Shown here: in pieces, positions 1 through 64,000 of the stretch
Position numbering within the stretch: the stretch's first letter is position 1
Layout of the letters: each line of letters begins with the position of its first letter
DNA from: Candidatus Spongiisociaceae bacterium
Lineage (GTDB): Bacteria > Actinomycetota > Acidimicrobiia > Spongiisociales > Spongiisociaceae
Reading direction: 5' to 3'
Assembly (NCBI GenBank): GCA_965202665.1
Contig: OZ241841.1
Span: 2,208,001-2,272,000 of the forward strand
DNA length: 64,000 bases
The notes under the pieces: generated by a model
What the model saw: only the letters and a program-made list of their open reading frames with translations
Databases searched by the model: none
What the model was told of the DNA's origin: nothing
Made by a program: the position numbers and the translations under genes

Positions 1-2047
1 TAACGCAGGCGGGAACCGGGAAAAAGGTATTAGGTTCAATATTCTCCAAGTCCCAAGAATAGTCATTACTCATATCTGCACCTATGTCACCCCACTCTCC
101 TTCTCTCCACTTAGTAAAATGACCTGCGAACAAGGCACTGTGCGGCATTACCATTCCTATTCGACCTTTATTATGCAAATACAAGTCTACGCATCGTGCA
201 TAAAATAGTCCAGAAATATCCTGGTGAGGAGCATATCTTCCTCCTGACCATATCCTATATTGGCTGCTGCTTTGTTGTCGTAGTTCCTCGCGTAATGCGG
301 CCTTAGTTTTGGAGTATTTTATCCAAGGAGGGTTTCCTACTATAGCATCGACCTTGCCTTCATTAGTAGATAACCAGATAGGTCGAACTAGATTGCGGGT
401 ATAGTAGGCCCAAATATGATTGCGGCCTTCCTCGTGCAGTTCTTCCATCTGCTTTACCGTTTCTTCTAGGATATCTCGTTCCGATCCAGGTGGTATTCCT
501 GCCTCATCTAAAGCCAGCTGTCCTTTACTAGACGATTCTATTTCAGATGCAATACTGAGCATTACATTATCAAACCAGTCACCTTGGTCAACCAGGGCAC
601 GGGGGAATTGAAGTAACCTATGCTTATCTCCGGTTGCAGATGTTACTTCTATGGTGACCTGTGTTTCGCCTAATAGGTTTCCATTATCGGTTCGCAGTTG
701 TAAAGAATCACCTAGATAAACTGGTATGGTAAGCTCACCTTGCTCTAGGCCAGCTTCGATAATAACATCGCGGGCGGCGGATATCCAGGTGGCTCGCGCC
801 AGATGGACTGATACCGGATGCAGGTCTACTCCTATAATTGATTGTCGTAAGCCATTTAGAATTTTTTTAGAATCCCAATCATTTGCTTTGGCCTCTTTGA
901 TATACTGTTGGATAGCTGCGCGTAGGAAAGTACCCGACCCGCATGATGGATCAAGGACCCGGCTACTAAGCGGTTTGGTAACTACTTCAGCTACAATCGC
1001 TTTTGCTAGCCAATCAGGAGTATAATATTCACCTAGTTGTCGGCGATCGTCATCTGGTATAACTGCCTGATAGAGCACCCGGGCAAAATCGTAATCTGCC
1101 ATACCCCAGTCGAAAGATGCTACTCTGGTAGCAAGACCATCGATCCAGTCCTTACCGTCTTCAATCTCTATCGGCCAAGCAAAAAAATCAGATTCGATAA
1201 CTCCGCGTATACCAGTGGTAGCAGACAATACTTGCCCGCCTAACAAAGCTTCAGTGTTGGAGGCAGCCTCGCTACGTATGTCTATCCCAAAAGCACTCTG
1301 CACCGCCAGCCCTACTACAGCTGATAAATAGGTATGCAAAAGGAACAATTTCTCAAGGTTGGTATTTTCCTCGACTACCTCGCCTAGTGCGGCGGCTAGC
1401 AGGTTTTTCCATAGCTCTTGCTTTACATGCAAAGAAGGATCATTTTTATGTTGATCATATAGTTGTCTAAGTTTTTCTAGGTCGTTATCGAACCATAGAC
1501 CTCTGCCCAACTTTTCCCGAACCTTTTCTTCGGTCGGTTGTAATCTTTCTTGTTCAAATATGGATAATTCATCTCTTAACCATTCGTATAGTAGCATTCC
1601 ACCCCTGTTTTCTCGTAGTTCAAATACATAAGGAGGGTGTGTCCGAACCTCCTCGACATTAGGTAGTTTTAACAACCAGTAGCGTCCGTCGGTTAGAATG
1701 CCCAACCGTCGGGGTTTGCCCTCTTTAGCGGATTCTAGCATATAGTTATCCAATTGCCTCACATATTCCCGTTTTGGATAAAATCCTGGTTTGGTACCGA
1801 TCCGACGTTTTGTTTCAATAATTAACTGAGCACTTTGCAGGTCGATGCGATCTTTTTCCCGTCGCAAATCTTCCTCGGCGGCCAGTCCGGTCGAAACGAG
1901 AAAGTTGCTTATAGCTGCTGTGATGTCGGCCGCGGGGGCATGTTCCGCATGCCGATCGATGATAAGTTGCACGGCCTTGCGAAATTCTTCGCCATCGGGA
2001 TCGAAGAGGTCGCCATTTTGGGAGGAGGGTATGTGTCCGTTTGCCAT
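1..2047 (-). CDS. Type IIG-like restriction-modification enzyme / N6-adenine methyltransferase, 3'-partial (runs off window start)
   Basis: Hand translation from ATG 2047 (MANGHIPSSQNGDLF...) stays open to position 2. Has N-terminal IDL..IIETK and GILTDGRYW nuclease-like motifs, GEYYTPDWLA, VLDPSCGSGTF (motif I) and IVGNPPW (motif IV). Low GC. Missing from the ORF track because it has no stop in the window. Confidence 0.9.
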   Translation of the reverse strand, partial: MANGHIPSSQNGDLFDPDGEEFRKAVQLIIDRHAEHAPAADITAAISNFLVSTGLAAEEDLRREKDRIDLQSAQLIIETKRRIGTKPGFYPKREYVRQLDNYMLESAKEGKPRRLGILTDGRYWLLKLPNVEEVRTHPPYVFELRENRGGMLLYEWLRDELSIFEQERLQPTEEKVREKLGRGLWFDNDLEKLRQLYDQHKNDPSLHVKQELWKNLLAAALGEVVEENTNLEKLFLLHTYLSAVVGLAVQSAFGIDIRSEAASNTEALLGGQVLSATTGIRGVIESDFFAWPIEIEDGKDWIDGLATRVASFDWGMADYDFARVLYQAVIPDDDRRQLGEYYTPDWLAKAIVAEVVTKPLSSRVLDPSCGSGTFLRAAIQQYIKEAKANDWDSKKILNGLRQSIIGVDLHPVSVHLARATWISAARDVIIEAGLEQGELTIPVYLGDSLQLRTDNGNLLGETQVTIEVTSATGDKHRLLQFPRALVDQGDWFDNVMLSIASEIESSSKGQLALDEAGIPPGSERDILEETVKQMEELHEEGRNHIWAYYTRNLVRPIWLSTNEGKVDAIVGNPPWIKYSKTKAALREELRQQSSSQYRIWSGGRYAPHQDISGLFYARCVDLYLHNKGRIGMVMPHSALFAGHFTKWREGEWGDIGADMSNDYSWDLENIEPNTFFPVPACV

Positions 2048-2524
2048 AGTTGTGAACCTACCACAGGGAGGCGACATTTTTTGCCAGGCGGTTGGGCGGC
2101 GGGCTGTGGGGACGGAGGCTCAAAGGATTTTCTGCAGAAACCAGAGGCCGGAGGCGCCCATCCGGACGAACCCAACCGGCGTCCGCCTGTCCGCTGGGAC
2201 GTTCGGTTTCCAGCTCCGCTAACCTGCTTGTCATTTCCACACTCTTCTTTCGCAGCCGCTGTACTTGCCTGCCTCCCCACCCGTTTCCCCTGGTGCTCCA
2301 GGCCCTTACATTGTATTAGGGGTGTGACAAACCCGGGACCACCAGCTGCAGGTCGCATATGTCGGCGTTGAGGAAAGGGCTTCCAGGATGGAGGGAGGCA
2401 CCGGTCCGGGGTTCCCAGGATTTCGCATCCGCCGTCCGGCCGCGTTCCGTCCAACAGTCCTAGGTCGGCTGGGGTGGGGGGATTCGGGGGATTCGGTTGG
2501 GGAGGGAGAAAGTGGGGAGGGGGG

Positions 2525-2740
2525 TTACTCCTCTACTATGCGCCAGGGTGGGCCTTTCAGTTGTTGGCCGGGGGGCAGGTTGGCCTCGTACTGGCGGAGG
2601 GCTTCCGCCACCTCGGACGCGAACTCGCCGCGTTCGGCGTCTTCTCCTAGTTGCGCCAGCGCGGCGTCGGATGCCGGGTCGTTTGCCCAGTCGCTGGGAG
2701 CGGCGGAGATTGGGAAGCGGTCTTGTTCCATCTGGGGCAT
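2525..2740 (-). CDS. Small hypothetical protein (71 aa)
   Basis: ATG-started acidic ORF with natural-looking composition; no recognisable motif. Confidence 0.45.
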   Translation of the reverse strand: MPQMEQDRFPISAAPSDWANDPASDAALAQLGEDAERGEFASEVAEALRQYEANLPPGQQLKGPPWRIVEE

Positions 2741-2865
2741 TTTAGGAGCGGGGGCGTTCCGGGTGCCCGGTGGAACGGGTTGTGGAACCGGGGTCGGTTT
2801 TAGGGGTGGTAGGATGTTGGGCTGAAAGGCGGGATGGCGCCGCGGCGCCGGTTGCGCCCTGGTCG

Positions 2866-2938
2866 GCCCTCGTAGCTCAGCGGACAGAGCAGGAGCCTTC
2901 TAAGCTCTTGGTCGGAGGTTCGAATCCTTCCGGGGGCG
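2866..2938 (+). tRNA. tRNA-Arg(TCT)
   Basis: Cloverleaf GCCCTCG...CGGGGGC-G; anticodon arm GGAGC-CT-TCT-AA-GCTCT; T-loop TTCGAAT. Confidence 0.95.
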
Positions 2939-2966
2939 CGGGCCCGCCCACAAGCCCAAAACGCAT

Positions 2967-3045
2967 GGTGATCGTAGCTCAGTCTGGTTAGAGCGCCTGG
3001 TTGTGGTCCAGGAGGACGGGGGTTCGAATCCCCTCGGTCACCCCA
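2967..3045 (+). tRNA. tRNA-His(GTG)
   Basis: G-1, acceptor GTGATCG/CGGTCAC, anticodon arm CCTGG-TT-GTG-GT-CCAGG, C discriminator, encoded CCA. Confidence 0.95.
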
Positions 3046-3115
3046 CCCGCCCCCCCCCCCCCGTGGGCGGCCAAAACCCGAAAAGAAAAACCAACCTGGG
3101 AGACAAAAACTGACC

Positions 3116-4564
3116 GTGCCCGCCGCGCCCGTGGCCGCCCCCTCGGAAGAAGATGTCGTAACGGCCCTCCCCGGGGAGGACCCGCCGTCCGGCCCCCCTC
3201 CGGAGGTGACCGAGGTCAGCCAGTTCGAACGGCGGCTCACCATCCTCATCGACCGCCCCGCTTTGGACAAGGCCAAAAACGCCGCCGCCCGCCGCCTGTC
3301 CCGGGGAGTGAACATCAAAGGGTTCCGCAGGGGCAAAGCCCCCCGCCGCATGGTGGAAAACGCGCTGGGGGCGGAACGGGTGCGCGACGAAGCCATCGAA
3401 ATCGCCCTGCCCGGCCTGCTTGGACCCGCCCTGCAAGCCGCGCAGCTGGCCCCGGCGGTCACCCCCTCCGCCGACGACATCCGGGAAACGGAGCAGGGGG
3501 TGGAAGTGGACATCCTCATCTCCCTGTGGCCCGTCTTGGACGAACCTCCCCTCTACGAGGGCCGCCGCTTCGAGGTGGATACATTCGTCAGCACCGACGA
3601 AATGGTGGAAGCCAACCTGGAACGTTACCTGGAGCAGTTCGCCGAGTTGGAAACCGTGGACCGCCCGGCGGAGGAAGGCGACTATGTGGCCGTCAACTTG
3701 CACGGCTCCCGCAACGGCCGCCCGGTGGAGGCCGCCTCCGCCACCGACCTGCTCTACGAGGTGGGCTCCGGCGGGTTGCTGGAAGGGTTGGACGCCAACG
3801 TGACCGGCCGGGCGGCGGGCGACATCAGCCAGTTCGCCACCATCCTCCCCCCGGCGATGACCGGCGGCCGGCAGGAAGACCCGGTGGACGTGTCGGTCAT
3901 GGTCAAAGAGGTGCGCCGCAAACTTCTCCCCCAAATCGACGACCAGTGGGTGGCGGACAACACCGAATACGAAACCGAGGCGGAAATGCGGCAGGGAATC
4001 GCCGACCGCTTGGAAGAGATGCGTTTGGAAGAGTTGCGCCGCCAGTTGAAAGAGAACGCCTTGGAGGGGCTGGTGCAGGAGTTGCAGGTGGACATCCCGC
4101 AGGCGATCATCATCGCCCACGCCAACAAGTTGATGGACGATTTGCGGAATTCCCTGCAGGAGTCCGACATGACCTTCGAGGCATATCTGCAGTCCACCGG
4201 CGACGACCGCGAACAGTTCCAGGAGCGCATGCTGTTCCAGACCCTTTTTTCCCTGTCCAAGATGATCCTGTTGGACGCGGTGGCCCGCCAAGCCGGAATC
4301 ACCGTCGGCGACGAAGAGAAGCGGGAGTTTTTCCGGCGGCTGGCCGCCCAGGTGCGGGAAACCCCCGAAGAGTTGGCCGCCCGCCTGGAAGGGACGGAAC
4401 AGGAACGCAGTATCCTGGTTAACATGATCCGGTCCAAAGCCCACGACGAGCTGGCGCGCCGGGTGACGGCGGTGGATGTGGACGGCAACCCCATCGATCT
4501 CCATTTCGACCCGCCCCCCGGCCAACCCCAACCCCCGTCTCCGCCCGGCGCGGAAGACGACTGA
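3116..4564 (+). CDS. tig: Trigger factor
   Basis: Signature [14 protein letters not shown]-like middle region ([10 protein letters not shown]), position upstream of clpP-clpX. Start uncertain. Confidence 0.92.
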
Positions 4565-4580
4565 GAGGAGCAAACCCGCC

Positions 4581-5231
4581 ATGGCCAACCCCTATTCGCC
4601 CCCGCCCCCCGCCCCGCCCGCGCCGCGCAACTACCTGGTTCCCACCGTGGTGGAATCCACCAGCCGCGGCGAACGGGCTTTCGACATTTACTCCCGCCTG
4701 CTGAAAGACCGCATCATCTTCTTGGGCACCGCCATCGACGACGCGGTGGCCAACCTGGTGATGGCCCAGTTGCTCCACCTGGAGTCGGAGGACCCCGAAA
4801 AGGACGTGGCCTTGTACATCAACTCCCCGGGCGGGGAGATCACCAGCCTGTTCGCCATCTACGACACCATGCAGTACATCCGCCCCGATGTGAGCACGGT
4901 GTGCATGGGGATGGCGGCCTCGGCGGCGGCGGTGATTCTGGCCGGCGGCGCCAAAGGGAAGCGTTTCGCCCTGCCACACGCCCGGGTGATGCTCCACCAG
5001 CCGCAGGGCGGGGCCCGGGGACAGGCGACCGACATTGAAATCCAGGCCCGGCTGATCGTGCAGATGCGCGAACAGCTCAACCAAATTCTGGCCGGCCACA
5101 CCGGGCAGGATTTGGAGAAGGTGGCGGCCGACACCGACCGGGACTTCTGGATGCTGGCCGACGAAGCCCACGAATACGGGATGGTGGACGAAGTGCTGAT
5201 CCGCCGGGCGTTGACGGAAGGAGCCAACTGA
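4581..5231 (+). CDS. clpP: ATP-dependent Clp protease proteolytic subunit
   Basis: [33 protein letters not shown]; ATG 4581 after GAGGAG. Confidence 0.97.
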
Positions 5232-5340
5232 CGAAACCCCGAACCCCCCCAAAAAACCAAGCCCGGCGGACCCGGAACCGGGCGAAAACCAAACCAAACC
5301 CCAAGCAAACAACCCTGAAAAGAAACCAAGGAGGGCGGAA

Positions 5341-6639
5341 GTGGCAAAATTCGGCGAAGGAGCGGACGCCCTGAAATGCAGCTTCTGCGGTCATTCCCAG
5401 AAGCAGGTGAGAAAACTGATCGCCGGCCAGAGCGGGTACATCTGCGATGAATGCATCGACCTGTGCAACGAAATATTGGAGGACGAGTTTTCCGAGGCGG
5501 TGGAGGCCGCCCCCGCCCGTTCCCTCCCCAAACCAACCGAAATATACGCTTTCTTAGACGATTACGTGATCGGCCAGGAACACGCCAAAAAGGCCCTGTC
5601 GGTGGCGGTGTACAACCATTACAAACGGGTGCGGGCGGAAGCGGAAGCCGCCGACCGGGAGCAGGAAGACGGCGACCACCCGGACGGAGACGTGGAGCTT
5701 TCCAAATCCAACATTCTGATGATCGGCCCCACCGGGTGCGGCAAAACCCTTCTGGCGCAAACCCTGGCCCGCATCCTCAACGTGCCTTTTTCCATCGCCG
5801 ACGCCACCGCCCTCACCGAAGCCGGATACGTGGGCGAAGACGTGGAAAACATTCTCCTCAAACTGATCCAAGCCGCCGACTTCGATGTGAAACAGGCCGA
5901 ACAGGGCATCATCTACATCGACGAAATCGACAAGATCACCCGCAAAGCCGAACATCCTTCCATCACCCGCGACGTGTCGGGGGAGGGGGTGCAGCAGGCC
6001 CTGCTGAAAATTCTGGAAGGCACGGTGGCGTCGGTTCCGCCGCAGGGGGGGCGGAAACACCCTCATCAGGATTTCATCCAGATCGACACCACCAACATTC
6101 TGTTCATCTGCGGGGGGGCCTTCGGCGGGTTGGCGGAAATCGTGGGGCGGCGCATCGGCAACGGGGTGGTCGGGTTCGGGGCCGATGTGCGTTCCGTCCG
6201 CGAACGCACCCAGGATCAGATGTTGAGCCAGGTGATGCCCGAAGACCTGTTGCAGTACGGACTGATACCGGAGTTCATCGGGCGGCTGCCGGTGGTGTCC
6301 ACGGTGAGCGCCTTGGACCGGGCGGCCCTGATCCGCATCCTGCAAGAACCCCGCAACGCCCTCGTCCGGCAGTACGCCCGCATTTTCCAACTGGACGGGG
6401 TGGAGCTCCGTTTCGAAGAGGACGCCATCGAAGCCATCGCCGAATTCGCCCTGAAGCGGGGCACCGGGGCCCGCGGCCTGCGGGCCATCATCGAAGACGT
6501 GCTGTTGGACTACATGTACGAAACCCCTTCCCGCACCGATGTGGAGGAGGTGGCGGTGGACCGCCGGACCATCGAAGAACGCTACCGGCAGATGGGGCAG
6601 GTGCACGACTTGGAGGCCCGCCGTGAGCAGTCCGCCTGA
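5341..6639 (+). CDS. clpX: ATP-dependent Clp protease ATP-binding subunit
   Basis: CSFCG...ICDEC zinc finger, [33 protein letters not shown]. Confidence 0.98.
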
Positions 6640-6687
6640 CCGCGACCGCCCACGCCGTCCCGCCCCCGGCGGGGCCCGGCCCGCCTG

Positions 6688-9324
6688 ATGGACGACCCCG
6701 GCGCCGGGGATCTGACCGGCCCGTACGACCCGCAAAAAATTGAAGGGCGCTGGTACCGGGCCTGGGAGGAGTCGGGTGTCTTCTCCCCGGATGTGAACCC
6801 GGACGGGGATCCTTTTACCATCGTCATCCCCCCGCCCAACGTGACCGGGGTGCTGCACATGGGCCACGCCCTGGACCATTCCATCCAGGACGCCGTAATC
6901 CGCCGCAAACGCATGCAGGGGTTCGCCGCCCTGTGGCTGCCCGGAACCGACCACGCCGGGATCGCCACGCAGATGGTGGTGGAAAGGGAGTTGGCCGCCG
7001 AAGGCTTGAGCCGTCACGACCTGGGACGGGAAGCCTTTGTGGAGCGGGTGTGGGAGTGGAAGCGCAAGTCGGGGGGGTCCATCACCGATCAGATGCGGGC
7101 CCTGGGCGACTCCTGCGACTGGAGCCGGGAGCGGTTCACTTTGGACGAGGGGCTGTCCGCCGCGGTGCGGGAAGTGTTCGTGCGCCTCTACGAACAGGGG
7201 CTCATCTACCGGGGGCGGCGCATCATCAACTGGTCGCCCGGCCTGCGCACCGCCATCTCCGACATAGAAGTGGAATATCGGGAAACGGACGGCTGCCTCA
7301 CCTACATGGACTACCCGTTCGCCGACGGGGAGGGGGGGATTACGGTGGCCACCACCCGCCCGGAAACCATGCTGGGCGATACCGGGGTGGCGGTTCATCC
7401 CGACGACGACCGTTTCCGGGAGGCGGTGGGGCGGACGGTGCTGCTGCCGTTGATGGAGCGGGAGATTCCGGTGGTGGCCGACGCGGCCGTGGACCCCGCC
7501 TTCGGAACCGGGGCGGTGAAAGTCACCCCCGCCCACGACCCGACCGACTTCGAGATCGCCTTCCGGGCCGGGTTGCCGCCCATTCAGGTCATCGGCCCCG
7601 ACGCCCGCATGACCGCCGCCGCCGGGCGCTTCGCCGGCCTGGACCGGTTCGCGGCCCGAACCGAAGTGCTGGCCGCTTTGCGGGAGGAGGGGCGCATTGT
7701 CCGAGCGGAGGAGCATCGGCATACGGTGGGGCATTGTTCCCGCAGCGGAACCCCGGTGGAGCCGATGCTGTCCGACCAGTGGTTCGTCAAAGTGGCGGAC
7801 CTGGTGGGCCCGGCGGTGGAGGCGGTGCGGGACGGGCGCACCGAGTTCATCCCCGGGCGGTGGGATAAAAACTATTTCCACTGGATGGGGCAGTTGCAGG
7901 ACTGGTGCATCAGCCGTCAGCTGTGGTGGGGGCATCGCATTCCCGCCTGGCATTGCCCGGAGGACGGGACGGTGATGGTGGCCCGCTCCGCGCCCGCCGC
8001 CTGCCGGAAATGCGGCTCCGGGAATCTGGCCCCCGACCCGGATGTGCTGGACACCTGGTTCAGTTCCGCCCTGTGGCCGTTCAGCACTTTGGGCTGGCCG
8101 GAGGACACCTCCGACATGCGGCGCTTCTACCCTACTTCAACGCTGGTTACCGGATTCGACATTATTTTTTTCTGGGTGGCCCGGATGATGAAAATGGCCT
8201 TGCGCTTCACCGGGGAGGCCCCTTTCCGGGATGTGGTGATTCACGGGTTGGTGCGGGCCGCCGACGGGCGGAAAATGTCCAAGTCGGCGGGCAACGCCCT
8301 GGACCCGATGGAGATGATCGACCGCTACGGAGCGGACGCTTTGCGCCTCAGCCTGCTGCAGGCGGCCGCCCCCGGACACGACGTGCCGTTCGACGAAAAA
8401 TGGGTGGACGCCGCCCGTCGGTTCGGCAACAAACTGTGGAACGCGGCCAAGTTCGTCATCGTCCATCAGCGGGTGGGGCCGGTTCCCCCCGACGGCGGCT
8501 ATCCGGACGACCCCGGCCCGGCGGATGCTTGGATTCTGTCCCGCTTGGCCGAGACGGGGGTGAAAGCGGACCAACTGCTGGACCGCTACCGGCTGTCGGA
8601 CGCTTTTTCCCTGTTGTACAATTTCGCCTGGTCGGAGATGTTCGACTGGTATCTGGAAATGTGCAAGCCCGCTTTGGCCGACGCCGGCCCGAATGCGCCG
8701 CAGGCCGGGGCCGCCCGCCAAACCCTGGGGGTGGCGTTGCGGGATTTGCTCAAGTTTTTCCATCCCGCCATCCCGTTTCTCACCGAAGAGCTGTACAGCC
8801 GGTTGGTGGGGGAGGGGATGTGCGTCACCGCCTCCTGGCCGCAACCTCCCGCCTACCGGGCTCCGGAGGGAATGGACGTTCTGCGGGAGCTGGTCGCCGG
8901 GTTGCGCCGTTTCCGCTCCGAACACAACCTGCCGCCCCGGCGGGAGGTCCCGGTTCTCATCCACGATCCGCAGGGGATGTGGGCGCAATGGTGGTCCCCG
9001 CAGGTCGCCGCCCTGGCCCGTATGGTTCCCCGGTTGGGAGACCCGCCCGCCGGGCCGGGGTTTTCGCGGGTGGAAGCCGGGCCGGTCAAAGGATTCATTC
9101 TTTTGGAGGGCCTGGTGGACGTCGCCGCGGAACGGGAGCGGTTGCGGGCCCGTTTGGAGGAGGCGCAAAAAGACGCGGGACGGGCCCGGCAAAAACTGGC
9201 TAACCCGAATTTCAGGGAGCGGGCCCCGGCCGAGGTGGTGGACAAAGAAGAGTCGAAGGCATCCGCCGCTGAAGCCCTGGCCGGGGAACTGTCCGCCCAG
9301 CTGGAGAAACTGGGCGCCCCCTGA
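6688..9324 (+). CDS. valS: Valine--tRNA ligase
   Basis: PPPNVTGVLHMGH, DWCISRQLWWGH, KMSKS, C-terminal coiled coil. Confidence 0.98.
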   Translation: MDDPGAGDLTGPYDPQKIEGRWYRAWEESGVFSPDVNPDGDPFTIVIPPPNVTGVLHMGHALDHSIQDAVIRRKRMQGFAALWLPGTDHAGIATQMVVERELAAEGLSRHDLGREAFVERVWEWKRKSGGSITDQMRALGDSCDWSRERFTLDEGLSAAVREVFVRLYEQGLIYRGRRIINWSPGLRTAISDIEVEYRETDGCLTYMDYPFADGEGGITVATTRPETMLGDTGVAVHPDDDRFREAVGRTVLLPLMEREIPVVADAAVDPAFGTGAVKVTPAHDPTDFEIAFRAGLPPIQVIGPDARMTAAAGRFAGLDRFAARTEVLAALREEGRIVRAEEHRHTVGHCSRSGTPVEPMLSDQWFVKVADLVGPAVEAVRDGRTEFIPGRWDKNYFHWMGQLQDWCISRQLWWGHRIPAWHCPEDGTVMVARSAPAACRKCGSGNLAPDPDVLDTWFSSALWPFSTLGWPEDTSDMRRFYPTSTLVTGFDIIFFWVARMMKMALRFTGEAPFRDVVIHGLVRAADGRKMSKSAGNALDPMEMIDRYGADALRLSLLQAAAPGHDVPFDEKWVDAARRFGNKLWNAAKFVIVHQRVGPVPPDGGYPDDPGPADAWILSRLAETGVKADQLLDRYRLSDAFSLLYNFAWSEMFDWYLEMCKPALADAGPNAPQAGAARQTLGVALRDLLKFFHPAIPFLTEELYSRLVGEGMCVTASWPQPPAYRAPEGMDVLRELVAGLRRFRSEHNLPPRREVPVLIHDPQGMWAQWWSPQVAALARMVPRLGDPPAGPGFSRVEAGPVKGFILLEGLVDVAAERERLRARLEEAQKDAGRARQKLANPNFRERAPAEVVDKEESKASAAEALAGELSAQLEKLGAP

Positions 9325-9375
9325 GCGCCCCGCCGTCCCCGAACATCGGAGTCGGAGGCTACAATCAGGCGGGCG

Positions 9376-9464
9376 GGAGGGGTCGCATAGTCCGGTCTAG
9401 TGCGCGGCACTCGAAATGCCGTAGGGGTTTTCGCCCCTCGTGGGTTCGAATCCCACCCCCTCCG
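9376..9464 (+). tRNA. tRNA-Ser(CGA)
   Basis: Acceptor GGAGGGG/CCCCTCC-G, anticodon arm CGGCA-CT-CGA-AA-TGCCG, long variable arm. Confidence 0.95.
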
Positions 9465-9489
9465 CTTTTGTCGGTGGGTGGGTGGCGAT

Positions 9490-9517
9490 TTGACATATTG
9501 GGGGGGGGGGTTAGGGT
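9490..9517 (+). promoter_or_regulatory. Sigma70-type promoter with G11 spacer tract
   Basis: TTGACA(9490-9495)-TATT-G11(9500-9510)-T-TAGGGT(9512-9517); 16-nt spacer; upstream of the giant gene. Confidence 0.7.
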
Positions 9518-9606
9518 TTGGGGTGCTGGGCTTGTTGTGGGTTCGGCGGCCTGTTGCGGCGGCGGGTTTGGTATTGGTTCGCCGTTGGAGAGTTTGGAGG
9601 TTGGTG

Positions 9607-12600
9607 ATGGGGCGGATGTCGGGGTTGGGTTCGGCGGGTGGGGTGCGTGCGTTGGGGTTGGGTTTGGTTGTGGGTGGGGTGCGGCGTGTGTTGGGTTTGG
9701 GTTTGGCGGTGGTGTTGGTGGTGGGTTTGTTGCCGTTGGTTCCGGTGGGGGTGGTGGGGCAGGCGCAGAAGGCTACGGTGAGTATCACGTACCGGGATGG
9801 TGGTGCGGTTGTTGGTGTGAATGAGGGTGAGGAGGTGAGGTTGAAGTTGACTGTGGAGTTCGCTGGTGGGACGGCGCATAAGGGTGGTTCTATTTATGTT
9901 CAGACGGGTGGTACTGCTACTCGTCATACGGATTATGGGATGGGTAAGGATGATAATTGTTGTTCGACGGCTACTCAGTTTTTTGATAATTTTATTGATA
10001 ATGCTATTATTGATTGGAGTACTGGTTCTGGTACTGTGTCAACGAATTTTACTTTTCGGGCGGTGAATGATACGTTGTTTGAGTATTATGAGTCGTTTAA
10101 GTTGGCGGTGCAGACTTTTTCTACTGGGGGTTTTCAGTATAATGATGTGGGGTTTAGTATTCGGGATCGGGATCGTAGTTTGGGGGTGTCGTATTCTGTT
10201 AGTGAGGTGGGGGAGAGTGCGGCGGGGCAGTGGCGGTCGGGTACGGTGACATTGAGTAGGGGGGAGGTTTCGGGTGGGGTGTTTGTGCCTGCTACGGCGA
10301 ATTGGACTTCTTATGGTGTTACTCCTTTGCAGGTGAAGGTGGTGGATGGCACGGCGAAGAATGAGGTGTCGGGGGTGACGGATGAGAGGCGTGATTTTGT
10401 GTTTTCGCATTTTAATGATGCGGTGGTTGCGAATCGGCGGATTGTTAGTGTTGCTAAGGGGCAGGTGTCGGGTACGGTTGGTAATGTCGGGTTTCGGGTT
10501 TTGTCGGAGGTGGGGCCGCGGGTGGCGGAGCCGCCGGAGGTGTTTTATGTGACGGTGGATACTTCTCCGGTGTGGGGGGCGCCGGTGACGATTGTGGATG
10601 ATGATGTGACTATTGCGTTGTCGTCGTCGTCGTCGAATAGTTCTTTTGCGGGGTTCGCGGAGAGTGACATTCCGCAGCCGGTGACGGTGACGGCCCGGTT
10701 TTTGCATGCGGCTAGTTCGGTGATTCCTACGGATACGGTGGTGAATGTGAGCGTGAAGTCGTTTTCGGATAGTCCTGTGTTGACGGGTGGGGGGGCGGTG
10801 GTGTCGTCGGGGGCGTGTCCGCAGTCGAGTGGGGATGTGTGTTTGGATGTGGGGAATTCGTTTACGGTGACGATCCCGGCGGGGGAGTTGTCGGGGTCGA
10901 GGACGGTTTTGATGACGGCGCGGGATGAGGGCGGTACGGCGGAGGGGGTGGAGGGGGTGGGGTTTGATGGGTCGGCGTCGGTGGGGGGGGAGGCGGTGTT
11001 TGTGTATGGTCATGCTATCCGGCTGTATGATGCGGATGATCCGAAGGTGATTGGGTTGTCGTTGCATGAGGCGGCGACGGGGGAGGCGGGGTTGTCGTCG
11101 GTGGATGAGGGCGCGGCGAAGGCGGTGCGGGTGCGGGCTACTATGACTGGGTCGTGGCAGTCGGTGTGGGAGTCGCAGTATACGAGGGTGGTGTGGGTGA
11201 CGCCGGGTTCGGTGAGCGGTTCGGCGGTGTTGGGGTCGTGTACGGGTTCGGGTCAGAGCCGGGTGTGCACGGGGGACTTCGGACGGAACACGGGGGAGGT
11301 GACTGTCACTATGCAGCCTAAGCCGGCATCGCAGGCGACGGTGGGGGATGTGACGATCACCGCTTATGATGATACGGTGACGGAAGACGGGGAGTCGGTG
11401 GTGTTCTGGGGCCGGGCTAATTCGCAGTGGGTGGTCGCTCCGGCCATGTTGACTATTAACGATGCGGATCGGCATGTGGATTTGGGCGTGTCCCCCTCCA
11501 CGATAGCGGAGCCGGCGTCGGGTTCGGCTCGTAGTGATTTTCTGTTTACGGCGCGGTTTGGGCAGATGGTTGATAATGTGTTTGTTCCGTCGACGTCTAG
11601 TACTGTGGGCAGCGCTTTTAGTATTTCGGATTTTTCTTTTGTTAATGGGTCGGCGCGGGCTGAGGACGATAATGGGATTCCTCTGGATTTTTATCCGGTT
11701 GATACCGCTAATGTGTCTAGGGCTGTTTCCATAGTGGCGGGTTCGGTGTCGGGGACGCTGACATGGCCTTTCAATTCTTATGCTGATAATGAGGCGGAGG
11801 GGACGGAGGATTTCAGTTTCAGGGTTTGGTCGTCGACCGCGGGATACAGCGTGGGGGTGCCTAGAGTGAATATCACAGACCCGGATTCAGTGTTGAATCT
11901 GTCGATAGACGCCGATGGGGGAACAACCGGGGTGCAGCCGTTGCGGGAGGGAGAGTCGTCATCGGGGGCGATGGCGACGGCGGCGTTCCCGGCGGGTTCG
12001 TCCACGATCGGGTCGGCAACCTCGGTTGCTTTGTCTGCGGGGTTGGGGACGCCGGGGGCGGGGGTGGCGTCGGCGGCTGATTTTACTTATGCGCCGGCTT
12101 CTCCGCTTACGGTTTCGGTGGGCGCCAATAGCGTGTCGGGGTCGGCGGCGTTGGGGGGGTTGACGGTGGTGGATGATGGTGTGGTGGAGGGTCCGGAGAC
12201 GTTTGTTTTGTCGGGGGTGGTTACGGGGGCGGTGGGGGTGTCGGCGGCGGATAGTTCGGTGACGATTGTGGATGATGATGCGGATATTGATTTGACGGTG
12301 TCGGAGTCGTCGGTGCTGGAAGGAGCGGGGGAGCAAGCGATCACCGTGAAAGCCGCTTTTAGGGGGAGCAGTTCCGTTTTGGCTGCGGCGACTGATGTGG
12401 CGGTGACGTTGGCGTCGGCGGCGTCGGGTGGGGCGGTGTTGTCGTCGGCGGTGTGTCCGCAGACCAGCGGAGACGTGTGTTCCGACAAGACCAATAATCA
12501 GTTCACGGTGTCCATCCCAGCGGGCGCCACCAGCGGGTCGGCGACGTTGCGGCTGACCGCCCGGGACGACGGCAACGCGGAGGGGGGAGAGGGGCTGGTG

Positions 12601-15600
12601 TTGTCAGGGACGGCGTCGGTGGGCGGCGCGGCGGTGTCGGTTACGTCCGCGAATATTAGCGTGTTTGATCCGGGGCAGGCGATTGATTTGTCTTTGACCG
12701 ACACCGCGCAAACTCCTGTGGTGTTGACGGCGGTGGGGGAGGACGGGGGCGCGCGGGTGGTGCGGGTGACGGCTACTGCTCCGGCGGCGGTGTCGGCGGA
12801 GACGGTGGTGACGGTGAGGATGGGGCTGGGGGGTTCGGCGGTTTCGTCGTGTTCGGGTTCGGGGCAGAGCCGGGTTTGCACGGGGGATTTCGGGACGGTT
12901 GCGGATACGTCGACGATAACCATCCCGTCGGGGGGAACGACCGGGTCGGTGGACGTGACGGTCACCCCCTTTGAGGACACCATTGCGGAGGAGGATGAGA
13001 CGATTCGTGTTGGGGGTTCGGCGGGGGGGTATGCGGTGCGGGGGGCTGATTTGACGATCACCGACCAGGATCGGACGGTGGGGGTAGGCGTGGGGATGGG
13101 GGAGGCGGTGTATGGGGAGGGCGGGGATCCGCAGTCGGGCTGGGCCACCCGCAGCCAGTGTATGACTTCCGCTCCGTTTTCCAGGACGGTGACCGGCCGC
13201 CTAGGAGGGCTTTCGGCGGAGGGGGTGTTCACCGCGGCTACCTCCTCCACGCTGGGCAGTAACGTGCGGGGGCGGGTGCGGACGGTGGACGGCACCGCTA
13301 CCTACAATCAGGATTATTCGTCGGATGGGTTCGCGGTGGACACCATGCCTACCGCGTGGGAGTTTATTACCATCGCGGCTGGTTCCACGTCGGGGACGGC
13401 GACGGTGCAGTTGGTGAGTTGCGTGGATGACGTGGCGGAAGGGGATGAGACTTATCAGATGACTATTTCCAGCCTCCCGGCGGGGTTCGGGGCGCATCCG
13501 CAGGTGATGACCGTCACCGACGACGACAGCCGCCCCGGGCTGCGGGGAACCATATCCGAGGACGCGGGCGGAACAGTGGGGGTGGAGGCTTTCCTCCCGG
13601 CGGGGTCGTCGGAGTTGACCGACCCGCAGGTGGTGTCTTTAACATCGGTGACCGCCGACAGCGCGGGGACGGCTGATTTTTCTTATCCGTCGCCTGCGCC
13701 GGTGTTGTTGACCATCCCGGCTGGTTCCACTTCGGTCAGCGGCGCCATCCCGGGGTTGGCTATCACTGATGATGGGAGCGTGGAGGGGCCGGAGCGGTTG
13801 ACTTTGGGCGGGACGGACGCGTCGGGGGCTGCGGTGTCGGGTTCGTTGGCTATCGTCGATGACGACGCGGTGATAGATGTGCTGGTTTCCCCGGCGGAGG
13901 TGTTGGAGCAGGCCGCCGCTCAACAGATCGGGGTGACCGCCCGTTTCCGGGGAGAAACTTCCGCGTTGACCGCGGCGACGGCGGTGACGGTTACGTTGGC
14001 GGGGGCGCAGAACGGGGCTACGTTGGCGGCGGCGTGTCCGGCTACTTCTGAGGATGCTTGCACCGACCAGGCCAACAACCAGTTCACCATCAGCATCCCC
14101 GCCGGGAGCACCGAGGCGTCTGGGTCGTTTATGCTGACCGCCCGCAGCGACAACGCGGCGGACAACGACGAAGACCTGACCGTATCCGGCGCGGCCACCA
14201 TCGGAGGCGAAGCCGCGGTGGTGGAGGGGACGGAGCTGACCATATTCGACCCGGGCCGGTCCATCGCGTTGAGTTTCACCGACACGGCTTCCACGCCGGT
14301 TCCGTTGGTGGATGTGGGGGAGGATGGGGGGGCTAAAGTGATTCGGGTGGTGGCTTCTGCGCCGGTGGCGCCGACGTCGGCGGTGACGGTGGAGGTGGTG
14401 GTGGGAGCGGAGGGTACTACGGCCGGGGCGGGGGATTATTCGTCGAGTTCGGATAGGGTGTCGGTGACTATCGCCGCCAACGACACCAGCGGGACAGCGG
14501 ATGTGACTATCACCCCCGCGTCGGATACCATCACCGAAGACTTGGAGACTATCCGGTTCGCCGGTTCAGCCACTGGGTATGCGGTGGTGGCGAATGATTT
14601 GGTGATACAGGATCAGGATCGGGCGGTGAAGGTGATGGCGGCGGAGGGGGATCTGGTGGTGCGGGAGCCTAGGGAGGGGGAGGCGTTGACCAACCAGTAT
14701 AATGGCATTCTCAAGTTTTTCCGGGGTATGACGGCTGTTTTGGGCGGGGTGTCGGGCGGGGTGTTCACCCCCTCCACCTCTTCTACTTACAGTTCTAATT
14801 TGGGGATGCGGGTGCGGGTTGATGCGGGGACGGCCACCGTGGGCGGCCAGACTAGCACTACCGACGATATCTTCCATGAGCACGGCGAGGCGGACGACCC
14901 GCTGGAGGTGACTATAAACGCGGGGGCCCTTTCCGGTAATGTGAATATAGTGTACGCTCCCACCGCGGTTCCGGTGGTTGCTGTTTTGAAGGACACGGTG
15001 GCGGAACCGGATCAGATCTTTTACTTCCGCCCCGCCGTTCCCTCCGGTTGGACCGCGGTCAGGGAGACGATCACCATCCAAGACTCCAACCAGATAGCGA
15101 TAACCGTGGACACTGACAGCGCGACGGGAACCCAGACCACGCTGGCGGAAGGCGCTACCGGTTCCGGTGTGACCGTTTCCGCCGCTTACTACAACGCCAC
15201 CACCTCGGTAATCACCTCCGCCACCAACGTGACTCTGTCAGCCGCCGCGCCTACTCCGGCGGGTGCGGGGAAGGCCGTCGCCACTGATTTCACCTATTCT
15301 CCGGCTACGCCCAATGCGATTACTTTCCCCGCTAACAACGCCACTCCTTCAGCCACCGCCACGCTGGCCGGGTTGACGGTTACCGACGACGCGATAGTGG
15401 AGGGGCCGGAGACGATCACCGTCAGCGGTTCTTCCTCGTTAGGCGACGCCACCCCCGCTACTATTACCATCGTTGACGACGATGACGATATCACGTTGTC
15501 GGTGTTCCCCGCTTCGGTAGCGGAAGGCTCCGGAGCGCAGACCATTGCCGTCACCGCCGCTTTCGCGGGAACCACCTCCGCTTTGACTACCGCCACCGAC

Positions 15601-18600
15601 GTAACAGTCACCATCGCCTCCCCGTCCAGCAACGGCGCCACCCTGGCCGCCTGCCCCTCCTCCACCACTGATGTATGCGCTACCGGTTTGACCAGTAGCC
15701 AGCTGACGGTAACCATCCCCGCTGGGGAAACCAGTAGCACGGCTACTTTCCAGCTCACCGCCCGCGATGACACCACCGCCGACGATGATGAGAAACTGAC
15801 CGTCACCGGCTCCGCCACCGTCGGCGGCGCAACAGCGACCATCACCGGAACGGAAATGTCGGTACGCGATCCGGGGCGGGCGATCACCCTTAGTTTCACC
15901 GACACCGCCCAAACTCCCGCCGCGCTGACCGCGGTGGAAGAAGACGGCGGGGCGCAGACGGTGCGGGTGGTGGCCACCGTCGGGACGGCCCCCGCCGCGG
16001 ATACCGATGTAACGGTCACCGTAGGAGCCGCGGGCGGCACCGCCATTTTGGGAACGTTGGGGGATTACCTGCGTAGCACGGGGGAGGCGACGGTGACTAT
16101 CGCGGCGAATAATACCAGCGGAACCGCCGATGTGACTATCACTCCGGTAGTGGACAGGGTGACCGAAGATCACGAGACGATCCGCTTCGCGGGCGCCGCC
16201 ACCGGATACGCGATAGTACCAGCTGATTTGCAAATCACCGATCAAGATCGGGTTATCAAATTCACTTTGAATCCGGACACGCAAGATGAGTTGCCTTACA
16301 GACAAAATTCGATTAGTTTGTCCGCTGTCGCTGCTTTGGGAGGCACCTCCGGTGGCGTGTTCACTCCTTCCACGTCCTCTACCTACAGCGGAAGTATGAA
16401 TTTGTTGGGGTGGAGTCCTGAAGGTTATGGTCAGAATGCTCAGACTAGATCTGTTGCGACATATGTTATAGAGGACGGTGATCCCTTCTTTTTGCATTCG
16501 TATAGGAGATGGTTTTCTATTCCGTCTGGTTCTTTCGCCTCTTCGTCGCAAAGCATGGACCATAGCGTGGAGATAAACGATACGGCGGATCCGGATGAGG
16601 GGGTGAGACGGGTGGGAGCGAGACAGAATACGGTTCCGGCGGGGTTCGTTCAGGAACAAGCCTGGTTTAGGATACGGGACGTGGCGGATTCGCGGGTGGT
16701 GTTCGGGGTGGATACCGACGGTAACACTATGGGCAACCAGACTACGATTGAGGAGGGCGCTTCCGGGTCGGGGGTGGAGGTGTGGGCGGGATGGCCGCCG
16801 GGGGTTACCAATAACCGTCACGCGTCGCCGGTCACGGCCACTCTTACCATGGAGGAGGATACGGAACCGGGGGCGGGGGAGGCGGGGGACGCCGATTTTG
16901 ATTACGCTCCGCCGTCGCCGCTGTCGTTCACTATTCCCGTTAAGGTGGCGGAGGATCTTATGGCTACGCCTCCGGTGGTGGGTGTGTCTGGGTTGAGGAG
17001 TTCTTCGGGGACGTTGGCGGGTTTGTCGGTGGTTGATGATTCGATTGTGGAGGGCCCGGAGACGATAGCCTTTGGGGGGACTTCCAGTTTGGGCGCCGGG
17101 CATAGCGTTACGGGAGAGTTGACCATCGCCGACGACGACGCCGATATTACGTTGTCGGTGTTCCCGGCGGTGGTGGCGGAAGGGTCGGGGGCGCAGACGA
17201 TAACCGTCACCGCCCGCTTCGCGGGAACTACCTCGGTGTTGACAACGGCTACCAACGTGACGGTGACCATCGCGGCGGCGGCGTCGGATGGGGCGGTGGT
17301 GGACGCGGATGCGTGCCCGTCGGAGTCGGGGGATGATGTGTGTACTAATAAGGCGGGCAATCAGTTTACGGTTGCTATTCCGGCGGGTGAGTTGGAGGGC
17401 AGTGGCGTTTTCCAGTTGACCGCTCGGGAAGACTCCACCGCCGATGATGGGGAAGGGCTGATCGTTTCGGGGTCGGCCATGGTGGGGAGCGAGGCGGTGG
17501 AGGTGACGGGGGCGGCGATGACGGTTCATGATGCGGATAAGACGATCACGTTATCTTTTACCGATACCGCTCAGACCCCGACGGCGTTGACCGAGGTGGA
17601 GGAGGATGGGGGTGCGCAGACGGTGCGGGTGGTGGCTACCGCTCCGGCGGCGGTGGGCGCGTCGCCGGTGACGGTTTCGGTGACGGTGGGCGCGGCGGGC
17701 GGGGAGGCGGCGCTGAACGCTGATTACACCCGTAGTTCCGCTTCGGCGACGGTTACTATCCCCGCGCAGGGCACGAGCGGTTCGGCGGATGTGACTATAA
17801 CGCCCCGGTCGGATACGATTACCGAAAATCAGGAGACAATAGTTTTCACCGGTTCCGCTTCCGGGTACGGGGTGGTGGGGGCTGGTTTGGGAATCGCGGA
17901 TCAGGATCGGTACATTCGGATGTCCCCCACCGGCGGTGACCGGTTTAATGAGCCCCCTGTTGTGTTTGCTGGTCATTCGGTGGGCGCTAAGGCTGATTTG
18001 GGTGGTGTAACCGATGGGGTTTTCACCGCTTCGACGGCTTCCACGTACAGTGTTGCTTTGAACAATTTGCGGGTGACGATGCGGGGAGTGACCGCGACGG
18101 AGGGGATAGCCGGGTCGCCGGTAGGGCCGAGGGATTTCGTTTGGACCGGTAATGGAGGTGGTGTCGACTCGCGGTTTTTGTCTATCCCGGCTGGTTCTTT
18201 GTCTGCTACGGCGGTTCCTCATACTTTACAGTTGTTTCGTTATGCCAGGGAGGTGGAGCCGCTGGAAACGATAGAAGTGGTGGCTACTGAGCCGGCGGGT
18301 TTCACTGTCGTCCCGGGGATTATCAGCATTTTGGACACAATTCAGACTCAGCTTACCTTGCAGGTGGATACCGATCGGGTGGAGAGCGGGAATCAGAGCG
18401 TGTTAGCGGAGGGCGCTGCTGGTTCCAGTGTGGATGTGTCGGGAAGATACCGGGGTACGAGTAACAAGTTGGGGGAGGACACGGTGGTTACTTTGTCGAC
18501 GGCTGTGGAAACCCCCGGGGCGGGGAAGGCTACCGCGGCTGATTTCACTTATGCGCCGTCGTCGCCGAACTCTTTCACCATCCCGCAGGCGGCGGTCTCT

Positions 18601-21600
18601 TCGTCGGTTGCGGCGACGTTGGCTGGGTTGACGGTTGTGGATGATGCGATCGTGGAGGGTTCGGAAACGTTCCGGATTACCGCTGCTTCTTCGCAGACGT
18701 TGCGGATTACGGGTGCTTCTTCGTCGGGGGCGGTTGCGGCGGCGACGGTGACTATTTGGGATGATGATGCTGATATTGATTTGTCGGTGTCCCCGTCGGT
18801 GGTGGCGGAAGGCGTGGGGGCGCAGACGATAACGGTCACCGCCCGTTTCAAGGGTTCCAGCACTGTGTTGACGGAGGCGGTGGATGTGTTGGTGTCGGTG
18901 GCGGGCGCGTCGGGGGGCGCGGCGTTGGCGGCTGCGCCGTGTCCGCAGGCGTCGGGGGATGCTTGTACGGATAAGACGGGCAATCAGTTTACGGTTACTA
19001 TTCCGGCGGGTTCGTTGTCGGCTAACGGAACGTTCCAGTTGACCGCCCGTGATGATAACGTCGCCGAGGGGGCGGAGGCTTTGACTGTTAGCGGTTCGGC
19101 TATGGTGGGGGGTTTGGCGGTGGATGTGGAGTCGGCTGTGGTGAACGTGGTGGATCGGGGCATTGAGTTGTCGGTGAGTAGCGGTGGGTCGGCGTTGACC
19201 GGGTTGGGGGAGGACAGCGGTTCCACCACCGTGCGGGTAACCGCCACTTTGCCGGTCGCGTCGAGTACGCCGGTGGTGGTGGGGGTGAACGTGACGGGCG
19301 GGTCCGCCACTTTGGATGATGACAGTATGTTCGGGGCGGGGGAGGATTTTCGGGTTTCTTATCCGCAGGGTTCCCCGCCGGCGGGTTACGGGATGGGGAT
19401 TTCCATTCCCGCGGGGCGGGTCAGCGGTTGGGCGGATATTGTGGTGGCGGTGAACGACGACCGGGCGGCGGAGGGGGCGGCGGAGACGATATCCGTGGAT
19501 GGGGCGGTGGCGAGCGGGAGCGTGCTGGCGGTGGTGGACACCGCTTTTGATATCACCGACAACGACTCCGGTATAACTCTGAACGTAACCGCCGACGCGT
19601 TGGAAGAAGACGGCGACGGGAGAGCGGCCCGGGTGACCGCCTCTTTGGCGGGAACCACCTCCCAGATCGGGGTCGCCACCGTCGTAACGTTGTCGTTCAC
19701 GGCGGGGGCTGGTACGGAAGCGGCTGATTTCACCGCTCCCGGGGCCGGCAGTGAGATAACGGTGACCATCCCGGCTGGCTCGGTCAGCAGTTCCTCCACC
19801 GCTCTGACCGGTTTGGGTATAACCGATGACGCTATCGCCGAGGTGGGGGAAACCATCCAAGTGGGGGGAACCACCCCCGGTCTGTCGGTTACTCCCGCCT
19901 CGCTGACTATTCAAGACGACGACTCGGTGATAGTCCTAACCGCCAGCGCGGCGGCGGCGGAAGGCGGAACTGGGTCGGGGATTACCGTGTCGGCCGCTTT
20001 CCAAACCGGGACCACCTCCTCCGAAATCGCCACCGCCACCGCGGTGACGCTCACCGTGGGGGACGGGACCGCGGTCAGTCCCGCCGACTACCAAAACAGC
20101 GGAACATACACCGTGACCATACCCGCCCAAGCGACCGGCGCCGCCGCCGGAGTATCCCTGGCCGGCCTGACTGTAAAACATGATGACATAACCGAAGGGC
20201 GGGAGACGATCATTATCAGCGGAACCTCCACTTTGGGCGCCGCTGCTTCCGCGGTGTTGGCGATCGCCGACGCCGACACCGCCCTCACCCTGAGCGCTAC
20301 CCCCGATTTGCTGGTGGAAAGACCCAACCATTACATTGTGACCGTCACCGCCGCCTTCGACAACGTAGCCTCTTCCGCCCGTACTGCGGCTGTTCCGGTG
20401 ACGGTCACCCTCGCCGACGACACCGCCACCCACGGCACCAGCAACGACTGGTACACCAACCTGCCCGCCAACCGGCAGCTGACGGTGAACATCCCCGCCG
20501 GACGGACCAGCGGCGCATCCACCTTCCGCATCGTCGCCCGCGCCGACAGCACAGGGGAATCCACCGAACGGGTTTCCCTCACCGCTACCGCGCAGGTAGA
20601 CGGCTCTGCGGTGACCGCCACTTCCGCCCGGTTGGAAATCGTCGACCAAGGCGTGACTCTGGGCTGGGCCAGCAACACCGGAACCCCCCTGACCGCCATC
20701 GCGGAGGACAGCGGAACCACCACCCTGCGCATAACCGCCTCCATACCCGTGGTAGCCCCCGCCGGAGGCGCCGTCATAGGAGTGAACATCGCCAACGGCA
20801 CCGCCGCCCCCGCCGCCGCCTCCACCGGTTTCGGAACCGGGGAGGACTACCGCATCACCCTGCCCACCAGTCCCGCCCCGCCCGCCGGATACGACCTAGC
20901 CGTCGCTATCTCCGCCGGGGAAACCAGCGGCCACAGAACGGTAACGTTGCAGGTAAACGACGACAACACCGCCGAGGGGGCGTCGGAGGGGGCTGACCCG
21001 GAAACTGTCCACATCGAAGGCGGTACCCTGACGCTGGGCGGATCCACCCTGCCGGTGGTGGGGGCCAACCTGAACATCACCGACGACGACCAAGCCCCCG
21101 ATGAAATAACCATCACTCTGCAAACCCCCGGCGGGGCCGACCTCGCCCAAATATTCGAAACAACCGCCACCACTCCGGTGGTTGTAAAAGCCGCCTACCA
21201 GGGTACCAACACTCTGCCCCACTCGGTGATCGTCCCCCTGGGAGTAGCCAAAGTCGGCGACACTGCCATACCCGACACGGACTACCGGGACGTAACCTCG
21301 CCCCCTTCCATTACCATCCCCGCCTACCAATCGCATGGAATGGCCCGTTTCGATCTAGAAGCCATCGACGACGATGATCCTGAAAGCCCCGAAACGATCA
21401 CCGTACGAGGCGACCCCGCCGACACCCTGACCGCCTTCACCGTCGGTGAAGACACCCTAACCCTCGTCGACGACGAAAGCGCCGTAACCCTCTCCCTGGA
21501 TGTCACCCAAGCCCCCGAAGGAACCCGCCAAAATGTTACCGTGAAAGCCGCCTTCTCGGCCGGCGTCACCCAAACCGCTCAGAAAACCATCCGAGTAACC

Positions 21601-22974
21601 GTAACCGACGGAACCGCCACCGCCGGAGAAGACTACCAAACCCATGCCCCGTTCGATATCAGAATCCCCGCCAACAGCAACTACGCCACCACCAACATCA
21701 CCCTCAACCTCACCCCCGACGACCGCGTCTACGAAGGCAACGAAACCCTGGAACTGACCGGATCGCACTCCCAGTTCACCGTCAGACCCGTCACTTTCAC
21801 CATCACCGAAAACGACGCCCAACCCAACCGCATAACCCTATCCGCCAGCCCCAACCGAATAAACGAAGGCCAAACCGCAAACGTAACCATCACCGCCTCC
21901 CTCGGCTCAGTCGCTCTAACCCAAGACATGCAAGTTCCCATCCGTTTGGGAACCGGAGAATCTTACCAACCCGGCCCCGGCGCCCACACCATCCGCATCC
22001 CCGCTGGCCAAACCAGCGGAAACATCCAAATAAGAATACAAATAAACGACGACAACACCCGTGAGGACGCCAAACAAATTCGCATAACCCCCGGCGCCGT
22101 TGCCGGATTCACCGTCACCACCACCGCTATCACCATCCCCGCCAACGACGCCCCCGCTGTCACCACCACCCCCACCGGCGGTGGCGGAGGAGGTGGTGGC
22201 GGTGGAGGAGGAGGTGGTGGTGGCGCCCCAGCTCCGCCCCCCGCAGGAGGGGGAGGGGGCGGTGGAGGCGGTGGAGGAGGGGCCCCGCCCCCACCCGCCG
22301 GAGGAGGTGGCGCCCCGCCCCCGGCTGGTCCCGCTGGACCTGTCGCGCCGGTTGCGCCTCCGCCCGCGCCGGTGGTCTGCCAGGGACGGTTCTGCGACGA
22401 TGACGGCAGCGTCCACGAAGACAACATCGAGTTGATGGCCGTATGGGGTATAACCATCGGATGCGACGCCAACGACTCCACCAAATACTGTCCCAGTGCG
22501 CAAATCACCCGTCGGCAAATGGCCACTTTCATCTACCGGGCAGTCAATCCCCGCTGGCCCATCCAGTTCCCCACCGGCATAGAAATCAACGATGTCCCCG
22601 CCGACGCCAGCTACCGTTCCTACGCCGACTGGCTGGTAAGCATCGGGGCCTTCCAGCTGGACGACGGGAACTTCAATCCCCGGGGCATAGTAACCCGAGC
22701 CGATATGGCGGTGATGATGGTAGCCGCTTTCCCCCATATCCAGGCCGTATCCGAGTCGCAAAACCTGTTCGCGGACACCGGCAACTTGGACGCGGCGGTG
22801 GTGCGGGCTATTGAAGGCATAGCCGATAGCGGAGTGACCAGGGGATGCACCACCACGCCGCCTCTCAGGTACTGCCCCAACAATCCGGTGACCCGGGCGC
22901 AGATGGCGTCCTTCTTCGTAAGGGTAATCAACCAAGCCCCCGCCGCCGACGACGCCGCAGGCGCAAGTTCATAA
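9607..22974 (+). CDS. Giant (~4,450 aa) surface protein with Calx-beta/Ig-like repeats, Gly/Pro linker and C-terminal SLH domains
   Basis: ATG 9607 after GGAGG (the ORF-track start overlaps tRNA-Ser). Hydrophobic signal-like N-terminus, many 'DD.I.EG.ET...TI.DDD' Calx-beta-like units, poly-G/P linker ~22177-22370, SLH motifs ITRRQMATFI, VTRADMAVMM, VTRAQMASFF. Confidence 0.9.
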   Translation: MGRMSGLGSAGGVRALGLGLVVGGVRRVLGLGLAVVLVVGLLPLVPVGVVGQAQKATVSITYRDGGAVVGVNEGEEVRLKLTVEFAGGTAHKGGSIYVQTGGTATRHTDYGMGKDDNCCSTATQFFDNFIDNAIIDWSTGSGTVSTNFTFRAVNDTLFEYYESFKLAVQTFSTGGFQYNDVGFSIRDRDRSLGVSYSVSEVGESAAGQWRSGTVTLSRGEVSGGVFVPATANWTSYGVTPLQVKVVDGTAKNEVSGVTDERRDFVFSHFNDAVVANRRIVSVAKGQVSGTVGNVGFRVLSEVGPRVAEPPEVFYVTVDTSPVWGAPVTIVDDDVTIALSSSSSNSSFAGFAESDIPQPVTVTARFLHAASSVIPTDTVVNVSVKSFSDSPVLTGGGAVVSSGACPQSSGDVCLDVGNSFTVTIPAGELSGSRTVLMTARDEGGTAEGVEGVGFDGSASVGGEAVFVYGHAIRLYDADDPKVIGLSLHEAATGEAGLSSVDEGAAKAVRVRATMTGSWQSVWESQYTRVVWVTPGSVSGSAVLGSCTGSGQSRVCTGDFGRNTGEVTVTMQPKPASQATVGDVTITAYDDTVTEDGESVVFWGRANSQWVVAPAMLTINDADRHVDLGVSPSTIAEPASGSARSDFLFTARFGQMVDNVFVPSTSSTVGSAFSISDFSFVNGSARAEDDNGIPLDFYPVDTANVSRAVSIVAGSVSGTLTWPFNSYADNEAEGTEDFSFRVWSSTAGYSVGVPRVNITDPDSVLNLSIDADGGTTGVQPLREGESSSGAMATAAFPAGSSTIGSATSVALSAGLGTPGAGVASAADFTYAPASPLTVSVGANSVSGSAALGGLTVVDDGVVEGPETFVLSGVVTGAVGVSAADSSVTIVDDDADIDLTVSESSVLEGAGEQAITVKAAFRGSSSVLAAATDVAVTLASAASGGAVLSSAVCPQTSGDVCSDKTNNQFTVSIPAGATSGSATLRLTARDDGNAEGGEGLVLSGTASVGGAAVSVTSANISVFDPGQAIDLSLTDTAQTPVVLTAVGEDGGARVVRVTATAPAAVSAETVVTVRMGLGGSAVSSCSGSGQSRVCTGDFGTVADTSTITIPSGGTTGSVDVTVTPFEDTIAEEDETIRVGGSAGGYAVRGADLTITDQDRTVGVGVGMGEAVYGEGGDPQSGWATRSQCMTSAPFSRTVTGRLGGLSAEGVFTAATSSTLGSNVRGRVRTVDGTATYNQDYSSDGFAVDTMPTAWEFITIAAGSTSGTATVQLVSCVDDVAEGDETYQMTISSLPAGFGAHPQVMTVTDDDSRPGLRGTISEDAGGTVGVEAFLPAGSSELTDPQVVSLTSVTADSAGTADFSYPSPAPVLLTIPAGSTSVSGAIPGLAITDDGSVEGPERLTLGGTDASGAAVSGSLAIVDDDAVIDVLVSPAEVLEQAAAQQIGVTARFRGETSALTAATAVTVTLAGAQNGATLAAACPATSEDACTDQANNQFTISIPAGSTEASGSFMLTARSDNAADNDEDLTVSGAATIGGEAAVVEGTELTIFDPGRSIALSFTDTASTPVPLVDVGEDGGAKVIRVVASAPVAPTSAVTVEVVVGAEGTTAGAGDYSSSSDRVSVTIAANDTSGTADVTITPASDTITEDLETIRFAGSATGYAVVANDLVIQDQDRAVKVMAAEGDLVVREPREGEALTNQYNGILKFFRGMTAVLGGVSGGVFTPSTSSTYSSNLGMRVRVDAGTATVGGQTSTTDDIFHEHGEADDPLEVTINAGALSGNVNIVYAPTAVPVVAVLKDTVAEPDQIFYFRPAVPSGWTAVRETITIQDSNQIAITVDTDSATGTQTTLAEGATGSGVTVSAAYYNATTSVITSATNVTLSAAAPTPAGAGKAVATDFTYSPATPNAITFPANNATPSATATLAGLTVTDDAIVEGPETITVSGSSSLGDATPATITIVDDDDDITLSVFPASVAEGSGAQTIAVTAAFAGTTSALTTATDVTVTIASPSSNGATLAACPSSTTDVCATGLTSSQLTVTIPAGETSSTATFQLTARDDTTADDDEKLTVTGSATVGGATATITGTEMSVRDPGRAITLSFTDTAQTPAALTAVEEDGGAQTVRVVATVGTAPAADTDVTVTVGAAGGTAILGTLGDYLRSTGEATVTIAANNTSGTADVTITPVVDRVTEDHETIRFAGAATGYAIVPADLQITDQDRVIKFTLNPDTQDELPYRQNSISLSAVAALGGTSGGVFTPSTSSTYSGSMNLLGWSPEGYGQNAQTRSVATYVIEDGDPFFLHSYRRWFSIPSGSFASSSQSMDHSVEINDTADPDEGVRRVGARQNTVPAGFVQEQAWFRIRDVADSRVVFGVDTDGNTMGNQTTIEEGASGSGVEVWAGWPPGVTNNRHASPVTATLTMEEDTEPGAGEAGDADFDYAPPSPLSFTIPVKVAEDLMATPPVVGVSGLRSSSGTLAGLSVVDDSIVEGPETIAFGGTSSLGAGHSVTGELTIADDDADITLSVFPAVVAEGSGAQTITVTARFAGTTSVLTTATNVTVTIAAAASDGAVVDADACPSESGDDVCTNKAGNQFTVAIPAGELEGSGVFQLTAREDSTADDGEGLIVSGSAMVGSEAVEVTGAAMTVHDADKTITLSFTDTAQTPTALTEVEEDGGAQTVRVVATAPAAVGASPVTVSVTVGAAGGEAALNADYTRSSASATVTIPAQGTSGSADVTITPRSDTITENQETIVFTGSASGYGVVGAGLGIADQDRYIRMSPTGGDRFNEPPVVFAGHSVGAKADLGGVTDGVFTASTASTYSVALNNLRVTMRGVTATEGIAGSPVGPRDFVWTGNGGGVDSRFLSIPAGSLSATAVPHTLQLFRYAREVEPLETIEVVATEPAGFTVVPGIISILDTIQTQLTLQVDTDRVESGNQSVLAEGAAGSSVDVSGRYRGTSNKLGEDTVVTLSTAVETPGAGKATAADFTYAPSSPNSFTIPQAAVSSSVAATLAGLTVVDDAIVEGSETFRITAASSQTLRITGASSSGAVAAATVTIWDDDADIDLSVSPSVVAEGVGAQTITVTARFKGSSTVLTEAVDVLVSVAGASGGAALAAAPCPQASGDACTDKTGNQFTVTIPAGSLSANGTFQLTARDDNVAEGAEALTVSGSAMVGGLAVDVESAVVNVVDRGIELSVSSGGSALTGLGEDSGSTTVRVTATLPVASSTPVVVGVNVTGGSATLDDDSMFGAGEDFRVSYPQGSPPAGYGMGISIPAGRVSGWADIVVAVNDDRAAEGAAETISVDGAVASGSVLAVVDTAFDITDNDSGITLNVTADALEEDGDGRAARVTASLAGTTSQIGVATVVTLSFTAGAGTEAADFTAPGAGSEITVTIPAGSVSSSSTALTGLGITDDAIAEVGETIQVGGTTPGLSVTPASLTIQDDDSVIVLTASAAAAEGGTGSGITVSAAFQTGTTSSEIATATAVTLTVGDGTAVSPADYQNSGTYTVTIPAQATGAAAGVSLAGLTVKHDDITEGRETIIISGTSTLGAAASAVLAIADADTALTLSATPDLLVERPNHYIVTVTAAFDNVASSARTAAVPVTVTLADDTATHGTSNDWYTNLPANRQLTVNIPAGRTSGASTFRIVARADSTGESTERVSLTATAQVDGSAVTATSARLEIVDQGVTLGWASNTGTPLTAIAEDSGTTTLRITASIPVVAPAGGAVIGVNIANGTAAPAAASTGFGTGEDYRITLPTSPAPPAGYDLAVAISAGETSGHRTVTLQVNDDNTAEGASEGADPETVHIEGGTLTLGGSTLPVVGANLNITDDDQAPDEITITLQTPGGADLAQIFETTATTPVVVKAAYQGTNTLPHSVIVPLGVAKVGDTAIPDTDYRDVTSPPSITIPAYQSHGMARFDLEAIDDDDPESPETITVRGDPADTLTAFTVGEDTLTLVDDESAVTLSLDVTQAPEGTRQNVTVKAAFSAGVTQTAQKTIRVTVTDGTATAGEDYQTHAPFDIRIPANSNYATTNITLNLTPDDRVYEGNETLELTGSHSQFTVRPVTFTITENDAQPNRITLSASPNRINEGQTANVTITASLGSVALTQDMQVPIRLGTGESYQPGPGAHTIRIPAGQTSGNIQIRIQINDDNTREDAKQIRITPGAVAGFTVTTTAITIPANDAPAVTTTPTGGGGGGGGGGGGGGGGAPAPPPAGGGGGGGGGGGGAPPPPAGGGGAPPPAGPAGPVAPVAPPPAPVVCQGRFCDDDGSVHEDNIELMAVWGITIGCDANDSTKYCPSAQITRRQMATFIYRAVNPRWPIQFPTGIEINDVPADASYRSYADWLVSIGAFQLDDGNFNPRGIVTRADMAVMMVAAFPHIQAVSESQNLFADTGNLDAAVVRAIEGIADSGVTRGCTTTPPLRYCPNNPVTRAQMASFFVRVINQAPAADDAAGASS

Positions 22975-23043
22975 CCACCCCAACCTATCCCGGCCTCTGC
23001 CCAACCTAGGGGCCGGGATATTCTTTTCCCCAACCCCCCAAAT

Positions 23044-23358
23044 TCAAAGAGCCAATAATGCTCTTATCGCGTCGACGCCGCGAGTCACGTTACCGTTCAG
23101 ATAGTCGCGATGGCTTTCAATCAGGGCTTCCATCTCTTCAGGATCCCCCAGTATGGAAAGGGTTTCTTCCAGCGACTCCAGGGTTTCCCGCCCCTGGGGA
23201 GACAGTCCCCCATCGACGCTTCGCGCCCGCAGAGCCGCAAGCCGGCTTTCCAGAGATTCCATTTCCCGCTGGGCGGTCAGCAGGCCGTCGTTCCGTTGCA
23301 CCCGATCAAGAAACTCCACGACCTGCTGGTCGACGGTGAGCGTTGGTTGGTTGGTCAT
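23044..23358 (-). CDS. Small protein with Phd/YefM-antitoxin-like C-terminus
   Basis: ATG 23358 after GGAGGAG; ESLEETLSILGDPEEMEALIES resembles the YefM/Phd toxin-binding helix; paralog at 31756-32043. Confidence 0.65.
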   Translation of the reverse strand: MTNQPTLTVDQQVVEFLDRVQRNDGLLTAQREMESLESRLAALRARSVDGGLSPQGRETLESLEETLSILGDPEEMEALIESHRDYLNGNVTRGVDAIRALLAL

Positions 23359-23444
23359 GTCGCTCCTCCAATATATCCGCGTCTGCCCGCCTCGCCGGGG
23401 TTGGCGGGTATAGGATAATGGTAGGTCTTCGTCAGGAGGGACGG

Positions 23445-26400
23445 ATGATTGACAGTTTCGCCGGGCTGACCGGTCGGAGGGTTTCGGTGGACGGCGCCGG
23501 CGCCCCGGCCGAGGCCCGGGATTTGCAGGCGGTGATGTTGGACGCATCCTTTGAGGTGTTGCTGGCCGGGTGGGATTCGGCCCGTCCTCCCGCTCCGGGC
23601 AAACTGCTGTCCCTCCACCGGTGGCGGCTCGGCTCACAGAACTTTTCGCTGGTGGTTGCGGTTACCGACCGACAGGGCAAGGTGTGGCTGGCCGGTCCGG
23701 GCGGGAGAGACCAGCCGGTGGGTCCGCTCACCGAATCGGAGGCCGCCCGCATGTTGCAGGCCGCTCTGGAGGAACCGTCCGGCCCGTCCGCCCATAGACG
23801 GATAGCCGACCTGCTGAAAGCCCGTCGCAAGGACGATTCCGTTCCCGGCCTGGGCGGCGAAGGCCTGTTCGCCCAGCACTACCTGGCCAAAGTGCTACCC
23901 GGTCAGGGCGTTTGGCGGGAATCCGTCGCCCGGGCCCGCCCCTGGCTGTGCCTGCGCGGCATGGCCCTGATAGAAGCGATGGGGTTTTCCGCCCTTCGCC
24001 CCGTTGGGAACGGGTGCGTCCTGACAGATAGGATATCTCAAGGGAACGGGGGGGGGGGTAGGCTTGGTGAGAGCCCTAATGCGGTGGCGGTGTTGCTTGA
24101 CCGCGTCGAGCATTTCGATGCGGGCAGCACGCGTTTCGACGCTTCCCCGGTAGAATACGGCCTGTCCCTGGCCCGCGAGGAGCAGGCGGGTTGGCTGATT
24201 CTCCTGCGCGGTTCGCAAATCCGGCTTTATTCGGCCAAACCGGGCGTGGGAGTGGGCAGCAGGGGGCTGACCGAAACCTTTTTTGAGCTGGACCTGGCCC
24301 TGCTGGAAGAAGACAAGGCGGGCTACCTTGATTTAGCGTTTTCCGCCGCCGCCCTAGTCGAAGACGGAACGGTAAAACAGTTGCTGGAGGGCTCACGCGA
24401 CTACGCGGTGGGTTTGGGGGATCGCCTGCGGGAGCGCATCTACGTGGAGGCCATCCCCGAATTGGCGGTAGCGGTGGCTAAAGAACTGGAACGGCTGGAC
24501 CACCAGGCTGGCAAAGATCTGGCCCGCGCCTACCGAATCACCCTCCGCATCCTGTTCCGGTTGCTGTTCCAAGCCTACGCGGAAGACTGCGGGTTGTTGC
24601 CTTACGGAACCAACGAAGAGTACACCAAATATTCGCTGAAACAACACGCCCGCGACCTGGCGGATCCTCCCGAAGAAATGTTTGATCCCCGCTCCCATAA
24701 AACTTGGGACGAACTTATGTTGGTGTGGGGAGTCATCGACACCGGTGACGCCGTCATGGGGGTTCCCGCTTACAACGGTGGTCTGTTCCTTTCCGACCCG
24801 GAGCGTTCCCCCGATGGCGCCCTCATTTCTCAAATGCGGTTGGATAATGCGGTGGTGGGCCATGCCCTGCGCCGACTGCTGGTGGATGTGGACAGCCTTG
24901 GCGTTCCCGGACCGGTGGATTTTCGGTCGCTGTCCATTCGGGAGTTCGGGACCATCTACGAAGGCCTGCTGGCTTCGTCCCTGTCCCGGGCCGACCAAGA
25001 CCTGACTTTGGACAAAAAACAGACCTACGTCCCAGCCAAGGCGGCGGACAAAGTGGAAGTGCGGGCAGGTGAGATTTATTTCCACAACACCTCCGGCATG
25101 CGCAAATCAGCAGGTGTTTATTTCACCCCCCGGTTTGCAGTAGACCACCTGTTGGAACGGTCGCTGGTCCCGGTGCTCAGGGATCATCTCAAAAAAATCA
25201 ACGCAATGTTGGATGAAGACGATGATGCGGGCGCCTACGAGTCGTTTTTCGATTTCCGAGTGTGCGACCCGGCAATGGGGTCGGGCAACTTCCTAGTGGC
25301 GGCCATTGATCATATGGCCGAGGAGATGACCCCGTTTTTGCGTGCCCACCCTATACCGGGTGTGACCGGTGAGTTGAACCGATTGGAGGCGGCGGCAAGG
25401 AAAGAGTTGGGCGATGCGGCCGATCAGTATTCGTTGGATCGGTCAATGTTGCTCCGCCGCCAGATAGCCCGCCACTGCATCTACGGCATCGACAACAACG
25501 ATATCGCAGTGGAGTTGGCAAAAGTCGCCGTGTGGTTGCACACGTTTGTCCCCGGTTTGCCAATGTCCACCTTGGACCACAATCTGGTGTGCGCTGATTC
25601 GCTGACCGGAATAGAGTCCATTGAAGAGGCTATAGAAATACTGGACCCGCAACGCAATCCGGGGGTGGTGTCGCTGATGCGCGGGCCCCTCGAGGAAAGC
25701 CTGGAGGAGTCCCGAAGTCATCTCCAAGATGCGGCCAAAATTTCGGAATCCACCACGGCCGAAATCAGGCAAGCGGACAAGCACCGGGACAGGGCCGTTC
25801 AAGTCGCCGGTAAAGCCAAGGCCATCTTTGACGCGGCGGTGGCCGCCCGCATCGGCGAGTTGGGCGATTTGACGATGGTAGAGCCGGAAGAGATTGTCCG
25901 TATGTCCCAGCAAACAGAGGTTCAAGACCGGATAGCTATTCTCAATCCTGGTCATATGCCTTACCTGTTTCCGCAAGTTTTCCTCCGAGACCCCTCAGGG
26001 TTTGATGTAATGGTTGGCAATCCTCCCTGGGAAAAAATTAAAGTCGAGGAACATGCCTGGTGGGGTTTACGCTTTCCAGGTTTACGGGGATTACCTTTGG
26101 TGGCAAAGCGAGAGAGGCTTAAAACCCTAAAACACGACCGCCCTGATCTGGTGGATGAATATGAACAGGCTGTTACCCTGACCGCAGAGTTGCGGAAGAT
26201 TATAAGCAAGGGACCTTATCCTGGAATGGGTACTGGTGATCCTGACCTCTTCAAAGCCTTCTCATGGCGGTTTTGGAAGTTATCTCGCGATGGCGGTGCT
26301 GTAGGTATTGTTTTGCCCTCTGGTGTATTAAAAGGTAAGGGTTCGGAAAGATGGCGTAAGCAGGTTTTCGAGGAGTGTTGTTTTGTTGATTTAGCTCCTT

Positions 26401-26906
26401 TGATAAACACAGGGGGCTGGGTTTTTAATGATGTGCATAAGCAGTATATAGTAGGTTTGATGGCTATAGGAAAGGGTAGCGAACAATTTGGTTCCGTACG
26501 TATCAGAAATCTTTGCCGAAGTGTGAGCGATTTAGCACGAGTTGATGCTAGTAATGTGGTGCAAATAGATGAGCTTTTGGCTTGGACACCTGAAGCTCTT
26601 TTCCCTTTATTTCCTAGCACGGATGCTATTAAGGTTTTTAGAAAAATGATTAAGTACCCCAGAATAAAAAGAAGCGAGCGTCAGCGAGCGTCAGCGAGCG
26701 TCAGCGAGCGTCAGCGAGCGTCAGCGAGCGTCAGCGAGCGTCAGGTACAGCCTCTACAAGCTACCACAAATTGGAGGACAAGTCCAGTAACCGAATTACA
26801 CACAAGAAAAGACAGAAAGTATTTCTTAGGAGCAGAACTTCTTGGCGAGCATTACCCATTAGAGAACTCGAAACCACGCCCGACAGACATAGGTTCACAG
26901 CAATGA
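23445..26906 (+). CDS. Eco57I-like (type IIG family) N6-adenine DNA methyltransferase
   Basis: ATG 23445 after AGGAGG; EFGTIYEGLL, RKSAGVYFTP, VCDPAMGSGNFL, IYGIDNN, DVMVGNPPW. Confidence 0.93.
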   Translation: MIDSFAGLTGRRVSVDGAGAPAEARDLQAVMLDASFEVLLAGWDSARPPAPGKLLSLHRWRLGSQNFSLVVAVTDRQGKVWLAGPGGRDQPVGPLTESEAARMLQAALEEPSGPSAHRRIADLLKARRKDDSVPGLGGEGLFAQHYLAKVLPGQGVWRESVARARPWLCLRGMALIEAMGFSALRPVGNGCVLTDRISQGNGGGGRLGESPNAVAVLLDRVEHFDAGSTRFDASPVEYGLSLAREEQAGWLILLRGSQIRLYSAKPGVGVGSRGLTETFFELDLALLEEDKAGYLDLAFSAAALVEDGTVKQLLEGSRDYAVGLGDRLRERIYVEAIPELAVAVAKELERLDHQAGKDLARAYRITLRILFRLLFQAYAEDCGLLPYGTNEEYTKYSLKQHARDLADPPEEMFDPRSHKTWDELMLVWGVIDTGDAVMGVPAYNGGLFLSDPERSPDGALISQMRLDNAVVGHALRRLLVDVDSLGVPGPVDFRSLSIREFGTIYEGLLASSLSRADQDLTLDKKQTYVPAKAADKVEVRAGEIYFHNTSGMRKSAGVYFTPRFAVDHLLERSLVPVLRDHLKKINAMLDEDDDAGAYESFFDFRVCDPAMGSGNFLVAAIDHMAEEMTPFLRAHPIPGVTGELNRLEAAARKELGDAADQYSLDRSMLLRRQIARHCIYGIDNNDIAVELAKVAVWLHTFVPGLPMSTLDHNLVCADSLTGIESIEEAIEILDPQRNPGVVSLMRGPLEESLEESRSHLQDAAKISESTTAEIRQADKHRDRAVQVAGKAKAIFDAAVAARIGELGDLTMVEPEEIVRMSQQTEVQDRIAILNPGHMPYLFPQVFLRDPSGFDVMVGNPPWEKIKVEEHAWWGLRFPGLRGLPLVAKRERLKTLKHDRPDLVDEYEQAVTLTAELRKIISKGPYPGMGTGDPDLFKAFSWRFWKLSRDGGAVGIVLPSGVLKGKGSERWRKQVFEECCFVDLAPLINTGGWVFNDVHKQYIVGLMAIGKGSEQFGSVRIRNLCRSVSDLARVDASNVVQIDELLAWTPEALFPLFPSTDAIKVFRKMIKYPRIKRSERQRASASVSERQRASASVSERQVQPLQATTNWRTSPVTELHTRKDRKYFLGAELLGEHYPLENSKPRPTDIGSQQ
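24048..24058 (+). repeat. G11 homopolymer inside the MTase CDS (currently in frame)
   Basis: aac-GGGGGGGGGGG-tagg, encoding NGGGGR. Confidence 0.9.
26673..26742 (+). repeat. Tandem repeat (AGCGAGCGTC)x7 inside the MTase CDS
   Basis: Seven exact 10-bp copies; encodes SERQRASASV repeats. Confidence 0.97.
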
Positions 26907-27649
26907 AAGATAACCTGTGGCCAGTCTATGGTGGACGTTCTTTTAATATTTGGTGCCCAGATACGGGTAAATATTATGCGGCAACCGACCCTGATGCTAT
27001 CACTGAGTATCTCCAAGGGAAGCGAGAGCGTAGCAGGACCAGTTTTGCTGAAATGCCGCAAGAGTGGCTTGATGATTTAGATACTCTTCCTTGTAAGCAT
27101 CCCCGTATTGCTTTTTGTGATGTTGCGAATAGTGTAGATAGTAGAACGATAATCGCGGCTCTTGTACCGCCGAATATAGTGATTACAGAAGTAGCACCAT
27201 ATCTGATATGGCCTTCAGGGGAAGTTAGCGATCAAGCCTTCCTACTAGGGGTGTTATCATCGATGATTCTCGATTGGTACGCTCGTCGCATTGTATCGAC
27301 TCATTTCAAGTTCTACATCTTTAATTCTTTGCCGGTGCCGGATGCTGATCCTGGGGATCCGGTTGTTCGGCGGGTGGTGGAGATTTCGGGGCGGTTGGCG
27401 GCGGTGGATGAGCGGTTTGCGGACTGGGCGGAGGAAGTGGGGGTGCCGGTGGGGACTTTGCAGGAAGAACCGGAGCGGTCGGACGCCATCTACGAACTGG
27501 ACGCCTGCGTGGCTTTGCTCTACGGCTTGGATGAAGACGACCTGCGAATCATCTACGAAACCTTTCACGAAACGACCGACTATTCGCAACGGCATGTGGC
27601 GGTGCTGGCCCATTTCCGCAGATGGCGGGAAGAGCGGGAACCCCTGTGA
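26903..27649 (+). CDS. Specificity/target-recognition-like C-terminal module of the type IIG enzyme as a separate ORF
   Basis: ATG overlaps the upstream TGA (ATGA); WPVYGGRSFNIW, PRIAFCDV, RTIIAALVPP, AFLLGVLSSMILDWYARR, ELDACVALLYGL typical of IIG TRD/C-termini. Confidence 0.8.
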   Translation: MKDNLWPVYGGRSFNIWCPDTGKYYAATDPDAITEYLQGKRERSRTSFAEMPQEWLDDLDTLPCKHPRIAFCDVANSVDSRTIIAALVPPNIVITEVAPYLIWPSGEVSDQAFLLGVLSSMILDWYARRIVSTHFKFYIFNSLPVPDADPGDPVVRRVVEISGRLAAVDERFADWAEEVGVPVGTLQEEPERSDAIYELDACVALLYGLDEDDLRIIYETFHETTDYSQRHVAVLAHFRRWREEREPL

Positions 27650-30600
27650 CCGCCTCCCGCAGGCATTTTCCCCCTGTTTTCGCCACCAATCGAGCCGGGA
27701 CCGAAACCCGGGCGGGGGAGCGGGTGGCGGACGAGATCAACCGGTTGCTGTCCGGGATGCGTACCCAACTGGCCGACGCCCCCCGTCTGGCCATCGCCAC
27801 CGCTTTTCTAAATACGGGCGGATATGAACTGCTGGCCGACGAACTGGAGCAGGCCCCCCGGGTGCGCCTGCTGTTGGGGGCGGAACCGGACATTTCCGCC
27901 ACCCGGCCCGTCCTGCGGCGCATATCCAAAGAGCAGATCGGGGAAGCTCTGCGGCGGCACGAGCAGTGGCTGGCCTCCGAACGGGATTTGACCGGTTTCA
28001 CCCGGGAGGCCGACCGAGCCGCCCGGCGGATGGTGAAATGGCTGCAGGCTAAAACCGAAGCGGGGGAGCGGCGGGTGGAAGTGCGCCGGTACGCGGACGG
28101 GTTTTTGCACGGCAAAGCGTTCATCACCGAGCATCCCAGCTTGCCGGCGGTGCTGGCCGGGTCGTCCAACTTCACATACGCCGGGCTGGCGTCCAACGCC
28201 GAACTCAACCTGGGATACCCGTCCGGGGAGCACACCCATCTGGTGCAGGAATGGTTCAACGAACTGTGGGAACACTCCGCCCCCTACCGGTTGGACGAGT
28301 TGTACGCCGCCCGCTGGGAACCGCACGCCCCATGGCTGATTTTCCTGCGGATGCTGTGGGAACTGTACGGCGGGCATTTTGACGAAGACGACGACCTCCG
28401 GGCCCGCACCGAACTGGGACTGACCGGTTTCCAGCGGGAAGGGGTGGCCCGCATGTTGCGCATTTTGGAGGAGCACGGCGGGGTGATCGTGGCCGACGAA
28501 GTCGGTTTGGGGAAAACGTTTATGGCCGGTGAGGTGATCAAACGGGCCGCTTCCGTCAGCCGCCAGCAGGTGCTGGTCATCGCCCCCGCCGCCCTCAAAG
28601 CCGGAATGTGGGAGCCGTTTCTGAAACAATACGATTTTCCCCGCCGGGTGGAAGTGATGTCCTACGAAGAGTTCCGCAACCGCTGGGGGGACGCGGAACG
28701 GGAAGCAATGCGCAGCCAGTTGGACGAATACGCCCTGGTGGTGGTGGACGAAGCCCACAATTTGCGCAATCCGAACGCCCAGCGCACCGAAGCGGTCAAC
28801 GCCCTGGTGGGCGGCTCCCATCCCAAACGGCTGATGTTGCTCACCGCCACCCCGGTCAACAACACCCTGTTCGACCTTCATTCCCTGGTGTCGCTGTTCA
28901 TCCGCAACGACGCAGCTTTCGCAGCCCGGGGCATCCCCTCCATCTACCAATACATAAAAACCGCCGAAGAAATGGATCAGGACGCCCTTTCCCACGAGCA
29001 CCTGTTCGACCTGTTGGATCAGGTGGCGGTGCGCCGCACCCGCCGTTTTGTCAAAAAGCACTATCGGGGCGAAAAGATCAAAGACCACCGGGGCGAGGAG
29101 AAAACCATCCAGTTCCCCCAGCCGGAGTTGAAAAGACTGGACTACGACCTTGACCAGGCGGGTCTGGAGTTGGTGGAAGCGGTCGTTTACGCGTTGGAGA
29201 ACTCCGAAGAGGACGCCCTCCGCTACGAGGAACGCCAGCGCGATCCGGACCGGTTGATGCTGGCCCGTTACACCTCCGGGGCCTACCACATGGAAGCGAA
29301 CCACGAATTCGACTATCAGGTGTCCAACGCCGGGTTGCTCCGCTCCACCCTGCTGAAAAGGCTGGAATCATCCCCCATCGCTTTGGCCAACACTTTGGGG
29401 AGAATGGTTGAATCCCATCGGGCTTTCCTGGAGGCGTTGGCGGAAGGCTGGGTGCTGGCGGGTGAAGCCCTGCGGGAATGGACCTCCTCCGATGCGGAAG
29501 ACTTCGACGAGTTTCTGGAAGGGTTGGACGACCGCGCCTCCGCCGGGGCGGACCCCGTCGACCGCTATCACGTAGCAGAATTGCGAGAAGACGTGGAAAG
29601 CGACTTGGAAATGCTGGGCCGGTTGCGGGAGCGGGTCGGGGAGGCGGCGGACGGGCCCAACCCCAAATTGGACAAGTTGCTGGAAAGGCTGGGGGAGATC
29701 GCCGCCGAAGCCTGTTTGGTCAGCCGGGACGGGGTCAGTTCGGGGAACCGGCGCAAAACCATCGTTTTCTCCAGTTTCGCCGACACCATTAAGTCGGTGG
29801 CCGAAAAGGTGTCGGTGCGGGTGGTGAACTGCGCCGACGACGATCCGCTGGCCGACTTCCGGCAACGGATAGCGAAGCCGGTGTTCGGGGCCAAAAGGGG
29901 ATTCAATCCGGAAACGCGGGCCCGCATTATCGCCGGGTTCGCCCCCGAAACGGCGGGCGGGAGCAAAGGGGGCGAAGATAAATACGACCTGCTGTTCACC
30001 ACCGACATCCTGTCGGAAGGGGTGAACCTGCAACAGGCGGGGCGGATCATCAACTACGACCTGCCTTGGAATCCGATGCGGGTGGTGCAACGGCACGGGC
30101 GCATCGACCGGATCGGTTCTCTGCACAGCCGGGTGTTCATCGACTGCTTCTTCCCTTCCGCCCATCTGGACCGGCTGCTGGGGCTGGAGGCGAGGCTGCG
30201 CCGCAAACTGGCTTTGGCGGACGCGGCGGTGGGAACCGGGCAGGTGTTGCCCGGATTCGAATCGGGCGACGCGAAAGTGTTCAGCGACATTGAACGGTTG
30301 CGGTGGGAAGACGCCGGTTTTCTGGAAGAACGGGGAGGGGCGGCGGCCCTGTCCGGCGAAGAATACCGGCGGCGGTTGCGGGCGGCCGCCGCCCACGCCT
30401 CGGCCGAAATGGAACAAGCGCGGGCGTTGCCCTACGGCTCCGGCTCCGGTTTCATCAACCCCCGTTTCGCCGGCTCCGGGTACGTGTTCTGCATCCGGGT
30501 GGGGGAGGGGGGAGGCCACCCGCCCCGGTTCCGGTTTGTTCCCGTCGACGGCGACTGGGGTCCCCTCCTGGACGGCGACGACCGGCCGGTTGTGAAATCG

Positions 30601-31074
30601 GATACGCTGACCGCGCTGGTGGCCGCCGACCCGGGGGATGAAACCGCCGCCCGGGAATTATCCGAGGTGGCCTACGACCGGGCTTTCGACGCCTGGGAGG
30701 CGGCCCGGGAGGACGTATACCGGGAGTGGATGCGCCTCACCGATCCCAGCAACCTGCGTCCCGACGTCCCCAAGGCGTTGCGGGAAGCCACCGAGATGGT
30801 GCACAAACATGGGGATGTCCTGACTACGGAAGACAGGGATGATCTGGTGAAACGGCTCAACACCCGCCCCAGCCGCCGCATAGTGAAAACCATCCGGGAG
30901 CTGGTCAGATCCGAGGAGGAGGCGCCGGCCGCCAAAATCCGGCGGTTGCGCCAGTTGGTGGAAGAAGCCGGCTTGCAACCCCCTGAAATCCCCGACCCCC
31001 TGCCGGAAATCACCCGGGACGACATCCACCTGGTGGCATGGACCGCCGTCAACGTCCCGGCCAAGTACAGTTAG
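27646..31074 (+). CDS. PLD-nuclease domain + SNF2-family helicase
   Basis: GTGA overlap; FLHGKAFITE...GSSNFT (PLD HxK), ADEVGLGKT, VVDEAHN, LTATP, SEGVNLQ, PWNPMRVVQRHGRIDRIG. Confidence 0.93.
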   Translation: MTASRRHFPPVFATNRAGTETRAGERVADEINRLLSGMRTQLADAPRLAIATAFLNTGGYELLADELEQAPRVRLLLGAEPDISATRPVLRRISKEQIGEALRRHEQWLASERDLTGFTREADRAARRMVKWLQAKTEAGERRVEVRRYADGFLHGKAFITEHPSLPAVLAGSSNFTYAGLASNAELNLGYPSGEHTHLVQEWFNELWEHSAPYRLDELYAARWEPHAPWLIFLRMLWELYGGHFDEDDDLRARTELGLTGFQREGVARMLRILEEHGGVIVADEVGLGKTFMAGEVIKRAASVSRQQVLVIAPAALKAGMWEPFLKQYDFPRRVEVMSYEEFRNRWGDAEREAMRSQLDEYALVVVDEAHNLRNPNAQRTEAVNALVGGSHPKRLMLLTATPVNNTLFDLHSLVSLFIRNDAAFAARGIPSIYQYIKTAEEMDQDALSHEHLFDLLDQVAVRRTRRFVKKHYRGEKIKDHRGEEKTIQFPQPELKRLDYDLDQAGLELVEAVVYALENSEEDALRYEERQRDPDRLMLARYTSGAYHMEANHEFDYQVSNAGLLRSTLLKRLESSPIALANTLGRMVESHRAFLEALAEGWVLAGEALREWTSSDAEDFDEFLEGLDDRASAGADPVDRYHVAELREDVESDLEMLGRLRERVGEAADGPNPKLDKLLERLGEIAAEACLVSRDGVSSGNRRKTIVFSSFADTIKSVAEKVSVRVVNCADDDPLADFRQRIAKPVFGAKRGFNPETRARIIAGFAPETAGGSKGGEDKYDLLFTTDILSEGVNLQQAGRIINYDLPWNPMRVVQRHGRIDRIGSLHSRVFIDCFFPSAHLDRLLGLEARLRRKLALADAAVGTGQVLPGFESGDAKVFSDIERLRWEDAGFLEERGGAAALSGEEYRRRLRAAAAHASAEMEQARALPYGSGSGFINPRFAGSGYVFCIRVGEGGGHPPRFRFVPVDGDWGPLLDGDDRPVVKSDTLTALVAADPGDETAARELSEVAYDRAFDAWEAAREDVYREWMRLTDPSNLRPDVPKALREATEMVHKHGDVLTTEDRDDLVKRLNTRPSRRIVKTIRELVRSEEEAPAAKIRRLRQLVEEAGLQPPEIPDPLPEITRDDIHLVAWTAVNVPAKYS
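31050..31069 (-). mobile_element. Orphan IS481-family terminal inverted repeat
   Basis: CAACGTCCCGGCCAAGTACA matches the reverse complement of the IS ends at 45342 and 60094; followed by target-like GTTAGG. Confidence 0.75.
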
Positions 31075-31156
31075 GGGCGGCCGCCGGGGGATGACCGACT
31101 CGGAAATCCGGGCGGACGCCGAACTAGCCGCCGCCGTTGCACGGGCGGGGTAGATA

Positions 31157-31651
31157 ATGGGGTGGATAATGATGTCGCAGGACGACCGGATACGACTCCC
31201 GGACGGGCGGGTAGCGGACGCTACCGGATGGCGGGCGGACATGGAACCGGTTCCGAACCGACCGGGCCGGGTGTCGTTGCTCGTTTCCCGTCCGCAGGAC
31301 GGCGACCCCGTTCGTTACCGAATCATCCGAGCGGACGACCAGGACGGGGAATCATTCCAGGCGTCGGCGGCGGAATCATTAGCCGACCGGATCGCCGCCG
31401 GTCGGATAGACGACATAGTTCGTATACGAACCGCCGGGCGCCCTGGTCGTCCCCGAACGGCCAGCGGCCTGCGCCTGGAAACCCTGGATGACCGGGATGG
31501 CGTCATCCGCATCCCCGCCCTCCGAATCACCGACCGAATCCGCCACCGGCGGGAACGACCGGCGGGCGTCCGCCCAGAACGGCGGGACCCGAGCCGGGCG
31601 GAACGCCGTAACATTAGGCGGGTAATCCGGCAAACCCGGCGGGGCAGATAA
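31157..31651 (+). CDS. Hypothetical Arg-rich protein in phage-like DNA
   Basis: 164-aa ORF between two IS481 ends; atypical dinucleotide usage. Confidence 0.5.
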   Translation: MGWIMMSQDDRIRLPDGRVADATGWRADMEPVPNRPGRVSLLVSRPQDGDPVRYRIIRADDQDGESFQASAAESLADRIAAGRIDDIVRIRTAGRPGRPRTASGLRLETLDDRDGVIRIPALRITDRIRHRRERPAGVRPERRDPSRAERRNIRRVIRQTRRGR

Positions 31652-31659
31652 TCAACATC

Positions 31660-31698
31660 AACAACCAAAACCCGTCACCAACCTCCCGGCCAAGTACA
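31660..31698 (-). mobile_element. Orphan IS481-family left end
   Basis: ACAACCAAAACCCGTCACCAACCTCCCGGCCAAGTACA closely matches the reverse complement of 60094-60131. Confidence 0.8.
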
Positions 31699-31755
31699 GG
31701 CAACCCCTACGCCCCCCTCAAATCCGAAGAGCCGCTAAAGACCGTAAGGCATGCG

Positions 31756-32043
31756 TTAACAGGTTCGGAGAGCCTTTACGGCGTCGGTTCCTTCGATAAA
31801 GTCGCCGTTCAGGTAGTCGCGGTACCCTTCAAACAAGGCTCCCATCGCCTCGGGATCCTGCAGGATGGAGAGGGTTTCTTCCAAAGATTCCATGTCTTCC
31901 CGCTCTTGGGCAGTCAGGCCGTTGACGCTACGCGCTTGCAATTCTGCGAGGGCGGCCTGCAGAGAGGCGATCTCCTGCGGGTCGCTCAACTTGCCGTTGT
32001 CGCGCTCTACCCGACCGATGAATTCTTGTGCTTTTTGGCGCAT
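31756..32043 (-). CDS. Second Phd/YefM-like small protein (paralog of 23044-23358)
   Basis: ESLEETLSILQDPEAMGALFEGYRDYLNG aligns with the first copy along its length. Confidence 0.7.
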   Translation of the reverse strand: MRQKAQEFIGRVERDNGKLSDPQEIASLQAALAELQARSVNGLTAQEREDMESLEETLSILQDPEAMGALFEGYRDYLNGDFIEGTDAVKALRTC

Positions 32044-32135
32044 TTGCGGGTTTCCTTTGATTGCCGTTGCTGTTTTCCAGGTAGCAGGCTGAGCGGTGGT
32101 GGGTAACCGCCCGCCAAACCGGTTTCTCCCCTGTC

Positions 32136-32522
32136 TGGCGGATATAGGATAATGGCCGGCCTTCGTCAGGCGGGACGGATACGATGGCTGACAGTTTGGC
32201 CGGGCTGACCGGTCGGCGGGTTCCGGTGGACGGCGCCGGCGCTCCCGCCGAGGCCCGGGATTTGCAGGCGGGGACGTTGGGGCGCATCGTTTGAGGCGTT
32301 GCCGGCCGGGACGTTCTGCTGGAACGGCTCAACACCCGCCCCAGCTGTCGCATCGTGAAAGCCATCCGGGAGCTGGTCAGATCCGAGCAGGCCGGGCCGG
32401 CCGCCAAAATCCGGCGGCTCCGCCAGTTGGTAAACAAAGCCGGCTTGCACCCCCCTGAAATCCCCGACCCCCCTGCCGAAAATCACCTGGGACGACATCC
32501 ACCTGGTGGCGTGGAGCGCCGT
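32136..32522 (+). pseudogene. Internally deleted remnant of the MTase-helicase operon
   Basis: 32136-32310 resembles 23401-23570 (promoter and MTase start); 32308-32522 resembles 30836-31050 (helicase end); frameshifted. Confidence 0.85.
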
Positions 32523-32564
32523 CCAAAGCGCGGCGGCCCGCTCATAGGCAAACCGGTAGCCGTA

Positions 32565-32610
32565 CAACAACCAACAACAACCCAAACCGTCGCCAACGTC
32601 CCGGCCAAGT
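32565..32610 (-). mobile_element. Degenerate orphan IS481 left end
   Basis: CAACAACCCAAACCGTCGCCAACGTCCCGGCCAAGT, lacking the terminal ACA. Confidence 0.7.
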
Positions 32611-32705
32611 CCTGGGTGGTACCAGAGTTACGGAGGGGCCCTCCGCCCGGTTCTACCCCGAAACCGCTACCCGCCCGCCCGCCGGGGCGAACCGGAAGAA
32701 ACCCG

Positions 32706-33068
32706 ACCGCGGCGGCCTGACAATCCCCGACCAGCCGGGTGGAATAGAACCGGAGGGGTTCGGTCGTCCGTCCTGGGCTAACCCGCCCAGCGTTCGCCCA
32801 GTATCCCCCCGGAGGGGCGGAGGAAATAGGGCAGAACCCGCCGGGTTACCGGTTCGTGGTTTCGACCCGTCCGGCCTGTTCGTCCTCCGTCCGGGGTTCT
32901 ACCGGGTAGTCCGGGCGGGGCGGAACGGGGTCGGCGGCGGTCGGGTAGTTCGGAACCCGATAGTTCGGGTCGGCGGCGCGCCGGATAATGTCGTGGGGGT
33001 TCGGGAATTTCGCGTCGGTCATCGTATCCTCCGGGTTTCTATCGGTCGGTTCTATTCTATTCCTCCGG
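32706..33068. repeat. 363-bp direct repeat, copy 1 (copy 2 at 33945-34307)
   Basis: Near-identical by eye; includes a 58-aa ORF (32846-33022, minus). Confidence 0.9.
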
Positions 33069-33279
33069 TATCCGGGCGCGGAGTTCCCCCGCCGGAGGGG
33101 GCGGTTCGTAATCCGTCATCGTTCCCGCCCTCCGGTACCCGGTCGGCGGTAGCGACGGGGGGCGAGTTTCTGTTCGGCTAGCGGTCGGGTTCGGGTTATC
33201 CGCCGGGGGATAACCGGAGTGGCGGCGGGGGATAATCCGCGCCGAGGATGCGGGTTCGGAAGTTGCGGAATCCGAAGGC

Positions 33280-33860
33280 GACGCGTTGATGAGGTTGTTG
33301 GCTGATTCGGTGGGTCCGTTGCTCACTCGGGCGTGATGCCAAGCGACGATCTGGGAATGCCAGGTGTGGAGGGTGCGTCCGAGTTGGTTGAGTTCGGGGG
33401 AGCAGGATTGGTCTTGGAGTTCCGCGGTGAGCAGGCGGGTGTATTGGTCGCCTTCGCCTGGATGGTGGGTTTGGTAGATTCCCCGTACGGTTTCTTTAGC
33501 GTGCCATGCGTCGCGTACTTCCCCGCGGGGTCTCCTGCTTGGAGGAGGCCGGTCAGTTTTTGCTCGCTGCGGGGGTGGAGTCGTTCGCGGGCGAGGGTGA
33601 GGAGTTTGCGTATCCGGTACAGGTCGTCGCCTTTCCTTCCCCGGTGCCCCAATGTTTCTTCTTGCACGCGGCGGCGCACCCGGTCCAGGCACAGGTTGGC
33701 CAGCCGGACGACGTGGAACGGGTCGGCGATCTGAACGGCGTTGGGCAACGCCCGCTGGTAGGCGGCCCGGTAAGCTCCGGACAGATCCAGGGTGGCCCAT
33801 CGTATTTTTCTCCCGCCGCCAGGCCGGCTGCTCCAGCAGCCACCGTACGGCTCCTTTAGC
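33280..33860 (-). pseudogene. ISL3-family transposase fragment (3' part, frameshifted)
   Basis: TLDLSGAYRAA, ADPFHVVRLAN, GHRGRKGDDLYRIRKLL, then SNGPTESANNLI in another frame. Confidence 0.85.
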
Positions 33861-34084
33861 GTCTTATTCCTGAGAAAACGTCGATCAGCCGACGGTTGCG
33901 GATGTCCACCGCCGCGGTTATCCATATCCGCCGTCGCCAACCCTACCGCGGCGGCCTGACAATCCCCGACCAGCCGGGTGGAATAGAACCGGAGGGGTTC
34001 GGTCGTCCGTCCTGGGCTAACCCGCCCAGCGTCCGCCCAGTATCCCCCCGGAGGGGCGGCGGAAATAGGGCAGAACCCGCCGGG

Positions 34085-34261
34085 TTACCGGTTCGTGGTT
34101 TCGACCCGTCCGGCCTGTTCGTCCTCCGTCCGGGGTTCTACCGGGTAGTCCGGGCGGGGCGGAACGGGGTCGGCGGCGGTCGGGTAGTTCGGAACCCGAT
34201 AGTTCGGGTCGGCGGCGCGCCGGATAATGTCGTGGGGGTTCGGGAATTTCGCGTCGGTCAT
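34085..34261 (-). CDS. Small Pro-rich hypothetical protein (58 aa, MTDAKFPNPHDII...)
   Basis: GGAGG RBS, ATG and TAA; below ORF-track cutoff; duplicated at 32846-33022. Confidence 0.55.
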   Translation of the reverse strand: MTDAKFPNPHDIIRRAADPNYRVPNYPTAADPVPPRPDYPVEPRTEDEQAGRVETTNR

Positions 34262-34295
34262 CGTATCCTCCGGGTTTCTATCGGTCGATTCTATT

Positions 34296-34625
34296 CTATT
34301 CCTCCGGGTCGCCCTCCGCTAGTTTTTCTACCCGATATAGTTCAGCGTCCGCGCGGAGTTCGTAATCCGATTTCCCGGCGATTTCGTCCGCGCGGTCGTG
34401 CAGGCGGGCTAATCCCGACCGGGCTACCCTCCGGGCGTATTCGTCCGGGTCGTTGCCGCCCGGCGTTCGGACGAACCCAGCGAGTTCGTCCTCCGAATAC
34501 GCGGCGAGCGTCGCGCCGAATATTCGTCCGATTTCGTCTGCTACCCGCCGGAGTTCGGCGCGTAACGCCCATTCTATCCGGGCGCGGAGTTCCCCCGCCG
34601 GTGGGGGCGGTTCGTAATCCGTCAT
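34296..34625 (-). CDS. Hypothetical protein (109 aa), phage-like
   Basis: Helical, charged sequence; ATGA overlap with the upstream ORF. Confidence 0.6.
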   Translation of the reverse strand: MTDYEPPPPAGELRARIEWALRAELRRVADEIGRIFGATLAAYSEDELAGFVRTPGGNDPDEYARRVARSGLARLHDRADEIAGKSDYELRADAELYRVEKLAEGDPEE

Positions 34626-34840
34626 CGTTCCCGCCCTCCGATCGGTTCGTCCTCCGTTACCCGGTCGGCGGTAGCGGACGGGAGGCGCGTTATTCGGCTA
34701 GCGGTCCGGTTTGGGTTATCCGTCGGGGGATAACCCGCGCCGAGTTCTATCCGCAGGGTTTCTACCCCCTTCGCCGAGTTCGCCGGTGGCGGTCGCCCGC
34801 CCTCCGCCGTATCGTCCGGCCTGGGTTCGTCCGTGATCAT
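34622..34840 (-). CDS. Small hypothetical protein (72 aa)
   Basis: GGAGG RBS, TATAAAAT upstream, ATGA coupling to the next ORF. Confidence 0.45.
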   Translation of the reverse strand: MITDEPRPDDTAEGGRPPPANSAKGVETLRIELGAGYPPTDNPNRTASRITRLPSATADRVTEDEPIGGRER

Positions 34841-35664
34841 CCGGGTATCCTCCGTTTGTTTCTATACCCCATCCGCGTACGGCCTATTTTATACGCCCGG
34901 CAGAATAACCTCAGTCCTCCACCCCGCCGCCCGCCCGGTCGTTTATCCGACCGGTTCGGGTCGGGCTACGGACATTCGAAAATTCCCGCCCCGCAGTTCG
35001 GGTTTCGGACGCGGCGGTTCGTAGTTCGGCGACAGCTTCCCGTCCAGCGGCGTTAGCCGAACCGGCGGTCGTCCGTAGTTCGGCGTCGGTCATCCTGTTC
35101 GGCGGGTAAAACCTCCGCCCCCGGCGACTGGGGCGGTCGGGACGGCGGGGTTTTACTTGTTTCCTCCGGCGAGCAGTCCGTCCGCGTATCCGTCCGTAAA
35201 GCCCGTCCGGAACCCGATGCGGTAATCGCCCGCAGCCCGATCGCCCTCGATGTCCGGGAATTCTTTGCCGCCCTCCGGCGGTTTGTCTATCCCGCCGCCG
35301 TTCGGGGCGAGTCCTGTTTGGAACCCAGCCGGTAGCCGTCTTAATAACCGGCGTTCCAGTGTTCGTTCGTCCTCCGCCGCGCGGCGGGGGGTTCGTCCTG
35401 TTCCATTCGGTTATTCGTTCGCGACCGGAGTCGTCCGGGCGGGAGTGGTGGTCGCCATCGTTCGTCCTTTCCACCGGGGCTATCCGGTCGGTTCGGCGTC
35501 CTCGGCGGCGGACGGAAGCCGTTGCCGGGTTATCCGCCGTTCGGTTTACATCCCCCGGTCCGGTTGCGTATCCTATGGGTTTCGGACAACTCAGGGCAGT
35601 CGGCAGAGACTTGGGGACCCTGGGTCCGTCATCGTTTCCGACATAGGGGTTCCGCCCCTTGTTT

Positions 35665-36495
35665 TCAGGGGTTGAGGGGGGAGTGCCGCCTCAGCCAGGA
35701 GAGGGTGAAATGGTTCCACTCGTCGGCCATTTCGTGGAAGGCTATGTGGCTGGAGGCGGGGCCGGTGAAAACGTGCATGGTGGAGCCGGGGATGCGCCGT
35801 TGCACCTCCAACCCGTAGCGGGTGGGCACCTGCCAGTCCGCCTCCCCGGAGGTGATCAGGGTCGGAACCTGGATCCGGTGCAGGCGGTCCAGCGCATCGT
35901 GCGTTTTGTCGGCGTGGAAATGCCCCAACATCCCCTGTTTGGTGGGCGGATGGGGATGCTCCAGGATGAACCCCCGCTCGAAAGCCTCCACGTCCTCCGG
36001 CCGTTCGTTGATGAAATGGGGGCTGGCCACCCACAGCAGCGCCGTCCTTATATATTGGGCGAAGTCGTCGTGCAGCACCGGCAACTCGTTGGTTTCGATC
36101 ATCCGGACGAACCATTCATCGGAACGCCCCCAGGTGCAGTGCAACTGCAGGGTGGCGACTTTGCGGGGATGGTTGACGGCCAACTCCTGGGCGGTGGCGC
36201 TCCCCAGCGACAACCCGGAAACGTGCGCCCGTTCCACCCCCAGATGGTCCAGCAGCGCCGCCGCGTCGTCCGCCAAAACCCGCATGGAATAAGACAGGGG
36301 GTCGGCGGGCTGGGAGGACTGGCCGGTCCCCCGGGCGTCGTAGGTGATCACCTGAAACTCCCCCCGGTAGGCCTCCACCTGCCCGGCCCACACGCCGTGG
36401 TCGGCGGCGGTCCCCATAATCAGCAACAGCGGATCCCCCGCTCCGGCCGTCTCGTAGAAAACGTTGATTCCGGTGGACAGGTCGGCGAACGGCAT
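35665..36495 (-). CDS. Alpha/beta-fold hydrolase
   Basis: YDARGTGQS, GLSLGS nucleophile elbow, GEAD, SSH catalytic His. Confidence 0.9.
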   Translation of the reverse strand: MPFADLSTGINVFYETAGAGDPLLLIMGTAADHGVWAGQVEAYRGEFQVITYDARGTGQSSQPADPLSYSMRVLADDAAALLDHLGVERAHVSGLSLGSATAQELAVNHPRKVATLQLHCTWGRSDEWFVRMIETNELPVLHDDFAQYIRTALLWVASPHFINERPEDVEAFERGFILEHPHPPTKQGMLGHFHADKTHDALDRLHRIQVPTLITSGEADWQVPTRYGLEVQRRIPGSTMHVFTGPASSHIAFHEMADEWNHFTLSWLRRHSPLNP

Positions 36496-36532
36496 AGTTG
36501 TTTCCTCCTCTCAGCGGGTTTCTTTCAGCGGG

Positions 36533-37981
36533 TCACGCGGGCCGGTCGGGTTGGGGATGGGGCGGCCGGGACGAATGGACGGGGGGCGTCCGTTGCGACC
36601 AGTCGGTGGCCGACTCGTAGGCGAACCCGGCCCGCAGCACGGTTTCTTCGGCGAACGGGCGGCCCGCGATCTGCAAGCCGATGGGCAGCCCGGCCCGGTC
36701 GAAGCCGCCGGGGACGCTCAGCGCGGGCAGGCCGGACAGGTTGAAAGGGGCGGTGGTGCGCACATAGGACAAAGTGACCGGCTCCGCCTCGTTTCCGAAA
36801 ACGAACTCTTCCTGTTCCAAACCGGCGGCGGTGGCGGGCAGGGCGGGGGAAAGCAGCACGTCCAGCCGATGTTCCTCGAACGTCCGGCGGATAGCGTCCC
36901 GGATCACCAGCCGGGCTTGCAGGCCTTTCAGGTAATGGGAGCCGGGCATGAGCGTTCCGGCCGTCAACAGCCCCCTGATGCCGGGGTCGATCAGATCCGG
37001 CCTTTCCCGTAACAGCCGCCGGTGGTGGGCGGCCGCTTCCGCGCCGACGATGGCGAATTCGGCGGGCAGGACCGTCTCCAACACCGGGATGTCCGTTTCC
37101 ACCGTTTCCATCCCCAGCCCCCGCAGCGTCTCCACCGCCGCCCAAAAGGCCGTCTCCACATCCTCCTGCATCGGCGCGAACGGCGCACCGGCCAGCACCC
37201 CGGCCCGCATCCCCGCAACACCCCGTTCCAACCCGGCCCGGTAGTCGGGGACCGGCGGGGCGGAGGCGGTGGTCGGGTCGGCCGGGTCGGGGCCGGCCAT
37301 CGCCCCCAGGCTGACCGCGCATCCCCGCACGGTGGCCGCCAGCGGGCCGAAGTGGTCCAGCGACCAGGCCAGCGGTTCCGCCCCCGACCGGGACACCCGC
37401 CCGTAGGTCGGTTTCAAACCGGCCACCCCGCACAACGCGGCCGGGATGCGGATGGACCCGCCGGTGTCGCTGCCCACCGCCATCGGGACCAGGCCGGCCG
37501 CCACCGCCGCCCCCGACCCGCCGCTGGAACCCCCCGGTATCCGGCTGGTATCCCACGGGTTGGCCGCCGGTTGGCTGTACACCCCGCACGCCAACTCGTG
37601 GGCGGTGGTTTTGCCGACGATCACCGCCCCCGCTTCCCGCAGCCGGCGTACGATGAAAGCGTCCGCGGCGCGGGGAGAAGCCGAATAGGCGGGGGAGCCG
37701 CAACGGGTGGGCAGCCCTTTCATATGCACGATGTCTTTCATCCCGATGGGGACGCCGGTGAGCGGCCCGCTCCGCTCTTCCCGCAGGAGGAGGTCGGCGT
37801 CCCGGGCGGCGTCCCGCGCCCCCTCCCGGTCCGTCAAAGCGAACGAACGCAGTTCCCCGTCCAGCCCGTCGATGGCCGCCAGCGCCGCTTCGGTCATTTC
37901 CGCCGCGCTGACCTCCCCCGCCCGCAACCGGGCAACGGCCGAAGGTATGGACAGGGCGGGCGGGACGGGGGCCGTGTTCAT
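36533..37981 (-). CDS. Amidase-signature family protein
   Basis: GPLTGVPIGMKD, GGSSGGS, GSDTGGSIRIPAALCG, LPIGLQIAG; ATG 37981 (MNTAPV). Confidence 0.93.
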   Translation of the reverse strand: MNTAPVPPALSIPSAVARLRAGEVSAAEMTEAALAAIDGLDGELRSFALTDREGARDAARDADLLLREERSGPLTGVPIGMKDIVHMKGLPTRCGSPAYSASPRAADAFIVRRLREAGAVIVGKTTAHELACGVYSQPAANPWDTSRIPGGSSGGSGAAVAAGLVPMAVGSDTGGSIRIPAALCGVAGLKPTYGRVSRSGAEPLAWSLDHFGPLAATVRGCAVSLGAMAGPDPADPTTASAPPVPDYRAGLERGVAGMRAGVLAGAPFAPMQEDVETAFWAAVETLRGLGMETVETDIPVLETVLPAEFAIVGAEAAAHHRRLLRERPDLIDPGIRGLLTAGTLMPGSHYLKGLQARLVIRDAIRRTFEEHRLDVLLSPALPATAAGLEQEEFVFGNEAEPVTLSYVRTTAPFNLSGLPALSVPGGFDRAGLPIGLQIAGRPFAEETVLRAGFAYESATDWSQRTPPVHSSRPPHPQPDRPA

Positions 37982-38102
37982 TTTCCGCCCGCCCAAAGGT
38001 TGTTTGCCGTCGTCCTGGGTGAAGGTTGGTGGGGTTCCCGGTTGGTGGGCGGGCGGGGGTCTCCGGTGTGGCCGGGCGGGCGGGGCCGGGGTGGGTTCGG
38101 TT

Positions 38103-38324
38103 TCATTGCCAGGTCGCCTGAAAGTTGGCCGGGTCCCCGGTTCGCAACTCGTGGGCGGCCATGGTGAGCAAATCATCGAGTTGGTCGTCCGCTTCCCGCC
38201 AACTGGCCAGCATTTCCGCCGTTTCCGCCGGGTCGAACTCCGGGCCGCTCAGCCCGTTGCGGGCCAGCAAGACGGCCGCCATCTCCGTCGCCGTGGGCCC
38301 GGCGTTCTCCTCAGTCATCGTCAA
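38103..38324 (-). CDS. Small protein, possible GatC/AtzG-like amidase partner
   Basis: 73-aa helical protein just upstream of the amidase; family assignment is inference. Confidence 0.5.
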   Translation of the reverse strand: MTMTEENAGPTATEMAAVLLARNGLSGPEFDPAETAEMLASWREADDQLDDLLTMAAHELRTGDPANFQATWQ

Positions 38325-38703
38325 TCACCGCGATCACGTCCACTTCCATTTTCAGACCGGGCAGGCCCAGGGCGGCTACCTGCACGGCGGTGACGGCCGG
38401 GGGCGGACGGCCCGCGAACACTTCTTCCCGGATGGGGATTTCCCGGGCGATTTCCCGGATGTCCTGCATGTAATAGGTGATTTTGACCACCCCGGCGATG
38501 GAACTCCCGGCCGCTTCCAGCACATCGGCGATGTTGCGCCACACCTGCCGGGCTTGTTCTTCCACCGTCTCGCCCGTCACCCGCCCCTCCCGATCCAGGG
38601 AAACCTGCCCGGCCAGGTAAACGGTGTTCCCCGCCCGGATGGCGTAAGAATAAGGTTCGGGCGGCGGACACAGCACCCCGGTTTCTATCGCTTCGATGCC
38701 CAC
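38311..38703 (-). CDS. RidA/Rid family protein
   Basis: PYSYAIRAGNTVYLAGQV, PPAVTAVQVAAL, MEVDVIA. Confidence 0.9.
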   Translation of the reverse strand: MGIEAIETGVLCPPPEPYSYAIRAGNTVYLAGQVSLDREGRVTGETVEEQARQVWRNIADVLEAAGSSIAGVVKITYYMQDIREIAREIPIREEVFAGRPPPAVTAVQVAALGLPGLKMEVDVIAVIDDD

Positions 38704-38779
38704 GGATTACCTTTCGGTCGCGTCTGCCGCCATCATATACAATCAGGCCAGGCTACGACCGGAAAGTCGGGAGGACCGA

Positions 38780-39613
38780 ATGCACATAGCCCGTTTTCTG
38801 AAAGAGGGGAACCCGGAGTGGGGTTTGGCGGACCCGGAGGCGGGCATGGTCCGCCCCATCGCCGGCCCGTCGCCGTTGCGGGAGGCGCTCGGCGACCCCG
38901 GCGCTTTGGCGAGCCTGCGGGAGCGGGCCGGCCGGGAAGTCCCGTTGGCGGAGGTGGAACTGCTGGCACCCATTCCCGACCCGCCCCAGTTCATCGGCAT
39001 CGGCCTCAACTACCGGGAGCACGCCCGGGAGTCGGGGATGGCCGAACCCGCCACCCCGGTCAGTTTCCCGTTTTTCAATTCGGCCATAATCGCCCCCGGC
39101 CAACCGATCGTCCTTCCTCCGTTCACCGACCAGGTGGACTGGGAGGTGGAGTTGGGGGTGGTGATCGGCCGCCCGGCGCGGGACGTCGCCCCCGAGCGGG
39201 CTTTGAGCCACATCGCCGGCTACGTCATCGTCAACGATGTGTCGGCACGCGACATTCAGATGGGGGAAGGTCAGTGGAGCCGGGGCAAATCTTTTGACGC
39301 TTTCAAACCGATGGGGCCTTGGATCGCCACCGCCGACCAGTTGGGGACGGCCGACGACTTGGCCGTCAAACTGTGGGTGAACGGGGAACTGAAGCAGTCT
39401 TCCACCACCGCCGACCTGATATTCGACGTGTCGGCTTTGGTGTCCCACATGTCGCAGTCGCTGACTTTGGGGACGGGGGCGGTTATTTCCACCGGCACCC
39501 CCAGCGGAGTCGGGTTCGCCCGCACGCCCCCCGAATATTTGCGGGCGGGAGACGAGGTGGCGATGGAAATCGAGGGCATAGGGAAGATGTCCAACCCAGT
39601 GACAGCCGGTTGA
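38780..39613 (+). CDS. Fumarylacetoacetate hydrolase family protein
   Basis: IGLNYREHARE, DWEVELGVVIG, NDVSARDIQ, KSFD, ISTGTPSGVG. Confidence 0.93.
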   Translation: MHIARFLKEGNPEWGLADPEAGMVRPIAGPSPLREALGDPGALASLRERAGREVPLAEVELLAPIPDPPQFIGIGLNYREHARESGMAEPATPVSFPFFNSAIIAPGQPIVLPPFTDQVDWEVELGVVIGRPARDVAPERALSHIAGYVIVNDVSARDIQMGEGQWSRGKSFDAFKPMGPWIATADQLGTADDLAVKLWVNGELKQSSTTADLIFDVSALVSHMSQSLTLGTGAVISTGTPSGVGFARTPPEYLRAGDEVAMEIEGIGKMSNPVTAG

Positions 39614-39777
39614 AGTTCCCGCTCCGGGGGACAGGGTTCGTGGTCGCCGAAGCCGGGGTCTTGGTAATTCTGTGGTGACTGGTTGAGGTGTTTGCCCTGG
39701 GGGGCTGATTTACGGCCGCTCAGGCCAGCGGTTCCGATGATCCAGTAGCAACCGGATAAAGTTCCCGCTCTAGGGCA

Positions 39778-40254
39778 TCCGGGGAATGGCAAAGCGGGCA
39801 TTTTTGGTTCCAAGGTTCCCAATATTGTTACATATGGTTTTCGCGACCTAAGAAAACTTTTCGCGTTCTGAAAATGGGGGGGGACCCGCCCGCCCCCCGC
39901 CCTCCCACCCATAACGTAATAAGTTTTTTCGGGAAAAACTAGGGGGTTGTTTTCAGAGATTTCTGATCACCCGAACATCTCGCACATTTCCCGCATGCAT
40001 GGGGTGGCGGAGAAGCGGGTTGGTTGGGGCTGTTCTAAGCATCTAAGAAGAGCAGCGGGCGCAACGGCCCGATACGTGCAAATCCACCCGGCGGGCGGTG
40101 AAACCGTGTCCGCTCAGCAGGTGGGTGCGCACCTCCTGCACCAGGCGCCCGGCGTGATGAACCACCTGCTCGCATTCTTCGCACACCAGGTGAAACTGGG
40201 TATCGGGAGGATGTCCAACCCGGTGGCGGCCGGTTGACCTTCCCGCTCGGGGGG
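39778..40254. repeat. Duplicated intergenic element + fur 3' end joined to a copy of the FAH 3' end
   Basis: 39778-40199 resembles 40952-41466; 40199-40254 resembles 39575-39631. Confidence 0.85.
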
Positions 40255-40347
40255 AGGTCCCTTTAGTAGAAAGAGAGTCCGGACGGCAACAACCCAATCC
40301 CGGCGGTCGCTTTTGGCCCCCAAGCGCCCGGCGTTTCCGCCCTGCCG

Positions 40348-40797
40348 TCATCTGCTTGGGGCCCATTGGTTTCCTCGTAGGATTTCCAAACAGTCTATTG
40401 GATCGTCCCCGGAGGTGGCGATGGCGTTGTTGTCGGAGCACACATATCCGTGGATGTCGAGCCGGAAGTCGTTGGGGATTTGGCTTGTGAACGAGGTTCG
40501 GCAGACGCGCTCCCCCGGGTTGACGCCTATCGGGCGGACTTCTGTTGTCTCCTCCACCCGGTAGAGGGCGTCCACCCCTATTTGTTCCCGCGCGACCTCC
40601 GCGGCTATCTCCCGGCACTCCGGCGGCGGGACAGCGGTGGTAGCGGGGGCGGCGGATGGTTCCACGATCCGGGCGTGCAGGGCGATGGCGAGGTCTCCGA
40701 GGAGCCAGCCGAACCATCCGCCCAGGGCGAGCCATATGACCGCTCCCAAGGCGCGCACGACAGTCGCTGTTGCGCCGGCGCCGGACCGCAAACTCAC
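40348..40797 (-). CDS. Membrane-anchored Cys-containing hypothetical protein
   Basis: GTG after AAGGAGG; one hydrophobic segment, Pro/Thr linker, four Cys. Confidence 0.65.
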   Translation of the reverse strand: MSLRSGAGATATVVRALGAVIWLALGGWFGWLLGDLAIALHARIVEPSAAPATTAVPPPECREIAAEVAREQIGVDALYRVEETTEVRPIGVNPGERVCRTSFTSQIPNDFRLDIHGYVCSDNNAIATSGDDPIDCLEILRGNQWAPSR

Positions 40798-41137
40798 ATC
40801 CCTCCTTCGCCGCCCGGTACCGGCTTCATCACGCCCCTTTCCGTCCGCCGCGGAGCATCGCCAAATAATATTCAAGCCATCCTTCGCCAGGGGGGATCCA
40901 GCCCGCGCGTAAGACTTCTGATATGCGGGCGACTCGGGTGCTGTATCGGCTCCGGGGGATGGCAAAAGCGGGCATTTTGGGTTCTCAAGGTTCCCGATAT
41001 TGTTAGATATGGTTTTCGCGACCTAAGAAAACTTTTCGCGTTCTGAAAATTTGGGGGGCCCGCCCACCCCTAACGTAATAAGTTTTTTCGGGAAAAACTA
41101 GGGGGTTGTTTTCAGAGATTTCTGATCACCCGAACAC

Positions 41138-41191
41138 CTCCCGCATCTCCCGCATCTCCCGCATCTCCCGCATCTCCCGCATCTCCCGCAT
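41138..41191 (+). repeat. Tandem repeat (CTCCCGCAT)x6
   Basis: Six exact 9-bp copies. Confidence 0.95.
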
Positions 41192-41309
41192 GCCCGGGGT
41201 GCCGGAGAAGCTGCTCTGACGGGGTTCCCATCGCGGCTGAGGGGGGATCGTATGTTTTCCGCATGCCTGGGTGGGGGAGAAGCGGGTGGGTTGGGGCTGT
41301 TCTAAGCAT

Positions 41310-41807
41310 CTAAGAAGAGCAGCGGGCGCACCGACCCGACACGTGCAAATCCACCCGGCGGGCGGTGAAACCGTGTCCGCTCAGCAGGTGGGAGCGCACA
41401 TCCTCCACCAGGCGCCCGGCGTGATGAACCACCTGCTCGCATTCTTCGCACACCAGGTGAAACTGGTCGTCGGCGTGGGCGGTTTCCCAGCGGGCGGGCT
41501 GGTCCGTCCCCAGGTTCAACTCCCGGGCCAGCCCCAAGTCGGCGAACAGGGACAGCGACCGGTAGACGGAAGACCGGTTCGCCCCCGGGTCGGCGGCGCG
41601 CGCCCGTTCGGTCACCTGTTCGGCGGTGAGATGCTCGGCGGCGGTAAACAGGACCCGCCACACCGTTCGCCGCGGTCCGGTGAGGCGGTGGCCGCTTTCC
41701 CGCAGGACGGCACCCAGAACGTCGTCCATCGCCTGTTCCAATTCCAAGTTGGAATGCGCCGACGGATTGCTCCGGCGGTCGGAGGGGTCCGGTGCGGCGG
41801 GCGTCAT
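41310..41807 (-). CDS. Fur-family regulator (Nur-like by context)
   Basis: GHRLTGPRR, HLTAEQV, SSVYRSL, FHLVCEEC, C-terminal CARC; divergent from the Ni/Co transporter. Confidence 0.9.
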   Translation of the reverse strand: MTPAAPDPSDRRSNPSAHSNLELEQAMDDVLGAVLRESGHRLTGPRRTVWRVLFTAAEHLTAEQVTERARAADPGANRSSVYRSLSLFADLGLARELNLGTDQPARWETAHADDQFHLVCEECEQVVHHAGRLVEDVRSHLLSGHGFTARRVDLHVSGRCARCSS

Positions 41808-41828
41808 GGAAACAACCTGGATCCTGGG

Positions 41829-41857
41829 GCCTTATTGCGAACGATTCGCAATAAGGC
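41829..41857. promoter_or_regulatory. Perfect 13-3-13 palindrome, putative Fur-family operator
   Basis: GCCTTATTGCGAA-CGA-TTCGCAATAAGGC between the divergent fur and ECF genes, next to a TAGCAT -10. Confidence 0.8.
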
Positions 41858-41873
41858 TAGCATAGTCCCCGCC

Positions 41874-42908
41874 ATGCACGCCCCTGATGGTTTTTTGAAC
41901 GCCGGCGCGGCCGTCGCCACCGGAGCGTTGAGCGCCGGGGCGGTCGGGGCCTCTTTGCGCTACGCCCGCCGGCGGCTGGGCGACAGGCACCTCCCCCTGG
42001 CCGGAATCACCGCCGCCTTTATTTTCGCCGCCCAGATGGTCAACTTCCCGGTGGCGGCCGGAACCAGCGGGCATCTGCTGGGCGGGACGTTGGCGGCGGT
42101 TCTGCTGGGGCCCCCGTTGGGAGCGGTGGCGATGACGGTGGTGGTGGCCGTCCAAGCCCTGGTGTTCGCCGACGGCGGACTGACCGCCCTCGGATACAAC
42201 ATCCTCAATTTGGCCATCGTCCCCGTGTTCGGGGGCTACGCCGCCTTCCGCCTGTTTCTCCGTATGCTGCCCGCCGGCCGGTCCGGGGCGGCGGCCGCGG
42301 CCGGGCTGGCCGGGCTGGCGTCGGTGCTCCTGTCGGCCATGGCCTTCTCCTTGGAATGGCTGTTCGGCGCCAGCGCCCCGATTCCGTTCGACCGGGTGTT
42401 CGGGGCGGTGGTGGGAGTGCATGTTTTAGTCGGGGCGGGGGAGGCGGTGATCACCGGCCTGGCGACCGGGGCGGTGCTGGCCGCCCGTCCCGACCTGGTG
42501 TTCGGAACCCGGGACTTGGATTTGGGTTCGTTGGAAACGTCCGGCGCGCGGCGTCCGGTTCGGGGCCGGACGGCGGTCATCGCGGCAATGTTGATCGCCC
42601 TGGTAACCGCCGGGGCGGTCAGCCAGTTCGCCTCCGACGCCCCCGACGGTTTGGAACGGGCGGCGGCCGAGCTGGGAATCTCCGGACGGGAAGCCCCGGA
42701 CTGGCTGCCCGCCGCCGACTACGCGGTGCGGGGGATAAACAACCCGACCCTCAGTTTGGCGGCGGCCGGGGCGGCCGGGGTACTCATCGTGTCGGCGGTG
42801 GCGGCCGGGGTGGCGCTGGCGGTGCGGGGCGGGCCCGGCGGTTCCCCGGGTTCAACCGTTCCGCGCGGTTCCGTTTCATCCGACGCCGACGGGAGGGGCG
42901 GCTCATAG
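41874..42908 (+). CDS. cbiM: Ni/Co ECF transporter substrate component (NikM/CbiM fused to PDGLE domain)
   Basis: N-terminal MHAPDGFL, GTSGHLLGG, DGGLTALG, PDGLE. Confidence 0.9.
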   Translation: MHAPDGFLNAGAAVATGALSAGAVGASLRYARRRLGDRHLPLAGITAAFIFAAQMVNFPVAAGTSGHLLGGTLAAVLLGPPLGAVAMTVVVAVQALVFADGGLTALGYNILNLAIVPVFGGYAAFRLFLRMLPAGRSGAAAAAGLAGLASVLLSAMAFSLEWLFGASAPIPFDRVFGAVVGVHVLVGAGEAVITGLATGAVLAARPDLVFGTRDLDLGSLETSGARRPVRGRTAVIAAMLIALVTAGAVSQFASDAPDGLERAAAELGISGREAPDWLPAADYAVRGINNPTLSLAAAGAAGVLIVSAVAAGVALAVRGGPGGSPGSTVPRGSVSSDADGRGGS

Positions 42909-43669
42909 GAGCCGGTCACGCCCACGCCTTGTACGTGCACGGGCACAGCCCTTTGCACCGGTTGGCGCCCGAATGCAAGACGGCGGCCGTCTTCGGGTTC
43001 GTCGTAGCGGCGGCGGTCACACCCGGTGAGGCGGCATGGGCTTTCGGGGCGTACGCCCTGGCCGTGGCGGCGGCGGCCCGGTTGGGGCGGATTCGGACGC
43101 GGTTCATCCTGGCCCGGCTGACGGCGGCCGCCCCGTTCGTGCTTTTCGCCTTTCTGATACCTTTCGTAGCCTCCGGGGAACGGATGGAGGTTTTGGGCGT
43201 GGGGGTTTCCCGGCCCGGAATGTGGGCGGCGTGGGCCATTATCGCCAAAGCCGTCATCGGGGCCTCCGCCGGGATTTTGCTGGCCGCCGTCACCGAAGTT
43301 CCGGAAATCATCCGGGGGTTGCGGCGGTTGCGGGTTCCGGCGATGCTGGTTTCAATCGCCGGGTTCATGGTGCGGTACCTGGAACTGATCGCCGAAGAAC
43401 TGGGGCGGATGCGCATCGCCATGCTGTCCCGGGGCTGGCGGGGGCGGGGGGCCCGTTCCGTCCGTCCGCTGGCCGGCGCGACGGGGGCCATGTTCGTGCG
43501 CTCCTATGAGCGGGGGGAACGGGTGTACGCGGCCATGCTTTCCCGCGGTTACACGGGCGAAATGCCCGATGCTTTCAACAAGCCCGCCCCCCGTTCCCAC
43601 TGGCTGGCCTGCCTTTCCCTCCCTTTGGCGGCGGCGGCGGTGGCCGTCCTGGCCCGGGTGACGCTGTGA
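42905..43669 (+). CDS. cbiQ: Ni/Co ECF transporter T component
   Basis: HSPLHRLAPECK, RSYERGERVYAAMLSRGY. Start uncertain (ATA 42905, or TTG/GTG slightly downstream). Confidence 0.88.
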   Translation: MGAGHAHALYVHGHSPLHRLAPECKTAAVFGFVVAAAVTPGEAAWAFGAYALAVAAAARLGRIRTRFILARLTAAAPFVLFAFLIPFVASGERMEVLGVGVSRPGMWAAWAIIAKAVIGASAGILLAAVTEVPEIIRGLRRLRVPAMLVSIAGFMVRYLELIAEELGRMRIAMLSRGWRGRGARSVRPLAGATGAMFVRSYERGERVYAAMLSRGYTGEMPDAFNKPAPRSHWLACLSLPLAAAAVAVLARVTL

Positions 43670-44415
43670 ACCCGGCGGCGGTGGAAGTCCGGGACTTGGA
43701 ATTTCGCTACCCCGACGGGCGGACCGCGTTGCGGGGGGTGAACCTGCGGGTGGAAGCGGGGGTGAAAACGGCTTTGCTGGGGCCGAACGGGGCGGGCAAA
43801 ACCACCTTGGCCCTGCACCTGAACGGGATCTACCGGGCCGCCGCCGGATGGGTGCGCATCGGCGGGCTGGAAGTAACAGAAGACAGTCTTTTGGAGATTC
43901 GGCGGCGGGTGGGGATGGTGTTCCAAGACCCCAACGACCAGCTGTTCATGCCCACCGTGGCCCAAGATGTGGCGTTCGGCCCGGCCAATCTGGGGGCGTC
44001 CGGCCGAGAACTGGAAGAACGGGTGGATGAAGCCCTGCGGACGGCGGGCATTTCCGGCGCCGCCCGTCGGCCCCCCCATCATCTGAGCGGAGGGGAACGG
44101 CGGCGGGCGGCGTTGGCCTCCGTGCTGGCCATGCGCCCCGGCGTGTTGGTTTTGGACGAACCCGGTTCCGGTTTGGACCCGGCGGGACGGCGGGATCTGA
44201 TCGACACGCTGGCCGGTTTGCCGACGACGATGCTGGTCATAACCCACGACCTGTCGTTCGCCGGGGAACTGTGCGAAAGGTCGGCGCTGATGGACGAAGG
44301 CCGGGTGGCGGCCGAACTCCCGACCGAGGAGTTGCTGGCCGACGAAAAACTACTGGCCCGGAGCCGCCTGGATTTCCCCAGCAGGGCCAAAGGAGCCGGG
44401 CCGGTCGGGGCGTAA
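43666..44415 (+). CDS. cbiO: ECF transporter ATPase
   Basis: GPNGAGKTT, VFQDPNDQLF, LSGGERRR, LDEP. Confidence 0.92.
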   Translation: MNPAAVEVRDLEFRYPDGRTALRGVNLRVEAGVKTALLGPNGAGKTTLALHLNGIYRAAAGWVRIGGLEVTEDSLLEIRRRVGMVFQDPNDQLFMPTVAQDVAFGPANLGASGRELEERVDEALRTAGISGAARRPPHHLSGGERRRAALASVLAMRPGVLVLDEPGSGLDPAGRRDLIDTLAGLPTTMLVITHDLSFAGELCERSALMDEGRVAAELPTEELLADEKLLARSRLDFPSRAKGAGPVGA

Positions 44416-44587
44416 GTCAGGCGTGTCCATCTGGATAGAGGGAACCATCCAGTTCTGACTCTACTTCTGGGGTCCTAAAACTCAAGTCTTAATACCCCAG
44501 CACACTTGGCAAAGCCAACAGCCACCATAACCTGTCCTGACGCACTGGTAACATCCACAATCACCAAACAAGAATAGGAGAAACACT

Positions 44588-45340
44588 ATGAAACTGAGAA
44601 CCACACTTACAGCATTGCTGGTGTTTGCTTTGGTTTTGCCTGTGGTGGCAACCGCTGCTAACAGGTTCTCTGATGTTGAAGGCCATCAGTATGAAGAGGC
44701 TATCCAGGCAGTTGTAGCGACCAGCCTCTTTCAGGGTTATCAGGACAACACTTTCCAGCCTGACAGGAAACTTTCAGCAGATGAGTGGCGGGTTATAGCA
44801 GGCAGACTATCTAGCAGAGGGTGGAGCAGAGCAGAGGTGGCAGTGTTCCTACAAGCAGGTCTTGAAGCATTAGAGCAACCTTCATCCAGTTCTCAGCCAG
44901 CAAATGAAGAGCCTATCTCCACCACTTCCCGGCCTGTGGTGATAGAAACCACTACTTCCACCACCACTGGCTCTGTGTCTACCAGTTTCTATTCAGAAGG
45001 TGAGTATCCTGCTGTTGCTGTCCTTTCTCGTCCTGAGGTTCTGCTTGTGGTTTCGCCTGAAGGCTGGGATGGTCTGGACTGGGAGTATCGTCTTCTGACT
45101 TCAAACCCAGACTGCCCTCCCGCAGAAGGTTGGAATAGTTTTGGACAGCCTGAGTATTTTACTTATAGCAACATTCCTGACTGTATCTTTGGCAGGATAA
45201 ATGTTGGAGAAACCTTCTGGTTTGAAATCAGATGGCCAGATGGGAACATCACCTCCACTCCTCACTGCCAGCCTTGGGCTGGAGAGTGTGTGGGCTTTCC
45301 AGGTTGGAGAGACCACCTGCCTTCTTGGCTACCTAGTTAG
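44588..45340 (+). CDS. Secreted protein with N-terminal SLH-like domain (low GC, foreign-looking)
   Basis: AGGAG RBS, signal peptide, RFSDV...FQGYQDNTFQPDRKLS, Thr/Ser linker. Confidence 0.8.
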   Translation: MKLRTTLTALLVFALVLPVVATAANRFSDVEGHQYEEAIQAVVATSLFQGYQDNTFQPDRKLSADEWRVIAGRLSSRGWSRAEVAVFLQAGLEALEQPSSSSQPANEEPISTTSRPVVIETTTSTTTGSVSTSFYSEGEYPAVAVLSRPEVLLVVSPEGWDGLDWEYRLLTSNPDCPPAEGWNSFGQPEYFTYSNIPDCIFGRINVGETFWFEIRWPDGNITSTPHCQPWAGECVGFPGWRDHLPSWLPS

Positions 45341-45341
45341 A

Positions 45342-45802
45342 TGTACTTGGCCGGAACGTTGGAGACGGTTTGGTTGTTGCTTAGGTGAAGATCTCCTGGT
45401 GTTATGGGGAGTGAAAAAGTGCCCTATAGCACGGGAGGATGTCTTCGGGATGCATGGTAACGCGAGGTCGTCGCCTTTTGGGGATGATGTTGCTGGTAAT
45501 AGGGGGCGAGCCGGTAGCGCGGGTGGCTAGGGGTATGGGCATGTCCCGGCAGTGCGTGTCCAAGTGGGTGCGTCGCTACCGGGAAGAAGGCCGGGCCGGT
45601 TTGGAGGACCGGTCGTCGCGGCCGCGTTGTTCCCCCATGCGCACCAGCCGGGAGGTGGAGGAACAGGTGTTGCGGAGCGTTGCGTCTGTGGGAATGTGTC
45701 TATCTGACCGGCGAGCCGCTCAAAACCCTCCCAGCACCCCACTCCAGCCTTGGAGGCAAACCACCAACCTCCAGACTGTAACCAACCTACCGGCCATGTA
45801 CA
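45342..45802 (+). mobile_element. Internally deleted IS481-family element (461 bp)
   Basis: TGT...ACA termini with inverted repeats; flanks GTTAGA/GTTAGG; HTH fragment SRQCVSKWVRRYREEG..LEDRSSRP. Confidence 0.88.
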
Positions 45803-46329
45803 GTTAGGGTTGCGCTTACCGCTACCGGACCGCCCCATGGGAGCGGGCCGTCGGCGGAGCGGGGAATCCAACCCCGCCATCCTCCAGGGTGCGACTTATC
45901 CCCGGAACTCTGTCGGCGGTGCGTTACGCCGCCCGGCTAATTGAGATACCGCCGATCCCGCGCCGGGGCCATCTTAGCACGGTCGTTTTGATCCCCTCGC
46001 CGCTTCCGTCTTCGGGCGTCGGGTTGAGCCGCGAGGGGGGTGGGCCTCCATCCCCCGCCACCGCCCAGATTTCGGGTTAGGGGTGGTCTCCCCGCTCGGC
46101 GCCCCTTTTTGGCGGGGCGTTGGGGCGCGATGGACGGGTGGTTTTGGTTTGGGTCTGAAAGGCTGGCAAGGGTTTGCGGGTGTGTTCTGGGTGGTCGGGG
46201 AGGCGGGTTGCGGCCGGGGCGTGGGTGGGTTTTCCTGGGGTTGGGTTTGATTTCTTGTGTGTGGCCGGTGGGGGTGCTTGGTTTGTCCGGGCTTGGTGGT
46301 TGCGCTCTGGCGGGGATAGGTGGTCTGGA

Positions 46330-46630
46330 GGTGGGCCCGGAAGAACCTGGCCTGGACGGCTTTGCTCCGTCCGGGGAGCATAGCCAACGTCTGGACGGGC
46401 CGTACGCATAGTGAATTTCCTCTCAAACTCGGCGCGCCGTTCCACATGCGCGCCGCCGTACTCCCCGCCCTTAAACCGTCGCCGCACCCAAATCAGCACA
46501 GTATCCCGCTCCCGGGTCGGGAGATCCCGCACCCGCCGGCAACCCGTCCCGCACACTGGGCAAACTGACCACCCCTCAACCATCCCCACCCGCAACATCA
46601 GCATCCCCGCGCCGTCTTCCACCGCCCAAT
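46330..46630 (-). pseudogene. ISL3-family transposase fragment (5' zinc-finger part)
   Basis: VCPVCGT, RVRDLP, VLIWVRRRF in the minus frame; boundaries approximate. Confidence 0.6.
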
Positions 46631-46785
46631 CACCAATCGCGAAGACCCGGATTGTTTGTTTGAGCGTTGTAGTGTTTGGCGGAGCTATGAGCGGGAGGTT
46701 GGTCTTGAGGCGGGGCGGGGTTGGTTTTCGGGGGCGGGGGTTCGCCGGTCGGCGCGGGGGGGCCGCGGTTCGGGGGGCTGGAGGA

Positions 46786-47526
46786 ATGTTTTTGGCGTTG
46801 GCGTTGGCCGCGGTTGCCGCTGGCGTCGCCGGGTGCGGGGCGGGAGATGACGGGCGGAGGGAGGTGCTGGTGGCGGCCGCTTCTTCCCTGGGCGGGGCTT
46901 TTACGGAGATGGCGGCCGAATTTGAGCGGGCCCATCCGGGAGTGGAAGTGACGCTCAACTTGGCCGGGTCGGGACTGTTGCGGGAGCAGATACTGGCCGG
47001 AGCCCCGGCGGATGTGTTCGCCCCGGCCGACCTGTCCGCCATGGAGGCGGTGGCCGGGGCGGGGCGGTTGGCCGGGGAAAGCCGGGTGTTCGCCCGCAAC
47101 CGGCTGACCGTGGCGGTCCCGGACGGCAACCCGGCCGGAGTTTCCGGTTTGTCCGACCTGGCCCGCCCGGAGCTTCTGGTCGGATTGTGCGACCCGGCGG
47201 TTCCCTGCGGCGAATACGCCCGGCAAGCCCTGGAAGCGGCGGGGACGACGGCGGCGGCCGACACCCGGGAACCGAACGTCCGCGCCCTGCTCACCAAAAT
47301 AGCCGCCGGGGAGTTGGACGCCGGTATCGTCTATGCCACCGATGCGGCGGCGGAACAGGGAGTGGAGGCGGTGAAAATACCCGACGGGTTCAACCGGACG
47401 GCGGAATATCCGATTGCGGTGGTGCGGGGGGCCTCCCATCCGGCGGAAGCGGAGGCCTTTGCGGAATTCGTCCTGTCCGAGGCGGGCCGCCGCCTGCTGG
47501 CCGGACACGGGTTTCTCCTCCCATGA
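46786..47526 (+). CDS. modA: Molybdate ABC transporter substrate-binding lipoprotein
   Basis: Lipobox VAGC, AAASSL, GAPADVFAPAD, VPCGEYA, DAGIVYATD; alternative ATG at 46687. Confidence 0.92.
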   Translation: MFLALALAAVAAGVAGCGAGDDGRREVLVAAASSLGGAFTEMAAEFERAHPGVEVTLNLAGSGLLREQILAGAPADVFAPADLSAMEAVAGAGRLAGESRVFARNRLTVAVPDGNPAGVSGLSDLARPELLVGLCDPAVPCGEYARQALEAAGTTAAADTREPNVRALLTKIAAGELDAGIVYATDAAAEQGVEAVKIPDGFNRTAEYPIAVVRGASHPAEAEAFAEFVLSEAGRRLLAGHGFLLP

Positions 47527-48347
47527 GGATCAGGTTCGCCGCCCGGCGGACGCCCCCCGCCCGCATCCGCCCCCGGCCGCCGGTTGCGATAGCGGTTTTG
47601 GCGGCGGCCGGGTTGGCGCTGTTCGCGGTTCCGATTTTGGGGTTGTTGTTCCGCGCCCCGTGGCGGAACCTGCCGTCGTTGATGTTCACCGGGACGGCGG
47701 GGGAGGCCCTGCGGCTGTCGCTCACGGCCTCCCTGGCGGCGGCCGGGGTTTCGCTGGCGCTGGGGGTTCCTTTGGCGTGGGCGCTGGCCCGGTTGGACTT
47801 CCCCGGCCGGGCGGCGGTGCGGGGGCTGGTCCTGTTGCCGTTGGTGCTTCCCCCGGTGGTGGGGGGCGCCGCCCTGCTGTTCGCCCTGGGGCGCGGAGGG
47901 TGGCTGGGGGAACCGCTGTTCCGGGCCGCCGGCCTGGTCCTGCCCTATTCCATGTGGGGGGTGGTCATCGCCGGATCGTTCGTTTCCATGCCGCTGATGG
48001 TGATAACCGTAGAAGGCGCCCTGACCAACCTGGATCCCCGTTTCGAGCAGGCGGCGGCGTCCCTGGGGGCGGGGAGGTGGACGGTTCTGCGCCGGGTCAC
48101 CCTGCCCATGATCGCCCCGGCGGTGATGGCCGGGCTGGCCCTGACCTGGGCCCGGGCGCTGGGCGAATTCGGGGCCACCATCACCTTCGCCGGGAGCCTG
48201 CCGGGGCGCACTCGCACCCTGCCGTTGGCGGTCTACACCGCTTTGGAATCCGACCGGGAGGCGGCGGTGGCCCTCAGCCTGCTGATGGCGGCGGTGTCGT
48301 TGGCGGTGCTGATTTTGCTGCGCGACCGATGGTGGAGGACCCGGTGA
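47523..48347 (+). CDS. modB: Molybdate ABC transporter permease
   Basis: LPLVLPPVVGG, ARALGEFGATITFAGS; ATGA overlap. Confidence 0.94.
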   Translation: MRIRFAARRTPPARIRPRPPVAIAVLAAAGLALFAVPILGLLFRAPWRNLPSLMFTGTAGEALRLSLTASLAAAGVSLALGVPLAWALARLDFPGRAAVRGLVLLPLVLPPVVGGAALLFALGRGGWLGEPLFRAAGLVLPYSMWGVVIAGSFVSMPLMVITVEGALTNLDPRFEQAAASLGAGRWTVLRRVTLPMIAPAVMAGLALTWARALGEFGATITFAGSLPGRTRTLPLAVYTALESDREAAVALSLLMAAVSLAVLILLRDRWWRTR

Positions 48348-49399
48348 ATCCGGGACTGGAAGCCCGCATGACGCTGGCCCGGGGGGAGTTTTCCCTGCAA
48401 GCGGAGATGACGATCGCGGCCGGGGAAACTTTGGCGCTGCTGGGGCCGAACGGGGCGGGCAAGTCGACGGCGGCGGAAGCCTTGGCGGGCCTGCTGGCTT
48501 TGCAACGGGGGAGCATAACCTTGGGGGGGCGGGTGCTGGACGATCCGGAGCGGGGGGTGCTGGTGGCCCCGGAGCGGCGGCGGGTGGGGGTGGTTTTCCA
48601 GGATTTGGCCCTTTTCCCCCACTTGGACGTGCTGGAAAACACGGCTTTCGGGTTGCGGGCGCAGGGGGCGTCGCGCATGGCGGCCCGCCGGTTGGCGGGG
48701 GAGCGGCTGGAGCAAGTGGGATTGGGGGGGCTGGCCGCCCGCCGCCCCCGGGAACTGTCGGGCGGCCAGGCGCAACGGGCGGCGCTGGCCCGGGCTTTGG
48801 CCGCCCGGCCGGAAATGTTGATTTTGGACGAGCCGTTGGCGGCCCTGGATGCGACCGTCCGTGCCGAAACCCGCCGCATGCTGGCCTCCTACCTGGCGGA
48901 ATTCCCCGGCCCGCGGCTGGTGATCACCCACGACCCGGCCGAGGCTTTTCTGCTGGCCGACCGGGTGGCGATTCTGGAAGGGGGGAGAATCAGCCAGGAA
49001 GGCGACCCCGACCAGATCCGGTTGCGCCCCCGCACCAAATACGCGGCCGACCTGGCCGGAGTGAACCTGCTGGCGGGCCGGGTTTCGGAAGGGGTGTTGG
49101 AAGTCGGCGGATTCCGGCTGGCGGTGCCGGAAGGGGTGCGGGGCCCGGCGGCGGCGGTCATACATCCCCGGGCCATTTCCCTGCATGTGGCGCGGCCCGC
49201 GGGCAGCCCCCGCAATGTGTGGCGGACGGCGATCGAACGCATCGAACGTTACGGCGATTTGGCCCGGGTGCGCACCGGGGAGCCCCTGCCCCTCACCGCC
49301 GAAGTGACCGCCGGGGCCCTGTCCTCCCTGGCGGTGGAAGAAGGCTCCCCGGTGTGGCTGTCCCTGAAAGCCACCGAAATCACGCTCCAGTCCCGTTAG
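48344..49399 (+). CDS. modC: Molybdate ABC transporter ATPase with TOBE domain
   Basis: GPNGAGKST, LSGGQAQR, LDEP, GSPRN...VWLSLKATE. Confidence 0.9.
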   Translation: MNPGLEARMTLARGEFSLQAEMTIAAGETLALLGPNGAGKSTAAEALAGLLALQRGSITLGGRVLDDPERGVLVAPERRRVGVVFQDLALFPHLDVLENTAFGLRAQGASRMAARRLAGERLEQVGLGGLAARRPRELSGGQAQRAALARALAARPEMLILDEPLAALDATVRAETRRMLASYLAEFPGPRLVITHDPAEAFLLADRVAILEGGRISQEGDPDQIRLRPRTKYAADLAGVNLLAGRVSEGVLEVGGFRLAVPEGVRGPAAAVIHPRAISLHVARPAGSPRNVWRTAIERIERYGDLARVRTGEPLPLTAEVTAGALSSLAVEEGSPVWLSLKATEITLQSR

Positions 49400-49419
49400 T
49401 TTGCTCTTCGGCTTTGAAA

Positions 49420-49890
49420 GGGATTAGGGGGTTGCGGTGCGGGGAATGCGGGGGCGGGCTATGGCTCGGTGGGCGACGGGGGGCGGACGGTGTCGGAAGT
49501 GGCGGAGCTGGGTTGCTATTGGCATACGGTGTCCAAGGAGATGGACCGGTGGGGTGAGGCCTTGTTGGAATCTGACCGGGATCGGGTGGGGGCGGCGGAG
49601 GCTTTGGGGTTGGATGGAACCCTGTTCATCCGCCAAGGTCCCGTCGCCGTCGGACGCGGATGACTTCGGCGGTGGACATTAGCAACAGTAGGCTGATCGA
49701 TGTTTTCCCAGGTAAAACGGCTGAAGAAGCCGCCGGTGACTACTGGGCCAACCGGCCTGGTGGCGGGAGAACATAAAATGGGCGACGCTTGACCTGTCCG
49801 AGGCTTACCGGGCCGCCTGCAACCAGGCGCTGTCCCGGGCCGTTCAGAACGCCGATCCGTTCCACATCGTCCATCTAGCCAACCAGTACG
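49420..49890 (+). pseudogene. ISL3-family transposase fragment (degenerate middle part)
   Basis: RTVSEVA..WHTV, ALGLDGTLF, then TLDLSEAYRAA and DPFHIVHLAN in shifted frames. Confidence 0.7.
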
Positions 49891-49971
49891 GGAATCTACA
49901 AAATCGCCCACCCCCGAGAAGGCGGCGAATACACCCAACTGCTCGTCGCCGACCTCAATCCGCGGGTGCGT

Positions 49972-51762
49972 CTAATAGAGGGCGAGGATGCGGGCGAAAA
50001 AAGAGGCCATCTGGGCGCGGGTTACCGGCTGGGCGGGGCAGAAACGGAGAGGCGAAACCCCGCAACCGGAGGTGATCCCCATCCGGTACAGGGTTTCCGC
50101 CGCCAAAGTGGCTTCCACCGTCGCATCCCCGGTGTCGGCGAACAGGTTGCCCGGTTGCTCCGCTACCTCTATTTTTTGGAAGGTTTCGGACAGCATCAGG
50201 GCCATGTCCGCCCGACTCACCGTTTCGTCGGGGTGAAACAGGCCGCCGGCCACCGTCATGCCCCCCCACGACGCCGCCCATTCCGCGTACGGCCGGTACC
50301 AAGCGCCCTCCGGAACGTCGGTCATCTCGATCTTTCTCACCCCCAATCCGAGGGCGGCCCGGTCGGCGTGCCGCACCGCCCGGTGCAGGAAAGCGGCCAT
50401 CTGACTGCGGCGGATGGTCCGATCCGGGCAGAAATAATCCGCCCGGCACCCTTTCGTCACCCCCGCCTCGGCGATGGTTTCAATGCCGGTTTCGTGCACG
50501 CTTCCGTCGTCATCGCAAAAAGAACCCCGGTGCACGTCGTCGCATCCCCAGTCAATGTCGGATTCGGGGATGTTGCGGTCCCAAACCCGCACCACGTAGG
50601 CGTCGCCCACCCGTTGCCGCACCTGCAGCCACCAGTCGTCCAGTTCGAACCGGGGGCTTCCCGCCTGATGAACATGCCCGGTGGACGTCCAAGTTCCGCT
50701 CGAGCCGGAATACTGCTTGGTGCGCCGCCCCAGGCCCCAGCACCATTCCCCGATGGGGCTTCCGTTTTCGCATGAGCCGTATCTCGAATCGGGCGGGTCG
50801 TCGCCCTGCTGATTCACCAGATACACTTCCACGCCTTCGGCGGGGATGTTTTGGTCGTATTCGCCCCGCACCCGCACCCCCAATGTGTAGAACACCCCGG
50901 CCCCCTCGTAGGCGGGGATGACCAGCATCTGCACACCCCCGTCCCCCACCGGGCGGAGGGCGTAGCTTTCGTAACCCCGGTCGTGCACCGCCACCTGTTC
51001 GGGGGGGATCCACCCGGCGGCGTAGCGGTTGATGGCCGGGGTGCCCGTTTCCAGCCCGCCACTGCCCCCGCTCATCAGGTCCATCGGGTTGTCGTATTCG
51101 TCGGTGACGGTATGCCGCCAGTTGCTATTCGACGCCCTGTTTCTATCCCCGCTGTAGGAGTGGGGGAAAGACAGCACATGCCCCATTTCGTGGGCCACCA
51201 CCCCCACGCCGGAGGTGCCGCCCACCCAGGCCATGCCCCCCGTTATCCGCCGCGGCCACAACTTCCCGTACTCCGAACCCCACAGTAGGTCCGGGGCGGC
51301 CTCCCCGCCCCCGTAGCCGCTGGTGTCGACGATGAGGGCCGGATGGCCGCGGGCGGTTTCATCCCGAACCGCCTGTTCCCGGCACCGTTCCCGCTGTTGC
51401 GGCCCGTCGGTGATGCCGGGGGCGTTCAGGATGCGCTGGCCGACGAACACCGGGCGGTATTTTCCCTGCGACAGCCACACGAAGTAGGGGGTGACCTGCT
51501 TGTTGTAGATGCGGGCGTATTCGGAGGGGTGGCGCAGTTCCGAACCCGACCCGCCCCGGGCCACATCGCACACCCACACGTGCCATTCCTGGGTTCCCAC
51601 CGTCCACCCGCGGATCACCTCCGCCCCGGCTACCAAGCCGTGCGGGTCGTCGAAGGCCCGCCTTTGGGCTTCCTCCGACTGCCCGGCGGCCCCCGGCCCG
51701 GCGAAGGCCGCCGCCGCCAAAGCCAGCATCAACGTTGCCGTTATTCTGGTTCGCATTCGCAT
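49972..51762 (-). CDS. Secreted zinc metallopeptidase (HExxH) with C-terminal SLH domains
   Basis: Signal peptide, VVAHEMGHVLSFPH...DLMS Met-turn, FCDDDGSVHE, RRSQMAAFL, VTRAQMASFF. Confidence 0.88.
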   Translation of the reverse strand: MRMRTRITATLMLALAAAAFAGPGAAGQSEEAQRRAFDDPHGLVAGAEVIRGWTVGTQEWHVWVCDVARGGSGSELRHPSEYARIYNKQVTPYFVWLSQGKYRPVFVGQRILNAPGITDGPQQRERCREQAVRDETARGHPALIVDTSGYGGGEAAPDLLWGSEYGKLWPRRITGGMAWVGGTSGVGVVAHEMGHVLSFPHSYSGDRNRASNSNWRHTVTDEYDNPMDLMSGGSGGLETGTPAINRYAAGWIPPEQVAVHDRGYESYALRPVGDGGVQMLVIPAYEGAGVFYTLGVRVRGEYDQNIPAEGVEVYLVNQQGDDPPDSRYGSCENGSPIGEWCWGLGRRTKQYSGSSGTWTSTGHVHQAGSPRFELDDWWLQVRQRVGDAYVVRVWDRNIPESDIDWGCDDVHRGSFCDDDGSVHETGIETIAEAGVTKGCRADYFCPDRTIRRSQMAAFLHRAVRHADRAALGLGVRKIEMTDVPEGAWYRPYAEWAASWGGMTVAGGLFHPDETVSRADMALMLSETFQKIEVAEQPGNLFADTGDATVEATLAAETLYRMGITSGCGVSPLRFCPAQPVTRAQMASFFARILALY

Positions 51763-51843
51763 GGGGGCTAAAAATACATATTCCCTGTGACAAAAAAGGC
51801 GGGGCGGGGGAAAACCCCTGATTGCGCCCCCCGAACTTGGGAT

Positions 51844-52194
51844 TCAGACGCGGGTGGTCAGTTCATACTCCATGCCCCGGCGCCGGCACCACTCTTCGGC
51901 CGCGCTCCGTTTGCGCAGCACGGAAGGGGAGTCCATCTTGTCGGAGCCTTTGACTTCGATGATCGCCAAGCGCCCGTCGGCGTATTCCACCAAAAAGTCG
52001 GGCAGGTAACGATGGCGGCGGCCGTTTTCGTCGATCCAGGTGATGGAAACGTCGTGCCGTTTCTGCCATTTGGCCACTTCCGGGTCGGCTTCCAACCTTT
52101 CCATCATCCGCCGTTCCAAGTCGCTGTCGTAAAACTCCAGGTTGAACGGGCTTTTGCGGGGGGCTTCGAACACGCCCCGTTTACTGATCGCCAT
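51844..52194 (-). CDS. Stand-alone PD-(D/E)xK nuclease (TnsA-N / type III Res C-terminal-like)
   Basis: DSDLERRMM, YLPDFLVEY...IIEVKG, KRSAAEEWC. Confidence 0.85.
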   Translation of the reverse strand: MAISKRGVFEAPRKSPFNLEFYDSDLERRMMERLEADPEVAKWQKRHDVSITWIDENGRRHRYLPDFLVEYADGRLAIIEVKGSDKMDSPSVLRKRSAAEEWCRRRGMEYELTTRV

Positions 52195-54223
52195 ATTTCA
52201 CCATCCCTTCCACCAGGCCGGATTTTTCCGTGATCTGTTTTTCAACCAGGGGGATCATCCTCCGGGCGGCTTCCAGGCGGTGCCGTTCCGCCAGCCCCAA
52301 AGAAGCCCCGTCCAAGAACTGGGAGCGGACATGGCTGAGGAGAATCCGATATATTTGGCCGGTGAACTGGGCGGTGTGCCCGGCGTGGAGCAGCAAACTT
52401 TCCGCCATTTCCAACAGTTCGGTTTTTACGGCCTCCGCCAAATCCTCGTCCTCTAAATCGTCCAGAGCGTCCAAGGCCTCTAAAGCGTCTGTTACGGGAC
52501 CGGCCTGCTCCGGGTCGGGTGCGGATTTGACGGTGCGCCAGCCCTCCGAATCCAGTTGCCTTTCATCCACCCCGGTTATTTCCTGGTCGGTGATGGTGAT
52601 GGTCTGGGCCGGATATTCCAGCCCGTCCAGAACCTCCCGCCAGTTGCGCAACGGCTCGGGGATGGGGCTGTTGATATCCACGGTTATGTCTTCGTCGTCT
52701 TCAAAGTCGGGGACGGGGACGACGATGATGTTTTGCGGGTTGACCAGGTACTGGCGCATTCGGACCGTGGGCAGATCCTCGGTTTCTTCGAACTCATCGT
52801 CCAAACCCACGTTGTCCCGTATCGCGCTGTCGAAAATTTTCCACAGCCACTGATGTTCCAGTTTCGGATGGTCCACCACCGCGCAGATTTGCGGTTCGTC
52901 CTCCGCCACCTCGCGGTTGCGCACCCGTCGCAGGCCCCGGCCGATGACCTGTTGCCCGTACACTTTGCTGGAAAACTTGCGCAGGAGCAGAATAACCCCC
53001 ACCTCCGGCACGTCCCACCCTTCCCGCAACATCAGCACGCTCACCACCGCCTTATAAGGTTTCCCCGCCCGGCGGGCGTTTTGCAAGTCGGCGGCTTGGC
53101 GCCGTTCCGCGTCGCTGCTTTCCTCCGTAATCAGCAACGCGTTGACCTTGAAGTAGTTGTTGAGGGTTTTGGCGGCGTGTTGGGCGTCCAGTTTGCTCAC
53201 CGCCACCACGAACAAGATCGGCTGGTAACGGCCTTTCGCCCGCCGTTCCTGCTCTTTCAGGCGCCGGAGGGCGATCTGCATCTGCTGGCGCATCGGCTTG
53301 TCGTCGGTCACCCACTGCGCGGGGCTGATGCCTTTGCGTTCCACCTCCTCCCAGTCGATTTCCTCCACGCGGCGGGTTTCCCCGGTGTTGCGGTCGGTGT
53401 AGGTGAGTTCCACGGTGGCGATGTTCGGCTGATACACCACCGGGGTTTTCACCAGCCGGTCGGCCAGCGCGTCTTGGATTAGATATTCGTAGATCATTTT
53501 GCTGTCCGGCTGTCCGCCGTCCGCCCGGTCGGGGGTGGCGGTGGTGTCCACCCGCAGAATGATGTGCTCCCGCAGGGTTTGCAAAGTGTTGTCCCATTCC
53601 GGGGCGGGGGAGTTGTGGGCTTCGTCGTTGAACAGGGCGAACCGTTCGCCGTTGCGCAGGTGGGCCAGGTGGGCCTGCCCGGTTTTGCTACTGGCGTAGA
53701 ACTGGTGGATGTTGCCCAAAATGACCGTCGAACCCAGCAGGTTCGTCCACCCTCCCGGCCGGTCGCTGCCCAACGTGGTGAGGGCGAAGTCGTCCCGGTC
53801 GATGACCGAATCGGGCGGGATCAAATCCCGGTCCGCGAACACCCGTCCGTTCGCGAAGTCGTCTTCCAAGCGGTCCCGCACGATCAGGTTGGGGCACAGG
53901 AGGACGAACCGCTGAATGTCGTGGGCGGTGCGCAACCAGGCCATAATCGCCGCGATGACGGCCGTCTTGCCGCCTCCGGTCACCACGTTCAGCAGGAGGC
54001 CGTCCGGTTGCGCCAAATCGCCGCGGCGGATTTCATGGGAGAAGACGACCCGCAGCAGGGAATCCCACTGATGGGGCCACAGGGTTCCCTCCCGGGGTTC
54101 GGTTTCGTCAAGCGGGTCGCTCAGGTGGTGCAGGTAATCCAAAGTTTCCGGGCGGGCGCCGGGGTAGCCGCCTTTCACCCAGTTTTGAAACTCTTCTTCG
54201 TAACGGCTGAACTGGTTGAGCAT
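52181..54223 (-). CDS. Type III restriction Res-like DEAH helicase/ATPase lacking a nuclease domain
   Basis: LWPHQ, VTGGGKT, NDEAHN, TATP, SVLMLREGWDV, QVIGRGLRR. Confidence 0.9.
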   Translation of the reverse strand: MLNQFSRYEEEFQNWVKGGYPGARPETLDYLHHLSDPLDETEPREGTLWPHQWDSLLRVVFSHEIRRGDLAQPDGLLLNVVTGGGKTAVIAAIMAWLRTAHDIQRFVLLCPNLIVRDRLEDDFANGRVFADRDLIPPDSVIDRDDFALTTLGSDRPGGWTNLLGSTVILGNIHQFYASSKTGQAHLAHLRNGERFALFNDEAHNSPAPEWDNTLQTLREHIILRVDTTATPDRADGGQPDSKMIYEYLIQDALADRLVKTPVVYQPNIATVELTYTDRNTGETRRVEEIDWEEVERKGISPAQWVTDDKPMRQQMQIALRRLKEQERRAKGRYQPILFVVAVSKLDAQHAAKTLNNYFKVNALLITEESSDAERRQAADLQNARRAGKPYKAVVSVLMLREGWDVPEVGVILLLRKFSSKVYGQQVIGRGLRRVRNREVAEDEPQICAVVDHPKLEHQWLWKIFDSAIRDNVGLDDEFEETEDLPTVRMRQYLVNPQNIIVVPVPDFEDDEDITVDINSPIPEPLRNWREVLDGLEYPAQTITITDQEITGVDERQLDSEGWRTVKSAPDPEQAGPVTDALEALDALDDLEDEDLAEAVKTELLEMAESLLLHAGHTAQFTGQIYRILLSHVRSQFLDGASLGLAERHRLEAARRMIPLVEKQITEKSGLVEGMVKYGDQ

Positions 54224-54235
54224 GGTTACGGCGTC

Positions 54236-56010
54236 CTACTGCACGTCCAGCGCGCCGGTCCACATGCCTTCGCCTCCCATGCTGTCTTGCACGCGACAGG
54301 CGACTTGGTAGCGGCGGGCTGTGTTGAACTTGTGGGTTACCCGCAGGGATTTCTTCTTGTCCCGTTGAAACGAATAACCGGGGGTGGCCGTGAAACGTTC
54401 CCCGTTGTGGTCGAAATCCCATTGCACGTTGATGATTTCCGCTCCCGGGTTGACCACCGCCGACTCGCTGGCGTCGAAGGTGACGCATTTGCCGCCCAGC
54501 GTTTTCCAGCCGACGCTCACCACCGGCGGCCGCACGAAAGTCAGAAAATCGCGATAGTCGGCCCGTTCGGTGGAATGCTTGGTGATGTGCGCCCGGAACC
54601 GGTCGTCGTCGATACTTATCTGGGCCAGGCTGACAAAGTTGACATCAATTTTTTCCCGTTCCCGCAGTTGTTTAGCCGCTTCCACCGCGTCGGGTCGAAA
54701 CCCCCAAGCCAGCATCTCCCCGTTACGCAAATGAGAATGTTTATACTGTTCGGTACGCAGAATGGCGTTGGCAAAATCCTGCACATCTTGGGCGGTAGCC
54801 TGGGAAACCAGTTCCGGCGAGCCGACCCAAATAGGCATTTGGTTGCGCCACCCGTGAATGTTCCCCGAATTTTCCCTCCGGGTAGCCCCGTAACAAGTAA
54901 GCGTAAACTCCCGAAAGTCACTTTCCGGTATCCCCGAAAGTTTTTCCGCCTCGTAGATACCCCATTGTTCTACTGTAAAATCAAGCCGCGGTTCTTCCCC
55001 AAGTTCCAAAGTCATAGACTCTTGTTTTAGTCTCTCAGCAGTAACCGCAATGGCAACCCGCGATTGGTCACAAGATATATAACGTCTCCCTAATTGTTGT
55101 GCAACAACAGCTGTAGTGCCGCCTCCTATGAAGGCATCAAGAACAACATCTCCTTTATAACTTGAAGATTTTATAATACGCTCTAACAGAGACTCAGGTT
55201 TTTGTGTCGGGTATCCAACCCTTTCTTTAGAGACATTTATTATAGGCTTTATGTTATCCCACACATCCCTGATATAAACGTCGGCATAATATTTACCTTC
55301 CTCATCAATTTGTTCAGTAAAAAAGGGCTGTTCGTAATAAATTCGCTCCTGAATAGGTTGATGAATGTAGTTATCAGATTTTACATATAATAGTAAAATA
55401 TCATGTTTACGAGGCCAGTGTCTTTTACTTACACCACCGGTTCTATATGTCCAAACAATCTCATTCCGAAAATTATCATGTCCGAATATCTTATCCATTT
55501 CAACTTTTATATAGTGACTAGCATGCCAATCGCAGTGTAAATATATAGATCCTGTAGACTTTAGTATCCGTTTCATTTCGTAGAGGCGGGCATTTAGCCA
55601 GATCAAATAACCATCCAGGCCACCTTCCCAGATGTCTTCGAACGACCTCAACTCGTTTTTGTCGCCCCATATCTTATTATAGTTACGCCCGGAGAAGAAG
55701 GGAGGATCTATGTAAATCAGGTCTACTGTGTTGCTGGGGATGGATCTCATTATATGTAGATTGTCGCCCCATATGAGGCGGTTCGGTTGGTGGGGCTCTC
55801 GATTGCCGAGATGCACCCGCTCTACAATTTGGGTGGGTAGGTCAATTCGGGGGTAGAGCCTGTAAAACCCCGAACGCCGGTCCCAGCCCTTGGGCTCTGC
55901 CTCCGGAGGGATGCTCCCAAAACGGGCGGGAGCCCGGTAGAACTGCTCTTGCTCGGGAAGCGTTTCTACCGTTACGTTGTTTTGCGATGAATAGGGGGGG
56001 GGGGTTGCAT
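54236..56010 (-). CDS. Type III Mod-like beta-class adenine methyltransferase with C-terminal PKD-like domain; likely start is out of frame at a C11 tract
   Basis: LIWGDNL, LIYIDPPF, GYPTQKPESLLERII, VLDAFIGGGTT; VTFDASES...WDFD...ACRVQD tail. Confidence 0.88.
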
Positions 56011-56018
56011 ATTTGAAT

Positions 56019-56047
56019 ATTTTACCAAATCTGGGAAAAATTTCCAA
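56019..56047 (-). promoter_or_regulatory. Putative promoter of the mod operon
   Basis: TTGGAA-17 nt-TAAAAT with TG extension, 8 nt before ATG 56010. Confidence 0.6.
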
Positions 56048-56083
56048 ATCCGGGAAAAGGGCGGTGGGGGCAGTGAGGGGGTT

Positions 56084-56899
56084 TTAAGAAACTGGGGCGG
56101 GGCCGGTGGTGGGGGGGCCGGCGAAGGCTTGGGCTATTAGCAACCAGTCGCGGGCTTGCGGGGTGGTTTGCAGGGCGGTGTCGTCGGGGTGAATGCGTTG
56201 GGTTACCACCAGGCAGAAATCTTCGGCGGGGCCGGAAACTTTTTCCGGGGCGTCTTCCGGGCCGAGGTTCCAGGTTTCGCCATCGGGGGCGGCCAGGGTT
56301 ACCCGCACCGGCTCCGGCGGGGCTTTCCGGCCCCGGTTTTCGTACGACCATTCCCGGGTGATGAATCCCAGGCGGGCTATGTGCCTGAGCCGGTTGGCGG
56401 CGGGCAGTCGGGCTCCCACCGCGGTTGCGATGTCTTGGCCGTGGGCCCAGGTTTCCATCAGGCGGGCGGTCAGGAAAGATTTGCTCCCCATGGTCGGCCC
56501 GTACCACACCACCCGGGAATTGTTTTCCAGGCCGGACGCCGCCCGGTGGAGAGTTTCCCGGGCCCGCCGCCATTCGCCTAGAAGCACTTCGGGGGTCATA
56601 GATCGGTATTTGCCCAACGTCAGCTCGTCCAGTGTTTCATCCGGATTTCCCGAGTCGGTCAGGGGGCCGCGCAACCGCGCTACCTCCTTGGAGAAAGCAT
56701 CAGGGTCGGTGATGGCCAACGCGGCGGTCAGATCGAAGTAGGCCAGGTGGCCGATCTGGTCGGTCACCGTCCATCCCGGGCTGGGAGTGTCCGCCGACCA
56801 CTGCTCCGGGGACAACCCGGAAAGCAACCGGTCCAGGCACTCGTGTTCGGCGGCCAGGTCGGCCAGCACCTCGCTTATGTCAACCGGTTTGTCGATCAC
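56084..56899 (-). CDS. MDMPI/DinB-like metal-binding protein (TIGR03084-like)
   Basis: TPSPGWTVTDQIGHL, TARLMETWAHGQD, IAQAFAGPP. Confidence 0.85.
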   Translation of the reverse strand: MIDKPVDISEVLADLAAEHECLDRLLSGLSPEQWSADTPSPGWTVTDQIGHLAYFDLTAALAITDPDAFSKEVARLRGPLTDSGNPDETLDELTLGKYRSMTPEVLLGEWRRARETLHRAASGLENNSRVVWYGPTMGSKSFLTARLMETWAHGQDIATAVGARLPAANRLRHIARLGFITREWSYENRGRKAPPEPVRVTLAAPDGETWNLGPEDAPEKVSGPAEDFCLVVTQRIHPDDTALQTTPQARDWLLIAQAFAGPPTTGPAPVS

Positions 56900-56922
56900 C
56901 CGGTCAGTTTAGGCGGGCGGGG

Positions 56923-58278
56923 TTACGGGGCGGGACCGGCTCGGGCGGGCGGTCCGGGCCGGGGCCGGGTTTTCCACTGGCCCTTATGCTGGAAAAGTTC
57001 CAGGTTGCGTTCTTGCAGGCGTCGATGGTGGGACCCGCAGAGGGACGCCAGGTTGTCGATGTCGGTGGGGCCGCCGTCGTACCAGTCCCAAATATGGTGC
57101 AGCTGGTTTTGATGGGTGGAAATGTCGCATCGGACGCACCCCCCGTCCCGCACCGCGGCCGCCATCCGCTGGGCGGCGTTGCCCAGACGTTGGTTGCGTC
57201 CCAGCCACAGCACCCGTCCTTTCCCTCCGAAGATAATCCCACTCAGCGAAGTATCAGGCGAGAGACGTCCCAGAACGGAGGGCGGCACCGGCCCGCTCCC
57301 CAAAACCTCGCACCGCCCCTCCGGCCCGGTCCCGTCTAAAACCCCAATGTCGGCCACCACCACCAGTTGCGTATGATTTTTGCCCGTTTGAGCCTCCGCC
57401 TCGGGCAAGGGCTGAAAAGTTTCAGAATCGCGGCCGGTCAAAAGTTCGAACAGGGCGTCCGCCCGCCGTTGCTCGTTGGAACGAACCTCATCGGGAGGAA
57501 CCCCGCGGCCGGAGTCAGCCCGCCGCAACCGGTCCGCGCCCAGGTCCAAAGCCTGCCGCACCTGCCCGAAAGCGATCCGGTCCAATTCAGCGTGCAACAC
57601 CCCCATGTCTTTGGCCGGGTCCCAGAACATATAAGCTTTGCGCCGCCGCCGTTGCCGCCGCAAAGTTTCCTCTTCCCGGTCCCGGCTGTTGGCGGAAGTC
57701 CATTCCCGGGCTTTCTTGCGGAACCCGTCCGGGTTGGAAACAACCGCCTCCCCCAACAAGCCCTTGTCCTGGTCCACCCGCCGGGCCCCGCATTCCCGGG
57801 CGGCGTTGGTCAGGGAGGAGGCGTGTTCCAAGGTGATTTCCCCCGCCGCCAGCTTGGCCCGCGTGTTGGGCATCTCCGCCAACCCCTCCGACACTTTGGT
57901 GATGTGTTTGGCCTGGTGGGATGTCATGCCCATCTGGTCTTGCATAATCTCAGCCGCCTCCCGTTTTCCCTCCGCCCGGGACAGACGCAACGCGATAGCG
58001 GTTTCCAAGCCGGCCAAACGGGCTTTGGCCCGCTTCACCGCCCCCGCCACCTCCTCCAACTCAGCCCGGGAGGCGGCGCGGGCGGCTTCCTCTCTCAGGA
58101 TGTCCAACCCGGCCCCGATCTGCTCATCGGCCGCCTGAACCCGCTCGGAATTGGCAATACGCTTCATATTCCCCAACGTAACAGAGGAGTGTGACAAATT
58201 CTCCCCGCCCGGAGTTGGGCTCGCGCCGGCGCGCTCAGCAACCTGCGGCAACCGCTCGGAATTGGATATGCGCTTCAT
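56923..58278 (-). CDS. DUF222 / HNH endonuclease (13E12-like repeat family)
   Basis: QRRADAL, LWLGRNQRL, RDGGCVRC, HHIWDW.DGGPTDIDNLASLCGSHH; two in-frame ATGs (58278, 58167). Confidence 0.88.
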   Translation of the reverse strand: MKRISNSERLPQVAERAGASPTPGGENLSHSSVTLGNMKRIANSERVQAADEQIGAGLDILREEAARAASRAELEEVAGAVKRAKARLAGLETAIALRLSRAEGKREAAEIMQDQMGMTSHQAKHITKVSEGLAEMPNTRAKLAAGEITLEHASSLTNAARECGARRVDQDKGLLGEAVVSNPDGFRKKAREWTSANSRDREEETLRRQRRRRKAYMFWDPAKDMGVLHAELDRIAFGQVRQALDLGADRLRRADSGRGVPPDEVRSNEQRRADALFELLTGRDSETFQPLPEAEAQTGKNHTQLVVVADIGVLDGTGPEGRCEVLGSGPVPPSVLGRLSPDTSLSGIIFGGKGRVLWLGRNQRLGNAAQRMAAAVRDGGCVRCDISTHQNQLHHIWDWYDGGPTDIDNLASLCGSHHRRLQERNLELFQHKGQWKTRPRPGPPARAGPAP

Positions 58279-58500
58279 ATTCCCCAACTTAATAGGGGGG
58301 GTGTGACAAATTTCGCTGGAAAACGCTACTCAACAATAAAAACCAAAAATAGTCTAAAGATTTTTTTCGCGTTCTCAAGGCGGGCAGTTAAGGCGGGTGG
58401 CAGGTCGGGCGGCCGGGAAGGGGAGCAGGGGAGGATTTATGTCACAGACCTCCGCTACCTTAGGTGCTGAAACTTGGAACCGGCGAATGGGAGGCTTCCG

Positions 58501-59637
58501 ATGCGCAATCAGATAACCGAAATGTTCGGGATCGACGTTCCTATTTTCGCTTTCAGCCATTGCCGGGATGTGGTGGTGGCGGTCACCAAAGCGGGCGGGA
58601 TGGGGGTGCTGGGGGCGGCCGGTCACAGCGGCGAAGAACTGGAAACCGACCTGCGCTGGATAGAGGAGCAACTGGACGGGGCGCCCTACGGGGTGGATGT
58701 GATCGTGCCCGCCTCCTACGCCGGGGCTGACCGGGGCGGTTACACGGTGGGGGAGGTACAGGAACTCATTCCCGATGAGCACCGTCTTTTCGTGGACGAC
58801 CTGCTGGAACGGTACCAAGTGCCGGAACTGGCCGACGAGGCCCGGGGCCTGTTTGATTTGTCCCCCGACGCCCCCGCCCCGTTGTCGGCCGGCCAGGTCG
58901 GTCCGCAACTGGACATCGCCCTGGCCCGCAATCCGGTCCTGCTGGTCAACGCCCTGGGGTCGCCGCCGCCGTTCATGATCGAGAAGGCGGGGGAGGCCGG
59001 GCGGCGGGTGGGGGCGTTGGCCGGTCTGCCGCAACACGCCGAACGGCATCGCAACGCCGGGGTGGAGGTGATAATCGCCCAAGGTTCGGAGGCGGGCGGG
59101 CACACCGGGGAGGTGGGGACTATGGTGCTGACCCCGCAAGTGGTGGAGGCGGCGGCCCCCGTTCCGGTGCTGGCCGCCGGGGGGATCGGGCGGGGCAGCC
59201 AGATGGCGGCGGCCATGGCCTTGGGGGCGCAGGGAGTGTGGTGCGGCTCGGTGTGGCTGACCACCCACGAGGCGGAAACCCATCCGGCGGTGAAAAACAA
59301 ATTCTTGGAGGCGTCTTCTTCCGACACCGTTCGTTCCGCTTCCCGCACCGGCAAGCCCGCCCGGCAACTGCGCACCGCTTGGACGGAGGAGTGGGAGCGG
59401 CCCGACGCCCCCGAACCGCTGGGGATGCCCATGCAGCCGGTGCTGGTGGACGAGGCGCTGCTGCGCATCGAACGGGCCGCCCACCGGGAAGGTTCGGGGG
59501 CGGAACGTTTGATTAATTATTACGTGGGGCAGGTGGTGGGGTCGCTGAACGAGTCCAAACCGGCCGCGCAAGTGGTGTATGAGATGGTGGAGGAGTACAT
59601 AGAGAGCGCCCGCCGAATGTCGTCCCTGCTGGAATAG
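58501..59637 (+). CDS. Nitronate monooxygenase family flavoprotein
   Basis: PIFAFSHCRDVV, AQGSEAGGHTG, VLAAGGIG, GVWCGSVWL. Confidence 0.9.
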   Translation: MRNQITEMFGIDVPIFAFSHCRDVVVAVTKAGGMGVLGAAGHSGEELETDLRWIEEQLDGAPYGVDVIVPASYAGADRGGYTVGEVQELIPDEHRLFVDDLLERYQVPELADEARGLFDLSPDAPAPLSAGQVGPQLDIALARNPVLLVNALGSPPPFMIEKAGEAGRRVGALAGLPQHAERHRNAGVEVIIAQGSEAGGHTGEVGTMVLTPQVVEAAAPVPVLAAGGIGRGSQMAAAMALGAQGVWCGSVWLTTHEAETHPAVKNKFLEASSSDTVRSASRTGKPARQLRTAWTEEWERPDAPEPLGMPMQPVLVDEALLRIERAAHREGSGAERLINYYVGQVVGSLNESKPAAQVVYEMVEEYIESARRMSSLLE

Positions 59638-59660
59638 CCCCGCCGCTGGAGCCCCGGCGG

Positions 59661-60060
59661 TCAGTCCCCTTCGTCCGGGTTTTCCCCTCCGGGCTGGTCG
59701 GCGTGGCAGCCCTGCATCAACCCGAAAATGTTGCCGCCCGGTTCCCGGATTTGGATCCAACGGCCCACGCCGGTTATGTCTATGATTTCGGTAACCGCCC
59801 CGCCCCCCGCCTGCTCGGCGGCCGCTATCGCCTCTTCCAGGTTGTCGACGGCGATGGTGTTCAAAGTGTGCGGTCCCCGGTCTTCGGGGGCGGGGGCCAC
59901 CGCCCCGTCGATGCCGGGGCCGTCGGGGCCGGTGAAAGCCGGCCAGTAAGGGTTGTCGTCCCACTGCTGGAAGTTCCACCCGAAGGCGCGGGTGAAAAAT
60001 TCCACCGAAGCGGCCGGGTCGGCGGAGTAGAACTTCAAAATGAACCGGTCGGTTGGGCAT
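59661..60060 (-). CDS. VOC/glyoxalase family protein
   Basis: FFTRAFGWNFQ, GIDGAV, TIAVDNLEE, EPGGNIFGLMQ; ATG 60060 after AGGAGGGG appears to be in a different frame from these motifs, so a frameshift near the start is possible. Confidence 0.7.
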
Positions 60061-60093
60061 GTTCCCCTCCTATCCGGCTCGATGGCGGTTAGT

Positions 60094-60950
60094 TGTACTT
60101 GGCCAGGACGTTGGTGACGGTTTGGTTGTTGCATAGGTGAAGACCTCCTGGTGTTATGGGGAGTTAAAACGCACCCTATAGCACGGGAGGAGGTCTTCAG
60201 GGATGCATGGTAACGCGAGGTCGTCGCCTTTGGGACGTTTGGGGATGGTGTTGCGGGTAATAGGAGAAGTGGAACCGGTAGCGCGGGTGGCTCGGCGGTG
60301 TGGGCCTGTCCCGGCAGTGCGTGTCCAAGTGGGTGCGCCGTTACCGGGAGGAAGGCGAGGCCCGGTTTGGAGGATCGGTCGCCTCGGCCGCGTTGTTCCC
60401 CTATGCGTACCAGCCCGGAGGTGGAAGAGCTAACTTCGTCCATACCGCCCGGCGGGGGATGGAAGGTACACGGCCGGGGCAACGCCCCCGCCGGGGGAGC
60501 GGGATGGACCTTTGTGCACTCCATAGTGGACGACTACACCCGCCTCGCCTACTCCGAGCCGTTACCGGACGAGAAAGGAACCACCGTCGCCGCGTTCACC
60601 GCCCGCGCCCTCGCCGCCTTCCGCCAAAAAGGCATCACCCACATTACCGAGATCATGACCGACAACCATTGGAGCTACACCCGCAGCCGCCTATTCGCCG
60701 CCCTGCTCGCCCAACACGACATCCGTCATATCACGATCAAACCCTATCATCCCCAGCAGAACGGCAAAGTAGAACGATACAACCAAACCCTCAAACGAGA
60801 ATGGGCCAACTCCCAACCCTGGCCCGACAACCAAGCCCGAAACCAAGCCCTCCACCACTGGCTCCACTACTACCACAACCACCGGCCCCACTACAGCCTC
60901 GGAGGCAAACCACCAACCTCCAGACTGTAACCAACCTATTGCCATGCACA
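60094..60950 (+). mobile_element. Defective IS481-family element (857 bp)
   Basis: TGT...ACA termini, perfect 6-bp TSD GTTAGT, frameshifted HTH, VDDYTRLAYSE/MTDN/QQNGKVERYNQTL core; segment with the first catalytic Asp appears deleted. Confidence 0.92.
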
Positions 60951-60982
60951 GTTAGTTGGACGGTTTTCGGCTTCCGGGCCGG

Positions 60983-61678
60983 TCAAGCCGGGGGACGGGC
61001 CAGGCGGGTCAGCGACATCCCGTCCCCCAGCGGGACCAGGACGGTTTCGGTACGGGGGTCGTCCTGCAAACTCCGGGCGAATTCGGTCATAGCCGTAGCA
61101 TCCGGGCCCGGTTCGGGTTTCACCACTTCGCCGTTCATGAAAATATTGTCGGCGACTATCACCCCATGCGGGGCCAGCCGGGCCGCCAAGGTCCGGTAGT
61201 AGTCCGGGTAGCCGCTTTTGTCGGCGTCTATGAAAGCCAAGTCGATGGGTCGTCCGTCCGCCCCGCCCAAGGCGGCTGTCTCCTCCCAGTCGTCCATGGA
61301 GGACAGGGAGGCGGCGGCCGGGCCGATGCGCAACGTGATCCGGTCGGCCACTCCCGCCCGCTCCCAGAAACGGCGGGCCACCGCGGTGTATTCCTCGCTG
61401 ATATCCAAACACACGATGCGGCCGCCGGGGGGCAGGGCCCGGGCCATGGCCAGGCTGGACAGGCCGGTGAAAGTCCCGATTTCCACCACCAGCCGGGCTT
61501 GCAGCAGACCGACCATGAAACCCAGGAAAGCCGCCTGGTCCATCCCCGCCTGCATGCGGGCTACGTCGCCCATCGCCTCGGTTTCGGCCACCAGTTCGGC
61601 GGCCAGGTCGTCGGGCGGGGGGTTGTGGGCCAGCAGGTATTGGTAGATGGCCGGGTCCAGGTGCGGGTTGTGGTTCAC
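60983..61678 (-). CDS. SAM-dependent O-methyltransferase (CCoAOMT-like)
   Basis: VEIGTFTGLS, DLAFIDADK, IVADN, PLGDGM. Confidence 0.92.
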   Translation of the reverse strand: MNHNPHLDPAIYQYLLAHNPPPDDLAAELVAETEAMGDVARMQAGMDQAAFLGFMVGLLQARLVVEIGTFTGLSSLAMARALPPGGRIVCLDISEEYTAVARRFWERAGVADRITLRIGPAAASLSSMDDWEETAALGGADGRPIDLAFIDADKSGYPDYYRTLAARLAPHGVIVADNIFMNGEVVKPEPGPDATAMTEFARSLQDDPRTETVLVPLGDGMSLTRLARPPA

Positions 61679-61704
61679 AGCCCCCCAGATTACCCGCCGC
61701 CGGT

Positions 61705-62952
61705 ATGCCCAATGGGGCGGTACCATTCACGGCAGTGCCTACCTGCGACATCGCCGTTATCGGAGCCGGCCCGGCCGGGGCGGCCCTGGCCATCGCCGCC
61801 GCCCGGCGGGGGGCGGATGTGGCCGTGTTCGAACGGGCCGGTTACGGGCGGGACAAGGCGTGCGGGGACGGGCTCACCCCCCGGGCGGTGGGGGCCTTGC
61901 GCCAACTGGGCATAAGCATGGACGGCTCCCATCCCATCCGGGGGTTGCGGATGATCGCCGGGCGCACCGAACGTATGCTGCCTTGGCCGGAAACGGCCCG
62001 TTTCCCGGCGCAGGGGGCGGTGTGGCCCCGCCGCCGCTTGGACGCCGCCCTGGTCGACGCCGCCGCCGCGGCGGGGGCGCGCATTTTTTGGAACTCGGAG
62101 GCCCTGCCGGTGATGGACGGGGGGCGGGTGACCGGGGTGCGGGCCGCGGGGGGAGAATGGCGGGCCGGGTTGGTGGCGTTGGCCGCCGGCGCTCCGGGCA
62201 AGGCGGCCCGCATGCTGGGGGCGGTGCGGGTGGAATCCGAACCTTACGGGGTGGCCATCCGCAGCTATGTGGAATCCCCACGGCACGATGAGCGCTATCT
62301 GGAGGCCTGTCTGACGATGAGCGACGCGGCGGGCAATTCGGTGCCCGGCTACGGATGGCTGTTCCCGGCGGGGGACGGGGCCGTCAACATCGGGGCGGGG
62401 GCGCTGTCCACTATGCGCCGTTTCAAAAGCCTCAATTTGAACAAACTGCTGGACTTGTATCACGGCTCGGTGCGGGAACGGTGGGGGGCGGGGGAGTTTT
62501 TGGAGAAGCCGCGGGCGTGGCGGTTGCCGATGAGCGCCGGGCGGCGGCACGGGCCGGGATGGGTGGCGGTGGGGGATGCGGCCGGTCTCATCAACCCGAT
62601 GAACGGGGAAGGCATCGACTACGGGCTGGAGTCGGGGATGATGGCCGCCGACTTTTTCCTGTCCGACCCGTCCACGGCGGCGGACCGTTACCACGCGGCG
62701 CTGGGGGAAAAATTCGACGGTTTCCTGCGCACCGGGCGGCGGTTCTCATTCCTGATCGGCCATCCGCGGATTTTGCGGGCCGGCCTGCGGTTGGCGGTGG
62801 GCACGCAAACCATCGCCGACATCACCTTGCGGGTGATGGGAAACCTGGTCGATTCGGAGACGCCGGGGACGGCCGGCCGGGTGCTGTCCGCCGCCGACCG
62901 GGTGCTGGCCGCGGCCGACCCGCTGTTGCGCCGCACCCGCGCCCGCCGTTAG
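61705..62952 (+). CDS. Geranylgeranyl reductase family flavoprotein (MenJ-like)
   Basis: IGAGPAG, RDKACGDGLTPRA, GYGWLFP, VGDAAGLINPMNGEGI. Confidence 0.9.
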   Translation: MPNGAVPFTAVPTCDIAVIGAGPAGAALAIAAARRGADVAVFERAGYGRDKACGDGLTPRAVGALRQLGISMDGSHPIRGLRMIAGRTERMLPWPETARFPAQGAVWPRRRLDAALVDAAAAAGARIFWNSEALPVMDGGRVTGVRAAGGEWRAGLVALAAGAPGKAARMLGAVRVESEPYGVAIRSYVESPRHDERYLEACLTMSDAAGNSVPGYGWLFPAGDGAVNIGAGALSTMRRFKSLNLNKLLDLYHGSVRERWGAGEFLEKPRAWRLPMSAGRRHGPGWVAVGDAAGLINPMNGEGIDYGLESGMMAADFFLSDPSTAADRYHAALGEKFDGFLRTGRRFSFLIGHPRILRAGLRLAVGTQTIADITLRVMGNLVDSETPGTAGRVLSAADRVLAAADPLLRRTRARR

Positions 62953-62984
62953 ATGTAGCTGAAATCGCCAAATTCTGGATTTAC

Positions 62985-63012
62985 TTGACAAATTGGGGGG
63001 GGGGGTTAGCGT
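62985..63012 (+). promoter_or_regulatory. Sigma70-type promoter with G11 spacer tract
   Basis: TTGACA-AATT-G11(62995-63005)-T-TAGCGT; same layout as 9490-9517. Confidence 0.72.
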
Positions 63013-63099
63013 TTTTGCCTGTTGGGCTTTACGGCGTGTGAGGTTGCCCGCCTGATGGCCTGCGTGGTTAAAGAAAAATCCTGAGGAAGGAGGATGTAA

Positions 63100-64000
63100 A
63101 TGTCGGTTCGCGTGTCGGGGAAGGTTTGGCTTGTAGGATTGTTGGTGTTGGGTTTGACGGCGGGTTTGTTGGGTGCGGCTCCGCCGGGTGCGGTGGGGAC
63201 GCATGGGGATGATGCGGATGTGGATTATGAGCCATCGTATTCAGCCTGCGTGGGGGCGGCGACGGAGTCTTTCGGGTTTGAGGACACGGAAGGATCCTTC
63301 GCGGAGGAGGCCATAAATTGTTTGGCGCATTATGGGATCACGACGGGACGGTCGGCGACCATGTTTGCTCCCAATGATTCGGTGTTGCGGTGGCAGATGG
63401 CCCTGTTTTTGGCGAGGGCGGCCGCGGCGGCGGGGATCATGTTGGCGAACCCGGCCGCTGATCAGGGGTTTACGGATGTTGGGGCGGTGTCGGGGGAGGC
63501 CCGTAACGCCATCAACGGTTTGGCGGCGGCGGGAATAATGCCCGGTGTGTCGCAGACCACTTTCTCGCCGAATGCGTCGGTGACGCGCGGTTCCATGGCC
63601 ATGTTGCTGGACGCGTTTTTGGCGGCGGCGACGCCGGGGGCGGGGGCGTTTGGGGGGGAAATTGAGAAGTATTCGGATATAGAAGTGGATAATTACAATG
63701 TTTTCAACGATATCGATGGGGTGTCGTTGAATATTTATAATGCGATTTATCGGATTTATGAGGTGGGGGTGACGCAGGGGGTGGGTGATCATCAGTTCGG
63801 TCCGGGTCGTAACGTGACAAGGGCGCAGATGGCGGCCTTCATCACTCGGGCGTTTGCGCATACGGTGGCTCGTCCGGCGGGGGTGTCGATTCAGGCGGAG
63901 AAGGATTCGGTACTAGGCGAGTCGTCGGTGCAACTTATCGTGTCGGTGCGGGATGCGATGTTTCAGCCGGTGGTGGATGCGTCGGTGGATGTGTTCCGTT
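63100..64000 (+). CDS. Secreted protein with three N-terminal SLH domains (possible S-layer protein), 3'-partial
   Basis: AAGGAGG RBS; hand translation MSVRVSGKVWLVGLLVL..., AINCLAHYGITTG, VLRWQMALFL, VTRGSMAMLL, VTRAQMAAFI; open to the window end. Confidence 0.9.
   Translation, partial: MSVRVSGKVWLVGLLVLGLTAGLLGAAPPGAVGTHGDDADVDYEPSYSACVGAATESFGFEDTEGSFAEEAINCLAHYGITTGRSATMFAPNDSVLRWQMALFLARAAAAAGIMLANPAADQGFTDVGAVSGEARNAINGLAAAGIMPGVSQTTFSPNASVTRGSMAMLLDAFLAAATPGAGAFGGEIEKYSDIEVDNYNVFNDIDGVSLNIYNAIYRIYEVGVTQGVGDHQFGPGRNVTRAQMAAFITRAFAHTVARPAGVSIQAEKDSVLGESSVQLIVSVRDAMFQPVVDASVDVFR

Follow-up and report, generated by a model that had tools for sequence, protein, structure and literature searches.

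The genome of a sponge-dwelling actinobacterium carries 24 copies of a promoter-like element in which a run of 11-13 G residues separates the -35 and -10 hexamers, and 23 of these copies precede genes for large SLH-containing surface proteins. By analogy with porA and vlp, we consider it likely that the element mediates slipped-strand transcriptional phase variation over the whole surface-protein repertoire, most of which would be expressed at a low level by default. The anatomy of the element, its enrichment before SLH genes, its bias in spacing and its variation in length between populations were all observed, in a stretch of DNA of 64,000 nucleotides (referred to as the window), in the genome to which the window belongs (G000; a single contig of 2.77 Mb, 64% GC, 94% complete) and in the contigs of other sequencing runs.

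Two copies, 53.5 kb apart, are present in the window (Table 1). Behind TTGACA, the bases TATT (copy 1) or AATT (copy 2) lead into the G11 run, and a single T separates the run from the predicted -10 hexamer, giving a spacer of 16 nt at both sites. A GGAGG motif (9596-9600) precedes the start codon of the first gene (ATG at 9607), which lies 90 nt past the predicted -10; the corresponding distance for copy 2 (ATG at 63100) is 88 nt. These data confirm the preliminary description of this DNA with respect to the letters of both sites, their 16-nt spacers, the distance of about 53 kb between them and the approximately 90 nt to the starts of the SLH-protein genes. The same description regarded the two genes as unrelated, which is correct outside the SLH anchor but not within it, as the SLH region is the only part in which the two proteins are alike (29% over 206 aa, E 2e-7). 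An alignment of the two promoter regions extended over only approximately 45 bp, beginning at the -35 hexamer.

Table 1. Features of the two promoter-like sites in the window and of the adjacent genes (positions refer to the window).
Feature	Position	Strand	Remarks
Perfect -35 hexamer TTGACA, copy 1	9490..9495	+	sequence
G11 run in 16-bp spacer, copy 1	9500..9510	+	other runs' contigs: G12-T or G13 (both 17 bp)
Predicted -10 hexamer TAGGGT, copy 1	9512..9517	+	TANNNT type, 3/6 to TATAAT
~4455-aa surface protein	9607..22974	+	Calx-beta repeats, C-terminal SLH, N-terminal leader judged hydrophobic by eye
Perfect -35 hexamer TTGACA, copy 2	62985..62990	+	sequence
G11 run in 16-bp spacer, copy 2	62995..63005	+	reference sequence
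Predicted -10 hexamer TAGCGT, copy 2	63007..63012	+	form found in 20/24 copies
5' part of 1246-aa protein with three N-terminal SLH	63100..64000	+	continues beyond the window end; length taken from the genome
tRNA-Ser(CGA)	9376..9465	+	closely upstream of copy 1, same strand

The gene located behind copy 1 has two paralogues of approximately 84% identity, which have the same promoter. Its 5' end is strongly G+T-rich, while the protein becomes richer in Thr, Ala and Pro near the 3' end (judged by eye). G+T-rich 5' ends were also noted in other members of this gene family.

A generic scan detected no terminator-like sites upstream of either window copy, and a gene on the same strand lies upstream of 21 of the 24 genomic copies (33 bp away in the case of the copy at 62985), as placed by a crude, self-trained gene caller which clipped the GT-rich 5' ends of large genes and was used for the coding mask and rough neighbours alone. 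Read-through from such genes could therefore blur a switch; it is possible that transcription of the tRNA-Ser(CGA) gene enters the region of copy 1.

The preliminary description had predicted that the element would recur, and the 24 copies, retrieved from the genome with the pattern TTGACA-N4/5-G11-13-TA(G/A)NNT, bear this out. Nine TTGACA sites with just G5-6 were excluded from this number (33 sites in the full listing), and the reversed pattern had no matches in the genome. Among the 75 G/C runs of at least 11 residues, 24 sit 4-5 bases after TTGACA and ahead of TANNNT, compared with a chance expectation of 0.04 genome-wide (0.12 if all runs were non-coding), the 24 copies being mostly paralogue copies and hence not independent.

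The 23 SLH genes located behind the element are of three architectures; three encode proteins of approximately 4500 aa, eleven proteins of 1840-2400 aa and nine proteins of 1175-1400 aa. The expected enrichment before SLH genes was also found, since 23 of the 35 SLH frames of at least 1150 aa, but none of the 28 shorter ones, carry the element (the cut-off was picked after the data had been seen, and SLH paralogues are not independent). In total, the genome contains at least 63 SLH frames (150 of 172 candidates were scored). The 24th copy (G000:846205) lies ahead of a short frame and a methylase-like gene, in a region of restriction-modification type. As the element precedes a restriction-modification-type gene in a second genome as well (see below), the proposal of a module for surface proteins, well founded for the 23 SLH genes, needs to be widened: the module does not serve surface proteins alone.

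Within a gene family, similarity spans both the leader and the gene, whereas between families it is limited to a core of 30-45 bp around the hexamers. This pattern indicates that most copies come from gene duplication, yet the core is also found on non-homologous genes. The cassette has thus probably spread mostly by gene duplication inside families and, in a few instances, been copied to non-homologous genes, whose probable representatives are the ~1250-aa N-terminal-SLH family, the Calx-beta families and the restriction-modification gene.

Long runs of the complementary base were also noted near SLH frames. Upstream of the three largest of these (10406, 8083 and 12734 aa; G000:C1:1172655(-), 1652180(+) and 2390131(+)), the coding strand contains C12-13 runs, the first site being of the form TTGCAA-18-TAGAAT; these runs possibly represent a second, poly-C class of promoter switch. 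In addition, an SLH paralogue whose frame (1192 aa) lacks a start has C15 and C14 runs at its 5' end (G000:C1:1783935-1783967).

The spacer of the 24 G-run copies measures 15 bp in eight cases, 16 bp in eleven and 17 bp in five (19 of 24 at 15-16 bp). At 233 non-coding TTGACA sites without a G run, the ordinary TTGACA..TANNNT spacing was 15 bp once, 16 bp six times, 19 bp nine times and, most often, 17 bp or 18 bp (21 cases each; 1-7 for other distances), which suggests, on the basis of motif counts, that the spacing optimum of this genome is 17-18 bp. The assembled majority state of the G-run copies is therefore mostly 1-2 bp short, and extra G residues would bring them to the optimum. This agrees with the earlier expectation that G12 would give a favourable 17-bp spacer at the window sites. 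Changes of one or two bases are sufficient to shift the copies (15-17 bp) across the motif-count optimum. As a spacing of 16 bp was found in six ordinary promoters, it may mean reduced activity rather than the off state.

In actinobacteria, TANNNT is the minimum -10 sequence. The -10 hexamer of the element is TAGCGT in 20 copies and TAGGGT in three, both of which match TATAAT at three of six positions. Neither form occurs among the 58 -10 candidates of the other TTGACA promoters of the genome, and neither window site was called by a generic promoter scan, the -10 falling under its 4-of-6 rule. A hexamer of the TANNNT type is in place, as had been described, but it is weaker than was implied.

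Variation in tract length was analysed in assembled contigs of eight sequencing runs, whose technology is unrecorded and whose contigs drop rare alleles. Of the words sampled from a stretch of the window, 69-76% were present in runs labelled as sponge metagenome, three of which were used for the length comparison. The left flank of the 9490 locus is unique and served to recognise it. Run X9 has G12-T here, with one G added (record 19, depth 275), in a contig of about half single-copy depth, and X12 (record 1) and X13 (record 7) have G13 placed directly on TAGGGT. The reference form, G11-T, was found in X13 as well (record 8), at a depth of 5.4 beside 12.5; the two X13 alleles, more than one slip apart, probably represent two strains. 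In X11 an additional G, at a depth of 9.8, could be assigned to this locus by depth arithmetic. In X1 and X5, paralogues are mixed in the rows at 9499, which were left out; an ambiguous record (X12 record 2) was dropped, and the pieces listed from X2 and X3 did not include this locus. Every non-reference allele at the 9490 locus gives 17 bp.

Similar differences were observed at other sites. The paralogue copy at G000:780222 has G11 in the genome, X2 and X3, G12 in X13 and G13 in X11 (assigned by matching depth), while the copy at G000:2454366 has G12 in the genome and G11 in X13. A control run located outside promoters, C13 at window positions 3050-3062, just after tRNA-His, was 13, 12 and 11 residues long in X1, X5 and X11, respectively. 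The G11-T, G12-T and G13 alleles reveal that the 9490 tract differs between populations; it is not the invariant tract that the preliminary description had set against a switch. The contig alleles represent a between-population difference, not a switching rate, and all of the observed length variation occurs between runs that also differ by SNPs.

Since the run length differs between populations, the element is likely to switch genes up or down at random. We propose that it is a promoter, most likely recognised by the housekeeping sigma factor, in which replication slippage would add or remove G residues and in this way alter how far apart the -35 and -10 hexamers lie. The change in spacing would tune sigma-factor recognition, so that each downstream gene would probably go up or down independently of the others. 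Copies with 15-16 bp spacers would be weak or off, and one or two extra G residues would switch them on. Most copies would be low, a minority have 17 bp, and each cell would display only a few of its large surface proteins at a time, in changing combinations. That the promoter is active, that run length matters and that it switches at some rate is presumed here from porA, tp0126 and vlp. Three hallmarks of phase variation come together in the element: G11-13 between a -35 and a (weak) -10 hexamer, length polymorphism in contigs, and SLH or restriction-modification genes as targets.

The strict pattern was found in five of the 29 genomes of the family, with 24 copies in the window's genome, 45 in the congeneric G004, five in G003, three in G002 and one stray match in G018. 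The 45 sites of G004 have spacers of 15 bp (19 sites), 16 bp (15 sites), 17 bp (two), 18 bp (three), at least 19 bp (four) and 12 bp (one), with none in one case, i.e. 34 are at 15-16 bp. One of these copies precedes an N6_Mtase protein, whose start resembles (by eye) the frame at G000:846205, and another precedes a 448-aa SLH protein of a further family. Long runs are numerous (44-81) in the five genomes of genera g1 and g2. Eight further family members assembled into one or two contigs have 3-21 of them and lack the element. In 20 chosen stretches of G001-G003, G runs were found before similar genes behind variant -35 forms.

Several arrangements in these relatives are worth mentioning. In G001 and G002 (L190-L195, L200-L202), N-terminal-SLH genes are preceded by TTGC-G11/12-about 10 nt-TATAAT/TACAAT/TATAGT, a layout in which the run begins inside the -35. 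In G002 and G003 (L200, L202-L208), a second run of G11-15 follows the promoter run at a distance of approximately 105-210 nt, within or close to signal-peptide coding sequence, and may form a double switch, transcriptional plus frameshift.

Across the Acidimicrobiia, the class to which the family belongs, four of 401 genomes, many of which may be fragmented assemblies, matched; more than one site was found solely in the window's genome and in G268 (three sites). A scan of GTDB genomes yielded at least 119 matching stretches; ten genomes, chosen for having such a match, contained 20, 12, 5, 4, 4, 3, 2, 2, 2 and 1 sites. The richest of them, the Dehalococcoidia genome G029, has 20 sites with G15-17, and the spacer is 19-22 bp in 13 of the 15 sites with TANNNT; fibronectin-III repeat proteins are encoded downstream in six of the seven cases scanned. 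This indicates that the layout arose more than once and that in G029 it errs on the long side. Among the matches listed, single TTGACA-polyG-TANNNT sites occur in many phyla (L031-L149), often ahead of proteins with signal-peptide-like starts (by eye). The one match obtained from JGI metagenomes (L249), located after an integrase-like frame and with AT-richer, non-matching flanks, was treated as unrelated.

The lengths of G/C runs in the window's genome are bimodal: there are 96 runs of 8, one of 9, none of 10 and 75 of at least 11 residues (24 of 11, 28 of 12, 14 of 13 and nine longer), where a geometric fit expects about 24, 6 and 2 runs of 9, 10 and at least 11, respectively. Candidate causes of the scarcity of runs of 9-10, as opposed to the common runs of 11-13, include directional slippage bias, selection and consensus calling. 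The MutS_V and MutL_C profiles had no matches in this genome (94% complete), while NucS_C had one. According to the accessible part of a study of Mycobacterium smegmatis, NucS does not repair indels, and the overall indel rate of that bacterium is low despite the absence of MutS/L (PMC7015689).

An alternative is that the promoter is real but that its G run serves as a slow tuning knob or attracts mutations neutrally; runs would lengthen to 11-13 once they had 9 G and would drift between strains, with modest strain-level differences in expression in place of fast, reversible and selected switching. Runs of 11-13 dominate, and those of 9-10 are missing, in every context, including the varying intergenic C13 after tRNA-His, and the co-occurrence of length differences with SNPs points in the same direction. 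Moreover, three of the four directly read 9490 alleles give 17 bp, which could mean selection for one working length. Nevertheless, drift leaves unexplained why 24 of the 75 long runs lie in one promoter spacer before one gene class, why many others lie in methylase frames, and why the same layout, with G15-17, precedes fibronectin-III paralogues in the Dehalococcoidia genome; we therefore judge this explanation unlikely.

Less probable still is that the cassette mainly binds a protein or has a structural role, for example as an operator, as an activator-dependent promoter, or as a G-quadruplex or R-loop that triggers recombination among paralogues, with spacing of secondary importance. Conservation does extend past the hexamers, to GATT(G/T)A(C/T) upstream and TTTT downstream, the -10 is module-specific, the G residues are always on the non-template strand, identity among paralogues is patchy, and eleven is, by our reasoning, the shortest run able to form a two-tier quadruplex. 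Against this, the spacer total of the 24 copies is held at 15-17 bp while the flanks trade bases (N4 or N5, T present or absent), and other lineages place the run between different -35 and -10 forms. In Neisseria, the quadruplex motif of the pilE type is a conserved chain of four G3 tracts that lies upstream of the variable gene; here, additional chained G3 tracts accompany only three of the 24 copies, and a conserved motif of this type was rejected.

It is very improbable that errors of sequencing or assembly produced the runs or their lengths. Homopolymer lengths are error-prone on all platforms, annotated G-tract lengths were found to differ from error-corrected counts in another study (PMC9187656), and it is odd that runs of 9-10 are lacking. 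Against this, the G run occurs in contigs that come from several sequencing runs of different studies, the eight family genomes of one or two contigs mentioned above have few long runs and lack the element, and an artefact would not single out one promoter position. An artefact was therefore rejected for the presence of the run, while exact lengths may be off by one.

Twenty frames behind non-promoter runs were picked by eye from 38 run-and-strand rows with long flanking frames; 14 of them match restriction-modification families, some in frame and some shifted. The families with long G/C runs include type I, type III-like, type ISP and Eco57I-type frames. Surface proteins and restriction-modification genes form the usual phase-variable repertoire, as stated in the accessible part of PMC11868660. 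In the window, a G11 run (24048-24058, + strand) lies in frame within an Eco57I-type restriction-modification gene (23343-26906) and is a candidate translational switch, and an N6_N4 methylase frame (54236-56047, - strand) contains, close to its 5' end, a C11 run (55994-56004, - strand) that is a candidate frameshift switch. Elsewhere in the genome, a tandem cluster of type ISP restriction-modification genes (G000:C1:1215879-1232124) contains eleven runs of G11-13; of two similar copies in it, one has its tract in frame and the other has it shifted.

Slipped-strand switching, the reading that we prefer, is a mechanism already known; what is new is its scale, the shared cassette and the host setting. 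We found no report of poly-G promoters in sponge symbionts in the literature searched, which was mostly open-access, and the main text of PMC12008989 contains no occurrence of the terms phase variation, S-layer, SLH or homopolymer. The trick is best known from pathogens, and is met here in a bacterium that dwells in sponges. Sponges have no adaptive immunity, and a long-run promoter cassette in such a host suggests that selection comes from phages, sponge phagocytes or adhesion. In genomes of this kind, the presence of a gene need not mean its expression.

A broader idea can be put forward only tentatively, and we would rather doubt than accept it at present: host-associated marine bacteria of several phyla may have independently evolved default-off arrays, in which a slippery cassette stands before tens of giant surface paralogues and its resting run misses the optimum, being too short at G11-12 in this genus and too long at G15-17 in G029. 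Multi-locus phase variation would then be common in sponge symbionts, as a defence against phages or host cells, and would not be a speciality of pathogens, and any one cell would show just a few of the proteins, a random choice among millions of combinations.

Several known systems resemble the one described here; the comparisons are based on the accessible parts of the cited papers. The other long G/C runs of the genome, which lie in restriction-modification frames, resemble those of phase-variable restriction-modification genes (phasevarions). However, phasevarions are translational switches, whereas the cassette is predicted to act on transcription, with one copy also standing before a restriction-modification-type gene.

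The vlp genes of Mycoplasma hyorhinis, a family of about seven members, have a poly-A tract. Indels in the spacer turn vlp on or off (PMC2268961). As in the present system, the surface-protein genes are paralogues; as proposed for it, each gene has a separate spacer under slippage control and expression is combinatorial. The two systems differ in that vlp combines poly-A with small lipoproteins in a single family of a pathogen, while here poly-G precedes SLH-anchored proteins of 1200-4500 aa, from at least three families, as well as a restriction-modification gene, in a sponge-associated actinobacterium.

Bifidobacterium breve UCC2003 is likewise an actinobacterial commensal with G-tract slippage acting on surface structures, its pilus G-tracts shifting between G11 and G12 according to error-corrected sequencing (PMC9187656). 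Its tracts are intragenic frameshift switches at two loci, in contrast to a promoter cassette shared by tens of loci; the same paper mentions promoter-spacer G-tracts in passing. Degenerative slippage is dealt with in PMC4948707.

The closest parallels are porA of Neisseria meningitidis and tp0126 of Treponema pallidum, in which poly-G also lies between the -35 and -10 of a surface-protein gene (PMC7864442, PMC3899988) and a single-base change also moves the spacing around 17 bp, the distance that both promoters require (PMC7864442). These are single loci of pathogens, with measured effects, whereas the present element, known from sequence alone, exists in 24 copies (45 in the congener). Unlike porA and tp0126, the cassette serves several non-homologous families and mostly stands short of the optimum.

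What the first reader, a model, noticed from the sequence alone, without database searches (positions are those of the whole stretch)
9520..22200. Strand polarity: G/T-rich left end grading to C/A-rich right end in repeated DNA
Seen: the first ~2.5 kb of the giant gene uses almost only G/T at third codon positions, while ~20-22 kb uses almost only C/A for the same domain types. The same left-G/T, right-C/A pattern occurs in IS481 60094-60950, IS481 45342-45802 and 46100-46640; G/T bursts also occur at 27330-27480, 33285-33600 and 63100-64000. Single-copy genes (clpX, valS) lack it. A flip within one gene is not explained by replication or transcription skew. Inference: a directional process on multicopy DNA, e.g. 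gene conversion favouring G.T-wobble heteroduplexes or deamination of exposed ssDNA, acting inward from both flanks; an assembler tie-breaking artefact is the alternative.
Basis: partly seen in the sequence, partly recalled or inferred. Interest (0 to 1): 0.8.

Follow-up and report, generated by a model that had tools for sequence, protein, structure and literature searches.

The report
Repair-filtered G/T-to-C/A polarity in repeats
A giant surface-protein gene and other repeated genes of this bacterium are spelled almost only with G or T at silent positions near their start and with C or A near their end, a real case of the known but unexplained "GRINS" repeats; it is likely made when the copies overwrite each other and a repair enzyme (NucS) that sees only G/T mismatches filters the result.

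Summary
Observation real. In the 4,455-aa Calx-beta/SLH gene, G+T at fourfold sites falls from 0.96-0.98 (9.5-11.3 kb) to 0.12 (21.8-22.1 kb), with an internal reset near 16.4 kb; valS and clpX are flat. Contigs from four studies carry it, so it is not an artefact. Thirteen paralogues, IS481 and ISL3 share the 5'-G/T to 3'-C/A polarity on either strand. It meets the GRINS definition (Nivina 2021); that paper gives no cause and no polarity. The C/G shift is as large as the transition shifts, which disfavours deamination and G.T wobble. The genome has NucS and no MutS/MutL hit. Near-identical tuf pairs are skewed in 21 of 22 NucS genomes and 0 of 12 lacking both repair systems; single or diverged copies are not skewed. 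Best reading (0.55): gene conversion filtered by NucS, which repairs only G-G, G-T and T-T. Against: this is one phylogenetic contrast; Thermus-like tuf pairs are skewed without NucS; proteobacterial IS481 are also polar. The scan reached the GRINS-NucS idea twice before, on other DNA.

The parts
9478..23033 (.). Homology block shared with two other chromosomal copies (84-94% identity); meets the GRINS definition (mean |GC skew| 0.27, |TA skew| 0.22, r 0.78)
9607..22974 (+). Giant surface-protein gene, 4,455 aa from the ATG after a GGAGG site (start inferred); Calx-beta-like repeats, Gly/Pro linker, C-terminal SLH
9490..9517 (+). Promoter-like TTGACA-TATT-G11-TTAGGGT near the left edge of the shared block; the G run varies in length in three runs
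   Evidence: sequence
9520..13100 (+). G/T-rich 5' arm: 0.81-0.98 G+T at fourfold sites; Gly/Val/Phe/Trp enriched
14920..16419 (+). Internal C/A dip (0.27-0.60), present in all three copies; unexplained
16420..19419 (+). Second G/T-rich stretch (0.72-0.91)
20020..22119 (+). C/A-rich 3' arm (0.12-0.47); Thr/Pro/Ile/Ala enriched
9376..9465 (+). tRNA-Ser(CGA) just upstream; it makes the listed ORF start at 9400 spurious
60090..60955 (+). IS481 copy (frameshifted), G/T left (0.64) and C/A right (0.28 G+T, all sites)
45338..45807 (+). IS481 5' fragment; only the G/T-rich left half is significant
46100..46640 (.). Degenerate repeat remnant, G/T left (0.79) and C/A right (0.33); only 46338-46623 has partners in the genome
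33069..33940 (-). ISL3 remnant; its C/A-rich 3' end reads as the G/T burst on the + strand
62977..64000 (+). Start of a multicopy SLH surface-protein gene (ATG 63100) with the same poly-G promoter (62985-63012) and a G/T-rich 5' end
27330..27480 (+). Short G/T burst with no repeat partner in the genome; not explained by the model
5341..9324 (+). clpX and valS: single-copy controls, flat at about 0.5

Best explanation
The polarity is a GRINS-type skew in repeated DNA, likely produced by gene conversion between copies and filtered by the mismatch-repair endonuclease NucS. Shown here: the copies are mosaics; the skew follows the bounds of shared sequence, not genes or expression; all four G/T-versus-A/C contrasts move together; the genome has nucS and no MutS or MutL hit. 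From the literature: NucS removes G-G, G-T and T-T mismatches brought in by an incoming single strand and ignores the others. Inferred: an incoming strand that puts G or T over a resident A or C makes a keto-keto mismatch and is reverted, while A or C over G or T survives. The incoming strand therefore drifts to A/C and its partner to G/T. In synthesis-dependent strand annealing new DNA runs 3'-ward from the break, so the top strand would be the incoming one to the right of a break and the bottom strand to the left. Summed over breaks inside a bounded repeat, this gives G/T on the left and C/A on the right on both strands. An excess of events on the lagging strand (inferred) would add the G/T offset on the leading-sense strand, which dominates in tuf. 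The skew is then a by-product of repair, not an adaptation.
For: Mosaic identity among three copies. Same polarity in 13 paralogues on both strands, leading and lagging, resetting at each gene of tandem arrays, and in relatives' giant genes. Gene-independent test: 135 of 208 repeat blocks are more G/T on the left, p 3e-9; null 47.5%. Ribosomal-protein, fusA and rpoB genes are 0.34-0.58 while both identical tuf copies are 0.96. nucS E 5.5e-33; no MutS_I or MutL match. tuf: 21 of 22 near-identical pairs in NucS genomes are 0.65-0.96; 12 of 12 pairs lacking both systems are 0.36-0.44; 14 single or diverged NucS copies are 0.37-0.46. The 5' third exceeds the 3' third in 22 of 22, 5 of 12 and 2 of 10 (MutS) pairs. 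T/C at twofold sites is 0.50 in NucS pairs against 0.05-0.17 in the other groups. The all-four model beats transition-only models by 28-61 lnL. PKS repeats in two large-genome actinomycetes: 22 of 29 blocks decline left to right. NucS specificity in vivo: PMC11551767 section 14 and PMC11551744 passages. Uniform initiation bounded by the repeat: PMC5485169.
Against: NucS versus no-NucS among tuf pairs is a single phylogenetic contrast; 120 Thermoleophilia-type genomes with a tuf hit were all single-copy and could not add one. Eight Thermus-like genomes with no full NucS hit (MutS_I found in the 3 tested) have tuf at 0.76-0.83, mostly a G/C shift; ten Deinococcus-clade genomes with NucS have 0.30-0.43. 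IS481 genes from 8 proteobacterial plasmids decline as much (0.18) as those from 9 actinomycete plasmids (0.20, p 0.61). Exceptions with NucS: G242 (99.5% identical pair, 0.40) and G273 (gradient reversed). Unexplained: a single-copy G/T-rich operon, the burst at 27330 and the reset at 16.4 kb. Fitted tract length ranges from about 90 nt to over 10 kb. PMC13061034 suggests NucS repair may be reduced during recombination. No experiment, and no polarised population data.
Confidence: 0.55

Rival explanations
1. Gene conversion makes the skew, but the bias comes from something other than NucS that is shared by this clade or more widely: another mismatch-repair blind spot (MutS is recalled to miss C-C), a feature of strand exchange, or biased repair synthesis such as the tautomer or error-prone polymerase idea of the GRINS authors.
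For: Skewed Thermus-like tuf pairs without NucS; G/C shift in MutS-bearing actinobacterial pairs, 0.55 against 0.32; polar proteobacterial IS481; GRINS reported in five phyla and some eukaryotes; only one independent contrast.
Against: Twelve pairs with neither repair system are flat, and so is the one Thermus-clade genome with neither hit (G466, 0.24), which points to repair. The tautomer idea predicts transitions only, which fit poorly. The keto-keto specificity of NucS matches the four contrasts exactly.
Confidence: 0.28
2. One reading: heteroduplexes with G.T wobble are favoured, or exposed single strands are deaminated (C to T, A to G) inward from both flanks.
For: Both give the right polarity and move T/C and G/A strongly.
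Against: They cap G at about 0.47 of fourfold sites at equilibrium; observed 0.67 (5' arm) and 0.89 (tuf). Neither depends on repair genes, yet 12 of 12 converting tuf pairs without NucS or MutS are flat. The model assumes equilibrium and a reversible baseline.
Confidence: 0.07
3. Selection on codons or RNA (expression level, mRNA folding, Rho termination, or protein sequence) favours G/U early and C/A late in these genes.
For: On the coding strand the polarity is always 5' G/T to 3' C/A, so orientation cannot separate it from a transcript effect; a single-copy operon is G/T-rich in two genomes; a weak 5'>3' trend exists in single-copy genes.
Against: Equally expressed neighbours of tuf are flat. 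Diverged or single tuf copies are flat in the same families. PKS blocks switch on and off inside one reading frame at the repeat bounds. T-ending twofold codons, rare in normal tuf (0.05), reach 0.92 in this genome's tuf.
Confidence: 0.07
4. Assembler tie-breaking artefact in collapsed repeats.
For: Copies and strain variants are abundant here.
Against: Contigs of 370-476 nt from three studies match 9734-10209 with 1-5 differences; several others of 490-954 nt match exactly. Copies are only 84-94% identical and the genome is one contig. The same pattern occurs in other complete genomes and isolate plasmids.
Confidence: 0.01

Closest known systems
[quoted passage not shown]
   Same: Duplicated DNA over 500 bp and over 80% identical, with intense correlated GC and TA skews, strongest at third positions; Gly/Val/Trp versus Pro/Thr/His/Gln shift; linked to gene conversion; commonest in actinobacteria; also in transposases.
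   Different: Here it spans 5-13 kb surface-protein genes and tuf, not 1 kb PKS domains. An ordered left-G/T to right-C/A polarity and a leading-strand offset are not described in the text read, which says both signs on one strand are unexplained. The paper treats GRINS as elements whose skew promotes conversion and proposes tautomer errors; the data here point the other way, with conversion making the skew.
NucS/EndoMS short-patch mismatch repair (PMC11551767, abstract and section 14; PMC11551744, abstract and passages)
   Same: G-G, G-T and T-T mismatches brought in by an annealed single strand are removed and all others escape; this is the filter the model needs.
   Different: Shown for oligonucleotides at the replication fork in Mycobacterium smegmatis, not for heteroduplexes between paralogues; no compositional consequence is drawn in the parts read.
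Concerted evolution of tufA/tufB (PMC5485169 and PMC6053082, passages)
   Same: Conversion starts anywhere in the gene, is bounded by the repeat and is shaped by mismatch repair.
   Different: No base-composition bias is reported in the passages seen; E. coli, Aeromonas, Sinorhizobium and Shinella tuf are flat, 0.41-0.49.
GC-biased gene conversion (recalled)
   Same: Repair of heteroduplex mismatches biases which allele is transmitted and mimics selection at silent sites.
   Different: The axis is keto versus amino, it is strand-specific, it changes sign along the repeat, and GC content is largely kept.

Membership tests
GRINS | Duplicated region longer than 500 bp with over 80% identity to another region | tested here: met
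   9390-18585 at 86.5%, 9478-18585 at 84.1%, 18600-23034 at 89.1% and 18718-23033 at 94.4% to two other loci; measured by blastn, not the authors' pipeline
GRINS | [quoted passage not shown] | tested here: met
   0.27 and 0.22 for the giant gene; IS481 0.30/0.23; ISL3 0.21/0.27; tuf 0.60/0.23; valS 0.10/0.13 fails as expected
GRINS | GC and TA skews positively correlated, strongest at third codon positions | tested here: met
   r 0.78; third-position G+T 0.98 to 0.11, far more than positions 1 and 2
GRINS | Association with gene conversion | tested here: met
   Patchwork of 96-100% identity that switches partners along the three copies
NucS-filtered conversion (proposed) | Host has nucS and lacks mutS/mutL | tested here: met
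   genome 94% complete by markers, one contig
NucS-filtered conversion (proposed) | All four keto/amino contrasts shift, transversions included | tested here: met
NucS-filtered conversion (proposed) | Skew tracks nucS across independent lineages | tested here: inconclusive
   21/22 against 0/12 in Actinomycetota but one contrast; no association in Deinococcota (p 0.35), where MutS is also present in those tested
NucS-filtered conversion (proposed) | NucS acts on paralogue heteroduplexes and removes the incoming allele | not testable with these tools
   Needs a nucS deletion experiment
GC-biased gene conversion | Rise in G+C at silent sites, symmetric between strands | tested here: not met
   Fourfold G+C is 0.71 (5' arm) and 0.80 (3' arm) against a 0.85 baseline, and the bias is strand-specific

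The most novel reading that the evidence does not exclude
A general, unrecognised force: gene conversion biased by the blind spots of the cell's mismatch-repair enzyme. NucS would give a full keto/amino, strand-polar bias and explain actinobacterial GRINS, PKS modules included. MutS would give mainly a G/C bias (Thermus-like tuf), and cells with neither would give none. The point where the sign flips would map which strand invades and where recombination starts in any repeat.
Probability: 0.45. Interest if true: 0.85.

Novelty: new variant of a known kind. Interest (0 to 1): 0.62.

Why it matters
GRINS occur in 37% of assembly-line polyketide synthase clusters and 95% of Streptomyces genomes and their cause is stated to be unknown. 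This case adds a rule, an ordered polarity set by the repeat's bounds, and a one-gene hypothesis that a nucS knockout in a laboratory actinobacterium can test directly. If right, the skew is a repair by-product strong enough to override codon preference in EF-Tu and to change amino-acid use (Val 14.0 to 8.1%, Thr 8.6 to 15.9% between the two arms). It would bias phylogenies and selection tests on repeated genes, and it would mark which repeats are actively recombining. The phenomenon itself is known and the mechanism is unproven.

Tried and rejected
Expression as the cause: rejected, highly expressed single-copy genes are flat. Replication skew alone: rejected, chromosome GC skew is within about 0.1 and the polarity holds on both replichores. 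Major/minor allele test across paralogues: G/T is the major allele 93:29 in the first third of the three-copy family and 11:53 in the last third of the ten-copy family; it was not corrected for saturation and the script stopped before two families, so it is not counted as evidence. Polarised population variants for the 5' arm were not obtained; that question is open. No RNA holder was listed. IS481 as a NucS test: did not discriminate; the proteobacterial copies were picked by likeness to an actinobacterial query and may have a mixed host history. Breaking the phylogenetic confound: one class with patchy nucS (39 of 131) had no duplicated tuf; Deinococcota gave a mixed result; the genome-contig scan for distant NucS returned 3 Deinococcus and 77 actinobacterial loci. 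Explaining the 16.4 kb reset by a break in homology: not found, all three copies align through it. Two proteins of the single-copy G/T-rich operon have no Pfam match. One protein-representative search was still queued and was not collected. Rows left out of the tuf count: three two-copy genomes whose second copy was not fetched (0.82-0.88); six hits in fragmented assemblies with 0.65-0.83, probably collapsed or unmatched duplicates; G273 (96.8%, 0.55; drawn in the tree only); a third, 66%-identical copy in G018 (0.26); single copies without NucS (0.35-0.57); and five single hits with NucS in fragmented assemblies plus one lower-GC one (0.40-0.48).
Full report
OBSERVATION. The window is G000:C1:2208001-2272000 of a one-contig, 2.77 Mb, 64% GC genome. 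It is an actinobacterium by its NucS and mycothiol-family genes; the class Acidimicrobiia is my inference. Runs that hold the gene include marine and sponge metagenomes. The finding lies in a 4,455-aa gene (9607-22974, start inferred) with Calx-beta and SLH matches, behind tRNA-Ser. I call K the share of silent third positions that are G or T on the coding strand. At fourfold sites K is 0.95-0.98 over 9520-11319, falls to 0.27 at 15.5 kb, returns to 0.72-0.91 over 16.4-19.4 kb and falls to 0.12 at 21.8-22.1 kb; valS and clpX stay at 0.49-0.59. No repeat-free window of equal size in the genome is as extreme at either end. The secondary sites hold, with the limits given under the observation check.

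NOT AN ARTEFACT. Contigs from four runs of four studies cover all 30 bins. Pieces of 370-476 nt from three studies match 9734-10209 with 1-5 differences. One run may be the source sample; the other three are independent. The three copies of the gene are 84-94% identical, too different to collapse. Giant genes in relatives G151, G154, G158 and G162 run mostly from 0.7-0.9 to 0.15-0.4; a few long or partial ones are flatter.

WHAT IT FOLLOWS. With my own heuristic gene calls, 50 of 215 genes in repeated DNA have a 5'-minus-3' K excess at z>3 against 82 of 1,449 single-copy genes. The top 13 are all paralogous giant surface-protein genes (z 18-26), on both strands and both replichores; SLH, IS481 and ISL3 families follow. 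In tandem arrays the gradient restarts at every gene and is close to linear over 5.5-7.2 kb. Ignoring genes, 135 of 208 repeat blocks are more G/T on the left (p 3e-9; null 47.5%). The three copies are a patchwork of 96-100% identical tracts that switch partner, which is the mark of conversion. Both tuf copies are identical and have K 0.96, while fusA, rpoB and ribosomal-protein genes beside them are 0.34-0.58. The skew starts at the tuf start codon, which is the edge of the shared block, and flips to C/A in the last 30 or so nt. Leading-strand copies sit higher than lagging ones (0.50-0.57 against 0.43-0.51, p 0.07), so there is an end polarity plus a leading-strand offset.

WHICH CHANGES. 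Between 9610-12009 and 20020-22119 all four contrasts move: T/C at twofold sites 0.86 to 0.12, G/A 0.98 to 0.19, G/C at fourfold sites 0.94 to 0.24, T/A 0.91 to 0.44. I fixed the bias from the twofold T/C sites and predicted fourfold composition at equilibrium. A bias on all keto/amino exchanges fits 28, 35 and 61 log-likelihood units better (5' arm, 3' arm, tuf) than the best transition-only model, which cannot lift G above about 0.47; the observed values are 0.67 and 0.89. This assumes equilibrium and a reversible baseline. It disfavours deamination, G.T wobble and tautomer errors.

MECHANISM. The genome has nucS and no MutS_I or MutL match. In M. smegmatis NucS repairs G-G, G-T and T-T mismatches made by an annealed oligonucleotide, over 500-fold, and all others escape (PMC11551767 section 14; PMC11551744 passages). 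An incoming G or T over a resident A or C faces a template T or G and is seen; the reverse makes A-C, C-C or A-A and is not. The incoming strand therefore drifts to A/C (inference). Conversion in tuf starts uniformly and is bounded by the gene (PMC5485169 passages), and mycobacterial recombination is said to go mainly by synthesis-dependent strand annealing (PMC13061034 passage). New DNA then lies 3' of the break on each strand, which gives left G/T and right C/A (inference). A three-parameter version describes each family (ratio of the two strands 1.22 for leading copies, 0.96 for lagging, about 9 for tuf), but its tract length ranges from about 90 nt to over 10 kb, and it does not give the 16.4 kb reset.

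COMPARATIVE TEST. I used duplicated tuf across the phylum. Near-identical pairs (98% or more) in NucS genomes: K 0.65-0.96 in 21 of 22, exception G242 at 0.40. Pairs with neither NucS nor MutS: 0.36-0.44 in 12 of 12. MutS pairs: 0.35-0.65 in 10. Single or diverged copies with NucS: 0.37-0.46 in 14. The 5' third exceeds the 3' third in 22 of 22, 5 of 12 and 2 of 10 pairs. Four proteobacterial tuf genes are 0.41-0.49. Rows left out are listed under Tried and rejected. On the tree, 'NucS plus converting pair' against the rest gives 5 independent pairs, 4 in the same direction and none opposite (p 0.125), but NucS against no NucS among pairs is one contrast. The link to concerted evolution is therefore well supported and the link to NucS is suggestive.

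RESULTS AGAINST. In Deinococcota (30 loci; 33 of 46 genomes had a full hit) NucS and K are not associated (8 against 10 two-copy genomes, p 0.35). Eight Thermus-like genomes without a full NucS hit have K 0.76-0.83, and ten Deinococcus-clade genomes with NucS have 0.30-0.43. The Thermus-like shift is mostly G/C (0.39 to 0.90) with less T/C (0.17 to 0.29; six genomes). MutS_I was found in the three tested, and the clade member with neither hit is not G/T-shifted. That would fit a MutS blind spot for C-C (recalled, not from a call), but E. coli and Deinococcus do not show it. IS481 genes from 8 proteobacterial plasmids are as polar as those from 9 actinomycete plasmids (17 of 302 records examined). 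G273 has a reversed gradient. A single-copy operon is G/T-rich in two genomes. One preprint reads M. tuberculosis data as reduced NucS repair during recombination.

WHAT IS KNOWN. The feature meets every stated criterion of GRINS (PMC8256042; parts 1-4 of 5 read; test). That text calls the mechanism unknown, proposes tautomer errors, suggests that skew promotes conversion, and does not describe an ordered polarity. Its supplements were not seen and may bear on polarity and on the gene-association scan. Two later reviews (PMC10394414, PMC13500794; passages) have no occurrence of NucS. Searches listed no paper whose title or abstract start links NucS to GRINS or to polar skew; the library lacks most subscription papers. 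PKS repeats in two large-genome actinomycetes fit the same rule: 22 of 29 blocks decline left to right (p 0.002; blocks are not independent). I noted the NucS idea. The scan's notes, read, show that two other agents reached it on a tuf pair and on an archaeal surface-protein gene; these are unchecked notes, not support, though the archaeal case is a lead for a second contrast.

VERDICT. Real, and a member of the GRINS class. New here are the strand-symmetric polarity bounded by the repeat, the evidence that transversions take part, and the dependence on ongoing conversion. NucS-filtered conversion is the best-supported cause (0.55); conversion biased by some repair or recombination asymmetry is likely at about 0.85. 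Interest 0.62, because one knockout experiment would decide a stated open question.

Noticed in passing
window 9490-9517 and 62985-63012; at least 23 sites in G000: A conserved TTGACA-(4-5 nt)-G11/12-TAGCGT-like promoter precedes most surface-protein paralogues (the script stopped before the last minus-strand runs), and the run at 9500 varies in length in three runs; likely phase variation. Noted before by the scan.
   Followed up: partly
G000:C1 637571-640443 (L162): Single-copy two-gene operon on the lagging strand with 0.82-0.91 G/T at silent sites, no Pfam match, ending in a 33-G run; its homologue in G151 is also G/T-rich. No repeat partner.
   Followed up: partly
G000:C1 1041185-1042375 and 2035689-2036879: Two identical tuf copies, 0.96 G/T at silent sites from the start codon, with only the last 30 or so nt C/A-rich; this EF-Tu scores lowest among the full-length hits listed for the class.
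   Followed up: yes
G000:C1 132501-133571 and 1276072-1277136: Two recA-like copies (named from the N-terminal sequence, by recall), 95.7% identical, with a milder version of the skew.
   Followed up: partly
L305, L308-L310, L314, L315, L288, L291: Thermus-like tuf genes (genus inferred from size and tree) have G/(G+C) 0.90 at fourfold sites against 0.39 in flanks; the one clade member with neither MutS nor NucS hit is C-rich instead.
   Followed up: partly
L125, L128, L129, L131-L134, L137-L139: In a MutS-bearing actinobacterial family, tuf pairs are enriched in A at fourfold sites in 9 of 10 genomes relative to flanks, possibly a different repair imprint.
   Followed up: no
L190-L200 (G229, G216): Polyketide-synthase repeats are G/T-rich on the coding strand (up to 0.82 of all sites), start sharply at the repeat's left edge and decline rightwards in 22 of 29 blocks.
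   Followed up: partly
window 23343-31074 and 52181-56047: Two restriction-modification-like islands: an Eco57I-type methylase plus PLD/SNF2 helicase, and an N6/N4 methylase plus neighbour.
   Followed up: no
L202-L204: nucS homologues lie on plasmids of Deinococcus, haloarchaea and Miltoncostaea, so the gene moves horizontally.
   Followed up: partly

Follow-up and report, generated by a model that had tools for sequence, protein, structure and literature searches.

What does a short tandem repeat do inside an adenine methylase gene, at the very point where the catalytic part of the enzyme passes into the part that recognises its target? The question is raised by a stretch of 64,000 nucleotides from a Candidatus Spongiisociaceae genome (the window), in which a methylase gene carries a 10-bp repeat, ends shortly behind it and overlaps a second ORF that holds the rest of the recognition domain. 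The features needed for the argument are as follows.

23445..26906, + strand: N6-adenine DNA methyltransferase, large chain, 1153 aa in the 7-copy state (Pfam Eco57I/N6_Mtase; PADLOC PDLC03620)
24048..24058, + strand: G11 run, in frame now, predicted separate ON/OFF switch (10 or 12 G lead to stops at 24151 or 24059, respectively)
26673..26744, + strand: repeat (AGCGAGCGTC)x7, the putative frame selector, in the hinge between methylase domain and target-recognition domain
26772..26825, + strand: loop copy A, WRTSPVTELHTRKDRKYF, T-x-x-H class, in frame at 3n+1 units
26788..26790, + strand: TAA that cuts off the 3n state before any loop (predicted OFF)
26843..26896, + strand: loop copy B, WRALPIRELETTPDRHRF, R-x-x-E class, in frame at 3n+2 units, its reading frame running on into the remainder of the recognition domain
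26903..26906, + strand: ATGA stop/start overlap, end of the split methylase and start of the separate C-terminal recognition subunit
26903..27649, + strand: C-terminal part of the target-recognition domain, 248 aa, TaqI/CamA-like fold (PDLC03620 positions 1097-1371; fold comparison)
27646..31074, + strand: PLD nuclease-SNF2 helicase, 1142 aa, predicted restriction partner (Pfam PLDc_2, SNF2, Helicase_C)

A single PADLOC Type IIG model of 1378 positions, PDLC03620, spans both the methylase (E 2.6e-182) and the downstream recognition ORF. The methylase start at 23445 was placed from P0004 together with an upstream AGGAGG; motif I (DPAMGSG at 25266, residue 608) and NPPW (26019, residue 859) are present, motif I precedes motif IV, and the recognition domain is C-terminal and of TaqI/MmeI-like fold, all as in Type IIG/IIL enzymes. 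The single polypeptide that also defines that class is at present split in two and arises only at 3n+2 units. As judged by the chain lengths of relatives, a single chain is the normal form of this methylase family (83 of 120 among the homologues listed have 1300-1400 aa), and the TaqI_C domain is matched in 22 of 82 members at E<=1, at best with 7e-4.

The third gene overlaps the preceding one by GTGA, retains intact HGK, GSSN and Walker A/B motifs, and has a homologue downstream of the methylase in 59 of the 65 clusters of relatives with several loop copies and in 41 of the 48 with one (see below). In the methylase N-terminus itself, of which the first 216 residues lie outside the model, no conserved PD-(D/E)xK catalytic motif is visible and no Pfam hit was obtained; the Atlas lead for this region is MmeI_N at 0.88 on 14% of members, and an AVAVLL consensus stands where the catalytic motif would be expected. 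Because no nuclease motif is evident there, restriction is attributed, by inference, to the PLD-SNF2 partner. Neither of two known defence types accounts for the locus: the DISARM class 1 protein DrmD scores 128 bits against a cut-off of 610, and the ORF list holds only two large genes here, while the BREX protein PglX scores 20 bits against a cut-off of 500, the likeness to PglX being one of fold only. A search of the organism's own genome with the family profile found no paralogue of the methylase, and exact look-up of the window's proteins returned no match.

The repeat stands as seven perfect units of AGCGAGCGTC at 26673-26742 (TRF: 7.2 copies, 100% matches), the copy number given by the sequence-only reading, and the 2.77-Mb genome contains just one further occurrence of the unit. 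As is typical of phase-variable genes, it is a perfect repeat within a gene and its unit is not a multiple of three. The array lies directly before the residue that aligns to PglX 678, the hinge of BrxX comprising residues 638-675, and both the repeat and the peptide read out of frame behind it map to the flexible hinge between methylase and recognition domain. When copy numbers from 0 to 12 were simulated in silico, 3n+1 units led to the TGA within ATGA 26903-26906, 3n+2 units to a single open chain through the downstream ORF, and 3n units to the TAA at 26788. The split, fused and truncated outcomes that had been proposed from the letters were thus reproduced, as was the proposal that copy number alters subunit architecture, split at 3n+1 and a single chain at 3n+2. 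A sequencing error at the ATGA was discarded as an explanation of the split, the contigs of runs X10 (which may be the source sample), X12 and X5 being gapless at 26715-27700 and the same type of overlap being common in relatives.

What that reading had overlooked is that the frames differ in predicted base-reading residues; its three states and change of architecture stand, and its interpretation is in this respect incomplete. It had taken the fused frame to give only a different linker. The fusion is real, and the supposed linker contains at 26843-26896 its own copy of the conserved loop, which reads WRALPIRELE in the fused frame and WRTSPVTELH in the split frame. Loop copies A and B are paralogous segments of 54 nt, identical at 28 of 54 positions and offset by 71 nt. 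Three of the listed differences of strain X5 fall inside copy A, and all three are synonymous in frame A and residue-changing in the fused frame. The suspicion that the fused form might be inactive through loss of WRTSPVTELH finds no support, given the paralogous loop, the single chain normal for the family, and the existence in nature of a fused allele (P0001) with the same unit and the same repeat-derived peptide. The model of P0001 has a mean pLDDT of 88.7 and falls below 50 only in the insert 863-910 and one stretch of five residues; the insert has no counterpart in the alignment, and a loop is what modelling would give there anyway.

Sequence and profile searches of the recognition domain against solved structures gave no match, and fold comparison alone identified it. 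A model that begins with the initial residue of copy B (pLDDT 96.4) matches M.BseCI, CamA, PglX and MmeI (Z 11.7-14.6), its residue 1 falling on CamA 340 (Z 13.9, rmsd 3.5, 181 aligned), Salmonella PglX 678 (Z 13.5, rmsd 3.6, 184 aligned) and MmeI 636 (Z 11.7, rmsd 3.9, 186 aligned). Provided that the first ten residues contain no gap, an assumption made because the structural alignment gives the ends of ranges only, the variable loop residues 7 and 10 would fall on CamA Q346/I349, PglX A684/S687 and MmeI Y642/K645. In BrxX the methylated adenine is taken to be the fifth base of the site, so that the pair at its second base would presumably be the same -3 pair. In the available text of the respective reports, CamA Gln346/Ile349 read A3 of CAAAAA (PMC8187626), E. 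coli BrxX Lys681/Asp684 read G2:C2' (PMC11842806), and MmeI Tyr642/Lys645 read position 2, the mutation K645M shifting TCCRAC to TACRAC (PMC4833311); the base read in CamA and MmeI lies three before the methylated adenine (PMC8187626, PMC4833311). This agreement of three structures on an i/i+3 pair, as transferred through the model, is the strongest evidence that the loops would read a base. The code is unlikely to be a simple one, since BrxX mutants at this position turned out degenerate and not cleanly switched (PMC11842806, as available), and similar residues in the MmeI family give different specificities (PMC4833311). By analogy with BrxX K681/D684 the R-x-x-E loop would read G:C, and the QG-N loop found in a third frame of relatives is predicted to read A.

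Since the frames differ in these predicted residues, a change of specificity is the likely output of the repeat. The locus is accordingly best described, and quite likely correctly, as a repeat-driven specificity switch in an adenine methylase that is paired with a PLD-SNF2 nuclease-helicase. The number of AGCGAGCGTC units, varying by slippage that is presumed to occur in living cells, would set which loop copy is translated onto the methylase, and the choice of loop would likely alter which base is read at position -3 relative to the methylated adenine. In the present 3n+1 state the methylase would carry the T-x-x-H loop, stop at the ATGA and read a predicted non-G at -3; ribosomes would presumably restart at the ATGA to yield the 248-aa subunit separately, and loop A is predicted to dock onto this subunit. 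At 3n+2 units translation of copy A would give a disordered insert in the hinge, and the R-x-x-E loop would form part of one chain with the rest of the domain, with G predicted at -3; at 3n units the chain would end ahead of both loops (OFF). The PLD-SNF2 partner, guided by this recognition domain, would restrict sites that lack methylation, putatively those of phages. The G11 run is a candidate for an additional ON/OFF switch in the window's methylase; the site is out of frame in the loci L021 and L022, and the annotated starts of P0001-P0003 and P0123 lie just after the run.

The first alternative to be weighed is a plain ON/OFF switch in which only the fused chain works and both the split and the truncated states are OFF. 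Repeats in methylase genes usually act in this way, as far as the available parts of PMC13076061 and PMC10123105 describe them, and such a switch would accord with the single chain as the family norm; exact ATG-A overlaps, moreover, arise by chance, in 14 of 46 single-copy controls (a level of 30%). In the comparable frames of relatives, by comparison, the stop falls exactly on the start in 50 of 56, with a Shine-Dalgarno-like word before the start in 28 of these 50 overlaps versus 2 of the 14 in controls; the window's own locus has only a weak such word before the ATG at 26903. Of the 125 loop frames without fusion, 63 have their stop beside an in-frame C-terminal start, 48 reach one via an overlap relay, and 14 do neither. 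It was also observed that the fused frame is absent from 21 of the 65 multi-copy clusters, in which the C-terminal gene is nevertheless kept open, and that 41 of the 51 loci with three copies are at present split, with coupling or a relay. Furthermore, the non-fused copies are most variable at the third codon position of their own frame (0.18/0.08/0.34, n=42; 0.23/0.12/0.35, n=50), as fused and single copies likewise are, which suggests that the non-fused frames are under purifying selection at the protein level. Three-copy loci, finally, leave no frame for OFF, and they often possess a separate upstream repeat (23 of 34, against 3 of 26 with two copies and 0 of 43 with one). Together, the stop/start overlaps, the own-frame selection and the loci that lack a fused frame indicate that the split form likely works, and a plain ON/OFF switch is unlikely.

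A predicted complex of the split pair is consistent with a working split form: the ipSAE is 0.89 against 0.00 for the best control (a mark reached by 116 of 157 solved pairs and by 2 of 215 mismatched pairs), contacts agree between runs to at least 81%, the partners have a pLDDT of at least 88, and the residues of loop A lie within the predicted interface. This is weak support, since the partners are halves of one gene, were folded with single-chain alignments and could be expected to pass.

The specificity switch requires that the repeat vary, and unit counts do indeed vary among relatives, as the sequence-only reading had suggested could be checked. Five assemblies with 100% identical flanks (L029, L101-L104) carry from 8.8 to 12.8 CGGA units and read all three loops between them, and L091, L093 and L095 (95-99.7% identical) likewise differ in repeat and read all three loops; assemblies with identical flanks may share one campaign, and assembly error in repeats can mimic such variation. 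For the window's own locus the evidence is indirect (P0001 and k-mer depth). The depth of collapsed-repeat contigs relative to their flanks gives estimates near 5 (X1), 7 (X10) and 11 (X5) units, to be read with caution because depth is not copy number; the depth of X12 (2-3) is too low for an estimate, and the one congeneric genome is too diverged for counting AGCGAGCGTC units.

The layout extends well beyond this genome. The survey comprised 161 loci including the window's own, of which 149 had both anchors and 144 were analysed, forming 113 clusters; 12 were dropped for want of an anchor, one for want of the motif, and four (L049, L078, L090, L107) for having more than 700 nt between anchors, these four carrying three loop copies each, and L043 was scored as single-copy with a weak second copy visible by eye. 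Two or three loop copies occur in 65 clusters and a single copy in 48; a repeat accompanies several copies in 64 clusters and one copy in 2, and is lacking beside several copies in 1 and beside one copy in 46. In every one of the 65 multi-copy clusters the copies lie in distinct frames and belong to distinct classes, most commonly QG-N / x-H / R-D (33) and x-H / R-D (16), and 103 of 104 spacings between loop copies are 2 mod 3. The upstream repeats have units of 1, 2, 4, 5, 7, 8 or 10 nt, never a multiple of three. Single-chain homologues have one loop each, of the types R..D (22), R..H (15), small..H (about 30) and QG-D..N (7; n=83). Genome matches are mostly titled Acidimicrobiia, including Ca. 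Poriferisodalis, Poriferisocius and Spongiisociaceae, and the runs that contain the stretch are marine or sponge metagenomes wherever labelled.

Several loci carry further elements. A second frameshifting repeat lies 400-600 nt upstream of the loop array, in a surface loop of the methylase, in L047, L065, L031, L084, L079 and others, and is commoner where there are three copies; in six such loci inspected, no alternative motif copies were found behind it. An extra (AG)n run between loop array and C-terminal part, just before the WPVY motif, occurs in L033 and L038 (also in L007 and L008), and it could re-fuse any loop frame. In the four dropped loci some 700-900 nt, which include a homopolymer run, separate the three-copy array from the best C-terminal match downstream, possibly reflecting tandem C-terminal subunits with a further switch. 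The distant subfamily members L013, L015 and L018 (about 36-42% identity), which are outside the counts, show (AG)n and, behind it, two loop variants that differ in frame.

Across the 113 clusters the association of repeat with multiple copies gives a Fisher p of 5e-28 when kinship is ignored; this value is set aside because the relatives are kin and provide only 6 independent pairs on supported branches, of which 3.6 are concordant and 0 discordant (sign test p 0.125). On the quick tree used for this purpose the multi-copy label needs 10 changes, 6 of them forced by supported branches, and a single multi-copy clade is rejected (p-AU 1.6e-51); losses or recombination could also explain the scatter. 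A hint of repeated origin comes from the arrays with 50- and 77-nt spacing, whose places in the tree are among single-copy loci. For the family, then, the layout is on balance probably a frame-multiplexed switch in which one repeat selects, much as with mutually exclusive exons, among up to three base-reading loops and translational coupling supplies the rest of the domain in trans, so that the restriction-modification target would change two or three ways, reversibly and with no recombination, widespread in sponge-associated Acidimicrobiia and probably of more than one origin.

The survey also bears on the remaining alternatives. Under the first of these, split and fused forms would both work and read the same sequence, and only activity or assembly would differ; both forms are indeed predicted to fold, and the available text on the MmeI family notes that similar residues at the loop position give different specificities, with no one-to-one map of residue to base (PMC4833311). 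The copy classes nevertheless differ in 65 of 65 loci, at positions that read -3 in three solved enzymes, and a mere switch of architecture is thus very unlikely.

It could also be held that the extra loop copies are silent cassettes, brought into use by deletion or gene conversion, and that the repeat acts only as an ON/OFF switch. Compatible with this are the single-copy or repeat-less loci L040, L068 and L128, which are nested among multi-copy ones, and the protein P0003, whose identity to the window's methylase drops from 98% to 63% after residue 820 and which has a Gly run where the 10-mer peptide would be; this pattern, on sequence comparison, shows exchange of a 3' cassette between close relatives. 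Silent cassettes would, however, need neither 2-mod-3 spacing nor open frames nor stop/start overlaps, and this explanation is highly improbable. Equally improbable is a specificity switch whose 3n+1 halves are joined by ribosomal frameshifting instead of restart: the shift needed is indeed -1, and a preprint, in the part available, reports leaky suppression of frameshifts at a Mycoplasma mod repeat, but a canonical slippery heptamer is present in only 1 of 65 arrays, so that a programmed frameshift was rejected, and the stop lies exactly on the start codon, +1 arrangements showing 8-nt overlaps or 1-nt gaps instead.

Compared with known systems, the specificity switch proposed here has its closest precedent, by a different mechanism, in the H. 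pylori Type IIG enzymes Hpy99XIV (JHP1272) and HpyAXVI (HP1353-54), which have two repeat switches, one ON/OFF and one changing GGWTAA to GGWCNA (Krebes et al., PMC3936762, in the part available). Both JHP1272 and the present methylase are adenine methylases of single-chain type with two repeats, one for ON/OFF switching and one for specificity, both roles being putative in the present case. In JHP1272, as far as that text goes, the frameshift appends an extra C-terminal domain that acts at -1/-2, whereas here mutually exclusive 18-residue loops in different frames stand upstream of a shared domain and are predicted to act at -3, up to three specificities would be available, and the rest of the domain would be a coupled subunit. 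As in Type I hsdS genes with repeats (NgoAV; Atack et al., PMC7383803), repeat length would alter specificity and not expression alone; the NgoAV-type switch is one between a full-length and a truncated or extended two-domain S subunit, and alternative overlapping-frame peptides are not described in the available portions of that paper. MmeI (PMC4833311), BrxX/PglX (PMC11842806) and CamA (PMC8187626) share the fold and the i/i+3 pair at the domain start that reads -3, but, within the accessible text, have one fixed loop per gene, and changes were engineered and not repeat-driven. Invertible hsdS shufflons such as SpnD39III likewise provide reversible switching among several states of specificity, but according to the available part of PMC10123105 they need recombination between repeats, while here slippage alone would suffice and no DNA would be rearranged. 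No description of the layout was found in the literature searched, which was for the most part open-access, and it is absent from the available parts of PMC13076061, PMC12707154, PMC10123105 and the leaky-frameshift preprint.

If the specificity switch is real, it represents a third route to a reversible change of methylase specificity, besides DNA inversion and the truncation or addition of domains, and one that uses all three reading frames of about 200 bp; a recognition domain could work when naturally split after its first loop, and many "frameshifted" gene annotations in these symbionts would be active alleles. Isogenic natural pairs and triplets (x-H, R-D/E, QG-N) could then reveal the residue-to-base code at one position, which would be useful for the engineering of specificity.

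Some further features of the window and genome are recorded here. GC content falls from about 0.6 to 0.41-0.51 across positions 25900-27300, approximately. Downstream of the locus, at 31805-32523, lies the remnant of a second copy of it, with a 70% match to 23093-23570 (a small ORF and the 5' end of the methylase) and an adjoining part with an 89% match to the helicase 3' end at 30836-31050. A 369-bp direct repeat (32700-33068 and 33939-34307, 99%) flanks ORF fragments within 32700-34307, which we take to be transposase-like. An ORF of 4524 aa at 9400-22974, with repetitive beta-rich units and a Gly/Pro-rich linker near its C-terminus, is presumably a giant surface protein. A perfect (CTCCCGCAT)x6 repeat at 41138-41191 has a unit that is a multiple of three. 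Perfect simple repeats number 83 in the whole genome (G000); most are runs of at least 11 G or C, which points to phase variation at many loci.
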